Counted from the first letter of the stretch, positions 1-64,000 are shown. The stretch: 64,000 bases of DNA from Candidatus Poribacteria bacterium (GCA_026706025.1 JAPOZO010000005.1:291-64290); one strand, 5' to 3'. A program made the numbers and translations. Notes: generated by a model not told the origin, from the sequence alone.

Positions 1-335
1 TCAAGGTTGGCATTATCAATAATACGGGTCATGCACGCGGAACCGAGGCCTCTCCCCTGATATTCAGGAAGAATAAAGATCTGATTGACCTCGAGCGTGC
101 CGGAAGTAGAAGATGTTATGAAGAAACCGACATCGGTTCCGCGAAACTGGATAATGTGAAAATCGTGCGAAGCGAATTCTCTATTGTGTCGTTCCCGTTG
201 ATAACCATCGTCCCAACCCCATACCTGTTCTACATATTCTCGGTATGCTGCCTCCTTTACAGCAAAAACGAATTCGCCGTCGCTTGCGCGTGCCTTGCGA
301 ATACTCAACCCCTCCACAGTAAACCTCCACCTTCC

Positions 336-1109
336 CTACATCTCTTTCTTCGCAACAACGGCAAAACTCACGTTGTAAGCCATTTCGTGCGTCCAACTTC
401 CGGGTGTAGCGTCAATATCTGGCTGTGTCCAAGAACGTTCCTCAACTCGCTCAATCTGAAAACCGTTGTCCAAGAGTCCGTTGAATATATCGCTCAAGTA
501 GTGCCGGAAATCGAAGGCACCGTCTGGGTACCTCGAAACACGCTCAGCATACGGCTCAGTGACGCGATAATATTCACCGTCCCATTCCCAAAAATGATTG
601 GCGGGATTACCAAAATCCACGCGATACCGTCCGCCGGGTCGGATGATCCTTGAGACACCTCTATAGATTTCATGAACGGATGGCACCCAACTCATAGCAG
701 GCCCTTGATAGATGAGATCATACGCAGCACCTTCGATTTCGGACAGATCGCGAATATTGGCACAAATTGTCTCGACTGAATAGCCGTAATGTGCTGCAGC
801 AGTAATATCTCCGTCAAGCTGACCCTGTGTAAAATCAATCACAGTTACACGGGCACCAAGCAGACCGAATACCGCTGACTGCTGTCCTCCACCTGCCGCG
901 AGACACAACACATCTTTGTTGACAACATCTCTGAGTAGATACGCAGGGTAAATTTGGTAGAGATGATACGGCACCGGATCAAGGCGATCCTCAGCATATT
1001 TCAGAATATCGTCTCTATCCAGGTCGAGCCACGGCACGGTAAAGCCGTTCTTTCTTAATACTTCGGCTTCCCAATGTGCTCGATTGGCAATAGTGATTTC
1101 ATCATTCAT
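336..1109 (-). CDS. Class I SAM-dependent methyltransferase
   Basis: A 257-aa ORF carries a glycine-rich motif I (LCLAAGGGQQS) followed by an acidic residue after a beta-strand (VTVIDF). This is the typical Rossmann methyltransferase layout. Confidence 0.65.
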   Translation of the reverse strand: MNDEITIANRAHWEAEVLRKNGFTVPWLDLDRDDILKYAEDRLDPVPYHLYQIYPAYLLRDVVNKDVLCLAAGGGQQSAVFGLLGARVTVIDFTQGQLDGDITAAAHYGYSVETICANIRDLSEIEGAAYDLIYQGPAMSWVPSVHEIYRGVSRIIRPGGRYRVDFGNPANHFWEWDGEYYRVTEPYAERVSRYPDGAFDFRHYLSDIFNGLLDNGFQIERVEERSWTQPDIDATPGSWTHEMAYNVSFAVVAKKEM

Positions 1110-1115
1110 TTCGAT

Positions 1116-2282
1116 TTATACCATCACACTTTCTATCCACGCCTCGTCAATTTCGAGACCGAAACCGGGGGCATCCGACGGCACAACATAACCGTCTTTG
1201 ATGACCGAGGTGCCGGGTAACTTGACCATCTCTTCGAGAGGTACACCGGGAGCAGAGACACCTTCAGAGCGTTCCCCCCACGTGATAGCAGGCATCGCAA
1301 ATGCAAGATGTTGACCGTAGGGATAATTCATGCCGCCGTGTGTAATTACGTTAATCCCATTCGCCTCTGCGATGTGACAAATTTTTGCCGCCGATGTAAT
1401 ACCGCCACACCATAAAACATCAGGCTGGAAGATGTCAACCAATCGTCGTCCTGCAGCCGCCGCAAAGACAGTTGGTAGATACCAATGTTCTCCCGTCGCC
1501 AGCGTTTGCCAAGGGATGCGTTGACGCACCGTTTCATAGCCAACAAAATCGTCGGCGGGAATGTAATCTTCCATCCACTTCAACCCGTAAGGCTTCATGG
1601 TTTCACAGACGCGCACGGTATGCTCTAAGTCAAATCCGGTCCAGGCATCTAACATTAAATCAACCTTATCGCCAATCGCTTCCCGTGTCGTTGCCACCAA
1701 TTCTTCAAGCTTGCCTAAGCCCTCTTTTCCTTGCTCTGGCCCCCACGGTGTGAAGAGTTTTGTGGCTTTGAATCCGAGTTCCATGTACCATTCCTGATCG
1801 AAACCGGAGGCGTAGCAGAAAATCTTTTCTTTTTGGGGACCACCGAGCAGTTCGTAAACCGGTCGCCCCAAAATTTTACCTTTGAGGTCCCACAAAGCAC
1901 AATCAACGGCACTGATGGCATAACTCGTCAAGCCGGTCGCGCCAAAGGCGGCTGACAATCGCACCATCATATCCCACAATTTCTCGGTTGCCATGCAATT
2001 TTCGCCAACAAGAAACGGGGCAAAGTGATCTGAGATGATTCGGGTTACGGGACCCCCGTAAAGCGAGATACCGAAGCCCCAAGTCCCATCTTCTGCCGTT
2101 ATAATGCATGCTGGACGTTTCCATTCCGAATAGGAAACATGCCCCTCTTTTCTGTTGAATGACGGATAACGCGTAATGGGCCGATTCAATTGATATGTTC
2201 TGGATCGACTCGGTGTGCGCGGCGTTGTTGTCGGTTTTGGGTTTAGTTCGATTTCTACAACGCGAATCTCTTTTATCTTCAT
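1116..2282 (-). CDS. Enolase-superfamily enzyme (mandelate racemase / muconate lactonizing enzyme family, probable sugar-acid dehydratase)
   Basis: A 388-aa ORF begins with an MKIxxIRVVEI-type N-terminal capping domain and has the conserved metal-ligand region DAWTGFD...E...D of MR/MLE-family barrels. Confidence 0.7.
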   Translation of the reverse strand: MKIKEIRVVEIELNPKPTTTPRTPSRSRTYQLNRPITRYPSFNRKEGHVSYSEWKRPACIITAEDGTWGFGISLYGGPVTRIISDHFAPFLVGENCMATEKLWDMMVRLSAAFGATGLTSYAISAVDCALWDLKGKILGRPVYELLGGPQKEKIFCYASGFDQEWYMELGFKATKLFTPWGPEQGKEGLGKLEELVATTREAIGDKVDLMLDAWTGFDLEHTVRVCETMKPYGLKWMEDYIPADDFVGYETVRQRIPWQTLATGEHWYLPTVFAAAAGRRLVDIFQPDVLWCGGITSAAKICHIAEANGINVITHGGMNYPYGQHLAFAMPAITWGERSEGVSAPGVPLEEMVKLPGTSVIKDGYVVPSDAPGFGLEIDEAWIESVMV

Positions 2283-2373
2283 AGAAGTCCCTTTTTGTAA
2301 CCGATGTGATGTTTATGGTGAATTACTAAAATAAATAGACCTTTTAATGCGCAATAGACACTAAATTCCTGGG

Positions 2374-2697
2374 CTATCGTCCCAATATAGCGAGTTCATC
2401 ACGAAAACGTTTATCACTGGCAGCGAGCAAACCGTCAATAACTTCCTCCGTGCTTCCACACTCCGCAACAAGGGTTTCCATCTGCTCTACTGCGAAAGTT
2501 TGCACATGGCTGAAACAATTTTTAGTAGACTTGTCAAGATGATTCCCAATGTTTAAACTCAACACTAATAAGAGTGCTCTCTCCAATTTTTCAATGCGCT
2601 CGTCACGTGCTTTTAGTTCTTCTAATATATCCATTTGGTCTTCTTGCTCCAGTCCTTTTATCCCCCTGTCATACGGTGGGAGGGTGGCAGAAGACAA
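2374..2697 (-). CDS. Hypothetical small protein (107 aa)
   Basis: The ORF has a plausible length and a charged coiled-coil-like middle section (EELKARDERIEKLERA). I found no recognisable family. Confidence 0.3.
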   Translation of the reverse strand: MSSATLPPYDRGIKGLEQEDQMDILEELKARDERIEKLERALLLVLSLNIGNHLDKSTKNCFSHVQTFAVEQMETLVAECGSTEEVIDGLLAASDKRFRDELAILGR

Positions 2698-2986
2698 TGT
2701 AGGGTTTCATGGTGGTACCACCCAAAACTGGGTTTATAGAGTATATCACGAGCGGGGAAAAGATACAATATTTTCTCATAGATTTTGATGCGGAGGGGAA
2801 CCACCAAAACCTGCTAAGTATGCCTACTGCTATGTCAACTTTATTTTCAGTGTAGGTTCGCGGCGTGTGATTAACTGTAGTGCCCCCTGTCAGGTTGCGC
2901 ATCCTTATGCCCAGGAAACCAACCGCATAATGCTACAAGGTCCGTTTACCACAATTTGAACTTAACAGAACACGGGGCTAATCAGG

Positions 2987-3874
2987 TCAATAGGATTGAT
3001 TCATCAAGTTCTTTATCCATTGGTAGGCGCGCCAAATTTGAAAAATGAGAAGTCCAAATTCGATCTTCTCTGTAATCGCATCATCATCTGTCTGATAGTA
3101 CTTCAGAACCACATCAATAACTCTTTTGGCAACAATACCATCAGGCGGTAAATCCGAGTACATCTCTATAGCGAATTCAGATAGATCTATCGCTGGATCA
3201 TGCAGCACGGTATCAGCCCAATCAATAATCGCGAGTTGTTCAAGATTTTCCTGTAGAAAAAACAGGTGGTTTATTTGCAGATCTGTGTGAACGACAGCCC
3301 ATCTCTGGTTTAAACGCTCCTGTAGGTTTTCCAGCTTTTCACTCCATCGGCTTGTATAGATTTCCGTGGTATTTTCCGCAATAAACGCGAGTTGTTGTCT
3401 TGTGTCACGAATTGCCACTGCAAAAGGATCGGCAGCGCGTGGGATGTGGTCTAAAACCTCATCTGGAAATTTGTGCCTGTGCAGAAAAGTGAGAGAGGTA
3501 CCGAGAGATTTGCCAAAGGCTTCTAACTCCTTGGGGGTAAATCCCTCAAGTGCTTCTATCGGTAGTGAAGTACCATCAATCCTTGAGAACATTGCGTAGA
3601 ATCCCTTGTCGTGTACCATGATTGGTTTTGCTACAGTGAAAGGCATCGATAATGCGTGCAGGTATTCTGTGAGTTTAACTTCTTTTAGAAGCCTGGCTCG
3701 GTAGGCGTTGCGCGCAACCTTGAGGATAGCATCGTCGCGGTAGTAGAAGGTAAAGTTATCACCACCGCGGTGGCGTTTGGATACAGGTTTTAACTCTTCA
3801 ATAGATATATCTGTAGCGAATTTTTTAAGAAAATCACACACATTTTCTGCTGTAATCTCAGTTGTTTGATTCAT
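2987..3874 (-). CDS. Aminoglycoside/small-molecule phosphotransferase (APH / choline-kinase-like kinase family)
   Basis: A 295-aa ORF has the Brenner motif region VVHTDLQINHLFF (HxDxxxxN) and a downstream IIDWADTVLHDPAIDL (D-[FW] motif), as in APH-type kinases. Confidence 0.65.
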   Translation of the reverse strand: MNQTTEITAENVCDFLKKFATDISIEELKPVSKRHRGGDNFTFYYRDDAILKVARNAYRARLLKEVKLTEYLHALSMPFTVAKPIMVHDKGFYAMFSRIDGTSLPIEALEGFTPKELEAFGKSLGTSLTFLHRHKFPDEVLDHIPRAADPFAVAIRDTRQQLAFIAENTTEIYTSRWSEKLENLQERLNQRWAVVHTDLQINHLFFLQENLEQLAIIDWADTVLHDPAIDLSEFAIEMYSDLPPDGIVAKRVIDVVLKYYQTDDDAITEKIEFGLLIFQIWRAYQWIKNLMNQSY

Positions 3875-4299
3875 TACGGCGGCACTCCCGGTAAGTGACA
3901 GATTTCCTCAAAAAATTCAGGAATTGTCAACAAGCCAGCAGTCCATAGAAACGCCCTATCCCGTTCTGTGAGTTCGTTTAGACATATCCACGCAATGTCC
4001 ACAAGAATCTGATTCCCTTTTAGTTCAGGATCGTTTCCCAAGGACACTTCCTGCGCACCTATTTCCATCAAGTAGGTATAATACAAGTCATCAGGAGCAA
4101 AGGTAACGACAGATGTCGGACGGATTATAGTGCCTTCAACACGACACTCCTCCCAAAGTTCTCTCAGCGCAGCTTGTTCCGGTGTTTCACCCGCTTCAAT
4201 ACGACCACCGGGAAGACACCACCACTCTTCTCCTTCGTGCCGGTGCTTGACCATTAGAATTCTTTTCTGCCTATGAACAAGGCACTGCGCACGTGACAT
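3874..4299 (-). CDS. NUDIX hydrolase
   Basis: A Nudix box is present: GRIEAGETPEQAALRELWEECRV, matching Gx5Ex7REUxEE. Confidence 0.8.
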   Translation of the reverse strand: MSRAQCLVHRQKRILMVKHRHEGEEWWCLPGGRIEAGETPEQAALRELWEECRVEGTIIRPTSVVTFAPDDLYYTYLMEIGAQEVSLGNDPELKGNQILVDIAWICLNELTERDRAFLWTAGLLTIPEFFEEICHLPGVPP

Positions 4300-4318
4300 T
4301 CACAACCCCTTAATCAGA

Positions 4319-4729
4319 TCAAAATTTCAGAACTTGACTATACATGACTGCATTGCTATCTGCCCAGAAATCTTTCAGAAGAGTTTCTAAACGAAATCCT
4401 CGTGATTCATAAAATCTTCGACCTTCTTCGTTCTTTTCCTCACAGAAAAGATATACCTTCCATAAAGGATGGTTAATTTTCACAAAATATTGACGCATAT
4501 CTTCAAGTGCAGCCTCTAATAACCGAGTCCCCCAACCTTTTCGTTTATTCTCTTCCTCAAAGATACCGAATTCAGTAATCTCAATATTATATCCTGATGC
4601 GACACGCCAAACGAGTTCACCAAGGGTTGTCCCATCTTCTTCCAGCAAACGGACAGCACGATAGCCTTGAAGGTAACCGCTGTAATGGTCAGGCATATGG
4701 TTTTGCGCTTGAACAATATCAATGTACAA
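4319..4729 (-). CDS. GNAT family N-acetyltransferase
   Basis: A 136-aa ORF has a CoA-binding motif A region (KRKGWGTRLLEAALEDM) and a C-terminal RRFYESRGF. Confidence 0.7.
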   Translation of the reverse strand: MYIDIVQAQNHMPDHYSGYLQGYRAVRLLEEDGTTLGELVWRVASGYNIEITEFGIFEEENKRKGWGTRLLEAALEDMRQYFVKINHPLWKVYLFCEEKNEEGRRFYESRGFRLETLLKDFWADSNAVMYSQVLKF

Positions 4730-5009
4730 AGTCTAACCTCTTTTGGTACCTACTGTAACCGTAGGTCATTACTGGTCACAGGTCTTTCAATTTTAAATCT
4801 CAAAGCGGTTGCATAAAAGTGCAGCATTAGGGTCTATCATCGTTTCAATTAAGTACTGCTTGTCTATATTGATGTCCGATGACATATAACTTCCTTTCAG
4901 TAAAAGCCAATGTTGCGTATAGCGTTTTCGTACTTCTGGAACCATAAAGAGATTGGGCGAATGTGCCGCAGCAAGAACCGTTGTGTTATCGGACGTAAGG
5001 GATAACGGC

Positions 5010-5873
5010 TTAACGATCTACTACTTCGGACTGTCGTCTAAAACCTTGAAAATCAGCACAATCGATGGCTCGATAGAAGTCATCCGCCTCACCCATTGAC
5101 AACAAGTCAAGTCTTGTCGTTGGCACAAGACCCTGACAGACATCAACAAGTAACTTACCCAATCCAAGTCGCCGGAATTCGCGACCGACCAGAAGTTCGC
5201 ACAAGTAAGTCGTGATCCGTGTGTCCGTGATTGCTCGTAGAAAACCTCCCAGTTTCCCGTCAGTATCGACAGCAACAAGCGTGGGCCACGAATTCTCCCA
5301 AGCAGCCAGCGTCTCCTTGGGTCTCAATTCAGGGGTTGTCCATCCTTCAGTACTCGAAAGGGCACACATAGCGTCAAAATAGTTCGGTGACCACGCTCGA
5401 ATCGAAAAGGGCACAGGAATATCAAAACGAGCCAAGACCGAGTCGAGATCGGGCATGCCATCCAATGCGTTGCGTACCAAGTGACAGCAGACTTCATAAC
5501 GGTTCCCCGACGGATCGTTGAAGAAAACAGCGAAATACCCTTCACTGTACTCTGGGCATTCCATGGGTCCTTGGATGCTTTCCGCTCCCGCCTTCGCTAA
5601 GACCTTAGTGATTTTTTCAACACAGTTCCTCGAAGATAGATGGAAAGCAACACGATTTAGATTTGGTTGATGAAGACGCTCCTCCGTTAAGCCAACATAC
5701 TGAGACGGTGGTCTTCCTGATGATAGTTGGAAAAGTTCCCAAGTAGGACCGTCTGTTTCGACGAGACGGCGTGGACCAGAGAACGACAGCGCACGTAGAA
5801 AAGACGTGTAGAATGGAAGTGCTGCTCCCATATCGTTTACACGAACGTCGATATGATTGAATGGATTCAGCAT
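5010..5873 (-). CDS. Fusion protein: N-terminal VOC (glyoxalase/bleomycin-resistance fold) domain plus C-terminal GNAT acetyltransferase domain
   Basis: The N-terminus (HIDVRVNDMGAALPFY... through HLVRN) resembles VOC beta-alpha-beta-beta-beta modules. The C-terminus (RRLGLGKLLVD...DFYRAIDCADF) resembles a GNAT motif A/B region. Confidence 0.55.
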   Translation of the reverse strand: MLNPFNHIDVRVNDMGAALPFYTSFLRALSFSGPRRLVETDGPTWELFQLSSGRPPSQYVGLTEERLHQPNLNRVAFHLSSRNCVEKITKVLAKAGAESIQGPMECPEYSEGYFAVFFNDPSGNRYEVCCHLVRNALDGMPDLDSVLARFDIPVPFSIRAWSPNYFDAMCALSSTEGWTTPELRPKETLAAWENSWPTLVAVDTDGKLGGFLRAITDTRITTYLCELLVGREFRRLGLGKLLVDVCQGLVPTTRLDLLSMGEADDFYRAIDCADFQGFRRQSEVVDR

Positions 5874-5936
5874 CTCGACTCCTTTGGTATTTTTGAGACA
5901 CCACTCTGCTCTATGCAGAAGCTGCGCTGTAGGTAT

Positions 5937-6830
5937 TCACTGGTGTTCAAGTTTGCGATAGGCTTTCAGTAATGCCTCTTGAATGTTTAAAAACTCAAGG
6001 TATCCGGGTGGTAGTGGATATTTTGAAACGTCAAACGGTTCTAACGGATTTTCAATCTTTTGCCTTGTAAAGGTATAGAGTGCTTTCTGCACTGCTGTTG
6101 CCTCAGGCACTTGATCAAAAGAGATGCCACAATTGTTTCGCCATAACTGAGGTTCAACGACATCAACCATCGTCTGAATTGATGAGCCTTGATTTCCAAA
6201 CTTTGAATTCAGAAAACAAGTCAACCTCTCGGCTTGTGCGCGTGGCTGATGCACAATATCTTCGTAACCGAGAAAGAGTTTGTGCTGTGCATCTTCTGTG
6301 TGTCGCAAGATGAGCATCATTATATGCTGCCAACGGAGCAAATTCATCGCGACAAAGGAGATACGGACTGGTACATTCGCTGGCATAATAAATTTCTGCC
6401 ACGATACTGCTGTGTCGAGAGGATTGCGAACCGTGATTATGTAGATCGCATCGGTCCATATCCGTTTCCAAAACGGCAAAAAATGGCTGAGTGCTGGATC
6501 TTTCCAGAACCAGGGACCTCCCGTGTCCATTTCAGCCATCAGTTTAGTGGCTTTCTTTCTATATGCAGGGTCAGCGGCTTTTTGCTCCATTCGCTGTTGG
6601 AAATCGTGGTCCCACCAAGTCGCTCCAGTATCAAAATCTCCTAATTCAGCAAGTAAATCCCATAAGGGCAGAAATTCCCAATACCCTCTTGGGGCATGTA
6701 CATCTGCTTTATGTAACTGTTCGGAAGGTCCCGCATACGCGCCCCATCTATGCACCATCTCAGCAACGACAGATGTCCCGCTACGCTCAGCACCGAGCAC
6801 GATAATCGGATGATTTTCGGGGTCCATCAT
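5937..6830 (-). CDS. Sulfotransferase family protein
   Basis: An N-terminal 5'-PSB P-loop (IVLGAERSGTSVV) and a downstream 3'-PB-like motif (ITVRNPLDTAVSW) are characteristic of PAPS-dependent sulfotransferases. Confidence 0.7.
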   Translation of the reverse strand: MMDPENHPIIVLGAERSGTSVVAEMVHRWGAYAGPSEQLHKADVHAPRGYWEFLPLWDLLAELGDFDTGATWWDHDFQQRMEQKAADPAYRKKATKLMAEMDTGGPWFWKDPALSHFLPFWKRIWTDAIYIITVRNPLDTAVSWQKFIMPANVPVRISFVAMNLLRWQHIMMLILRHTEDAQHKLFLGYEDIVHQPRAQAERLTCFLNSKFGNQGSSIQTMVDVVEPQLWRNNCGISFDQVPEATAVQKALYTFTRQKIENPLEPFDVSKYPLPPGYLEFLNIQEALLKAYRKLEHQ

Positions 6831-7061
6831 TCAAATGCCCTCAAGTGTTCGTCAATGATACCTCATACCAACGTGAGTTGACGATTTTTCTTGCATGAAA
6901 CCGTTTTTTACTATATGATGAGGATTTGTGAAGGTGATGTTATCTTTTCGGATTGTGCGTGTTTTAAAGTATAGCATCTTTGAGTGTTTTTCTCTATCAA
7001 AAACAGCGTTCTAATTCCTGCCGCTGAAAGAGCAGGATGTAACATCATAAGGAGGCAAGAA

Positions 7062-7820
7062 GTGAAATACAGACTGAGCGTTATTATAGTTTTAACTATC
7101 GCCATTAGCCTCTGGACTATAGGCGCGTTTGCGGCGGATCTCACGGAAGGACTTGTTGGCTATTGGCCCCTGGATGGCAATGGAAACGACGAATCCGGCA
7201 ATGGAAACGATGCCAACTTGGAAAAAGGCGCGAAATGGTCTGACGACGGTTGGGTGAACGGTGCCGTTGATTTTGATGGTGGCGGCGGACACGTCGTTGT
7301 CGATGATACGTTTGAATTGACAACAACCGCAATCACGGTGATCGCCCGAATCAACGGCTGGAAAACGATAGATTGGTCGGGAATTGTCGTCGGTCGAAGT
7401 GATCCAGCATCGTGGTGGATGGGTGTTGCTGCGAACAATACTCTAACCTACGTATGGAACAATAATTCCGCACAGACCTGGAACTGGCAAGGCGCGCCAG
7501 AAATCCCAGAAAATAAATGGGCGTTGGTCGCAATAGCAATTGAACCTACTAAAGCAACGAGTTACATTTATCACAGAGACAGTGACAAACTTGATGCTGA
7601 GGTAAACGACATCGATCATATTGAACAGACGGTCGTCAATTTAAAGTTCGGATGGGATGAATGCTGCGGTGCCAGATATTTTAAAGGACTGATCGACGAA
7701 GTGATGATCTATGATCGGACGTTGAACGCAGATGACCTCAAAAGGCTGGCAACTGTTGGGCTGCCTGTCGAGAGTAAAGGGAAACTCGCAATCACTTGGG
7801 CAGCACTCAAGAGAGATTAA
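7062..7820 (+). CDS. Secreted LamG / concanavalin A-like lectin-fold domain protein (252 aa from GTG 7062)
   Basis: The RBS AAGGAGG lies 6 nt before GTG 7062 (the ORF track starts earlier at 6984). There is a signal peptide (KYRLSVIIVLTIAISLWTIGAFAADL) and a LamG-type N-terminal motif (LVGYWPLDGNGNDESGNGNDA). It is the same length as the paralog at 48483-49241 and shares the C-terminal tail KLAITWA. Confidence 0.65.
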   Translation: MKYRLSVIIVLTIAISLWTIGAFAADLTEGLVGYWPLDGNGNDESGNGNDANLEKGAKWSDDGWVNGAVDFDGGGGHVVVDDTFELTTTAITVIARINGWKTIDWSGIVVGRSDPASWWMGVAANNTLTYVWNNNSAQTWNWQGAPEIPENKWALVAIAIEPTKATSYIYHRDSDKLDAEVNDIDHIEQTVVNLKFGWDECCGARYFKGLIDEVMIYDRTLNADDLKRLATVGLPVESKGKLAITWAALKRD

Positions 7821-7962
7821 GCGAAATATTGGAAATCAGACTGTCCTGTGTGGCTCAACTGATTTTTGATAAGAGACCTCTCATCATCCAGAGACGATTG
7901 GAATTAATCGAGAATCACCGTGAAGCGAAGTGGAACGGTGACCAGATTTGATAATTTAAAAA

Positions 7963-9705
7963 TTGGAAAAAGTACCTTTTAGGCAATATGCCGCCCTCCT
8001 TTCACAGTATCTTAAACCACAGTGGATACGGGTGACCCTTCTCGCCATCTTCATGTTCACTGGAATAGGTTTGACGCTACTCAACCCACAGATACTTCGT
8101 TATTTTATCGACACAGCAAAAGTGGGCGGCGAAACGCGAAACCTGATTATTGCTGGTGCCGCGTTTTTTGGCATCGGGTTCCTTGGTCAAATGTTGATGT
8201 TAGTCAACACCTATTTAGGGCAAGACATTGGGTGGCGCGCAACGAACTGGATGCGCGGCGACCTCGCACACCACTGCCTACAACTCGACATGTTCTTCCA
8301 CCATGAACATACCCCGGGTGAGATGGTCGAGCGCGTTGACGGCGATACGGCAGCACTGTCAAGCTTTTTTTCTCAGTTCATCGTTCAGGTGTTAGGTAGC
8401 TTGTTGCTGCTCGGAGGCATCCTGATTGTGATTACGCTCGAAGACTGGCGCATCGGTATTGCGTTGGCCGGTTTCGTGGCGGTTTCTATCTATGTTTATA
8501 ATCTCACCCGGAACATTGCTGTTCCCGTCTATACGGCTGAACGAGAGGGTTATTCCAGACTCTTCGGGTTTCTCGAAGAACGGTTAACAGGTATCGAAGA
8601 CCTTCGCACAAACGGCGGTATCGGCTATACCATGGATCGGTTCTACGATGTGAATCGGGATGTATACGGCCGAGCCGTAAAAGCACACGTGATGGGAGAA
8701 GTACTCCAAACAATCAGCGGTGTGCTTTTTGCACTGGGGGTTGCGCTGACGATGGGGATGGCCATCTATCTGTTTCAGATAGGGGTGTTCACAATCGGGA
8801 CGGTTTATCTCGTCATTCATTACACGGCAATGCTCCGAGGTCCGTTGATCACGATCAGTCGGCAGATTAACGATCTCCAACGGGCAACAGCAGGATTCAA
8901 ACGGATTGAAGAACTCTATCGCATCACCCCAAGTATCGCGGATGGAAGAGAGGCACTTTCAGCATCAGACGCACTCGGTATTGAATTCGACCATGTCACA
9001 TTTGGTTACACCGAGGACGAATCGGTGCTGAAAGATGTTTCATTTCAATTGCAGCCGGGGAAATCGCTCGGATTATTGGGAAGAACAGGCAGCGGTAAGA
9101 CAACGATCACACGCCTCCTATTTCGGTTTTATGCAATTAACCAAGGCCAAATTCGCGTCGGCGGCAAGCAAATTGAGCAGATTCGGTTAGACGATTTACG
9201 GAACCGGATCGGCATGGTTACACAGGATGTCCAACTCTTCAATGCAACAGTCCGCGAGAATTTAACGCTCTTTGATGCCGAAATCACCGATAATCGGATC
9301 CTGTCGGTTATTGAAGAACTCGGTTTATCCGAATGGCATCAATCGCTGCCGAACGGGCTTGACACGCTGCTTGACGGTGCTGGTCTGTCTGCAGGAGAGG
9401 CTCAGCTGCTGGCATTTGCGAGGGTTTTCCTCAAAGATCCGAAGATTGTTATCCTTGATGAACCGTCTTCAAGACTTGATCCAGCGACGGAGCAATGTAT
9501 TGACAACGCAGTGCAGCGATTACTCAAAGGACGTACCAGTATCATTATTGCGCATCGACTTGGCACGGTTCAACAGGTAGATGAAATTATGGTTCTCGCC
9601 GACGGTGAAATTCGGGAACACGGCGAGCGAAATCGGCTTGTTCAAGACCCTGATTCCGTCTTCTCACAATTGCTAAGAACCGGGTTAGAGGAGATGACGC
9701 AATGA
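7963..9705 (+). CDS. ABC exporter, fused permease/ATPase (type I exporter, MsbA-like), subunit 1 of a probable heterodimer
   Basis: A 580-aa ORF has an N-terminal 6-TM domain, Walker A (GRTGSGKTT), ABC signature (LSAGEAQLL), Walker B (ILDEPSS) and an H-loop. Its stop overlaps the start of the next ABC gene (ATGA). Confidence 0.9.
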
Positions 9706-11558
9706 CAACAGGCCGAGCGTCTATCCGCCTTATTCGTTACCGTCCACTCCTTTTTCTCGGCACTATCTTTTTTCGAGGATTAGACGACCTAATGCCGTTC
9801 TTCGACGGACTGATTAGGAAGGCATTTTTTGATACACTTGATCCGGTCATTAGCGGCAGTATTCTTTTCCCAGGGTTAGACAACCTAATGCCGTTCCTTG
9901 ACAGACTGATTGGGAAGGTGCTTTTTGGGACGCTTGATCCTGCCACTGGTGGATCGGGTATAGGACTCAACCCGTGGATATTCGTCGCGCTTTTCGTTGT
10001 TGCCCACCTGAGTGATCGAGGTGTACTCATATCGTCTGCCTTCGTATGGGCGCGTTGGCGTTACGCTGTTTCAACGCTGCTCCGAAAAAATCTGATGACA
10101 GCCATCATGAACATGTCGGCACCGCAGCGTGTGTCAACTGCCTCCGGTGAAGCAACGAATCGGTTACGTGACGACGTTCAAGCGATTCTGAGTTATCTGG
10201 AGCAGTACATCCATCTGTGGGGGAATCTCATTTTCGCGATCTTGGCAATCATTTGGATGGCTCGGATTAATGCGACAGTGACAGTGATCACGGTTATCCC
10301 GGCTATCCTGATTATCACAATTGTCAACGTCTCAAGGCGATTTATTCAGAGGTATCGCACAGCGCAACGTATCACTACAGAACAGTCAACAAATTTCGTT
10401 AACGAACTGTTCCAATCCATCTTAGCGGTGAAGGTTGCACGGACGGAGTCGAACGTGATTGCGCATTTTCAGAAACTCAACGATGCGCGCCGCAAGGCGA
10501 CTGTGATGGATAACGTGTTTAATCAAGTCTTGCAATCCATAAGTTCCAATATCAATACACTTGCCACCGGTGTGATCCTGATTCTGATTGCTGAACAGAT
10601 GAAAGCAGGCGTATTCACAGTCGGCGACCTCGCGCTGTTCACTACATATATCGGTGAAGTTGCGAGAAGTGGATCACTTGTCGGCAGTATAATGGCACAG
10701 CACACACGCGCAGCGGTCTCATTCTCCCGCATGGAACAGACGGTTGAAGAGATGCCGAGAGAAAACTTAGTAGAACACACACCGGTATATCTCCGAAAGG
10801 AACAACCGCCACTCGTCACCCCACAACGGACGGAGGATGACCAGTTAGACGAACTCACTGTTACTGGACTTACTTACCGCTATGACGACAACACATCTGG
10901 AATCGCCGATGTTGATTTAAAAATCCCAGCGGGATCGTTCACCGTTGTTACCGGACAGATCGGTTCAGGCAAAACGACGCTGGTTCAAGCACTCTTGGGT
11001 GTCCTACCGAAACAGGCGGGAGAAATTCGCTGGAATGGTGAAACCGTTGAGGATCCGAAATCGTTTTTTATTCCCCCCCGTTGTGCATATACGCCGCAAA
11101 CACCGAAACTCTTCAGCGAAAAACTGAGTGCTAACATCCTTATGGGTTTGCCGTGGAATTGGGACGACCTTAATCGGGCAATTCGACTCGGTGTCATGGA
11201 GACAGATCTACCAACGCTCGAAGACGGTCTTGAAACGGTTGTTGGACCGCGGGGCGTCAAGTTATCAGGTGGACAGATGCAGCGCACCGCAGCGGCACGC
11301 ATGTTTGTCCGAGACTCGGAATTACTCGTATTTGATGATCTCTCGTCTGGACTTGATGTTGAGACGGAACAGACTTTGTGGGAACGCCTCTTTGAAACGA
11401 GACGCGCGACCTGCCTCGTTGTTTCGCATCGACGACCTGCCTTGCGTCGTGCAGATCAAATTATTGTGCTGAAAGACGGTCACGTTGAAGCAGTCGGAAC
11501 GCTGGATGAACTGCTCGCTTCCTCCGAGGAGATGCGGAAGTTGTGGGCAAGCGACTGA
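9702..11558 (+). CDS. ABC exporter, fused permease/ATPase, subunit 2 (has an N-terminal internal duplication)
   Basis: A 618-aa ORF has Walker A (GQIGSGKTT), signature (LSGGQMQR) and Walker B (LVFDDLSS). A 32-aa tandem duplication precedes TM1. Confidence 0.9.
9777..9968 (+). repeat. 96-bp x2 in-frame tandem duplication inside the ABC exporter gene
   Basis: The unit ggattagacgacctaatgccgttcttcgacggactgattaggaagg... recurs at 9873. It encodes [23 protein letters not shown] and then [23 protein letters not shown]. Confidence 0.75.
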
Positions 11559-11649
11559 AGTTGAGTCGAGCATAAAACTTTCACAGGTTTTGCTTTAAGT
11601 AGTGTCCAAGTAATTTCAAAATCTACTATAAAATAAAAAAGAGGCTCTT

Positions 11650-13599
11650 ATGAAAATCAAGGTGTTTTTGGGTCTGATGTTCTTGATTTCTTCAATGTGT
11701 TTGTATGTGTCCGACACGACTGCTGAATATGAACCCTATACGCAACTCGGCTTACCCGAAAGTGCTAAAACGCGCCTCAATAAGGGACAGGTACGTGAAA
11801 TTGCGTATTCCCCGGATAGCACGCTTCTTGCGGTAGCGAGCAGCATCGGTATTTGGATCTATGATGCACAAACCGGTGAAGAACGCAATTTGCTCACGGG
11901 GCATCTGGGGCCGGTCAATAGTGTGGCATTTAGCCCGGATGGAAAAACACTCGCAAGTGGAAGTAGGGACAAGACTCTCCGTTTATGGGATGTCAGCACT
12001 GGCAATCCCATACGCACACTCACAGAGCATCTGGGGCCGGTCAATAGTGTGGTGTTTAGCCCGGATGGGAAAACACTCGCAAGTGGGAGTAAGGATAAAA
12101 CCGTCCGTTTATGGGAGGTCAGCACTGGCAAGCCCATGCGGACACTCATAGGCAATACGACGAGTCCTGTCTATATCTATAGCGTAGCGTTTAGTCCTGA
12201 TGGACAGACGCTCGCAAGTGGGAGTGATGACAAGACTATCCGTCTATGGGATGTCAGCACTGGCAATCTCATACGCACACTCACAGGGCATACGGATGTG
12301 GTTTGGCGCATGGCGTTTAGCTCAGATGGAAAAACACTCGCAAGCGGGAGTAGGGACAAGACTATCCGTTTATGGGATGTCAACACTGGCAATCCCATAC
12401 GCACACTACTCATAGGGTATACGGATACGGATGCGGTTTTGAGCATGGCGTTTAGTCCAGATGGAAAAACACTCGCAAGCGGGAGTAGGGACAGGACTAT
12501 CCGTTATGGAAAAACACTCGCAAGCGGAAATTTTGACCATACTATCCGTTTATGGGATGTCAACACTAACCATCCCATACGCATACTCAGAGGGCATACG
12601 GATGTGGTTTTGAGCATGGCGTTTAGCCCAGATGGAAAAACACTCGCAAGCGGGAGTGGGGACAAGACTATCCGTTTATGGGATGTGGATACTGGCAATC
12701 TCATACGCACACTCACAGGGCATGGGGGTGTGGTCTGGAGCGTATCCTTCAGTCCAGATGGAAAAACACTCGCAAGCGGGAGTTATAAGGAAATCCGTTT
12801 ACGGGATGTCAGCACTGGCACCGCCCTACGCACACTCACAACGGATGCGGTCAAAAGTGTGGCGTTTAGCCCGGATGGACAGACGCTCGCAAGCGGAGGT
12901 TTTGGCAAGAATGGTATCCGTTTATGGGAGGTCAGCACTGGCAATCTTCTGCACAGCCTTCCCTCCACAGGGATCCAGAGTGTGTCGTTCAGTCCAGATG
13001 GGCAAACACTCGCAAGTGGGACTTATCAGGAAATCCGTTTATGGGAGGTCAGCACTGGCAAGCCCATACGTACACTCATAGGGCATGGGGATGTGGTCTG
13101 GAGCGTGGCGTTTAGCCCAGATGAAAAAACAATCGCAAGCGGGAGCGGGGATAAGACCATCCGTTTATGGGACGCGAACACAGGTAATCTCATACGCACA
13201 CTCACAGGACATACTCATCCCATACGCACACTCACAGGGTATACGCGGGCTGTCAGGAGCGTGGCGTTTAGCCCAGATGGAAAAACAATCGCAAGCGGGA
13301 GTGGAGACACGGCTATCCGTTTATGGGATGTGAACACAGGTAATCTCGTCCGCACACTCACAGGGCATACGAATGCAGTCTATAGCGTGGCGTTTAGCCC
13401 AGATGGACAGACGCTCGCAAGTGGGAGCGGGGACAATACCATCCGTTTATGGGAGGTCAGCACTGGCAAGCCCATACGCACATTCACAGGGCATACAGAT
13501 GCAGTCTGGAGCGTGGTGTTTAGCCCGGATAGTGGTACCCTCTCGAGTGGGAGTAGCGACGGCACGATATTCTTGTGGACACTCGCACGGGCAGACTAA
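11650..13599 (+). CDS. Secreted WD40-repeat beta-propeller protein (about 14 WD repeats)
   Basis: The RBS AAGAGG precedes the start. There is a signal peptide (MKIKVFLGLMFLISSMCLYVS) and reiterated units FSPDGKTLASGS.DKTIRLWDVSTG. Strong DNA-level repeats produce many spurious antisense ORFs. Confidence 0.9.
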   Translation: MKIKVFLGLMFLISSMCLYVSDTTAEYEPYTQLGLPESAKTRLNKGQVREIAYSPDSTLLAVASSIGIWIYDAQTGEERNLLTGHLGPVNSVAFSPDGKTLASGSRDKTLRLWDVSTGNPIRTLTEHLGPVNSVVFSPDGKTLASGSKDKTVRLWEVSTGKPMRTLIGNTTSPVYIYSVAFSPDGQTLASGSDDKTIRLWDVSTGNLIRTLTGHTDVVWRMAFSSDGKTLASGSRDKTIRLWDVNTGNPIRTLLIGYTDTDAVLSMAFSPDGKTLASGSRDRTIRYGKTLASGNFDHTIRLWDVNTNHPIRILRGHTDVVLSMAFSPDGKTLASGSGDKTIRLWDVDTGNLIRTLTGHGGVVWSVSFSPDGKTLASGSYKEIRLRDVSTGTALRTLTTDAVKSVAFSPDGQTLASGGFGKNGIRLWEVSTGNLLHSLPSTGIQSVSFSPDGQTLASGTYQEIRLWEVSTGKPIRTLIGHGDVVWSVAFSPDEKTIASGSGDKTIRLWDANTGNLIRTLTGHTHPIRTLTGYTRAVRSVAFSPDGKTIASGSGDTAIRLWDVNTGNLVRTLTGHTNAVYSVAFSPDGQTLASGSGDNTIRLWEVSTGKPIRTFTGHTDAVWSVVFSPDSGTLSSGSSDGTIFLWTLARAD

Positions 13600-13812
13600 C
13601 CCCTACACCTTACGCTGACTGCAGGCGAATTCACCGCCATGCGGAAGACGCTCGGACGAAAGTAAAGGATTCGGAAGGATGGTATGAAAGTTCAGAATCC
13701 TTGAAAGCACAATTGGAAGAAGACAAACGGCAAGGCTGAAAATATGTTTCACTTTTGATCCGTCTAAACACATATCTCTGGAAGCACCTGCCGATTAATT
13801 GAGGAAAACAAC

Positions 13813-15354
13813 GTGAATTTAAATACTGTTCATATACTTGATACTGGCACAGAACTGTTTGTTGACGACGCGCTGATCGCTTCCAAACACGGCGTGACGC
13901 GCACACTGCATCAGTGCGTAAAGCATGATGTTTCTGTTCTTAAACCTGACCCCGACAATCTGTGGGAACACGGTGGACCGGATCAGTCCAGACGTGTACA
14001 CCTCTACGGGACTACACTATACGATGCTGCGTACGGAAAATACCGTATGTGGTACATGTGTCGTATGGGACCGCATTGGCGGTTTGAAGCGAATGAGATT
14101 CCGGGACTTTACGTGCCACGTCCTGACCGAAACCCGTCAACATATAGGGGACAGACCCACGATGCTTACGGGCGGAAATTTGTTGAAAATGATCGCGGTG
14201 ACCTTACCTGCTATGCGGAGAGCGATGATGGATTGACATGGACGAAACCGAATCTTGGTCTGTTTGAATTTAACGGAAACCCAAATAACAACATTGTGTG
14301 GGACCTCCACGGTGCGTGCGTCTTCCGTGATGATGATGAATCGGATCCACAGAGACGGTATAAGATGATCGGTTTTTGCAGACGGTACCGTAACATCTTC
14401 TTGCTCATGTCACCCGATGGGATCCGATGGGACGATTCAGATTACCTTGAACCAATTGCGGATCGGGATAACGAAGGTGCGTTCAACGTCATCTACGATA
14501 AAAAAACAGACCTGTTCCGTGCGTATGCCTTGATACGTGGGAACGATAAAGACGCAAGGCGTATGATCGCATACACTGAAAGTCCACGTCTTGAGGGACC
14601 TTGGAAACCGCTCGAACCGATGTTCGGTGCAGCGGATGCGGACGACGCAGTGGGTGTGCAGCGATACGGTGCCGATCGCGCTGAAATCCACAATATGTCG
14701 GGCTTCCTTTATCATAACATTTACATCGGCATCCCCGGCGTGTTATATGTGACAGGACCCGGTGCGGCAGAACATGAAATCCCTGTTGATGGACCGATTG
14801 ACGCGCAACTTGTTTGCAGCCGAGACGGGTTCAATTGGGACTATCCAGACGGGATTCGGACCCCGATTATCCCGCGCGGTGAAAGCGGTACATTCGACAC
14901 CGGTATGATTATGGGAACCGCCATCGAACCGATCATTACCGACGATGAAATTCACTGGTACTATACAGGGACAGAACACACCCACGGGGCGCAGATGAAG
15001 GATCGGCACAAGGAGATCGGACTTGCGAAGTGGCGATTAGACGGCTTCGTCTCGCTTGATGCAGATGCAGATGATGGTATCGTTGAAACCGTCCCGTTAC
15101 AGATTCCGGACGGCGGATTTGAAATTAATGCCGATGCGAGCGGAGGCCAGGTCAAAGTTGAAGTGCTAACGGCTGAAGGACAGGTTCAACCCGGATTTTC
15201 GGTTGATGACTGCGTTCCGTTGACAAGTGATAATATCCGACACGCGGTGCGATGGAAATCAACTACGGTGGCAAATGCTACACAGCCGCTACGACTCCGT
15301 TTTGTGCTGAACCGTGCCAAACTATATGCTTTCCGAGTAGGGATAAACTCCTGA
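13813..15354 (+). CDS. Conserved hypothetical protein (513 aa), possibly a beta-propeller glycoside-hydrolase-like fold
   Basis: The start is GTG with RBS GAGGAA. The ORF is long and uninterrupted with W/Y/G-rich motifs (HWYYTGTEH, GFNWDYPDG). I could not assign a family from sequence alone. Confidence 0.4.
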   Translation: MNLNTVHILDTGTELFVDDALIASKHGVTRTLHQCVKHDVSVLKPDPDNLWEHGGPDQSRRVHLYGTTLYDAAYGKYRMWYMCRMGPHWRFEANEIPGLYVPRPDRNPSTYRGQTHDAYGRKFVENDRGDLTCYAESDDGLTWTKPNLGLFEFNGNPNNNIVWDLHGACVFRDDDESDPQRRYKMIGFCRRYRNIFLLMSPDGIRWDDSDYLEPIADRDNEGAFNVIYDKKTDLFRAYALIRGNDKDARRMIAYTESPRLEGPWKPLEPMFGAADADDAVGVQRYGADRAEIHNMSGFLYHNIYIGIPGVLYVTGPGAAEHEIPVDGPIDAQLVCSRDGFNWDYPDGIRTPIIPRGESGTFDTGMIMGTAIEPIITDDEIHWYYTGTEHTHGAQMKDRHKEIGLAKWRLDGFVSLDADADDGIVETVPLQIPDGGFEINADASGGQVKVEVLTAEGQVQPGFSVDDCVPLTSDNIRHAVRWKSTTVANATQPLRLRFVLNRAKLYAFRVGINS

Positions 15355-15398
15355 TACCGAATTAAATAGCTTGAACTTCCTCGCCAAAGGAGAACTAA

Positions 15399-16538
15399 AT
15401 GGATACCTTATCGACACACGACGGCTCCCCGGAAAATCGTGTGGACAACTTGTTGAAGCTGGAAATACTTGAAGCGTTTGACCGGACTGCGTTTGAGCGC
15501 GATGGATATTGGGTGTGGGAAGGGATACTCACGGATGCTGCCCGTAAGCAGTGGACAACCAGCTTACAGAAGTTACAACAGATGAACGATGCGATCCTCA
15601 TGGATACGGAGTGGCGTGCTATCGACTTTGAGGCGCGGGGGTTTCCGCAGCCTTTGCCAGAACAAATTGCACCGACGTTTTTGGCGGCGTGCTGCGGGGG
15701 TTCAGAGCAAATGCCCAGTTTCCTCAGAACCGCTGAGTTGCGTCAATATATGCATACCCAGGGACTGTTCGGACCGGGCAACGCGTTGGTCACACATGGG
15801 TTCAAGTCACAAGGTGTCATGCCGGAATACTTTCCTGCCGGATACGACGACTTTATAATGGACGTGACATCCGCTCATCCGCAGATGATGGCACTCTTCA
15901 GGAAACTTTTCGGAGACCGATTTATACTCGATCACTGCTTCATGCTCAACCGGGCACCGGGTTCAAAAGGACGCCGGTGGCATGCACACCAGTATCGGGA
16001 GGGACAATACGAAGTTGAGGACCCGATTGGGACTGGACACGCCCTTACCACTGATTTCCTACAACGGCAGTGTATTCGGACGTTGTGCTATCCAGAAGGG
16101 GCAATTATCAAGGATGGCGGCGAACTTGCGATTATCCCCGGTGCACATCTCTATCGGATTCCGTACAAATGGAGCACGGAACGACCCGATGATGACGCTG
16201 CCATGAAAGCGGGCTGGCTGAAAGGCAAAGTCCACGCCTTCACAGGGAAGCCGTTGGAAATCGTACATCTCTCACTACCGCCTGGAAGCATGGTTTCGTT
16301 TGTCCATCATATGCCGCATTATGTTGGCTATCGGAAGCCAAGGATGCCGACCCGGTGGGGACTGCTTATGGCGTATCGAACGCCTGACCCAGAAGCAGAG
16401 CCAGCCAAATGGACAAATGGGATTCCGACCCATTGGGTGGAACAGGCCGCGGACCAAGGAAAACTACCCACTGCGGCACAGCGTGTATTTGAGGCAGATA
16501 ATCCCCTCGATATGCACTCACAGAGTCGTAACGAATAA
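15399..16538 (+). CDS. Putative Fe(II)/2-oxoglutarate dioxygenase superfamily protein (PhyH-like)
   Basis: The RBS AAAGGAG precedes the start. The segment GELAIIPGAHLYRIP resembles the PhyH xxGxLxVxPGSH strand, and upstream histidines (WHAHQY) are present. This is a weak assignment. Confidence 0.4.
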   Translation: MDTLSTHDGSPENRVDNLLKLEILEAFDRTAFERDGYWVWEGILTDAARKQWTTSLQKLQQMNDAILMDTEWRAIDFEARGFPQPLPEQIAPTFLAACCGGSEQMPSFLRTAELRQYMHTQGLFGPGNALVTHGFKSQGVMPEYFPAGYDDFIMDVTSAHPQMMALFRKLFGDRFILDHCFMLNRAPGSKGRRWHAHQYREGQYEVEDPIGTGHALTTDFLQRQCIRTLCYPEGAIIKDGGELAIIPGAHLYRIPYKWSTERPDDDAAMKAGWLKGKVHAFTGKPLEIVHLSLPPGSMVSFVHHMPHYVGYRKPRMPTRWGLLMAYRTPDPEAEPAKWTNGIPTHWVEQAADQGKLPTAAQRVFEADNPLDMHSQSRNE

Positions 16539-16715
16539 GATTACCTTATTGGGAGGTCCCACCTCACGGTAGAAACCGGAAGATTTCGGGTCCGGTGTTT
16601 CCGTAGGCAAGACGTTCCACTTTACCCGTCTTTACTCCAAAAGCCCATTTTCCTTGTACCATTGGGCGTTTGGATACAAAGCCATAATGGATACCTCTAA
16701 TTTTATTCTCCAGAG

Positions 16716-19700
16716 TTACTGTCCGACATCTGGATCCAGTTCCTTAGCCTTCTCAAAATCTGCTTTTGCGGCTTCCTTCTGCCCAAGTGCCTCTTTCGCA
16801 CGCCCGCGATCGTAGTAAGTTTCTGCAGACTCTGGGTTTATCTCAATGGCTTTATCAAAATCTGTGATTGCGCCTTCCACGTCACCGAGAGCCAACTTTG
16901 CGAGGCCCCGACCGCTATAAGCCTCGGCATCCCCTGGAGCGAGCTTGATGACGTGTGTCCAGTCCTCAATTGCCTCTGCCAAGAGATCTTGTGCCTTTTC
17001 CGCATTCCCCCGAGCGGCCTGAAATTCGCCAAGGCTGAACCGCTGCTTCGCACGAGTGATGTAATCAGGGAGATTTTCCGGGTTGAGCACTTTCGCTTTT
17101 TCAAAGTCAGTTTTTGCGGCTTTATAGAACGTTTGTGCCTTCTCCGTATTGCCACGGGCAGATTCCAAATCACCAAGGTCATCATATAAAACCCCGCGAT
17201 TGTTGTAGACACTGGCATACTTTGGATCTATCTGGATAACCTTATCGTAGTCGGCTATCGCCGTTTCATAAAACGCTTCTGCCTTCTCCGTATTGCCACG
17301 GGCAAATTCCAAACCACCAAGATTGTAGTGTGCCACACCGCGATTATTATAGGCATTGGCATGCTCCGGGGCGAGTTGGATAGCCTCATCATAGTCAGCT
17401 ATCGCCGTCTCATAAAACGCTTCTGCTTTCTCCGTATTGCCACGGGCAGATTCCAAATCACCGAGGCCGTCATATAAAACCCCGCGATTGTTGTAGACAC
17501 CAGTAGACTCTGGATCTATCTGGATAACCTTATCATAGTCAACTATCGCCGCTTTATAGAACGCTTCTGCCTTCTCCGTATTGCCACGGGCAGATTCCAA
17601 ATCACCAAGACTATAGTGTGACACACCGCGATTGTTGTAAACATCAATAGACTCTGGATCTATCTGGATAGCTTTATCATAGTCGGCTATCGCCGCCTCA
17701 TAGAACGCTTCTGCCTTCTCCGTATTGCCACGGGCAGATTCCAAATCACCAAGGTCGTCATATAAAACCCCGCGACTGTTGTAGACACCAGTAGACTTTG
17801 GGGCCAGTTGGATAACCTTATCGTAGTCGGCTATCGCCGCTTTATAGAACGTTTGTGCCTTCTCCGTATTGCCACGGGCAGATTCCAAATCACCAAGGTC
17901 ATCATATAAAACCCCGCGATTGTTGTAGGCATCAGTATGTTCTGGATCAATCTTGATAGCTTTATCATAATCAACTATCGCCGCTTCGTTATTGCCAAGT
18001 TTGGACTTCGCTAATCCGAGATCGAAATAAATATTGAAAATTCCATCATTTATTTTTACGGCTTTATCATAATCGGCTATCGCTGCTTCATAGTTGCCAA
18101 GGGCAAATTGAGCGTCTCCGCGTTTGTAGTAAGGATAAAAAAATTGAGCGTTTATTTTTATGCCTTTATCAAAATTGGCTATCGCTTCATGGTAGTCATT
18201 CGCATTATATTTCATCTGTCCCTGAACGAATAATGCATACGCACGGATAAGTTCTCGCTGCTGCCATTTCGCTAAAGGTTCTGTTGCCTCCGACTGCCCA
18301 AGTAATGCCTTGAGTATACTTGAGGGGATAGCGTAACCGTAATGCTCATTTCCAGCAGCATTAATCCCTACGACTTGTCCACCACTACTACTTAGCACAG
18401 GGCTCCCACTACCGCCACTACCAATATAAGGGGTCATCCGGAGCCATTCATCACCATTGGAAGTACTACATATCGTTCCTTTGATGACTCTGTATCTTTT
18501 GTCAGGGTATCCCACCGCAACAACAGGTTCACCGCTTTGAATAGTTTCACTGTCACCGAGAGATAGCGGGATGCCTTCACCCGCAATCTTTAGGATGACG
18601 AGATCATTTTCCGCATCAAAAGCAGTGACTCCCTCAACAGCCAAGATTTTCGTTTTACCTCTAAGTTTGACGAAAACAGGACCGGGTTGGGCTACAACAT
18701 GGACATTGGTTGCCACCTTGTCTTCCTTCACAAAGAAGCCGCTACCACTATAAAAGCCACCAGCCCAACTCATCACACGGACTGTAGAATCCTTGGCTTT
18801 TTCGGATGTTAAATCCGCTGCTGACTCGTTAACATCCTCCGGATTGCTTAGTTGGATGTATTCATCGTAATCAGTGATGCCGTCGTGATACCACCCCTGC
18901 GCTTTCCCAGCATCACCGCGTGCGGACTCAATATCGCCAAGTTTACATTTTACTGTTGCCTGATTCTCATAAGCCTCAGTATATTTTGGATTAATCTCAA
19001 TAGCTTGTCTATAGTCCGAAATCGCCGATTCATATAACGCTTCTGTTCTCTCCGTATTTCCGCGGGAGGATTCTAATTTACCAAAGGCAGACTTCGCCAG
19101 TCCTCGATTGTTGTAAGTATTAGCACCCTCTGGATCAATCGTGATAGCGTGTATATAGTCTTCAATCGCCGATTCATACAAATACTGTGCTTCTTTGGCA
19201 TTCTCGCGGGCAGCTTCGGATTCGCCAAGCCTGAACTTCATCAATCCCCGATCATTGTAGGCGGAGTCATCCTCTGGATTTACCTTGATGACTTGCGTAA
19301 AATCTTCAATCGCCGATTCATATAACGCTTCTGTTTTCTCAGGATTGCCGTGGTCCGATTCTAATTTACCAAGGGCCAACCTCACGCCACCACGATTACG
19401 ATAGAAACCAACATCCTCTGGATTTACGTTGATGGCTTGCGTAAAATCTTCAATCGCTGTTTTATACAAACGCTCCGCTTCTTTAGTATTCCCACGTGCG
19501 TTCTCGGATTCGCCAAACTTGAATTTTGCGGTTCCACGATTGTTGTAGATAGTCGCATCCTCTGCCTCAATCTGGATCGCCCTATTGAAATCAAGTATTG
19601 CCCCTTCAAAGTCGTCAAGAGATGCCTTGGCGGCACCGCGAAAATTATAGGTATGGGCATACTCTGGATCCACCTGGATCGCTTTATCGCAATCGGCTAT

Positions 19701-20765
19701 CGCCGCTTCATATAAACGCTGTGCTTTCTCAGCATTCCCGCGTGCAGATTCAGACTCTCCCAATCTACATTTTATACCACCTCGATTGCTATAAGCATCG
19801 GCATACTGAGCGTCAAGTTCAATGGCTTTATCAAGATCAACAATTGCATCAGTATAGTCACCAAGGTGTGCCTTCACGCTCCCACGGAGGAAGTAAGCAT
19901 CAGGGGCATCCGGATCTATTTTAATAACTCGCGTACAGGAAGCAATCGCGCTGTCATAGTTCCCAAGATGATCTTGAGTTCTTCCGCGCTCGTAGTAGGC
20001 ACGGACATACGCGGGGTTAAACGCAATCGCTTTATCAAAGTCAACGAGCGCGCCCGCATAATCTTTGGCACCGAATTTTTCTTTCCCTAAACCGTAGTAC
20101 GCCGCAGCGCGAATCTGTTCTCGTTGCTGCCATTCCGTCAAAGGTTCCATTGGTATAGGCTCAGCAAGTAACGCCGCAAGCACGCTTGAAGAAATTGTGT
20201 AATCACCATACGGCACAATAACCCCGATGACTTGACCCTTATTGTTAAACACTGGACTGCCATTAGTTTTTTTAGCAGTTGTTGTATTTAACCTGAGCCA
20301 CCTATCATTTTTTAGGATGCTTTGTATACGACTTTCCGAAACCTTGAATGCTCCATTAGGATAACCGGAGATAGAAACAGACTCACCAATTTGAACCCTA
20401 TCCGCCAAAGGCAGTGGCTTGCCTTTATTTCCAAGTTTTAGAATAACAAGGCTGTTTTTCGCATCAAATCCAACAACACCTTCTATCGTCCAATCTTTCT
20501 CTTTGTCGGGAGATTTTACGGAAACAGAACCAATGTGAGCGACGACGTGAGTGCTCGTCGCAACCATGTCCGGTGCAATGAAGAATCCTGTTCCAGATGC
20601 GTTTTCACTCTCAATCAATACAATAGAATCTCTGATTTTTTCGGACGTTAAGTCCGCAGTCGGTGCGACGGGTTTCTCGGAAACCACCTGCTGCGGTGCC
20701 TGTGCACAAGAGATGAAAAAACTTAAGACCAAAAAAAGAAATAAAAATTTGGTGTTTCGTTTCAT
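16716..20765 (-). CDS. Lipoprotein with two trypsin-like serine protease domains and about 28 TPR repeats (1349 aa); fourth gene of the tandem array
   Basis: A lipobox (FFISC) is present. Domain 1 retains the catalytic His (ATSTHVV), but its Ser motif is KKTNGSPV instead of GxSGGP. Domain 2 at aa 640-800 has TNVHVV / NDLVILK / GSGGSGSPV. TPR units ending ...Y.NRG... are repeated many times. The C-terminus ends DPDVGQ, like the paralogs. Confidence 0.85.
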   Translation of the reverse strand: MKRNTKFLFLFLVLSFFISCAQAPQQVVSEKPVAPTADLTSEKIRDSIVLIESENASGTGFFIAPDMVATSTHVVAHIGSVSVKSPDKEKDWTIEGVVGFDAKNSLVILKLGNKGKPLPLADRVQIGESVSISGYPNGAFKVSESRIQSILKNDRWLRLNTTTAKKTNGSPVFNNKGQVIGVIVPYGDYTISSSVLAALLAEPIPMEPLTEWQQREQIRAAAYYGLGKEKFGAKDYAGALVDFDKAIAFNPAYVRAYYERGRTQDHLGNYDSAIASCTRVIKIDPDAPDAYFLRGSVKAHLGDYTDAIVDLDKAIELDAQYADAYSNRGGIKCRLGESESARGNAEKAQRLYEAAIADCDKAIQVDPEYAHTYNFRGAAKASLDDFEGAILDFNRAIQIEAEDATIYNNRGTAKFKFGESENARGNTKEAERLYKTAIEDFTQAINVNPEDVGFYRNRGGVRLALGKLESDHGNPEKTEALYESAIEDFTQVIKVNPEDDSAYNDRGLMKFRLGESEAARENAKEAQYLYESAIEDYIHAITIDPEGANTYNNRGLAKSAFGKLESSRGNTERTEALYESAISDYRQAIEINPKYTEAYENQATVKCKLGDIESARGDAGKAQGWYHDGITDYDEYIQLSNPEDVNESAADLTSEKAKDSTVRVMSWAGGFYSGSGFFVKEDKVATNVHVVAQPGPVFVKLRGKTKILAVEGVTAFDAENDLVILKIAGEGIPLSLGDSETIQSGEPVVAVGYPDKRYRVIKGTICSTSNGDEWLRMTPYIGSGGSGSPVLSSSGGQVVGINAAGNEHYGYAIPSSILKALLGQSEATEPLAKWQQRELIRAYALFVQGQMKYNANDYHEAIANFDKGIKINAQFFYPYYKRGDAQFALGNYEAAIADYDKAVKINDGIFNIYFDLGLAKSKLGNNEAAIVDYDKAIKIDPEHTDAYNNRGVLYDDLGDLESARGNTEKAQTFYKAAIADYDKVIQLAPKSTGVYNSRGVLYDDLGDLESARGNTEKAEAFYEAAIADYDKAIQIDPESIDVYNNRGVSHYSLGDLESARGNTEKAEAFYKAAIVDYDKVIQIDPESTGVYNNRGVLYDGLGDLESARGNTEKAEAFYETAIADYDEAIQLAPEHANAYNNRGVAHYNLGGLEFARGNTEKAEAFYETAIADYDKVIQIDPKYASVYNNRGVLYDDLGDLESARGNTEKAQTFYKAAKTDFEKAKVLNPENLPDYITRAKQRFSLGEFQAARGNAEKAQDLLAEAIEDWTHVIKLAPGDAEAYSGRGLAKLALGDVEGAITDFDKAIEINPESAETYYDRGRAKEALGQKEAAKADFEKAKELDPDVGQ

Positions 20766-29967: not shown

Positions 29968-30546
29968 ATGATACAAACAGGAAACTTTGCATGCCATAAT
30001 ATTCACTTGGAGACCGAACATCTGAAACTGCGACCCTTTAGGGATGCCGATTTTGATACTGCTGTCCCTTTCTATAGAGATCCGGAATTTCTAAACGCGG
30101 TTGAGGAATCCCCGCCTGAGGGACCCATCACAAAGGAATATCTCAAAAAAGCCGGTAAATTCATGAGAGATAGCGGATTTCTGTTCGCAATCGTCGAAAA
30201 ATCGAGTGGACGCGCCATTGGCGAGGTATGTTTGCAGTGGATGAATTTGGAACGGGCAAAAATTGAGGGCGAAAAAGTGATGCGTTTACCCATCGGGATT
30301 TGGGACAAAACACTGTGGGGTAAAGGCTACGGCAAAGAGGTCGTGCGACGTTTGATGGCGCATGCCTTTGAAAAACTGGAAATAGATCGGTTCTGTCCAG
30401 TGGACGTTCCTGTGGACAATGTCCGTTCACAAGCATTGTGGCGATCTCTTGGACTAACTGTTTCGCGAGAAGCAGATGGCGGAAAGATGTTAGACTTTGA
30501 AATCACACGAGCAGAATATCAGAGAATCCATGGAAGCCTCACTTGA
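29968..30546 (+). CDS. GNAT family N-acetyltransferase (RimJ/RimL-like)
   Basis: A 192-aa ORF has the N-terminus LETEHLKLRPFRDADFD typical of RimL-type GNATs. A Q/R-x-x-G-x-G/A-like CoA motif is present (WGKGYGKEVVRRLMAHAF). Confidence 0.7.
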   Translation: MIQTGNFACHNIHLETEHLKLRPFRDADFDTAVPFYRDPEFLNAVEESPPEGPITKEYLKKAGKFMRDSGFLFAIVEKSSGRAIGEVCLQWMNLERAKIEGEKVMRLPIGIWDKTLWGKGYGKEVVRRLMAHAFEKLEIDRFCPVDVPVDNVRSQALWRSLGLTVSREADGGKMLDFEITRAEYQRIHGSLT

Positions 30547-30574
30547 ATAGCATTCTGAATCAAAGGAACCTTGT

Positions 30575-31924
30575 ATGTTCAGTAGACAACTCGCTAAACG
30601 CGCAGCGGAAAACAACCCAATTCGTGTCGGTATTATCGGTGCCGGAAAGTTCGGTGCCGGACTGGTTGCGCAGCTTTCACAGATGCGCGGCATGGTCGCG
30701 AGCGCGATTGCCGACATCAATCTGAAACATGCTATAGGCGCGTATACAGCCAGTAATATCCCCACCGACGCGATTTCGCATGTTCGGAATGCCAACGCGA
30801 TGAACGATGCCATCCGCAGCGGTAAACGCGCAGTTACCGAAGACGGGCTGCACATTATTCAGTCTGATCTGATTGATGTGGTTGTGGAAGCAACTGGCAT
30901 TCCAGAAGTTGGCGCGCAAATGGCGTACCACACACTGATGCACAAGAAACATCTCGTGATGGTCAACGTTGAAACGGATGTCACCGTAGGCCCGTTTCTG
31001 AGACGCTTGGCAGACAACGCGGGTGTCGTCTATACACTCGTTGATGGTGATCAACCCGGTGTAACAATGAATATGGTCGAGTGGGCAAAAACCCTCGGTT
31101 TTGAGATCGTTGCTGCGGGGAGAGGTACGGTGTTTTATGATGATGATCGCGCGGGGATACCGGACACTGTTCCGCAACGATTCGGGTTCAGTCGAGAGTT
31201 GATTGAACGACGCACGATTAACTTTAAGATGTTCAACTCGTTCCGAGATGGGTCGAAGGCACAGATTGAGATGACCTCCTTGGCAAACATGGCAGGTCTG
31301 CCACCAGATGTTCGCGGCATGCACGAACCTTCAGTCAACATTTCGGACATCGCTGAGGTCTTCAGTCTAAAAAAAGAAGGCGGCATTTTGAGCCGCCACG
31401 GTGTCGTTGAACTTGCAAATAGTATTGCCACGGATGGCAAGGCGATGCTGGACAACCCACTACGGATGGGTGTATTCGTTGTTATTCGGACGGAGCATCC
31501 TTTCACGCAAGAAGACCTTGCCGGTTATAACCTGCATTCGGGGGGTGATGGCAAGAACTATCTCCTCTACCGCCCGTACCACCTCGTGGCTGTTGAAGCA
31601 CCGATTTCGATTGCGAAAGCCGTTCTCTACGGACACCCGACAGGCACACCGCTACCGACACCCGTTGCCGATATTATCACAGTTGCCAAACGTGACCTGA
31701 AAGCGGGAGAGATACTCGATGGCAGCGGGGGGTATACAGTCAATGGATTGATTGAGAAAGCGGACATTGCACACGAAGAGAACTTACTCCCCCTCGGTTT
31801 GTCGGACGGCATCCAATTAAAATCCGATGTTCCCCAAGGGGAAGCGATCTCTTACGATATGGTAGCATTAAACGAGGACTCCTTCGTTCTCAAACTCCGC
31901 CGTCTCCAAGACGCAACCGTCTGA
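30575..31924 (+). CDS. NAD(P)-binding oxidoreductase, COG4091-like (homoserine-dehydrogenase-like with SAF-type C-terminal domain)
   Basis: There is an N-terminal Rossmann motif (IRVGIIGAGKFGAGL). The 449-aa length and architecture fit the predicted homoserine dehydrogenase-like family. This is an uncertain call. Confidence 0.45.
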   Translation: MFSRQLAKRAAENNPIRVGIIGAGKFGAGLVAQLSQMRGMVASAIADINLKHAIGAYTASNIPTDAISHVRNANAMNDAIRSGKRAVTEDGLHIIQSDLIDVVVEATGIPEVGAQMAYHTLMHKKHLVMVNVETDVTVGPFLRRLADNAGVVYTLVDGDQPGVTMNMVEWAKTLGFEIVAAGRGTVFYDDDRAGIPDTVPQRFGFSRELIERRTINFKMFNSFRDGSKAQIEMTSLANMAGLPPDVRGMHEPSVNISDIAEVFSLKKEGGILSRHGVVELANSIATDGKAMLDNPLRMGVFVVIRTEHPFTQEDLAGYNLHSGGDGKNYLLYRPYHLVAVEAPISIAKAVLYGHPTGTPLPTPVADIITVAKRDLKAGEILDGSGGYTVNGLIEKADIAHEENLLPLGLSDGIQLKSDVPQGEAISYDMVALNEDSFVLKLRRLQDATV

Positions 31925-31931
31925 GAATCGA

Positions 31932-32954
31932 CTAATCCCACGGATGCAGCACGACTTTACCACATTCCCCGGTCGCCTGAAGTTCCCACGCCTCCTGCAC
32001 ATCACGCATCGGGAAGGTGTGTGTGATGAATGTGTTTATCTGTTCGGGTGAATTTTGGATCATTTGCATCAATTTTGGATAGACACCGAGGTTGTAATGC
32101 CAATTTCCACGTAGGACTAAGCCTTTCCGAATCATATCCCGACTCGCCCCAAGCGGAAATTCGCCACCTTCGCCGACGAATGTGACCTGTCCTTTTCTTC
32201 GGGCTGCATCAACCATTAAACGATGGGCTGCAGACGCGCCGGAGCAGTCCACTGCCTTGTCAATTCCGACCCCGTCTGTAAAATCTCGAATCTGATCGAG
32301 AATATCTTCATCACTTGGATCCAAGACGATATCTGCGCCCAACTTTTTCGCGAGCTCGGCACGATATGGATGGCTTTCTACGCCGACGACGCGCGCCCCG
32401 CGATAGTGTGCATTGATAATACCACCTAACCCAACAGGACCTAAGCCGGTAACCATGACCGTATCCAATGAATTGACTTGCATCTGTTCCATCGCGCCAA
32501 ATGTCGGTCCCAATCCACAGCACGCCATCCCGGCGTGTTCATAACTCACACCCTCTGGAATCGGTGATAACAGATCTTCCATCTTGTGCATATACTGTGC
32601 ATAAGTCGCCGAAGCCGGGTCTGTCCCGATGAGTTCTCGAATGTTCCGTCCGCTCGTACAGTGAATGTGTTCACCTATAGCACACATCGCACACTTGCCA
32701 CAAGCGTTCTGTGGTTGCACCACCACGCGATCCCCTACTTTGACGCGACCGGGTTGTGCAACTTCCACGACTTCGCCAGCGGCTTCGTGGCCGAAATGCT
32801 CGCCGGTGCCACCATGTACGAACCCTTTATACTCTGTACACATCGGAACAGCATGGATTTTGACGACGACGACATCTCCTCCGGCACGCGGATCCGGTTT
32901 GTCGACTACGCCACCTTTTTGATCACCAAACATTGCTGCTACTTTCATATACAC
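31932..32954 (-). CDS. Zinc-dependent alcohol dehydrogenase (MDR superfamily)
   Basis: Catalytic Zn ligands (GHEAAGEV), a structural Zn CxxC...C cluster (CGKCAMCAIGEHIHC) and an NAD-binding motif (GLGPVGLG) are present. Confidence 0.85.
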   Translation of the reverse strand: MYMKVAAMFGDQKGGVVDKPDPRAGGDVVVVKIHAVPMCTEYKGFVHGGTGEHFGHEAAGEVVEVAQPGRVKVGDRVVVQPQNACGKCAMCAIGEHIHCTSGRNIRELIGTDPASATYAQYMHKMEDLLSPIPEGVSYEHAGMACCGLGPTFGAMEQMQVNSLDTVMVTGLGPVGLGGIINAHYRGARVVGVESHPYRAELAKKLGADIVLDPSDEDILDQIRDFTDGVGIDKAVDCSGASAAHRLMVDAARRKGQVTFVGEGGEFPLGASRDMIRKGLVLRGNWHYNLGVYPKLMQMIQNSPEQINTFITHTFPMRDVQEAWELQATGECGKVVLHPWD

Positions 32955-33162
32955 TTACGCCCAAAACTCTACGACACTTCATAAAGCCGGTTTTTATGTA
33001 GAGAGAAAGGGCATTCCTCCTCCTCCTAAGATGTGTTAATACCATAACACAAGCAATCAAATCCGTCAAGGCAAAATTACTGTAATTCACTCTGTCTTTC
33101 TGACAACTCCCGCGCAATATGGTATTATTTTAACCCAAGTTGCTATCTAAAAGGTTATCGTC

Positions 33163-33912
33163 TTATCCCCGTCTTAAAAGATCGGCTAAAGGCGTATACC
33201 CATTGCCTTGAGGTAATTCAGTAATAACAGCGTTTCCGTCACGCTTAAAGAGTTTGTACGCCTTCGCATTAGGCGCAGAGGTGAGGATACGATAGTGATC
33301 GTCTACAATCTCAATCGCTGCGTTATTATCACAGGCGATGCCGATGCCACCCCGTTTTGCGATCATTTGCGAAAAGGAAGTTTCTCGCTTCTCGAAGTGA
33401 TAATGTGGACAATAGACTGCATTGATGAATCCAAGTCCACTGACGCGGATATAGTCCCACTTCGGGTTGCTGGAGAAAGACCGAGAATCGCTATGCCCGT
33501 ATCTAAACCAGCAGATCGCACCCGCGCTGAGCCCCGATAGCACAATACCGCGGGACGCAGCTTCTGCCAATACGGTATCTAACCTCAAGCGTCGCCATAA
33601 TTTCATCATCTTGTAGGTGTTTCCACCCCCAACATAGACAAGGTCAGAATCCAACACCAGCGCGGACATCTCCTCAAACGCTGGTGGATCTTGAATGAGC
33701 TTGAGAACGCGCGTTTTACATCCAAAATGTTCACCGTAAACCTTCTCAAAAGTATCAATATATCCGGGTGCGTCGCTGCTGGCAGTTGGAATAAAGAGTG
33801 CCTTCGGTTGTGTTTTGCCGGTTAATTCAATGATGCGTTTGTCAATAGCAGCGGTTTCCATTTCTCTAATTTCTCCACCGCCAACTGCAACAATCTTCGG
33901 TATTGTTTTCAT
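33163..33912 (-). CDS. Peptidase S51 family (dipeptidase E / cyanophycinase-like)
   Basis: The probable start is ATG 33912 with RBS AGGAAC (the ORF track begins at 33978). Motifs include IVAVGGGE, VGGGNTY and the nucleophile elbow LSGLSAGA. Confidence 0.75.
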   Translation of the reverse strand: MKTIPKIVAVGGGEIREMETAAIDKRIIELTGKTQPKALFIPTASSDAPGYIDTFEKVYGEHFGCKTRVLKLIQDPPAFEEMSALVLDSDLVYVGGGNTYKMMKLWRRLRLDTVLAEAASRGIVLSGLSAGAICWFRYGHSDSRSFSSNPKWDYIRVSGLGFINAVYCPHYHFEKRETSFSQMIAKRGGIGIACDNNAAIEIVDDHYRILTSAPNAKAYKLFKRDGNAVITELPQGNGYTPLADLLRRG

Positions 33913-34083
33913 AAACTGTTCCTTTAACGGTTTCTCACTATTTTGTCCTTGGAATGTTAACCCTAACAATTCCAACAAAAACTATCAAGTACATTTAGAA
34001 ATTTAACTACATTTTCGCTTAATAATTGTGGTAAAATGAAAGGAATGCCTATATAGTGTCCGTAACTTCGTTAAGGAGGAAAG

Positions 34084-34839
34084 ATGGCACCTGAAGAAAC
34101 AGGTTTAACACCCGCACAAAAAACGTTCTACGAGGCAAACGGATATCTTGTCCTTAAAAGTGTTTTTGCGCCCGAAGAGTGCGAACACTTCGTTGAACAT
34201 ATAGAAGACCTTCACGCCGGACGTAAGCATCTGGATGGATTTTTTCAACAGGATAAATACGGCGCAAGGACCTTTAATCAGCATCTTTACGACCCGCGCG
34301 TATTGGCTTTACTTATCAATGCCCGCTTACATAAGCCGCTTGCGGACTGTTTTGGCGGCGAACCGGAGGGGATTCAAACGATGCACTTTTATGAAGGATC
34401 CGAGCATCCCCTGCACCAAGACCAGTATTACCTACCGGATTGTATGTCGGCCTGGATTGCGATGGTTCGTGTCGATGAGAACAACGGACCGCTGGTCGTC
34501 CAGCCCGGTTCGCATAAAGGTAGATTGATTACGAAAAGCGACATACCTATGACACTCCAACCCGGAGAGACTTATGAATTACAACAGCATAACCGCTATT
34601 TTCCGGCAGTTGAACAGGTCTTTCGCGAGAACGGTAAAGACGCGGTTCAGGTGTTGGTAAACCCAGGAGATGTGGTTCTGTTCAGCGGAAAATTGATTCA
34701 TGGGGGTGCGCAAGTTTTGAAACCGGGGACGCGCAGACATGCGTTGGCGTGCCACTACATTCCATACGACTCCGAAAACTGGGAACGCGATTGGCCACGG
34801 TTCTCATTCGACGGCAGTCGGCGGATTCATTATCGGTAA
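34084..34839 (+). CDS. Phytanoyl-CoA dioxygenase (PhyH) family Fe(II)/2OG oxygenase
   Basis: The RBS AAGGAGG precedes the start. The HxD motif is HPLHQDQYY. The C-terminal motifs are NGPLVVQPGSHK and GDVVLFSGKLIHGG. Confidence 0.8.
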   Translation: MAPEETGLTPAQKTFYEANGYLVLKSVFAPEECEHFVEHIEDLHAGRKHLDGFFQQDKYGARTFNQHLYDPRVLALLINARLHKPLADCFGGEPEGIQTMHFYEGSEHPLHQDQYYLPDCMSAWIAMVRVDENNGPLVVQPGSHKGRLITKSDIPMTLQPGETYELQQHNRYFPAVEQVFRENGKDAVQVLVNPGDVVLFSGKLIHGGAQVLKPGTRRHALACHYIPYDSENWERDWPRFSFDGSRRIHYR

Positions 34840-34953
34840 AGTCGGAGTCGCAATTTGAAAAAAGAAATTGAGAATTGACATTTCACAACCTCTATGCTAT
34901 CCTTAAACGAATAACGCTTTAGCAATTTGATAATCCTTTTAGGAGGTAGAACT

Positions 34954-35667
34954 ATGCAGCAAAAAATCATATCTGCTCCGACACCCTTCTATCCTTCTTC
35001 GGACGGTAAATCTATGGCAGAAACGGATTGGCATCGCAAACTACTGATGGCACTTATACAAACAATTGAGCACCACTTTCGGGAACATGATGATGTTTAT
35101 GTTTCCGGCGATCTGTTAATCTACTACAAAATGGGAGATAATACAAAATCGGTTGCCCCGGATGTTTTTGTTGTTCAAGGGGTTGCGAAAAAGCAGCGAG
35201 GAACGTACCTGACATGGGAGGAATCTCATACCCCTGATTTTGTGTTAGAACTTGCGAGTCCGAGCACGTTTCGGCATGATCTAACTGGGAAGAAAGATTT
35301 GTACGAGTCTGTTCTGAAAGTGAAGGAGTATTACATCTATGACCCACTCCATCAAATACAACCGCATTTCATAGGTTTTCGACTGGTTGATGGTACGTAT
35401 GAGGAAATAGCATTCGTGAACGAGCGTCTGCCGTCGTCGGTGCTAAACTTAGAACTCGGTGAGCACGATGGAACTTTAGGCGTGTATGATCCCACGACAG
35501 AGCAATGGTTAGCACCTCCTGAAGAACGCGCTGAACAGGCGGAGGAACGCGCTGAACAGGCGGAGGAACGTGCTGAACAAGAGGCTCTTGCACGACAACG
35601 CGCCGAGGATGAATTGGCAAAGGCGTTGGCAACGCTTGAACGCCTCCAAGCCGAAAAAGACGACTAA
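34954..35667 (+). CDS. Uma2-family (DUF820) putative restriction-endonuclease-like protein with a C-terminal coiled-coil repeat
   Basis: The RBS AGGAGG lies 7 nt before ATG 34954. The core region (PDVFVVQG...PDFVLELASPST...EYYIYDP) matches the Uma2 PD-(D/E)xK pattern. The C-terminus carries (EERAEQA)x3. Confidence 0.7.
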   Translation: MQQKIISAPTPFYPSSDGKSMAETDWHRKLLMALIQTIEHHFREHDDVYVSGDLLIYYKMGDNTKSVAPDVFVVQGVAKKQRGTYLTWEESHTPDFVLELASPSTFRHDLTGKKDLYESVLKVKEYYIYDPLHQIQPHFIGFRLVDGTYEEIAFVNERLPSSVLNLELGEHDGTLGVYDPTTEQWLAPPEERAEQAEERAEQAEERAEQEALARQRAEDELAKALATLERLQAEKDD

Positions 35668-35688
35668 ATCAAATAAGGAGAAGAGATA

Positions 35689-38304
35689 ATGCGATACCTA
35701 TTGATTTTCGGGATCGGTTTTATTTTAATAAGCGGTTATTGCCTGCCGATATTCGCTCAGGAAACAGCAAAACCTGCAACACAGGAAGCACCCATAAAAA
35801 AGAAGAAAGAGTTTGAAGATTTTTCAAAAGTTACTGAAGATAGTAAAAACTATCAAGGCTTTTTCAGGTTGTATGAGAAAAAAGAGAACCTTTATTGCGA
35901 AATTCAACCCTCACAATTGGATAAACCTTTCCTATGCATGATTAGTCTTTCACGCGGACTCGGACGAGGATACCTCATCTCCGGGATGACGATGGATGAA
36001 TGGTTGCTCGTTTGGCGGCGCGTTGGCGACCGTGTGCATCTCGTGCGAAAAAATGTGCGTTTCCGTGCCGATAAAGGGACACCGACTGCGCAAGCGGTGG
36101 ACTACAGCTACAGCGATTCTGTGCTATTTTCTCTTAAAATCGAAAGTATACATCCCCAACGGCGGAGTCTATTGGTGAATATTTCGCCTGTCTTTATGTC
36201 TGATCTACCGCCCATGGCAGGTCGGATCGGCGGCGGTGCCCGATTTGATAAAACGCGTAGCACTTGGGGCACCATCAAGGGGTTCCCAAAGAACGTTGAG
36301 CTGCGGGTTCAAGCAGTTTACGCGGCAAGTGGCTCTATGACAACCGTCCCAGACAGTCGTGGTATCCAGTTGACCCTGCACTACAGCCTTTCCGAACTTC
36401 CATCGAACAACTATCGCTCACGGCTCGCTGACGATCGTATGGGGCATTTCATGACAACAGTCAAAGATTATTCGCTCCAAACCAGTGACGCACCCTATAT
36501 CCGTTACGTCAACCGGTGGCACTTGGAGAAAGCAGACAAAAAAGCGAAACTCTCGCCCCCCATGGATCCGATCATTTTCTACATTGAAAAGACAGTCCCA
36601 CATCGTTTCCGTCCTTATATTCGGCAAGGAATTCTGGAGTGGAATAAAGCATTTGAAAAAGCAGGCTTTGTCGACGCGATTGAGGCGCGGATCCAACAAG
36701 ATTATGAGGATTGGGACCCGGAAGATGCGCGCTATAACACGATCCGATGGGTCGTTGACGCAGGTTTCGCCATCGGTCCGTCCCGCGTGAACCCACTGAC
36801 AGGTCAGATATTGGACGCTGATATTCTTATCAGTGACGGTTTCATTAGATCGTGGCAGCGAGAATATACGACGTATTTTGAGGAACTCGACCACGAACAT
36901 GACCATCCGATAGATCATTCCTCACGATTCCGGTGTGAGATGGCATCCGGCTTAGCACGCCAGATGGGATTCATGGCGAGCGTCCTACAGGCGCGTGGTG
37001 TGGTCGGCGAAGACGGTGAACTACCGGAAGAATTTATCGGTCAGGCACTTAAATCATTAACCATGCACGAAGTCGGGCATACGTTGGGATTACGCCACAA
37101 CTTTAAAGCGAGTACGATCCATTCGCTTGACGACCTAAATAAGAAAAGCGATGAAGCACTTCTCGGCTCCGTGATGGAATACGACGCTGTAAACATCGCA
37201 CCTGCAGGGAAAAAACAGGGTGATTACTATACAACGACGATTGGCCCCTGGGACTACTGGGTCGTCGAGTATGCGTATAAACCGATCGATGCTGGCAATC
37301 CTGAAGGCGAATTAAAGGAGTTAGGCAAAATCGCTTCCCGTGTCGCAACACCAGGACTGACGTACGGAACAGATGGTGATGCGTCCGCATATCAAAGCAG
37401 AGATTTGGACCCCTTGGTCAATCGGTGGGATCTCGGTTCGGACCCACTCGATTTTGCGAAACAACGTCGCGAGATTGTCGTTGAGCTTTGGGACAAGATC
37501 GCTGATAAGGTTACAAAAGAGGGGATGGGGTATCAGCGTGTCAGGCGTGCATTCGGATCGCTGCTCGGTGAATACGGTTATTCGATGTACCTTGCAAGCC
37601 GTTATATCGGTGGACAGTACCACCACCGCGATCATCGTGGCGATGCGAACGGACGGCTCCCGTTCGTGCCTGTCCCCGCAGCGAAACAGCGTGAAGCACT
37701 GCAATTTATCAAAGAGCACGCACTCTCGGACAGAGCCTTCGATTTTCCCCCGGACCTGCTCAACAGTCTTGCCATCACCCGTTGGAGCGACTGGGGATCG
37801 AGTAGCGGGAGTTCTACGCGTTTGGATTACCCGGTGCACAGCGTTATCCTGGGTAACCAGACCCGCATCTTGGGACGCTTGCTCCATCCGAACGTCCTCG
37901 CGCGCGTTCAGGACACAGAATTGAAGTTTCCGAAGGGTGAGGACGCGTTCACACTGCCAGAACTCTTTTCAGGCATCACTGATGCGGTCTGGACGGAATT
38001 GGATCGGAATGTCGGAGAAAAGCAGTGGTCAAATACGGATGCGTTCATCTCCAGTTTCCGTCGCGCGTTGCAACGTGAGCACCTGAAGCGGTTCATCAAA
38101 TTGGTATTGGACGCTGATAGTGGAACGCCTGAAGACGCGAGGTCGCTTGCACGCCACCATCTCGGACAAATCAACAGTGAGATACAGGGTGTGCTCCAGA
38201 ACGCGCAAGGGCGACTTGATGACTACAGTTTGGCACACCTCGAAGAGTCGCAAGTCCGAGTTGCGAAGGCATTGGATGCCAGTTTCCAAGTCCAAAAACG
38301 CTAA
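35689..38304 (+). CDS. Secreted zinc-dependent metalloprotease (DUF5117/DUF4953-type, HExxH)
   Basis: The RBS AAGGAGAAGAG precedes the start. A signal peptide is present. The zinc site is TMHEVGHTLGLRHNF. The 871-aa size is typical of this family. Confidence 0.8.
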   Translation: MRYLLIFGIGFILISGYCLPIFAQETAKPATQEAPIKKKKEFEDFSKVTEDSKNYQGFFRLYEKKENLYCEIQPSQLDKPFLCMISLSRGLGRGYLISGMTMDEWLLVWRRVGDRVHLVRKNVRFRADKGTPTAQAVDYSYSDSVLFSLKIESIHPQRRSLLVNISPVFMSDLPPMAGRIGGGARFDKTRSTWGTIKGFPKNVELRVQAVYAASGSMTTVPDSRGIQLTLHYSLSELPSNNYRSRLADDRMGHFMTTVKDYSLQTSDAPYIRYVNRWHLEKADKKAKLSPPMDPIIFYIEKTVPHRFRPYIRQGILEWNKAFEKAGFVDAIEARIQQDYEDWDPEDARYNTIRWVVDAGFAIGPSRVNPLTGQILDADILISDGFIRSWQREYTTYFEELDHEHDHPIDHSSRFRCEMASGLARQMGFMASVLQARGVVGEDGELPEEFIGQALKSLTMHEVGHTLGLRHNFKASTIHSLDDLNKKSDEALLGSVMEYDAVNIAPAGKKQGDYYTTTIGPWDYWVVEYAYKPIDAGNPEGELKELGKIASRVATPGLTYGTDGDASAYQSRDLDPLVNRWDLGSDPLDFAKQRREIVVELWDKIADKVTKEGMGYQRVRRAFGSLLGEYGYSMYLASRYIGGQYHHRDHRGDANGRLPFVPVPAAKQREALQFIKEHALSDRAFDFPPDLLNSLAITRWSDWGSSSGSSTRLDYPVHSVILGNQTRILGRLLHPNVLARVQDTELKFPKGEDAFTLPELFSGITDAVWTELDRNVGEKQWSNTDAFISSFRRALQREHLKRFIKLVLDADSGTPEDARSLARHHLGQINSEIQGVLQNAQGRLDDYSLAHLEESQVRVAKALDASFQVQKR

Positions 38305-38354
38305 ATGATCGTCCGTTCCTATTCGGGACTTACACAAAACTTCCTATATTTGCT

Positions 38355-38408
38355 GGCGGGTGTTTTGCTTGGGTGTTCCCCCATAGTAACCCCGCCAATT
38401 TTCTGTTG
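38355..38408 (+). terminator. Putative rho-independent terminator after the metalloprotease gene
   Basis: A GGCGGG...CCCGCC stem with an inner GGG/CCC hairpin is followed by aattttctgtt. Confidence 0.35.
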
Positions 38409-38438
38409 TGTGAGTAAACAAAAAATTAGGGGTAACAG

Positions 38439-39371
38439 ATGGAAATTCTTCAATACACCGCCGATATGCAAGCACCTTTAACCCAATTTTATAACCGCCT
38501 GACCGCCAACGTTCCACACTGTTACCCCGCAAAGGAAGAAGAATTTGCTGTCGCATTACGCGGGGTTACCACCGGTAAAGCTGATAAAAAAGAAGGTGGA
38601 GTCGATTCCGAAACTGCCTTTGTCGCAATGGTGAACGGAGCAGTGCAAGCGTTTATCCACGTCGGTATCGGTCAGGTCTGGAATCACGAGGAAAGGAAAG
38701 AGAACGCGGGTATTATTCGGTTTTTGGGTTACGAACGCGGTGCGCGGCATACCGGGCAAGCCGTGCTTGAAAAGGCAGAAACCTATCTGAAAGCGTTTAA
38801 CGTTCCCAAAATCTTCGCCTTTTCACAAGACCATCGGTACCGCTTCTATCATTTTGAACACGCCTATCTATCGGATGCGCTCGATCAGGTTCAAGCACTG
38901 CTCGGATATAATGGGTACCATCGTTCTGAAGGCGAAGTCTTTTTGGATTGGGAAAACTACACCGTTACACCAGTCCCTTCAAGTTTACCTGTAACGCTTT
39001 CTGTAGATTGGAAACAGGGGCGCGGACAACTTCCGAACTGCACCGTAAAAGCATTTCAAGATGATAAAGAGGTCGGCGAGTGTTGGTCTGTCTCCGGTGG
39101 TGAGTTTTCAAGCCATCCTGATGCACAAAATTGGCTTCACACGACTTGGCTCGGCATCGAGGATAAGTTTCAGGGACAAGGTTTGGGACGCTACCTACTC
39201 CAGTATGAGCTTCAAGAGATGCACAAAGTCGGATACCGGCATGCAGCGATTAGTACTGCCTGGGATAACCCCCGCGCCTTCCTCTTTTACAGCAACTGCG
39301 GTTATCGGACGGTAGATTGGACGTATGAATTCGTTAAAGATCTCTCTGAAGCCCCAACACAGAAGTGGTAG
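38439..39371 (+). CDS. Two-domain protein with a C-terminal GNAT acetyltransferase domain
   Basis: The C-terminal segment FQGQGLGRYLLQYELQEMHKVGYRHAAISTAWDNPRAFLFYSNCGYR matches the GNAT motif A/B region. Confidence 0.5.
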   Translation: MEILQYTADMQAPLTQFYNRLTANVPHCYPAKEEEFAVALRGVTTGKADKKEGGVDSETAFVAMVNGAVQAFIHVGIGQVWNHEERKENAGIIRFLGYERGARHTGQAVLEKAETYLKAFNVPKIFAFSQDHRYRFYHFEHAYLSDALDQVQALLGYNGYHRSEGEVFLDWENYTVTPVPSSLPVTLSVDWKQGRGQLPNCTVKAFQDDKEVGECWSVSGGEFSSHPDAQNWLHTTWLGIEDKFQGQGLGRYLLQYELQEMHKVGYRHAAISTAWDNPRAFLFYSNCGYRTVDWTYEFVKDLSEAPTQKW

Positions 39372-39434
39372 TCTGTGATTGAGATAATCAGTAGGACTTT
39401 AACAGCAACATCTTATTTATAGAAACAGATTGCG

Positions 39435-39770
39435 CTATTCACTTCGCAGTAATGCCTCTTGATCAGTGATTCGCCATCCATAACCTTTTTTGTATTCAAC
39501 ACGTTTTTCCGCCCCCAGATGGAGTAGAACACCATAGATAAGCGTGTTGGCATGTGCATTCGGTTCCTCTATTTTTGGGATGCCACTTCTTTTTCGGATA
39601 GCATTGGGCTGACGATAGGAATTTTCCTCGTTTTTTGCCTCAAGTAAAATATCCAATACAGATTCCTTAAGGTGAAATAAACCTGTTCTTGCCTCTTGTT
39701 TGTATGTATTCACTGTTCTGTGTCTCCGTTCATAGACCGCGAGAAGCAGGTTGTATCTGGTGGTTCTCAC
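39435..39770 (-). CDS. Hypothetical protein (111 aa)
   Basis: Only the ORF is evident. No motif was recognised. Confidence 0.25.
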   Translation of the reverse strand: MRTTRYNLLLAVYERRHRTVNTYKQEARTGLFHLKESVLDILLEAKNEENSYRQPNAIRKRSGIPKIEEPNAHANTLIYGVLLHLGAEKRVEYKKGYGWRITDQEALLRSE

Positions 39771-39792
39771 ACAACCTACAAAGCGATAGTTC

Positions 39793-48482: not shown

Positions 48483-49241
48483 TTATCGAATCTGTTTTAT
48501 CCATGCCCACGTTATTGCCAACTTATCTTCCGGGTCAACGGAAAGCGGTTCGAGGTCGAGGTCTTTGGTGACATCAATATAATTCGGTTTTCCAAACCCA
48601 CCTTTGCCATCATTCCCGTTTTTGGTATTATCGTTGGCATCACTCCCATCAAAAGTGTAGTGTGCGTTCAAGCCCTTTTCATCGCCGTTGAGTACCTTCA
48701 TCATGAATTCATTAATCTCATCTTCGGTCCGAGCGACTTCCCAGATACGGATTTCATCAATAGCACCTGTACAGAACCAATTTTGACTATCACCGACACC
48801 GATATAGAGCGAAGCATCGGTTGCTGCTAATTCCTTTGCATCAAAGGGCGCGGCACCCTTCTCCTCCCCATCAATATAGACCCGCATCTCTTTACCGTCC
48901 CAGACCCCAGCGACATGCTGCCATTCGTTCGGCTCCAATCCAGGGACATCAAGGATTTTGGTGCCGGGCCAGAGGACAAATCGTAATCCGTTTCCATTTT
49001 GGACAATCTCTGGAAAGATGTAATCCCTTTGACCGCCCCAGTCCTTTGCGAGGCATTCACCAACAGGCTTACTCATGTTCATCCACGCCTCTATCGTTAT
49101 CGCTTTTTTGGGATTCAAACTGTCACTGTTTGGGACTTCAATCGCCGTTTCGCCATCCAATTCGAGTGCCATATTTTTCGCGCAAAGTGCGTTAGGCATT
49201 ACCAGACCGATAGCGAGGGCTATAAAAAGCAGAACTTTCAT
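48483..49241 (-). CDS. Secreted LamG / concanavalin A-like domain protein (252 aa), paralog of 7062-7820
   Basis: A signal peptide (MKVLLFIALAIGLVMPNALCA) is present. The motif is YTFDGSDANDNTKNGNDG. The C-terminal tail DKLAITWAWIKQIR matches GKLAITWAALKRD of the paralog. Confidence 0.65.
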   Translation of the reverse strand: MKVLLFIALAIGLVMPNALCAKNMALELDGETAIEVPNSDSLNPKKAITIEAWMNMSKPVGECLAKDWGGQRDYIFPEIVQNGNGLRFVLWPGTKILDVPGLEPNEWQHVAGVWDGKEMRVYIDGEEKGAAPFDAKELAATDASLYIGVGDSQNWFCTGAIDEIRIWEVARTEDEINEFMMKVLNGDEKGLNAHYTFDGSDANDNTKNGNDGKGGFGKPNYIDVTKDLDLEPLSVDPEDKLAITWAWIKQIR

Positions 49242-49308
49242 GGTCTTCCTCCTGAATCGTCATTTTTCGGTTAGCAATTAGAACTCGTTTGCTACAAATC
49301 AGTTAAAA

Positions 49309-50241
49309 CTAAGATGCCAAATCGTCAAGCATCTGGCGGATGTTATGTTCACCACTATCAATAAATAGTGGTGCCAAGGGACCTCTACCGTGTAAGGTTT
49401 GAAGTAGGGTATCAATCTGTATCATACGCTGCTGTGGTGTGCGGCACCTGAGCCACCTTTTAACGAACTCACGCGCAGGCCTGGGGTTGCCGGTTCTCAG
49501 TGAACGGGCGCTTTTACGCCACGCCTGCCATCTGAAAGTATATCCACAACCTGAACATTCGAGTTTTTCGTCCTTCTTTTTTAAGCTCCTACGGTAATCC
49601 CGCCACCGGCGTTTGTAGCCGCAGGCTGTACATTCGATATTGCCGTGCTGATGGAGAGCAACCGCTTGACACTTCGGACAGTGCAACGTAGGACTGGGTT
49701 TCCGAGCTCTGACAGTTTGATTTCTTGGTGGACGGTCTGGTTTACGGACGAGGTCAAGACAGTGCGGGCACGGTAAGAGGACACGGGTTCTCACCGATTG
49801 ATTGTAGGCTTCCTGCGACCAAGTTTTACCACAGGCACATCGCAATACAATTTCTTTGTGTAGAACGGCGCGACAATCGAAACATCGCGGGACGTCTCGA
49901 AGTGCTTGTCGGCAGTCGCGCCAGAGCAGTCGTTCTCCGCAGTGCGTGCAGCGAAACCAGTTCTCGTGAGTTCCACCTTCGCCGGTACTAAAGAGCGGGT
50001 CAATCCGGCGTTCTACTTTTGCTTTGCACTGCGGACAAGGCACATGTCCTTCGCGGTAGACATCGGCGACTGTAGCGATGTCCATACAGCGCGCATAAAG
50101 TTCCCAACCGACATCGTGTAGTAACAAATCGTCGTAGATGCCGAGTCGGGTATATCGGTAAAGTCTTCGGATTTTGATGGGTTTTACGCGAGGTGCCCAA
50201 TTCATAGTGGTTCCTTCATCTTCTAAGATTTTCTTTTTCAT
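49309..50241 (-). CDS. Basic multi-zinc-ribbon protein (8 CxxC pairs), hypothetical
   Basis: The start is ATG 50241 (the ORF track's longer start would overlap hicA). The CxxC pairs are CPQC, CTHC, CFDC, CACG, CPHC, CPKC, CTAC and CSGC. The protein is Arg/Lys-rich. Confidence 0.5.
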   Translation of the reverse strand: MKKKILEDEGTTMNWAPRVKPIKIRRLYRYTRLGIYDDLLLHDVGWELYARCMDIATVADVYREGHVPCPQCKAKVERRIDPLFSTGEGGTHENWFRCTHCGERLLWRDCRQALRDVPRCFDCRAVLHKEIVLRCACGKTWSQEAYNQSVRTRVLLPCPHCLDLVRKPDRPPRNQTVRARKPSPTLHCPKCQAVALHQHGNIECTACGYKRRWRDYRRSLKKKDEKLECSGCGYTFRWQAWRKSARSLRTGNPRPAREFVKRWLRCRTPQQRMIQIDTLLQTLHGRGPLAPLFIDSGEHNIRQMLDDLAS

Positions 50242-50251
50242 GAATGTAATA

Positions 50252-50482
50252 CTATTTAGATGAATGCAACTCCATAAATTCGTTGACACCGAGTTGTGCC
50301 TGTCTGATAATGCTACGCAAGGTGCCTCTATCCAGTTCCTTGTGATTCGGGACAACAACTTGGGCGAATGGCTTATCACGACGCAAAATCAGATGACTGC
50401 CCTGCTGTCGTCTGAGGTAAAATCCTACTTTGGCAAGGGTTTTCACACATTCTTTCCCTGAAATCCTCGGTAACCCACTCAT
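50252..50482 (-). CDS. hicA: HicA-family mRNA interferase toxin
   Basis: A 76-aa ORF carries GKECVKTLAKVGFYLRRQQGSHLIL, the YcfA/HicA double-stranded-RNA-binding-like fold signature. Confidence 0.8.
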   Translation of the reverse strand: MSGLPRISGKECVKTLAKVGFYLRRQQGSHLILRRDKPFAQVVVPNHKELDRGTLRSIIRQAQLGVNEFMELHSSK

Positions 50483-50685
50483 ACGGCTAACAACAACGCC
50501 TCAAAATGTTCTTCAGGTACCGGCAGTCCATCTTCTTTAAGGGCAACAATATATCCGTCAATTGCTTCTCTGATATTGCTGACAGCTTCTTGCTTTGTTT
50601 CAGCTTGACTGATACAACCGGGTAAACTGGGGCATTCAGCAACCCAATAACCATCTTCACCCGGATAAATAACCACTTGTCTCAC
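50479..50685 (-). CDS. hicB: HicB-family antitoxin (UPF0150)
   Basis: A 68-aa ORF carries YPGEDGYWVAECPSLPGCISQAETKQEAVSNIREAI, the RNase-H-like partial fold of HicB. It overlaps hicA by 4 nt. Confidence 0.75.
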   Translation of the reverse strand: MRQVVIYPGEDGYWVAECPSLPGCISQAETKQEAVSNIREAIDGYIVALKEDGLPVPEEHFEALLLAV

Positions 50686-50760
50686 TTTTTACCTCCAATA
50701 TAAAGACCTTGCCCAAGAACCAAGGTTACGAAAAATTAATCTTTCTATCCGTCCTACAGG

Positions 50761-51780
50761 TCATGCCGGAATTTGAACGACTTCTCCGGTTTCAACGCTA
50801 CGACTAATCGCTTCCAAGACGCGCATGTTCTGGTAGGCATCTTCAAGGCTTGAGTGTGGTTGTGTCCCTGCTTGGAGCGACTGTGCCCAATGCTGCATCT
50901 CTTCAAGATAGCCGGGTCTACCGACACCATGATACGCGGTGTTGAGGGTCCATTCCTCAGTCGGTGTATCGGCATAACCGCCACCGAAGCCGAGCCATGT
51001 CGGATTACGATAACGGCGCAATTTGCGCGTCTCTAACACCTGAATCGCCTGATTGCCGGTGCCTTTGACAAAAACCATCGCTTCTAAAACCGGACCGGTG
51101 CCGAGCGTCATCGTGCCCATACCGCCGTTCTCGTAACGCAGATTCACGGACATTGAAACTGTACTGGATGCTGCGTCAACCGTGCCTATCGCGAAGACCT
51201 CGCTAACCTGTCCCATAAAGAAACGCATGCAATCGGTCGGATGAATCACTTGATCAAGCATGAAGGACCATGCAAAGGGTGATCCTGCCGCCTGAAGCCT
51301 CGGACCCGGTGCGAGGTATCGGGTATGATATTGGCAGACTGCACCGAACTCATCTTCGTCCATTAACCGCTTGGCAATCTGGTGTGCAGGCGCATGTCGC
51401 CACATTGTGCCGACCATACCTGTTTTGCCAGTCTCAACTGACGCATCAACGAGCATTTTCGCGCCTTCAGCGGTGGTCGCGGGCGGCTTTTCTGTATAGA
51501 TGTGATAGCCTTGTTGGAGACACGCAATACCGATGTCGCGATGCAGTTTATCCTCAGGTCTGCCGACAACAGCGACAGCGTAGAGATCTTCATTTCTGAA
51601 CATCTCGTTGTAATCGGTATAGTGGCGGAGCGCGCCGAATCTTCGAGCGTTTGATGCCGCCTTCTCTTCAACGAGATCACACGTAGCAACAAATTCAAAC
51701 TCAGGCACCATCGGTATGCACTGTTGCAATTGCGACGACATACCACCACAACCGATAAAAGCGATTCGGATTTTGTCCAT
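50761..51780 (-). CDS. Gfo/Idh/MocA family oxidoreductase
   Basis: The N-terminal Rossmann motif is IRIAFIGCGGMS. The EKP motif is present (YTEKPPA). Confidence 0.85.
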   Translation of the reverse strand: MDKIRIAFIGCGGMSSQLQQCIPMVPEFEFVATCDLVEEKAASNARRFGALRHYTDYNEMFRNEDLYAVAVVGRPEDKLHRDIGIACLQQGYHIYTEKPPATTAEGAKMLVDASVETGKTGMVGTMWRHAPAHQIAKRLMDEDEFGAVCQYHTRYLAPGPRLQAAGSPFAWSFMLDQVIHPTDCMRFFMGQVSEVFAIGTVDAASSTVSMSVNLRYENGGMGTMTLGTGPVLEAMVFVKGTGNQAIQVLETRKLRRYRNPTWLGFGGGYADTPTEEWTLNTAYHGVGRPGYLEEMQHWAQSLQAGTQPHSSLEDAYQNMRVLEAISRSVETGEVVQIPA

Positions 51781-51918
51781 AGCCTATTTATTCTCCAATC
51801 ATATTTTTTGTGATTTAAATTACTGCTTTGTCCATCTAAACCTTGCGGCTCAAAGGTCGCGATCAGGAGATCGCTCCTACAAGAAGATGTTTTGAAAATA
51901 GATAAAAGCCTACCTTCC

Positions 51919-52638
51919 TCATTCTAAACCTAACAGGTCTGCCAATTCATTAAAATCACCAGCGATAAGGTCAGAAGGGTGTGCTGCTACCTCTCGGAGG
52001 TTGTCAGGCCCGTATTCCAAAGGGCGCGGTACGAGTGCTGTTTGAAAACCGACAGCTTGCGCCGCTCGGAGATCACCGGGATGTGCTGCGACCATCATAA
52101 CTTCACTCGGAGACAGACCGAGCAGGTCGGCAGCGGTCTGGTAAACCTCTGGATCCGGTTTGTAATGTCCCGTTAATTCAGCAGATAAAATACAATCCCA
52201 CGGCAGTCCTGCGAATTTCGCCATGTTCGTCAATAACGCGACGTTACCGTTAGACAGTGTTGCGACGATATAGCGTTTGCGTAACCGTTCCAACCCGTCA
52301 ATAGCATCGGACCACGGCTTGAGACGATGCCAGACCCGATTCAGATGATCTTTATCGGCTTCACTCAAGTCAATGATTTTGAATTCGGCAAGCAGACTGT
52401 CCAAGATAAGCCGATGCAGTGCGTCAATGTTCTGCCAAGGTAATTCGCCGCGCCGAACTTTATCCATTGCGGGCCCGTATCCGGCACGCCACTTCAAGGC
52501 GAATTGCGCCCAATCAATATCAATGCCGTGGGTATCGCCAAATTTTTCACCTTCGGCAACGATTGAACCGTACCAATCTACAACCGTCCCGAAGACATCA
52601 AAAGTGAGGGCTTTGACTTCGGAATGCGCGTTTTGCAT
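51919..52638 (-). CDS. Haloacid dehalogenase type II (HAD superfamily, L-2-haloacid dehalogenase-like)
   Basis: The N-terminal nucleophile motif is LTFDVFGTVVDW (DxYGT). The overall 239-aa length fits. Confidence 0.8.
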   Translation of the reverse strand: MQNAHSEVKALTFDVFGTVVDWYGSIVAEGEKFGDTHGIDIDWAQFALKWRAGYGPAMDKVRRGELPWQNIDALHRLILDSLLAEFKIIDLSEADKDHLNRVWHRLKPWSDAIDGLERLRKRYIVATLSNGNVALLTNMAKFAGLPWDCILSAELTGHYKPDPEVYQTAADLLGLSPSEVMMVAAHPGDLRAAQAVGFQTALVPRPLEYGPDNLREVAAHPSDLIAGDFNELADLLGLE

Positions 52639-53005
52639 TATTTTATTCCCTTCTGATTCGCCTTCATCTGAAACTTGCTACAACATGAACTGTTTTCTCC
52701 TAACCTAAGTCATATCATACACCAACTTGCCCCTATTGTCTATTGAATTGTTGAACCTACTTTCTTAAATCAAGATACTTTTGGACCCATTCATCAGAAA
52801 GCGCATCCGCTTGCTTCTTCAACTTAGACAAAAGTCTATAGAAACGGGTAACGCAAACCTTAAGGTGCACTTTGATGTAATTTGCCTTCACACAATTTTA
52901 TCCGCATCTTTTGTTGCGAAAATCCAGTAAAAAAGCACTCTGACGCGGGTTGTACGCCAGAGTGCAGAACGATTGATTGTTATCCGAAGTCGAAGGACTT
53001 CAACA

Positions 53006-53596
53006 TTATAAGTTTGCTCTATACGGAGCTAAAAATTTCCGGAGTTGCTGAATTGCTGCGTTTTTACGTGAAGCAACAGTACCAATTGGACATTCGAGGA
53101 TCGTCGCGACCTCCTGATACGACAATCCTTGAACTTCTGTCAAGCGGAACACCACTTGATGTTCCTTCGACAACTTAGCGATTGCAGTCTGAATTGCCTC
53201 GTAAGTCTCTTTAGCGATCAGCAGGGCATCCGGAGAACAACGGGTATCTGCCATAGCAACAGCAATTGGGGGAGAGTATTCATCATCGTCTCCATAATGT
53301 GTATCCAATGATTCAACCTGAGGGGTCCTCTGCTCTTTCGCCAACTGTTTTAAACAGACATTCTTGGCGATATGATAGAGAAATGTTCTGAATTTGGCAA
53401 TGGGCCGGTACGATGGAACGCAACGCCATAACCGTAAGAATGTTTCCTGACAGAGGTCTTCCGCAAGTGTTCGGTTCTTGACAAACCGATAGATAAAGTT
53501 TAAAGTGTTTGTATAATGTCGCTCGGTTAAAATTCGGAATGCGTCTCTGTTTCCATCCTTCACAGAGAGCATCAACTGCTCGTCAGTGTGTATCAT
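53006..53596 (-). CDS. RNA polymerase ECF-type sigma-70 factor
   Basis: From M at 53596, region 2 (FRILTERHYTNTLNFIYRFVKNRTLAEDLCQETFLRLW) and region 4 (HTH near SYQEVATILECPIGTVASR) are present. Confidence 0.8.
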   Translation of the reverse strand: MIHTDEQLMLSVKDGNRDAFRILTERHYTNTLNFIYRFVKNRTLAEDLCQETFLRLWRCVPSYRPIAKFRTFLYHIAKNVCLKQLAKEQRTPQVESLDTHYGDDDEYSPPIAVAMADTRCSPDALLIAKETYEAIQTAIAKLSKEHQVVFRLTEVQGLSYQEVATILECPIGTVASRKNAAIQQLRKFLAPYRANL

Positions 53597-53923
53597 GCTT
53601 GTCTCCTCAAACGAGGAGCGTCTCAAGCGAAGGCGCGTAACCCTCCTTCCATTCCCGCATAGTGGAGGATGCCTGCTTGTTCGCTCCTTGGTCTGTGCCT
53701 TCTCCATAATCGAGTCGTAGTCCAACAACGGTGCACGTCGGCATTATTAGATGCCCGTGCCTTTCTCGAGGTGCGCTCTCCTAAAGCGCAATCCCTATTA
53801 CTACCTCTATTACCGCTATTCCATACACTCTTGCCAACCGTCCACGTACGAGACGGTGCCGTTGTTAAACACAAAACACTTTGATACATTCTATAACCCT
53901 CCTAATAGGTTAGTCATCAGACA

Positions 53924-53948
53924 GGGGTGATATTTGCACCCCTTTTTT
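53924..53948 (+). terminator. Rho-independent terminator-like hairpin on the plus strand (GGGGTG-atattt-CACCCC-TTTTTT)
   Basis: There is a perfect 6-bp GC-rich stem and a 6-nt loop followed by a T6 run. No plus-strand ORF lies upstream. Confidence 0.45.
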
Positions 53949-54069
53949 GATCTATAAAAAAAGATTGTCAATAGTTTAACCCATAGACTTCAAAACAATT
54001 CATTTAAAATTAAAAAAAATTACATTTTTATTTTTCGTCCCAATTTTCCGAGGCGTGCGAAACATTTTT

Positions 54070-55188
54070 TTACGTCCGAACCGGTTGAAATGGTTCCAGT
54101 GACAGTGAAGGTCGCCCGGTTGTTAGCAGTTCAGCGATGAGTTGCCCCGTGATCGGTGCGAGGAGAATACCATTTTTGAAATGTCCAGATGCCAAGACAA
54201 CATTGTCATATCCGGGTAGATAGCCGAGCAGGGGACCGTTTTTGGCATAAGGACGTAAACCTGCCCACGTTTGCACAAAAGTGCTGTGTGCGAGTTGAGG
54301 AGCGATGGCAATGCCCGCGTCAATCATCTGCTTTGCTCCATCTACCGTCGCGGTTTTGTCATAGCCGACGTATTCGACAGTTGCCCCGAGTAGAATTTTG
54401 CCATCCGCCCTCGGCACGATATAGATACCCAGTCCATCAACAATATGTCGAAAAGGTGGCGGCATTGCTTCAATGAGAACAATTTGTCCCTTCGCGGGTC
54501 CAATCTGTATTGGCACATCAAGCTGAGCCGTTAGTGCCCCCGCCCAGCACCCAGCGGCAATCACGAAGGTATTCGCGTATACAGTTTCACCGTTTACAAC
54601 GACCCCAATGAGGCGTTTCCCCTCATACTCACTGTCTCGGATAAAGTTCGTAACAGGGTTGCCGAGTAGGAACTGCGCACCGAGTTGCGCAGCAGCTTTT
54701 GCGAGTGCAATCACCATTTTGGGGTTGCGCACCTGGGCATCCTCAGGAAACAGAACTGCCCCAGCGATAGATTTTGAGAGTGCTGGCTCTAACTGCCACG
54801 CCCCTGCAGGGGTCAAGATTTCCGCTGAAAAGCCGCGTTTTACGCGCCGATCTGCAAGACCTATTAACCCTGCAGCCTCAACCTCGTTAAAAAATACCGA
54901 CAGCGTGCCAGACTGAATAAACTCAATATCAATCTGGGTTTCCGCACGAAGTTCTTCCGCCAACGTCGGATAGAGTGCGAGACTCGCTCGGCAGAGCGTC
55001 GGATACGGTTCATGCGTTGTGGCATGTGAGGTTAAAATCCCTGCACCTGCCCACGAGGCTTCTGTACCGACAGCGGTTGCTTTGTCAATCAATAGCGGTT
55101 TTATGTCTCGCTTGGCAAGATTGTAAGCAATGGCACATCCGATAATACCCCCACCGATAATGATGACATCTGCATGATTTCGGTTCAA
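54070..55188 (-). CDS. FAD-dependent glycine oxidase / D-amino-acid oxidase family (ThiO-like)
   Basis: The N-terminal dinucleotide motif is DVIIIGGGIIGCAIAYNLA. The C-terminus has GHFKNGILLAP, typical of DAO-family enzymes. Confidence 0.75.
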   Translation of the reverse strand: MNRNHADVIIIGGGIIGCAIAYNLAKRDIKPLLIDKATAVGTEASWAGAGILTSHATTHEPYPTLCRASLALYPTLAEELRAETQIDIEFIQSGTLSVFFNEVEAAGLIGLADRRVKRGFSAEILTPAGAWQLEPALSKSIAGAVLFPEDAQVRNPKMVIALAKAAAQLGAQFLLGNPVTNFIRDSEYEGKRLIGVVVNGETVYANTFVIAAGCWAGALTAQLDVPIQIGPAKGQIVLIEAMPPPFRHIVDGLGIYIVPRADGKILLGATVEYVGYDKTATVDGAKQMIDAGIAIAPQLAHSTFVQTWAGLRPYAKNGPLLGYLPGYDNVVLASGHFKNGILLAPITGQLIAELLTTGRPSLSLEPFQPVRT

Positions 55189-55445
55189 GTTTTCCTCCGC
55201 CTTATCAGAAATCGCAACGACTACAAGTTACAGATAGTTTAGCATAGAATCGGTCGTTTGTCAATCTGGCTTGAGGCATTCAGCCATCAGTAAGTGTAGC
55301 GAAAAAATCTTACACGGAAAATCGAAACTATACGAGAACTGAAGGGTTCTGGTTTATACACATTTTTGGATGCACTTTACTGAGGTGCAAAGATAAAAAC
55401 ATATCCAAAAACCGGTATTCAGGAGATCATTTTGTGGATTGTCGC

Positions 55446-55474
55446 TTGAATTCTCAACGGGTTTCGTGTATAAT
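55446..55474 (+). promoter_or_regulatory. Sigma70-like promoter (TTGAAT, 17-nt spacer, TATAAT) upstream of eutN-like gene
   Basis: TTGAAT is at 55446-55451 and TATAAT at 55469-55474, about 58 nt before the ATG. Confidence 0.4.
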
Positions 55475-55531
55475 TTTTAGAGAAATAGTGCAAAGTGAAC
55501 TATTTTTAACTCATAAGAAAGGTTTAAGTAA

Positions 55532-55819
55532 ATGATCCTTGGAAAAGTTACTGGGACAATCGTCGCGACGCAGAAAGATGAAAAACTCATCGGAAGCAAA
55601 CTGATGGTTGTCCAAGATGTGGATCTGAATGGAGAAGTAGACCGAAAATATACAGTCGCTGTGGATGCGGTTGGCGCGGGTATCGGCGAGATTGTCCTCG
55701 TCGCAACGGGGAGTTCTGCTCGACAGACCCAAGTTACATCAAACAAACCGATCGATGCCGTGATTATGGCGATTGTTGATACCGTAGAAGTCGCCGGAAA
55801 AGTTCGGTATCATAAGTAG
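55532..55819 (+). CDS. Bacterial microcompartment vertex protein (EutN/CcmL/PduN family, BMC-V)
   Basis: The motifs MILGKVTGTIVATQKDEKLIGSKLMVVQ ... AVDAVGAGIGEIVLVATGSSAR ... IDAVIMAIVD match the pentameric BMC vertex family. Confidence 0.85.
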   Translation: MILGKVTGTIVATQKDEKLIGSKLMVVQDVDLNGEVDRKYTVAVDAVGAGIGEIVLVATGSSARQTQVTSNKPIDAVIMAIVDTVEVAGKVRYHK

Positions 55820-55864
55820 GAACGGGATCGGGGTTACACACGCGCATCTATAAGGAAAAAAATA

Positions 55865-56434
55865 ATGGAACGTGAACACGTCCGCGCTGAAGTGCTTCGC
55901 CAACGCGATGAACTCGCACCGGAAGTCCGTGCCGCGTTCAGCCGACAGATTGTCGATTCGGTTATGTCTTGGATACAAAATGAGGGTTTCGATGCCGTGA
56001 TGCTCTATCTCAACATGCGGAGCGAGGTCGAAACGGACAGTCTCCTTGAAAGGTTGCTCCACTCAGGAACACATGTCTGCGCACCTGTTGTAGATACGGA
56101 CGAAAACCGACTCATACCGCGGCGAATTCAGAAAGGAAAAACAGCGTTGGTACGGCATCGCTACGGTATGTTAGAACCGAACACAGCATGCCCACTTGTT
56201 CCCATAACCGAGCTTCAACTCATTATCGTTCCCGGTATCGCTTTTGATTGTAAAGGGTATCGCCTCGGATACGGTAAAGGTTTCTACGACCGATTTCTTG
56301 CAGCGTGTTCACACACTATCCCGATTGGACTGGCATACCAGATACAAGTCGTAGAAGATACGTTCCCGCAAGTATGGGATGTACCAGTTAAACACATTTT
56401 TACAGAGACCAATAGGATAGACAGTCATGAATAA
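55865..56434 (+). CDS. 5-formyltetrahydrofolate cyclo-ligase (MTHFS)
   Basis: The C-terminal signature is IIVPGIAFDCKGYRLGYGKGFYDRFL. Confidence 0.85.
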   Translation: MEREHVRAEVLRQRDELAPEVRAAFSRQIVDSVMSWIQNEGFDAVMLYLNMRSEVETDSLLERLLHSGTHVCAPVVDTDENRLIPRRIQKGKTALVRHRYGMLEPNTACPLVPITELQLIIVPGIAFDCKGYRLGYGKGFYDRFLAACSHTIPIGLAYQIQVVEDTFPQVWDVPVKHIFTETNRIDSHE

Positions 56435-56478
56435 AGCGTTGGACGCGGCACGGGGACCACGTCCAAGAAAAGAGTAGC

Positions 56479-56886
56479 TCACTTGGCATCAACAAAGGGT
56501 CTCAACTTTTCCAGCGTCTTTACCCCGATCCCCTTGACGTTCTGAATAGCATCTACACTGTCAAAATCGCCGTGTTGCGTCCGGTAATCCACAATCCGTT
56601 GTGCTGTCGCCTCGCCAATGTTGGGGAGGGTTTGAAGTTCCTCAGTTGAAGCAGTATTGATGTTAAGAAGTGCCGGTTTGTTTAGGGTCGACTTTGCCCG
56701 ATTTTGTGGATGTTCGTCGTTCGGAACAGCGATCAGGTCCGGTTTTCCAAGGAACACCACTGGTGCGAATCGCCGCAACCCCCAGAAACCTGCCCCCGCT
56801 AAAATCAGTATCACGAGGAAAGTAACTGCCCGCCAATAATGGCGTTCCACTGCATTTTCCACGTTATTCATCTCTATTTTCCTCAA
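56479..56886 (-). CDS. comEA: ComEA-like helix-hairpin-helix DNA-binding protein
   Basis: An N-terminal TM segment is present. The C-terminal tandem HhH is LNINTASTEELQTLPNIGEATAQRIVDYR...VKGIGVKTLEKL. Confidence 0.75.
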   Translation of the reverse strand: MRKIEMNNVENAVERHYWRAVTFLVILILAGAGFWGLRRFAPVVFLGKPDLIAVPNDEHPQNRAKSTLNKPALLNINTASTEELQTLPNIGEATAQRIVDYRTQHGDFDSVDAIQNVKGIGVKTLEKLRPFVDAK

Positions 56887-58543
56887 GAGACAGCACCTGG
56901 TTTGCAGGCACGGATTTAATCAGTTGCTTTACGCCACTTTGCCACTGAATCTCAATGCTGTCCACCTGTTTGTAATCTCCAATACCGAAATGGAGCGTGA
57001 GATCACGTTGTGAGAGATAGCCGTCGCCACTCCTCACTTCACGCGTCTGTGTGAGTTCCCCTATTTTTATTTTAACGCGCGCACCAATCGCATCTATAGA
57101 ACCCTGCGTTGCAACCAATCGGATTTGCAAATAGTTTTTTCGGTTACCACCATCGTTGCGCAAGAGACGAGGGGTAGCGTTTGAATTCGTCACCACGATA
57201 TCAAGGTCGCCATCCGAATCGTAATCAGCAAAGGTAGCACCGCGGCTTACGTCCTCTAACTTCATGCCGGGCCCGAGGGTTTCTGAGACTTCGGTAAAGG
57301 TGCCGTTATAGTTGTTGCGGAAAAGCAAATTGCGCTGTTCGTAAGTGCCTTGCTGTCCGAGTTCGGCGAGATTCTCGTGAAGATGTCCATTGGCGACGAA
57401 GAGGTCTTGGTAGCCGTCGTTGTCGTAATCAATAAAGGCGGTTGCCCATCCGAGGTAAGGATAGGTAAGCTGCGCAGTCTTTGTTGTGGCTGTTGCGTCT
57501 GTAAAGAAGCCGTCAGCATCGTTATGGTAGAGGGTGTTGGTCTGTTGCGCATAGTTGGTGACGGTGAGATCAAACCATCCGTCGTTGTTCCAATCGCCAA
57601 AGGCAGTACCCATACCGTTTTCGGCGGCACCGTTCTCGCTGAGTGCCACGCCAATCATGAAACCGACCTCCTCAAAAGTGCCATCACTATTATTATGATA
57701 AAAGAGGTTTTCCGTAGAATCGTTCGCGACGTAAATGTCCAATGCCCCATCATTATTATAGTCACCCCAGACAACGCCTAATCCTTTGCCGGTCGTATTG
57801 TAAATGCCTGCGGATTTCGTGGCATCGGTAAATGTTCCGTCCCCGTTGTTGCGAAACAGCGTATCCGATTGGGCGGGGAAGTTATCAGGTTCACAGTAAG
57901 CGCGGATGCCTTTCTCTTTAAGTCCGCACCACGGATTTTCATCAATGTCAAAGACGATGTAGTTGACGACGTAGAGATCGAGGTTGCCATCGCGGTCGTA
58001 GTCAGCAAAGGCACAACTGGAACTCCAACGAGGCTCCGTCACGCCAGCAACTTCGGCAACATCCGTAAAAGTACCATCGCCGTTATTGCGGTAGAGTCGA
58101 TTGGTGCCGTAGTTTGTGACGTAAAGATCTAATTGACCGTCGTTATTGTAATCGCCGACTGCACATCCGTGTCCGTAGCCGGTATCTCCAACGCCGGACT
58201 CTTCTGTGACATCCGTGAACGTACCATCACCGTTATTGCGGTAGAGGCAATTGGTAGGAATATCGTCAGCGACGTAACCGGGGAGCGGTGCGCCGTTAAC
58301 GAAGTACAAATCGGGGTCGCCATCAGCGTCGTAATCAAAAAAAGCGGCACCGGAACCGAGCGTCTCCATAAAATATTTCTGTCCACTCCGACCATCAGTG
58401 TGTTGCCAATGGATACCGGCTTCCTGCGTCACATCAACGAATTGGATACCTGTGTCCGCGTTTGCTGGCGGCACGCTGGCACCCCACAAAATGACGATTA
58501 GAAAGCGTATAAAAATATCTATAGGGGTATTTCGTCTTTTCAT
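56864..58543 (-). CDS. Secreted FG-GAP/VCBS repeat protein with ASPIC/UnbV-like C-terminus (CRTAC1 family)
   Basis: A signal peptide is present. The unit LYRNNGDGTFTDV...DYD.DGxLDLYV is repeated, as is characteristic of the CRTAC1 family. Confidence 0.75.
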   Translation of the reverse strand: MKRRNTPIDIFIRFLIVILWGASVPPANADTGIQFVDVTQEAGIHWQHTDGRSGQKYFMETLGSGAAFFDYDADGDPDLYFVNGAPLPGYVADDIPTNCLYRNNGDGTFTDVTEESGVGDTGYGHGCAVGDYNNDGQLDLYVTNYGTNRLYRNNGDGTFTDVAEVAGVTEPRWSSSCAFADYDRDGNLDLYVVNYIVFDIDENPWCGLKEKGIRAYCEPDNFPAQSDTLFRNNGDGTFTDATKSAGIYNTTGKGLGVVWGDYNNDGALDIYVANDSTENLFYHNNSDGTFEEVGFMIGVALSENGAAENGMGTAFGDWNNDGWFDLTVTNYAQQTNTLYHNDADGFFTDATATTKTAQLTYPYLGWATAFIDYDNDGYQDLFVANGHLHENLAELGQQGTYEQRNLLFRNNYNGTFTEVSETLGPGMKLEDVSRGATFADYDSDGDLDIVVTNSNATPRLLRNDGGNRKNYLQIRLVATQGSIDAIGARVKIKIGELTQTREVRSGDGYLSQRDLTLHFGIGDYKQVDSIEIQWQSGVKQLIKSVPANQVLSLEENRDE

Positions 58544-59829
58544 TCCTGAATTTCTGTTAATGTCTGTTGAAAAGCCTTGTTTTCAGGCTCCATTTCGATA
58601 GCGGTTTGGATTGCTTTCAACGCCTTGTCGCGCGCCCCTATCTGGAAATGCGCTAAAGCGAGTGTCTGTAGATATTGTGGTGCGGGTGATAAACGGAACG
58701 CTTTTTCGGCATAAGCGACGGCATCTTGTAACTGGATTTTTTGCAGGGTATACAGTCGGGCTAACCCGTTGAGTGCGTAGTGCGCATTGGCATCGAGTTT
58801 TAAGGCTGCCTGAAATGCCGAAATCGCCTCAGTAATTTTCCCATATTTCGCGTAAACAAGCCCGAGTCGGTAGTGCTGGACCGGGTTGCTTGGTTCCATA
58901 AGGGTTGCGCGTTCACGGGTATCAATCTCTTGCGCGATTTCATTGAGGCGATGGTAAGCATCCATGGCGCGTTTTCCCTCTTCCCGCTTCTTGAGCCGGA
59001 ACAGTGCCTGTGCGAGATTATAGTACGCCCCGACATGATCGCGTTTTTGTGCGATAACGCGTTGGTATTCCGCAGCGGCGCGCTGAAACTCCCGTTTTTT
59101 TGTCAGGACTAAGCCGAGTCGATAACGTGCTGCAGTGAACTGCGGATTCTGGCGGATAGCCGCCTCTAAAAGCGGAAGTGCCTTATCCAATTCACCCTGT
59201 TCTTGGTAGATCGCCCCCAAATTACCGTTCGCCATCGGGAGGTTCGGTGCAACGGCTAAAGCAGCCTTATAATAGTGGATCGCCTGCCCGTCGTCTTCAA
59301 CTGCTTCATAACAGGAAGCGAGGTTCGTCATCGCGGCGGCAAGATTCGGAGAGCGTTTTAGACTTTCGAGGTATGCCTCTATCGCCTCTGGAAACCGTTC
59401 AGCTTGTTGATATGCGGATGCGATACCGAGTCGGACCTGGAGGGATTCTGGGGACTTTTGTACAAGGTTCTGATAAACGCGGATAGCGTCGTCAAGGCGC
59501 TTGGTTTTCGTGTAGAGTGCAGCGAGGTTCGCTTCAGCCTGTATGAGATCAGGGTTCATAGTTAGGGCGAGCGTGAGTGCCTTTTCAGATGCAGGAAAGT
59601 TTCTGTGTTGGAGGTAAATTGTGCCTAAGGCAGCGTGTGCTTCGGCATAATCTGGTTGCAATGTAACCGCACGCCGAAGATTTTGAATTGCCTGCTGATA
59701 TCTTCCTTGACGCACCGCTTGCATACCGCGAGCATAGAGTTCTTGGGGTGTTTGCGCGACAGCATCCGATACAACACTAACCAGAACGACACAGAAAAAA
59801 ACGGCGAATGATAATCCCTTTGGGAACAT
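58540..59829 (-). CDS. Secreted TPR-repeat protein
   Basis: A signal peptide is followed by about 10 canonical TPR units (W-LG-Y-A-F-A-P pattern, AxxxYxxAL). Confidence 0.8.
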   Translation of the reverse strand: MFPKGLSFAVFFCVVLVSVVSDAVAQTPQELYARGMQAVRQGRYQQAIQNLRRAVTLQPDYAEAHAALGTIYLQHRNFPASEKALTLALTMNPDLIQAEANLAALYTKTKRLDDAIRVYQNLVQKSPESLQVRLGIASAYQQAERFPEAIEAYLESLKRSPNLAAAMTNLASCYEAVEDDGQAIHYYKAALAVAPNLPMANGNLGAIYQEQGELDKALPLLEAAIRQNPQFTAARYRLGLVLTKKREFQRAAAEYQRVIAQKRDHVGAYYNLAQALFRLKKREEGKRAMDAYHRLNEIAQEIDTRERATLMEPSNPVQHYRLGLVYAKYGKITEAISAFQAALKLDANAHYALNGLARLYTLQKIQLQDAVAYAEKAFRLSPAPQYLQTLALAHFQIGARDKALKAIQTAIEMEPENKAFQQTLTEIQE

Positions 59830-59991
59830 AACTGTTTATCCTCCACCGTTTATTTTAGCCTGAAACAACACTTGAAATCAAGCGTTTTTTCTCGTCATCA
59901 AGCAAGTTGATAACTACCTGTATATCTCGCTCAATTGTAGTGTTCAGCACTCAGTAAATTGTAAGGTTTAGATTGACAATGATCAGGAGAT

Positions 59992-60534
59992 TCAATCAAA
60001 ATACTCATCCTCATTAAACTTCGTCCATGATTCAAATATGGGAAAGGGTCGCGGGAGATTGGCGTTGTTGATATTCAATCTAAACCTTATTTTCTCGCTA
60101 TCAAAAAGGTTCTGGATCGATATTGAGATGCCGGTAGTTTCAATGCAATTGTCGCACTGTGTCGGGAGTATTTGTTGGGAACGGGGTGCCTCAAAATAAA
60201 TCCTGTATTCCGAACCCGCCTTCTCAATACGATAATCGTCCGATAATATCTCCCACTCGTTAAGCGCATACATACCTTCAGCATACTGTGCCCAGAGACT
60301 GACACCATTAAAGAAATCAAGGATAACGCCTTTTCTCTTATCGGCATCTTTAGAAGGGTCAAATTGGCGGAATGAACGATCATCCAATTCCGCTTTTATC
60401 CGTTGTTCTTCCTCGCTACTGACGGGTTGTAATGGATTGTCGGCGCACGAAGAAAGGATCAGACAAGTGAACATAAAAATAAAAGGCAGGAAGTGTGTTT
60501 TTGTGTTGGTTTTGAAGGTGTTGTGTTGACGCAT
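59992..60534 (-). CDS. Hypothetical lipoprotein
   Basis: The start is ATG 60534 with RBS GGAGGA. The lipobox is LILSSC. Confidence 0.45.
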   Translation of the reverse strand: MRQHNTFKTNTKTHFLPFIFMFTCLILSSCADNPLQPVSSEEEQRIKAELDDRSFRQFDPSKDADKRKGVILDFFNGVSLWAQYAEGMYALNEWEILSDDYRIEKAGSEYRIYFEAPRSQQILPTQCDNCIETTGISISIQNLFDSEKIRFRLNINNANLPRPFPIFESWTKFNEDEYFD

Positions 60535-60695
60535 CTGTATGTCCTCCATCTTTTTTTGTTGCGTAAATTTTAACGTTAATCGAATAGGTTTGTCAAAATG
60601 AATGTTAAGAGCAATTGAAAAATCTGGATTGTACTTGATATGGAAGCCCACCTCTGCTAAAATACGCAGTGAATTCACATTGGGAGAAAAATGTT

Positions 60696-61724
60696 ATGCA
60701 GGAAATTGTGGTAGATTCAGCGCGGTTACACGACTTTGCTCGGACGCTTTGCGAAAGGGCAGGGCTGCGCTTGGAAGATGCGGAAACGATGGCGAGACAT
60801 CAAGTACAGACCGATTTGCGGGGTGTGCATTCACACGGCACACGCGCTTTGCCGGGTTATCTCAACCTTGTGCTTGATGGCAAGATGAATCCGAAACCCG
60901 AACTCCACATTGCGACAGAGGGACCGAGTTTCGCTGTGGTTGACGGAGATAACGGCATGGGGCACCTGGCAAGCACGCGCGCTATGGAGACAGCAATAGC
61001 GAAAGCAGAGACCACCGGCATCGCCGCGGCAGGGGTACGCAATGCCGGGCATTTCGGTGCGGCTGCATGCTATTCAATTATGGCGGCATCAAACCAGATG
61101 ATCGGGTTCTCGACAACAAATACAGGTGGTGCCTCTATTGTAGCACCCGGTGGTGCGGAGGCAGTAGTCGCTAACAACGCGATGAGTTACGCGCTGCCTA
61201 CTGGGAATGGGCATCCGATTGTTTTGGATATGGCGTGCGGCGTTTCCGCATGGGGGAAGATCGGTACACTTCGGATGTATGGCAAACCGATTCCAGAAGG
61301 ATGGCTCATAGACGACACCGGACAACCCACCAGCGACCCGGATAAAGGGCGGTTTTTAGCACCCGCAGCGGGACCCCGCGGTTACGGTTTGGCACTCATC
61401 ATGGGCATTCTCGCCGGCCCGCTGAGCGGTGGCTTGATGGCGTGTAATAAATCGGGGGATCCATCTGAACACTTCTTTTTCGCGTTGAACATTTCGAGTT
61501 TCACAGATTACGACGGTTACGTTGAAGAAATTCAGCAAGGTATTGGCAAAATACACGCCTCGAAAACGGCAGAAGATGTGGAACAAGCCTACCTCCCCGG
61601 TGAAATCGAGTGGAATAACTACGACAATTATCTTGAAAATGGTATTCCGATCCATGTAGATCACTTACAAGGTCTTGCTGGCATCGCTGAGAAACTGGAT
61701 GTCCCTATCTGTTGGGAATGGTAA
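60696..61724 (+). CDS. Ldh_2 family oxidoreductase (malate/L-lactate/ureidoglycolate dehydrogenase family 2)
   Basis: From ATG 60696, the segments GVHSHGTRALPGYL and GHLASTRAMETAIAKAETTGIAAAGVRNAGHFGAAACY match conserved Ldh_2 blocks. Confidence 0.7.
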   Translation: MQEIVVDSARLHDFARTLCERAGLRLEDAETMARHQVQTDLRGVHSHGTRALPGYLNLVLDGKMNPKPELHIATEGPSFAVVDGDNGMGHLASTRAMETAIAKAETTGIAAAGVRNAGHFGAAACYSIMAASNQMIGFSTTNTGGASIVAPGGAEAVVANNAMSYALPTGNGHPIVLDMACGVSAWGKIGTLRMYGKPIPEGWLIDDTGQPTSDPDKGRFLAPAAGPRGYGLALIMGILAGPLSGGLMACNKSGDPSEHFFFALNISSFTDYDGYVEEIQQGIGKIHASKTAEDVEQAYLPGEIEWNNYDNYLENGIPIHVDHLQGLAGIAEKLDVPICWEW

Positions 61725-61752
61725 AAGAAACAGAAGAAAATAAGGGGTAAAT

Positions 61753-63249
61753 ATGGCAGATACTAATGAACGTGTAGCGGGTGGTACGCTTCCCGATTGG
61801 GATGTTGCAGAACTGCCCGAACCACCGAAATATCAATTTGGGAAAGCGTTCCGAAGCATCTTAGGTCCCGGTATTATTGCGTTAGGGGGTTCAATCGGGA
61901 GCGGTGAATGGTTGTTGGGACCCGCAATTACTGCACAATACGGAGGGAGTCTACTCTGGATCGCGACAATCGCTATCTTGCTTCAGGTAGTCCTGAATAC
62001 AGAGGCGATCCGCTATACACTTTATACAGGCGAACCGATGTTAAGTGGCTACATGCGCTGCAAACCGGGCGCGCCATTTTGGGCATCTTTCTATTCGGGT
62101 ATTAATTTTTTTGGGATTTGGCCGGGTTGGGCGATGACCGCTGCGACAGCACTCGCTGCGGCGTGGATCGGTTATATGCCGCAAGATGCTGATAGTGGAA
62201 CGGTGCGTCTATTCGCATATCTTATTTTTTTCGCGTGCTTAGGGATCGTGCTGTTTGGCGGAAAGATTTACAACGCCCTTGAGAAAGTGCAGCTTTTCAT
62301 GGTCATCTGGATTATCAGCTACCTTGTTGTTATTGACCTATTTATGGTACCACCAAAAGTGTGGTGGACAACAATCAAAGGCTTCTTTAGTTTCGGATCG
62401 CTCCCTACACCAGGACCAGATGGACAGGTCAATTGGCTGTTGCTGGGTGCTTTTGCTGCTTACGCGGGAAGCGGAGGCTTAGGCAACGTCACAATCACCA
62501 ACTACGTCCGCGATAAAGGGTGGGGTATGAGCAGCCTCGTCGGTGCGATCCCATCCATGATCGGTGGACAGAATGTAACGCTCTCACACTGGGGCAAGGT
62601 GTTTCGCATCTCGCCGGAAAACCTCAAACGGTTCAAGGAGTGGTGGAAATATGTCCGATTTGAGCAGTACGGTATCTGGCTCATTGGATGTTTTATCGGA
62701 ATCGCGCTGCCAGCGATGCTCACGATAGCGTTTGTACCGTCCGGACAGGAGATGGATCAGTGGTCGGCAGCAGGCTTCCAAGCGGAAGGACTCGCTGAAA
62801 AAGGCGGTAGAGTGATGTGGTATCTTACACTGCTGTGTGGTTTCTGGGTGCTGTTCTCAACACAACTCGGCGGCGTAGACGGTGTGCCTCGCACTTACAC
62901 AGATATTATATGGACAGGATTGAAGCGTGCGCGAAACCTCGGTGAACACAACGCAAAATGGATCTATTATCCGATCCTCGGTGTCTATATCCTGTGGGGT
63001 GTTATCGCAATGTATCTCGCGAAGCCGTTCTTTATGATCTTGGTATCGGCAACGATCGGCGGGTATCTCTTGGTGATTACGGCGTTACATACGCTTTACG
63101 TCAACAGGAAATTCTTACCAAAGGAAATACAACCCCCGATGTGGAAACAGGTTGGGTTGGTGTTGTGCGCAGGATACTATTCGATTTTTGGGACGATTAC
63201 TGTCTATCAAAAGGTGATTGTGCCTTATGTTTTCCCGATTTTTGGATAG
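61753..63249 (+). CDS. Polytopic membrane transporter (NRAMP/APC-fold-like), substrate unknown
   Basis: The 498-aa ORF has about 11-12 hydrophobic segments. The N-terminal motif GPGIIALGGSIGSGEWLLGP resembles the TM1 break motif of the NRAMP fold. Confidence 0.45.
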   Translation: MADTNERVAGGTLPDWDVAELPEPPKYQFGKAFRSILGPGIIALGGSIGSGEWLLGPAITAQYGGSLLWIATIAILLQVVLNTEAIRYTLYTGEPMLSGYMRCKPGAPFWASFYSGINFFGIWPGWAMTAATALAAAWIGYMPQDADSGTVRLFAYLIFFACLGIVLFGGKIYNALEKVQLFMVIWIISYLVVIDLFMVPPKVWWTTIKGFFSFGSLPTPGPDGQVNWLLLGAFAAYAGSGGLGNVTITNYVRDKGWGMSSLVGAIPSMIGGQNVTLSHWGKVFRISPENLKRFKEWWKYVRFEQYGIWLIGCFIGIALPAMLTIAFVPSGQEMDQWSAAGFQAEGLAEKGGRVMWYLTLLCGFWVLFSTQLGGVDGVPRTYTDIIWTGLKRARNLGEHNAKWIYYPILGVYILWGVIAMYLAKPFFMILVSATIGGYLLVITALHTLYVNRKFLPKEIQPPMWKQVGLVLCAGYYSIFGTITVYQKVIVPYVFPIFG

Positions 63250-63275
63250 CAAGAAATCGGGGTTACAAACCCCTC

Positions 63276-63974
63276 CTACAAAGAATGGTAAGCCGCAATA
63301 ATTGCCTCCACAAGGCTCTCTATTGTGGCTTTCTTTGCAATCACATTAACCTGTATACCCTGTTTGATCGCTGCTTTCTGCGTCTCTGGACCGATGACTG
63401 CGATTTGCACATCCGCCAATAAAGTCTCAGGCGTATGCTTGGGAAACATCTCCAAGAAATTGTTGACTGTGGAGGAACTGGTGAATGTGACGAGGTCAAT
63501 CCTGCCGTCCAAGAGATCCATTTCAATTTCATCTCGCTTTTTCGCGCCATCGCTTGCGACCTTGACGGTATCGTAGAGCGGAACATCGTTAACATGTGCC
63601 CCTCTGTCGCGTAAACCCTTCGGGAGATCGGTTGTAGCGATTTTTGCACGCGGTAGAAGGATTTTCTTCCCGCTGATGTCTTCTATTTCAGCGGCAATGG
63701 CACTCCCACGGGAGTGCATCGGAACAAAGTCAGGCTGAATACCGATGTCGTTGAGTGCCTCAACCGTTTTCGGACCAACTGCACAGATTTCAATGCCACC
63801 GAACGCTCGTACATCCTTCCCATTTTCCCGCAAGCGTTCATAGAAAATCTCAACAGCATTGACACTCGTAAAGATAACCCAATCATATTTGTCAAGCGAG
63901 GGCATGTCCACTCGCTCAAGAGGCTGGATTTTTATAGTAGGAAACTGGATAACCTTTGCCCCGTTCGCTTCCAA
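63276..63974 (-). CDS. hemD: Uroporphyrinogen-III synthase (HemD); the N-terminus may extend toward the window edge
   Basis: The two-half alpha/beta pattern includes WVIFTSVNAV and VTFTSSSTVNNF blocks, typical of HemD. Confidence 0.65.
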   Translation of the reverse strand: MEANGAKVIQFPTIKIQPLERVDMPSLDKYDWVIFTSVNAVEIFYERLRENGKDVRAFGGIEICAVGPKTVEALNDIGIQPDFVPMHSRGSAIAAEIEDISGKKILLPRAKIATTDLPKGLRDRGAHVNDVPLYDTVKVASDGAKKRDEIEMDLLDGRIDLVTFTSSSTVNNFLEMFPKHTPETLLADVQIAVIGPETQKAAIKQGIQVNVIAKKATIESLVEAIIAAYHSL

Positions 63975-64000
63975 GCGGTCAGCGAATTCACTTGCTTGTG

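Follow-up and report, generated by a model that had tools for sequence, protein, structure and literature searches.

The locus described here raises the question of why a gene for a vertex protein of a microcompartment (BMC) should stand beside a gene of folate metabolism and apart from other shell genes. We analyzed the whole stretch of DNA in which it lies (64 kb, here called the window) and compared the locus with its counterparts in Poribacteria and in other phyla. The features of the locus and of its immediate neighbors are collected in Table 1.

TABLE 1 Features at the BMC-P locus, in positions of the 64-kb window
Feature	Position	Strand	Basis
Glycine oxidase ThiO, divergent neighbor, outside the BMC system	54070-55188	-	PF01266; TIGR02352, 268 bits vs cut-off 250.8
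Sigma-70-type promoter-like site, TTGAAT (-35), 17-nt spacer, TATAAT (-10)	55446-55474	+	Consensus scan, 10/12 matches
Shine-Dalgarno-like GAAAGG, 9 nt 5' of the ATG	55517-55522	+	Read from sequence
BMC-P (EutN/CcmL family) vertex-pentamer gene, 95 aa	55532-55819	+	PF03319
45-nt spacer with AAGGA ribosome-binding site for MTHFS	55820-55864	+	Sequence
5-Formyltetrahydrofolate cyclo-ligase (MTHFS) gene, 189 aa	55865-56434	+	PF01812, TIGR02727
GC-rich hairpin, 11-bp stem, between convergent MTHFS and comEA	56439-56466		Terminator-like call, - strand
ComEA-type helix-hairpin-helix protein, convergent neighbor	56479-56886	-	PF12836, TIGR00426

The preliminary description had called the first of the two genes a clear BMC-V pentamer gene, and the domain and structural evidence bears this out. 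The PF03319 (EutN_CcmL) profile was matched with an E value of 1.7e-30 and a score of 105.8 bits (cut-off, 25) over profile positions 1 to 83 of 83 and thus at full length. The protein consists of this single domain without extensions, and its 95 residues are within the usual BMC-P size of approximately 90 to 100. Its best relative of solved structure is the shell pentamer of Haliangium ochraceum (PDB entries 5V74 and 6MZX; E value of 5e-28, 55% identity), a protein of 96 residues that aligns with it end to end. An AlphaFold model (40 homologs) had a pLDDT of 92 and the BMC-P beta-barrel fold, and could be superposed on the CcmL and H. ochraceum BMC-P chains of assembled shells with a TM score of 0.93 and an rmsd of 1.2 to 1.3 Å. 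In a Foldseek search of the PDB with this model, every one of the top 47 matches (E value of 0.001 or less) was a BMC-P protein.

The protein also carries both motifs for docking to hexamers, GAGIGE at residues 48 to 53 and IVD at residues 81 to 83, which are likewise found in the H. ochraceum protein, and residues G48, A49, G50, E53, I81, V82, and D83 are invariant in an alignment of 40 homologs. The sequence I(V/I)D reportedly serves BMC-P proteins as a hexamer-docking motif. The GAGxGE motif has been described as supplying the pentamer side of the salt bridge between pentamer and hexamer (PMC13370225). From the fold and these motifs, we infer that the protein acts at shell vertices. It shares its Pfam family and its fold with CcmL of the beta-carboxysome and EutN of the ethanolamine BMC. 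However, it scores below the cut-offs of both NCBIfam equivalogs (105.8 versus 125 for CcmL, NF053795; 76.7 versus 118 for EutN, NF011992), and it is neither a carboxysome nor a Eut protein, so that "EutN" is a family label only.

According to the preliminary description, no BMC-H or BMC-T gene, aldehyde dehydrogenase (AldDH), or other signature enzyme lies within at least 8 kb on either side of the gene. This isolation was confirmed, and it extends over the whole 64-kb window. Searches of the window by tblastn with PduA, CcmK2, and EutM as probes (E value of 10 or less) gave only chance-level matches to BMC-H, the best with an E value of 0.76, and tblastn found no second EutN in the window. 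No PF00936, PF00171, PF06130, PF00596, or PduS-like domain was detected by Pfam among 44 window ORFs and the gene calls of locus L001, whose precomputed Pfam assignments covered what remained of the window on its right-hand side. The same isolation is seen in the phylum, where neither a BMC-H gene nor a second BMC-P gene was found within 10 kb in any of 13 species-level loci. A database search for Poribacterial BMC-H proteins was made with two queries, a profile of 16 BMC-H proteins adjoining orthologs of the window gene and the BMC-H of a sponge-associated Latescibacterota locus (L088); with each of them, the best 120 matches listed came from other phyla only, and the four loci looked up from these matches were consolidated and lay outside Poribacteria.

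We then considered the relatives of the gene in other phyla. Species representatives of GTDB were scanned for relatives of the window protein, and the resulting 80 loci, 67 of them non-Poribacterial and 13 Poribacterial, were screened by tblastn. The closest relatives outside Poribacteria, at 55 to 66% identity, belong to consolidated aldolase/AldDH loci (PVM-like or ACI-like) of Planctomycetota, Latescibacteria-like bacteria, Chloroflexota, Myxococcota, and others, in which they are flanked by BMC-H, AldDH, BMC-T, two more BMC-P genes, class II aldolase, PduL, and acetate kinase. In these loci, the relative is in every case the pentamer gene that comes next after BMC-H. In contrast, the 55 kb upstream and the 8 kb downstream of the window gene contain none of these flanking genes. 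The consolidated loci of other phyla read PduL, BMC-H, BMC-P, AldDH, one or two further BMC-P genes, class II aldolase, and acetate kinase; the order in one planctomycetotal locus (L077) is BMC-H, BMC-P, AldDH, PduS-like, BMC-T, BMC-P, BMC-P, and class II aldolase. A BMC-H gene lies within 10 kb in 46 of the 67 non-Poribacterial loci, and further BMC-P genes are present in 44. Another 15 of the 67 (Ignavibacteria, Bacteroidota, and related groups) are tandems of BMC-P genes without BMC-H, an arrangement that fits the FRAG1 pattern. In 41 of the 67 loci, the BMC-H gene stands no more than 600 nt upstream on the same strand, which argues that the window gene is, as judged by gene order, the counterpart of the pentamer gene that directly follows the main BMC-H gene in other phyla. 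This correspondence suggests that the ancestral function was a pathway for a sugar-derived aldehyde.

The locus itself, its isolation from shell genes, and its folate-enzyme neighbor were already published in 2014, and as a stand-alone finding the locus is ordinary. The "BMC group C" of the single-cell genome SAG 3G consists of a glycine oxidase gene, a PF03319 gene of 288 nt, MTHFS, and ComEA, and in the variant of SAG 4E a two-component system lies between the PF03319 gene and MTHFS (Kamke 2014, PMC3909097). The window has the four-gene order of SAG 3G, including the MTHFS-ComEA side, and represents the same locus in another genome of the same phylum; the two arrangements that we observed among Poribacteria, with and without the two-component system, are those of SAGs 4E and 3G. 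In that study, however, the two arrangements were not polarized and the gene was not related to the BMC-H-adjacent pentamer of consolidated loci. What is new here is this orthology and the origin of the BMC-P-MTHFS pair by deletion, which is set out below.

The preliminary description had regarded the gene as an orphan, and as either a satellite of a distant BMC locus or a moonlighting use of the fold. It is no orphan in the genomic sense, since three BMC-P genes, together with one or two for BMC-H, have been reported per Poribacterial genome (Kamke 2014, PMC3909097; Sutter 2021, PMC8217296). It is on these surveys of SAGs and MAGs that the co-occurrence of BMC-H with the window gene rests. 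SAG 3G has one PF00936 and three PF03319 genes, all at different sites, and genes of the two families generally lie in separate regions in Poribacteria (Kamke 2014, PMC3909097). Every Poribacterial BMC locus has been classed as "satellite-like" (Axen 2014, PMC4207490). The FRAG2 type, to which 21 of its 33 loci are contributed by Poribacteria, comprises a BMC-P triplet and two BMC-H genes scattered over the genome and has no known signature enzyme (Sutter 2021, PMC8217296). The window comes from the same phylum, and its BMC-P gene is isolated; the same catalogue enters a 95-aa Poribacterial BMC-P protein, A0A2D6S7N3, under the label "FRAG2 (sat)" and places it in fadedGreen1, a green clade (Sutter 2021, PMC8217296).

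Of the two branches proposed for the gene, the satellite branch is in essence correct, and the moonlighting branch found no support. The full-length domain, the docking motifs, the 55% identity to the H. ochraceum pentamer, and the purifying selection described below speak for a canonical BMC-P protein. The window contains one shell Pfam type, a single PF03319 gene with no PF00936 gene in 64 kb, as in the satellite loci of Axen 2014 (PMC4207490). A strict satellite locus, however, requires that the same genome also have a main BMC locus that is not itself a satellite (Axen 2014, PMC4207490), with both shell types, and Poribacteria are reported to be without one. The idea of a single distant BMC locus was thus not upheld; with all shell genes scattered in the phylum, the term is FRAG2 or "satellite-like" rather than classic satellite. 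H. ochraceum differs in that its shell genes lie in a main locus and in defined satellites with aldolase and AldDH, whereas the window gene has no adjacent enzyme partner.

These data suggest that the window gene encodes a canonical BMC-P pentamer of the Poribacterial FRAG2 BMC and that MTHFS is its accidental neighbor, an explanation to which, taken as a whole, we assign a probability of about 0.8. The gene would be one of three vertex-protein paralogs of this fragmented BMC. An ancestral locus with AldDH, class II aldolase, and PduL would have been broken in Poribacteria into three pieces, one with BMC-H and PduL, another with two BMC-P genes in tandem, and the last with the single BMC-P gene of the window, each at its own site, and these fragments would map onto pieces of the consolidated loci. 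The BMC-P protein would be made from its own conserved sigma-70 promoter and would dock by GAGxGE and IVD onto BMC-H hexamers made elsewhere, closing the vertices of the shell. MTHFS would be a housekeeping gene of folate salvage and not cargo; in the clade of the window, the loss of two regulator genes (approximately 3.3 kb) would have brought the BMC-P gene to within 45 nt of MTHFS, with which it would probably be co-transcribed. For BMC-H and the remaining BMC-P genes of Poribacterial genomes, as for expression in situ, we rely on the literature.

Published observations bear on whether such a shell is closed. In Poribacteria, immunolabeling of BMC-H gave ring-shaped signals at the cell membrane, and no polyhedral bodies were seen (Jahn 2016). 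Polyhedral bodies have not been reported from the phylum, for which a classical closed shell is accordingly a prediction. BMC-P triplets, moreover, exceed the need of 12 vertices, which has been taken as a hint at an additional role (Sutter 2021, PMC8217296). Together with the scattering of the shell genes, the missing signature enzyme of FRAG2, and the position of the BMC-P gene at the head of an array with a two-component system in most Poribacteria, these observations would fit a role of BMC-P and BMC-H in membrane-associated or open assemblies, or extra BMC-P paralogs that are not vertex caps. However, the length, fold, and docking motifs of the window protein are indistinguishable from those of the vertex pentamers of solved shells, and outside Poribacteria its orthologs form part of complete metabolosome loci. 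Metatranscriptomic data for SAG 3G in sponge (FPKM of 299.6 for BMC-P, 306.7 for the adjacent MTHFS, and 1047 for BMC-H; Jahn 2016 Supplementary Data S1) place the BMC-P transcript level with that of MTHFS and approximately 3.5-fold below that of BMC-H, and a BMC-H to BMC-P ratio of about 3.5:1 is in the direction expected of a shell. We therefore consider a non-canonical role of this kind unlikely.

The array with the two-component system allows a more specific proposal. In loci L017 to L021, L023, L091/92, and L095/96, the BMC-P gene and MTHFS are separated by genes for a histidine kinase and a sigma-54 response regulator. The orthologs of these two share 56 to 88% identity (kinase) and 57 to 82% identity (response regulator), and they resemble AtoS/AtoC and NtrC. 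The green-clade BMC-P could accordingly be imagined as part of a signaling-linked module of an AtoS/AtoC-like kinase and a sigma-54 activator, with the shell proteins in a non-polyhedral, membrane-associated assembly such as the ring-shaped BMC-H label may hint at (Jahn 2016). We regard this as a rather improbable reading; if it were true, the dispersal of the FRAG2 genes would mark a break with the model of the microcompartment as a closed shell. The window contains a single match to the sigma-54 promoter consensus, fewer than chance would give, and it lies well away from the locus. Under the preferred reading of a canonical vertex pentamer, the conserved two-component system beside the BMC-P gene in most Poribacteria is a better lead to the inducing signal; function should not be read from the presence of MTHFS.

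The reasons for setting MTHFS aside lie in the protein and in the history of the locus. The identity of the enzyme is well supported (PF01812, E value of 5.5e-37; MTHFS equivalog TIGR02727, MTHFS_bact, 161.2 bits versus a cut-off of 84.9, model positions 2 to 182 of 182). Its catalytic domain takes up residues 4 to 181 of 189, which leaves 3 and 8 residues at the ends. An encapsulation peptide, an amphipathic helix of approximately 15 to 20 aa with a linker, would find no room in the predicted protein, which on this ground does not qualify as cargo. Among Poribacteria, 12 of 13 species-level loci have MTHFS downstream of the BMC-P gene, in the same orientation and no more than 4 kb away. The two genes are directly adjacent only in the clade with at least 92% identity to the window in BMC-P (the window, L011 to L015, and L022), where they are separated by 20 to 60 nt and where the kinase and response regulator genes are missing. 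Locus L016 has kept both regulators and has no MTHFS within 10 kb, and the BMC-P gene of L093/L094 is solitary.

In an outgroup-rooted NJ tree of BMC-P, built on 95 residues only and with 70% bootstrap for the monophyly of the Poribacteria-type sequences, the clade without regulators (93% bootstrap) is nested and is the sister of L016 to L021 (94%). In the same tree of this protein, the regulator-bearing L023/L095 and L091 branch earlier than the clade without regulators. The nested position of this clade and the earlier branching of regulator-bearing lineages argue that a four-gene array of BMC-P, histidine kinase, sigma-54 response regulator, and MTHFS is ancestral in Poribacteria and that the adjacency of BMC-P and MTHFS is derived, by a loss of approximately 3.3 kb in one clade. 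The pairing thus looks like a historical accident of gene deletion.

The preliminary description had also proposed that the BMC-P gene has its own near-consensus promoter and that it forms an operon with an MTHFS gene 45 bp downstream. The spacer is exactly 45 nt long, and the promoter was substantiated by comparison. As a count, the sigma-70-like sites are unremarkable (3 found versus 2.6 expected by chance; chance alone could account for one in 1.8 kb). Despite this chance-level count, we accept the site upstream of the BMC-P gene as its predicted promoter because the two hexamers stand in register in most of 15 Poribacterial upstream regions although the flanks are otherwise unalignable. 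In this alignment, the TTG of the -35 element and the T, A, A, and T of the -10 element are invariant or nearly so, and no blocks are conserved other than these two elements and the ribosome-binding site GAAAGG; the block GAAAGGTTT in the Shine-Dalgarno region is kept in 15 of the 15 regions. An Rfam scan of positions 54900 to 57000 (E value of 1 or less), which includes the 343-nt spacer between thiO and the BMC-P gene, returned no riboswitch or other RNA, and the 64-kb window contains no tRNA.

The operon proposal divided. As a transcription unit it is probably real in the clade of the window; the two genes are on the same strand, no terminator-like site was found on the + strand in the 45-nt spacer, and the published FPKM values of the two genes in SAG 3G are equal. 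MTHFS would then probably be driven by the BMC-P promoter. The GC-rich hairpin downstream of MTHFS has no T-run on the + strand and is likely a shared transcript end of the convergent genes, at which the BMC-P-MTHFS transcript may also stop. As a conserved pairing, the operon did not hold, since the kinase and response regulator genes intervene in the other sampled Poribacterial lineages with MTHFS nearby and none of the 67 non-Poribacterial loci has MTHFS within 10 kb.

These same observations weigh on the possibility that BMC-P and MTHFS form a selected module, either with MTHFS and folate chemistry tied to the BMC or with the pentamer employed in one-carbon metabolism. The linkage in 12 of 13 Poribacterial loci can be read as more than chance. 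Such a module would account for this linkage and its tightening to 20 to 60 nt in the clade of the window, for the near-identical transcript levels in SAG 3G, and for the glycine oxidase gene thiO on the other side of the BMC-P gene, where synteny is kept in 10 of the 13 GTDB loci of Poribacteria. Set against it are the absence of room for an encapsulation peptide in MTHFS, the two regulators that split the pair, the solitary BMC-P gene of L093/L094, and the lack of any such linkage outside Poribacteria. Moreover, FRAG genomes gave no matches to encapsulation peptides (Sutter 2021, PMC8217296), and in L091 MTHFS simply precedes rsmH, ftsL, and a PBP gene at the start of a cell-division cluster. 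Functional coupling of the two proteins is consequently very unlikely.

The accidental-neighbor reading leaves the status of the BMC-P gene itself, which is under strong purifying selection. Compared with six species-level relatives, its dN/dS is 0.04 to 0.06 at a dS of 0.6 to 0.9. BMC-P is also more conserved than its neighbors, being 92 to 96% identical in genome pairs in which MTHFS is only 68 to 76% and ThiO 82 to 87% identical. Of the 120 homolog clusters listed, all but a few have an intact reading frame of 95 aa. That the gene is a decaying leftover of a lost BMC locus, as the lack of any other BMC gene in the 64-kb window might suggest and as the low BMC-H copy number and nearby transposases led others to raise for Poribacteria (Kamke 2014, PMC3909097), is hardly tenable and is effectively refuted by this selection, the intact frame, the conserved promoter and ribosome-binding site, and the transcription of BMC-P in sponge tissue. 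The gene is real and functional, and it probably encodes an ordinary vertex protein of the fragmented BMC known from Poribacteria as FRAG2. Two further candidate explanations were rejected: a pseudogene, on the dN/dS values and the published expression, and horizontal transfer, on a GC content of 0.48 that is like that of the flanks, and so gives no sign of an island, and on synteny that is stable phylum-wide.

FRAG-type BMCs are common in candidate phyla as well as in the dominant phylum of sponge symbionts. The close homologs of the window protein carry the name Candidatus Poribacteria, and an identical BMC-P protein is encoded, in the same gene order, on 14 contigs from sponge metagenomes.

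In most Poribacterial lineages, the gene for the vertex pentamer BMC-P was found to be the first in a conserved same-strand array, where it is followed by genes for a histidine kinase resembling AtoS and a sigma-54 response regulator of NtrC/AtoC-like type, and then by MTHFS, the gene for 5-formyl-THF cyclo-ligase. This two-component system is missing throughout the 64-kb window. For the signal that controls the FRAG2 compartment, the fragmented type with scattered shell genes, the two-component system is a better lead than MTHFS.

In the Poribacterial locus L016, the kinase gene that follows BMC-P came up in tblastn as two overlapping segments, pointing to a frameshift or truncation, and no MTHFS was found downstream within 10 kb. 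L016 may therefore represent an intermediate stage in the loss of the regulator module. In a further lineage, represented by L093 and L094, BMC-P has a Bmp lipoprotein gene on one side and Laminin_G_3 genes on the other, and neither the regulator nor MTHFS alongside. Because this copy is wholly solitary, it shows that the BMC-P gene changes position within the phylum.

Loci found outside Poribacteria by searching for the shell hexamer BMC-H, in putatively Latescibacteria-like genomes, have the gene order PduL, one or two BMC-H, BMC-P, AldDH, one or two further BMC-P, class II aldolase and acetate kinase. These consolidated loci appear to be an intact counterpart of the shell gene set that is fragmented in Poribacteria.

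Coordinates of the loci and window genes discussed
Feature	Location	Strand	Remark
BMC-P/two-component/MTHFS array	about 10300-13500 in each of L017-L021, L023, L091, L092, L095, L096
Histidine kinase gene	L016 10336-11652
Solitary BMC-P gene	L093/L094 10001-10288		69% identical to window protein
Consolidated BMC loci	about 5500-13000 in each of L098, L100-L103		complete genomes, same metagenome projects
Four peptidase/TPR genes	window 16716-25559	-	consecutive; 1349, 725, 329 and 511 aa
Two large WD40 beta-propeller proteins and two PhyH-family dioxygenases	window 11650-13599, 39793-41829, 34084-34839, 43384-44427	+, -, +, -
HicA toxin/HicB antitoxin pair	window about 50252-50685	-	gene calls of identical contig L001

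Elsewhere in the window, all four peptidase/TPR genes encode a trypsin-like serine peptidase domain (PF13365) together with long TPR arrays, and they are a tandem paralog family. The WD40 and PhyH genes match the "eukaryote-like repeat" and PhyH signature described as typical of Poribacteria (Kamke 2014; PMC3909097). The HicA/HicB pair is situated upstream of the BMC-P locus, 5 kb away.
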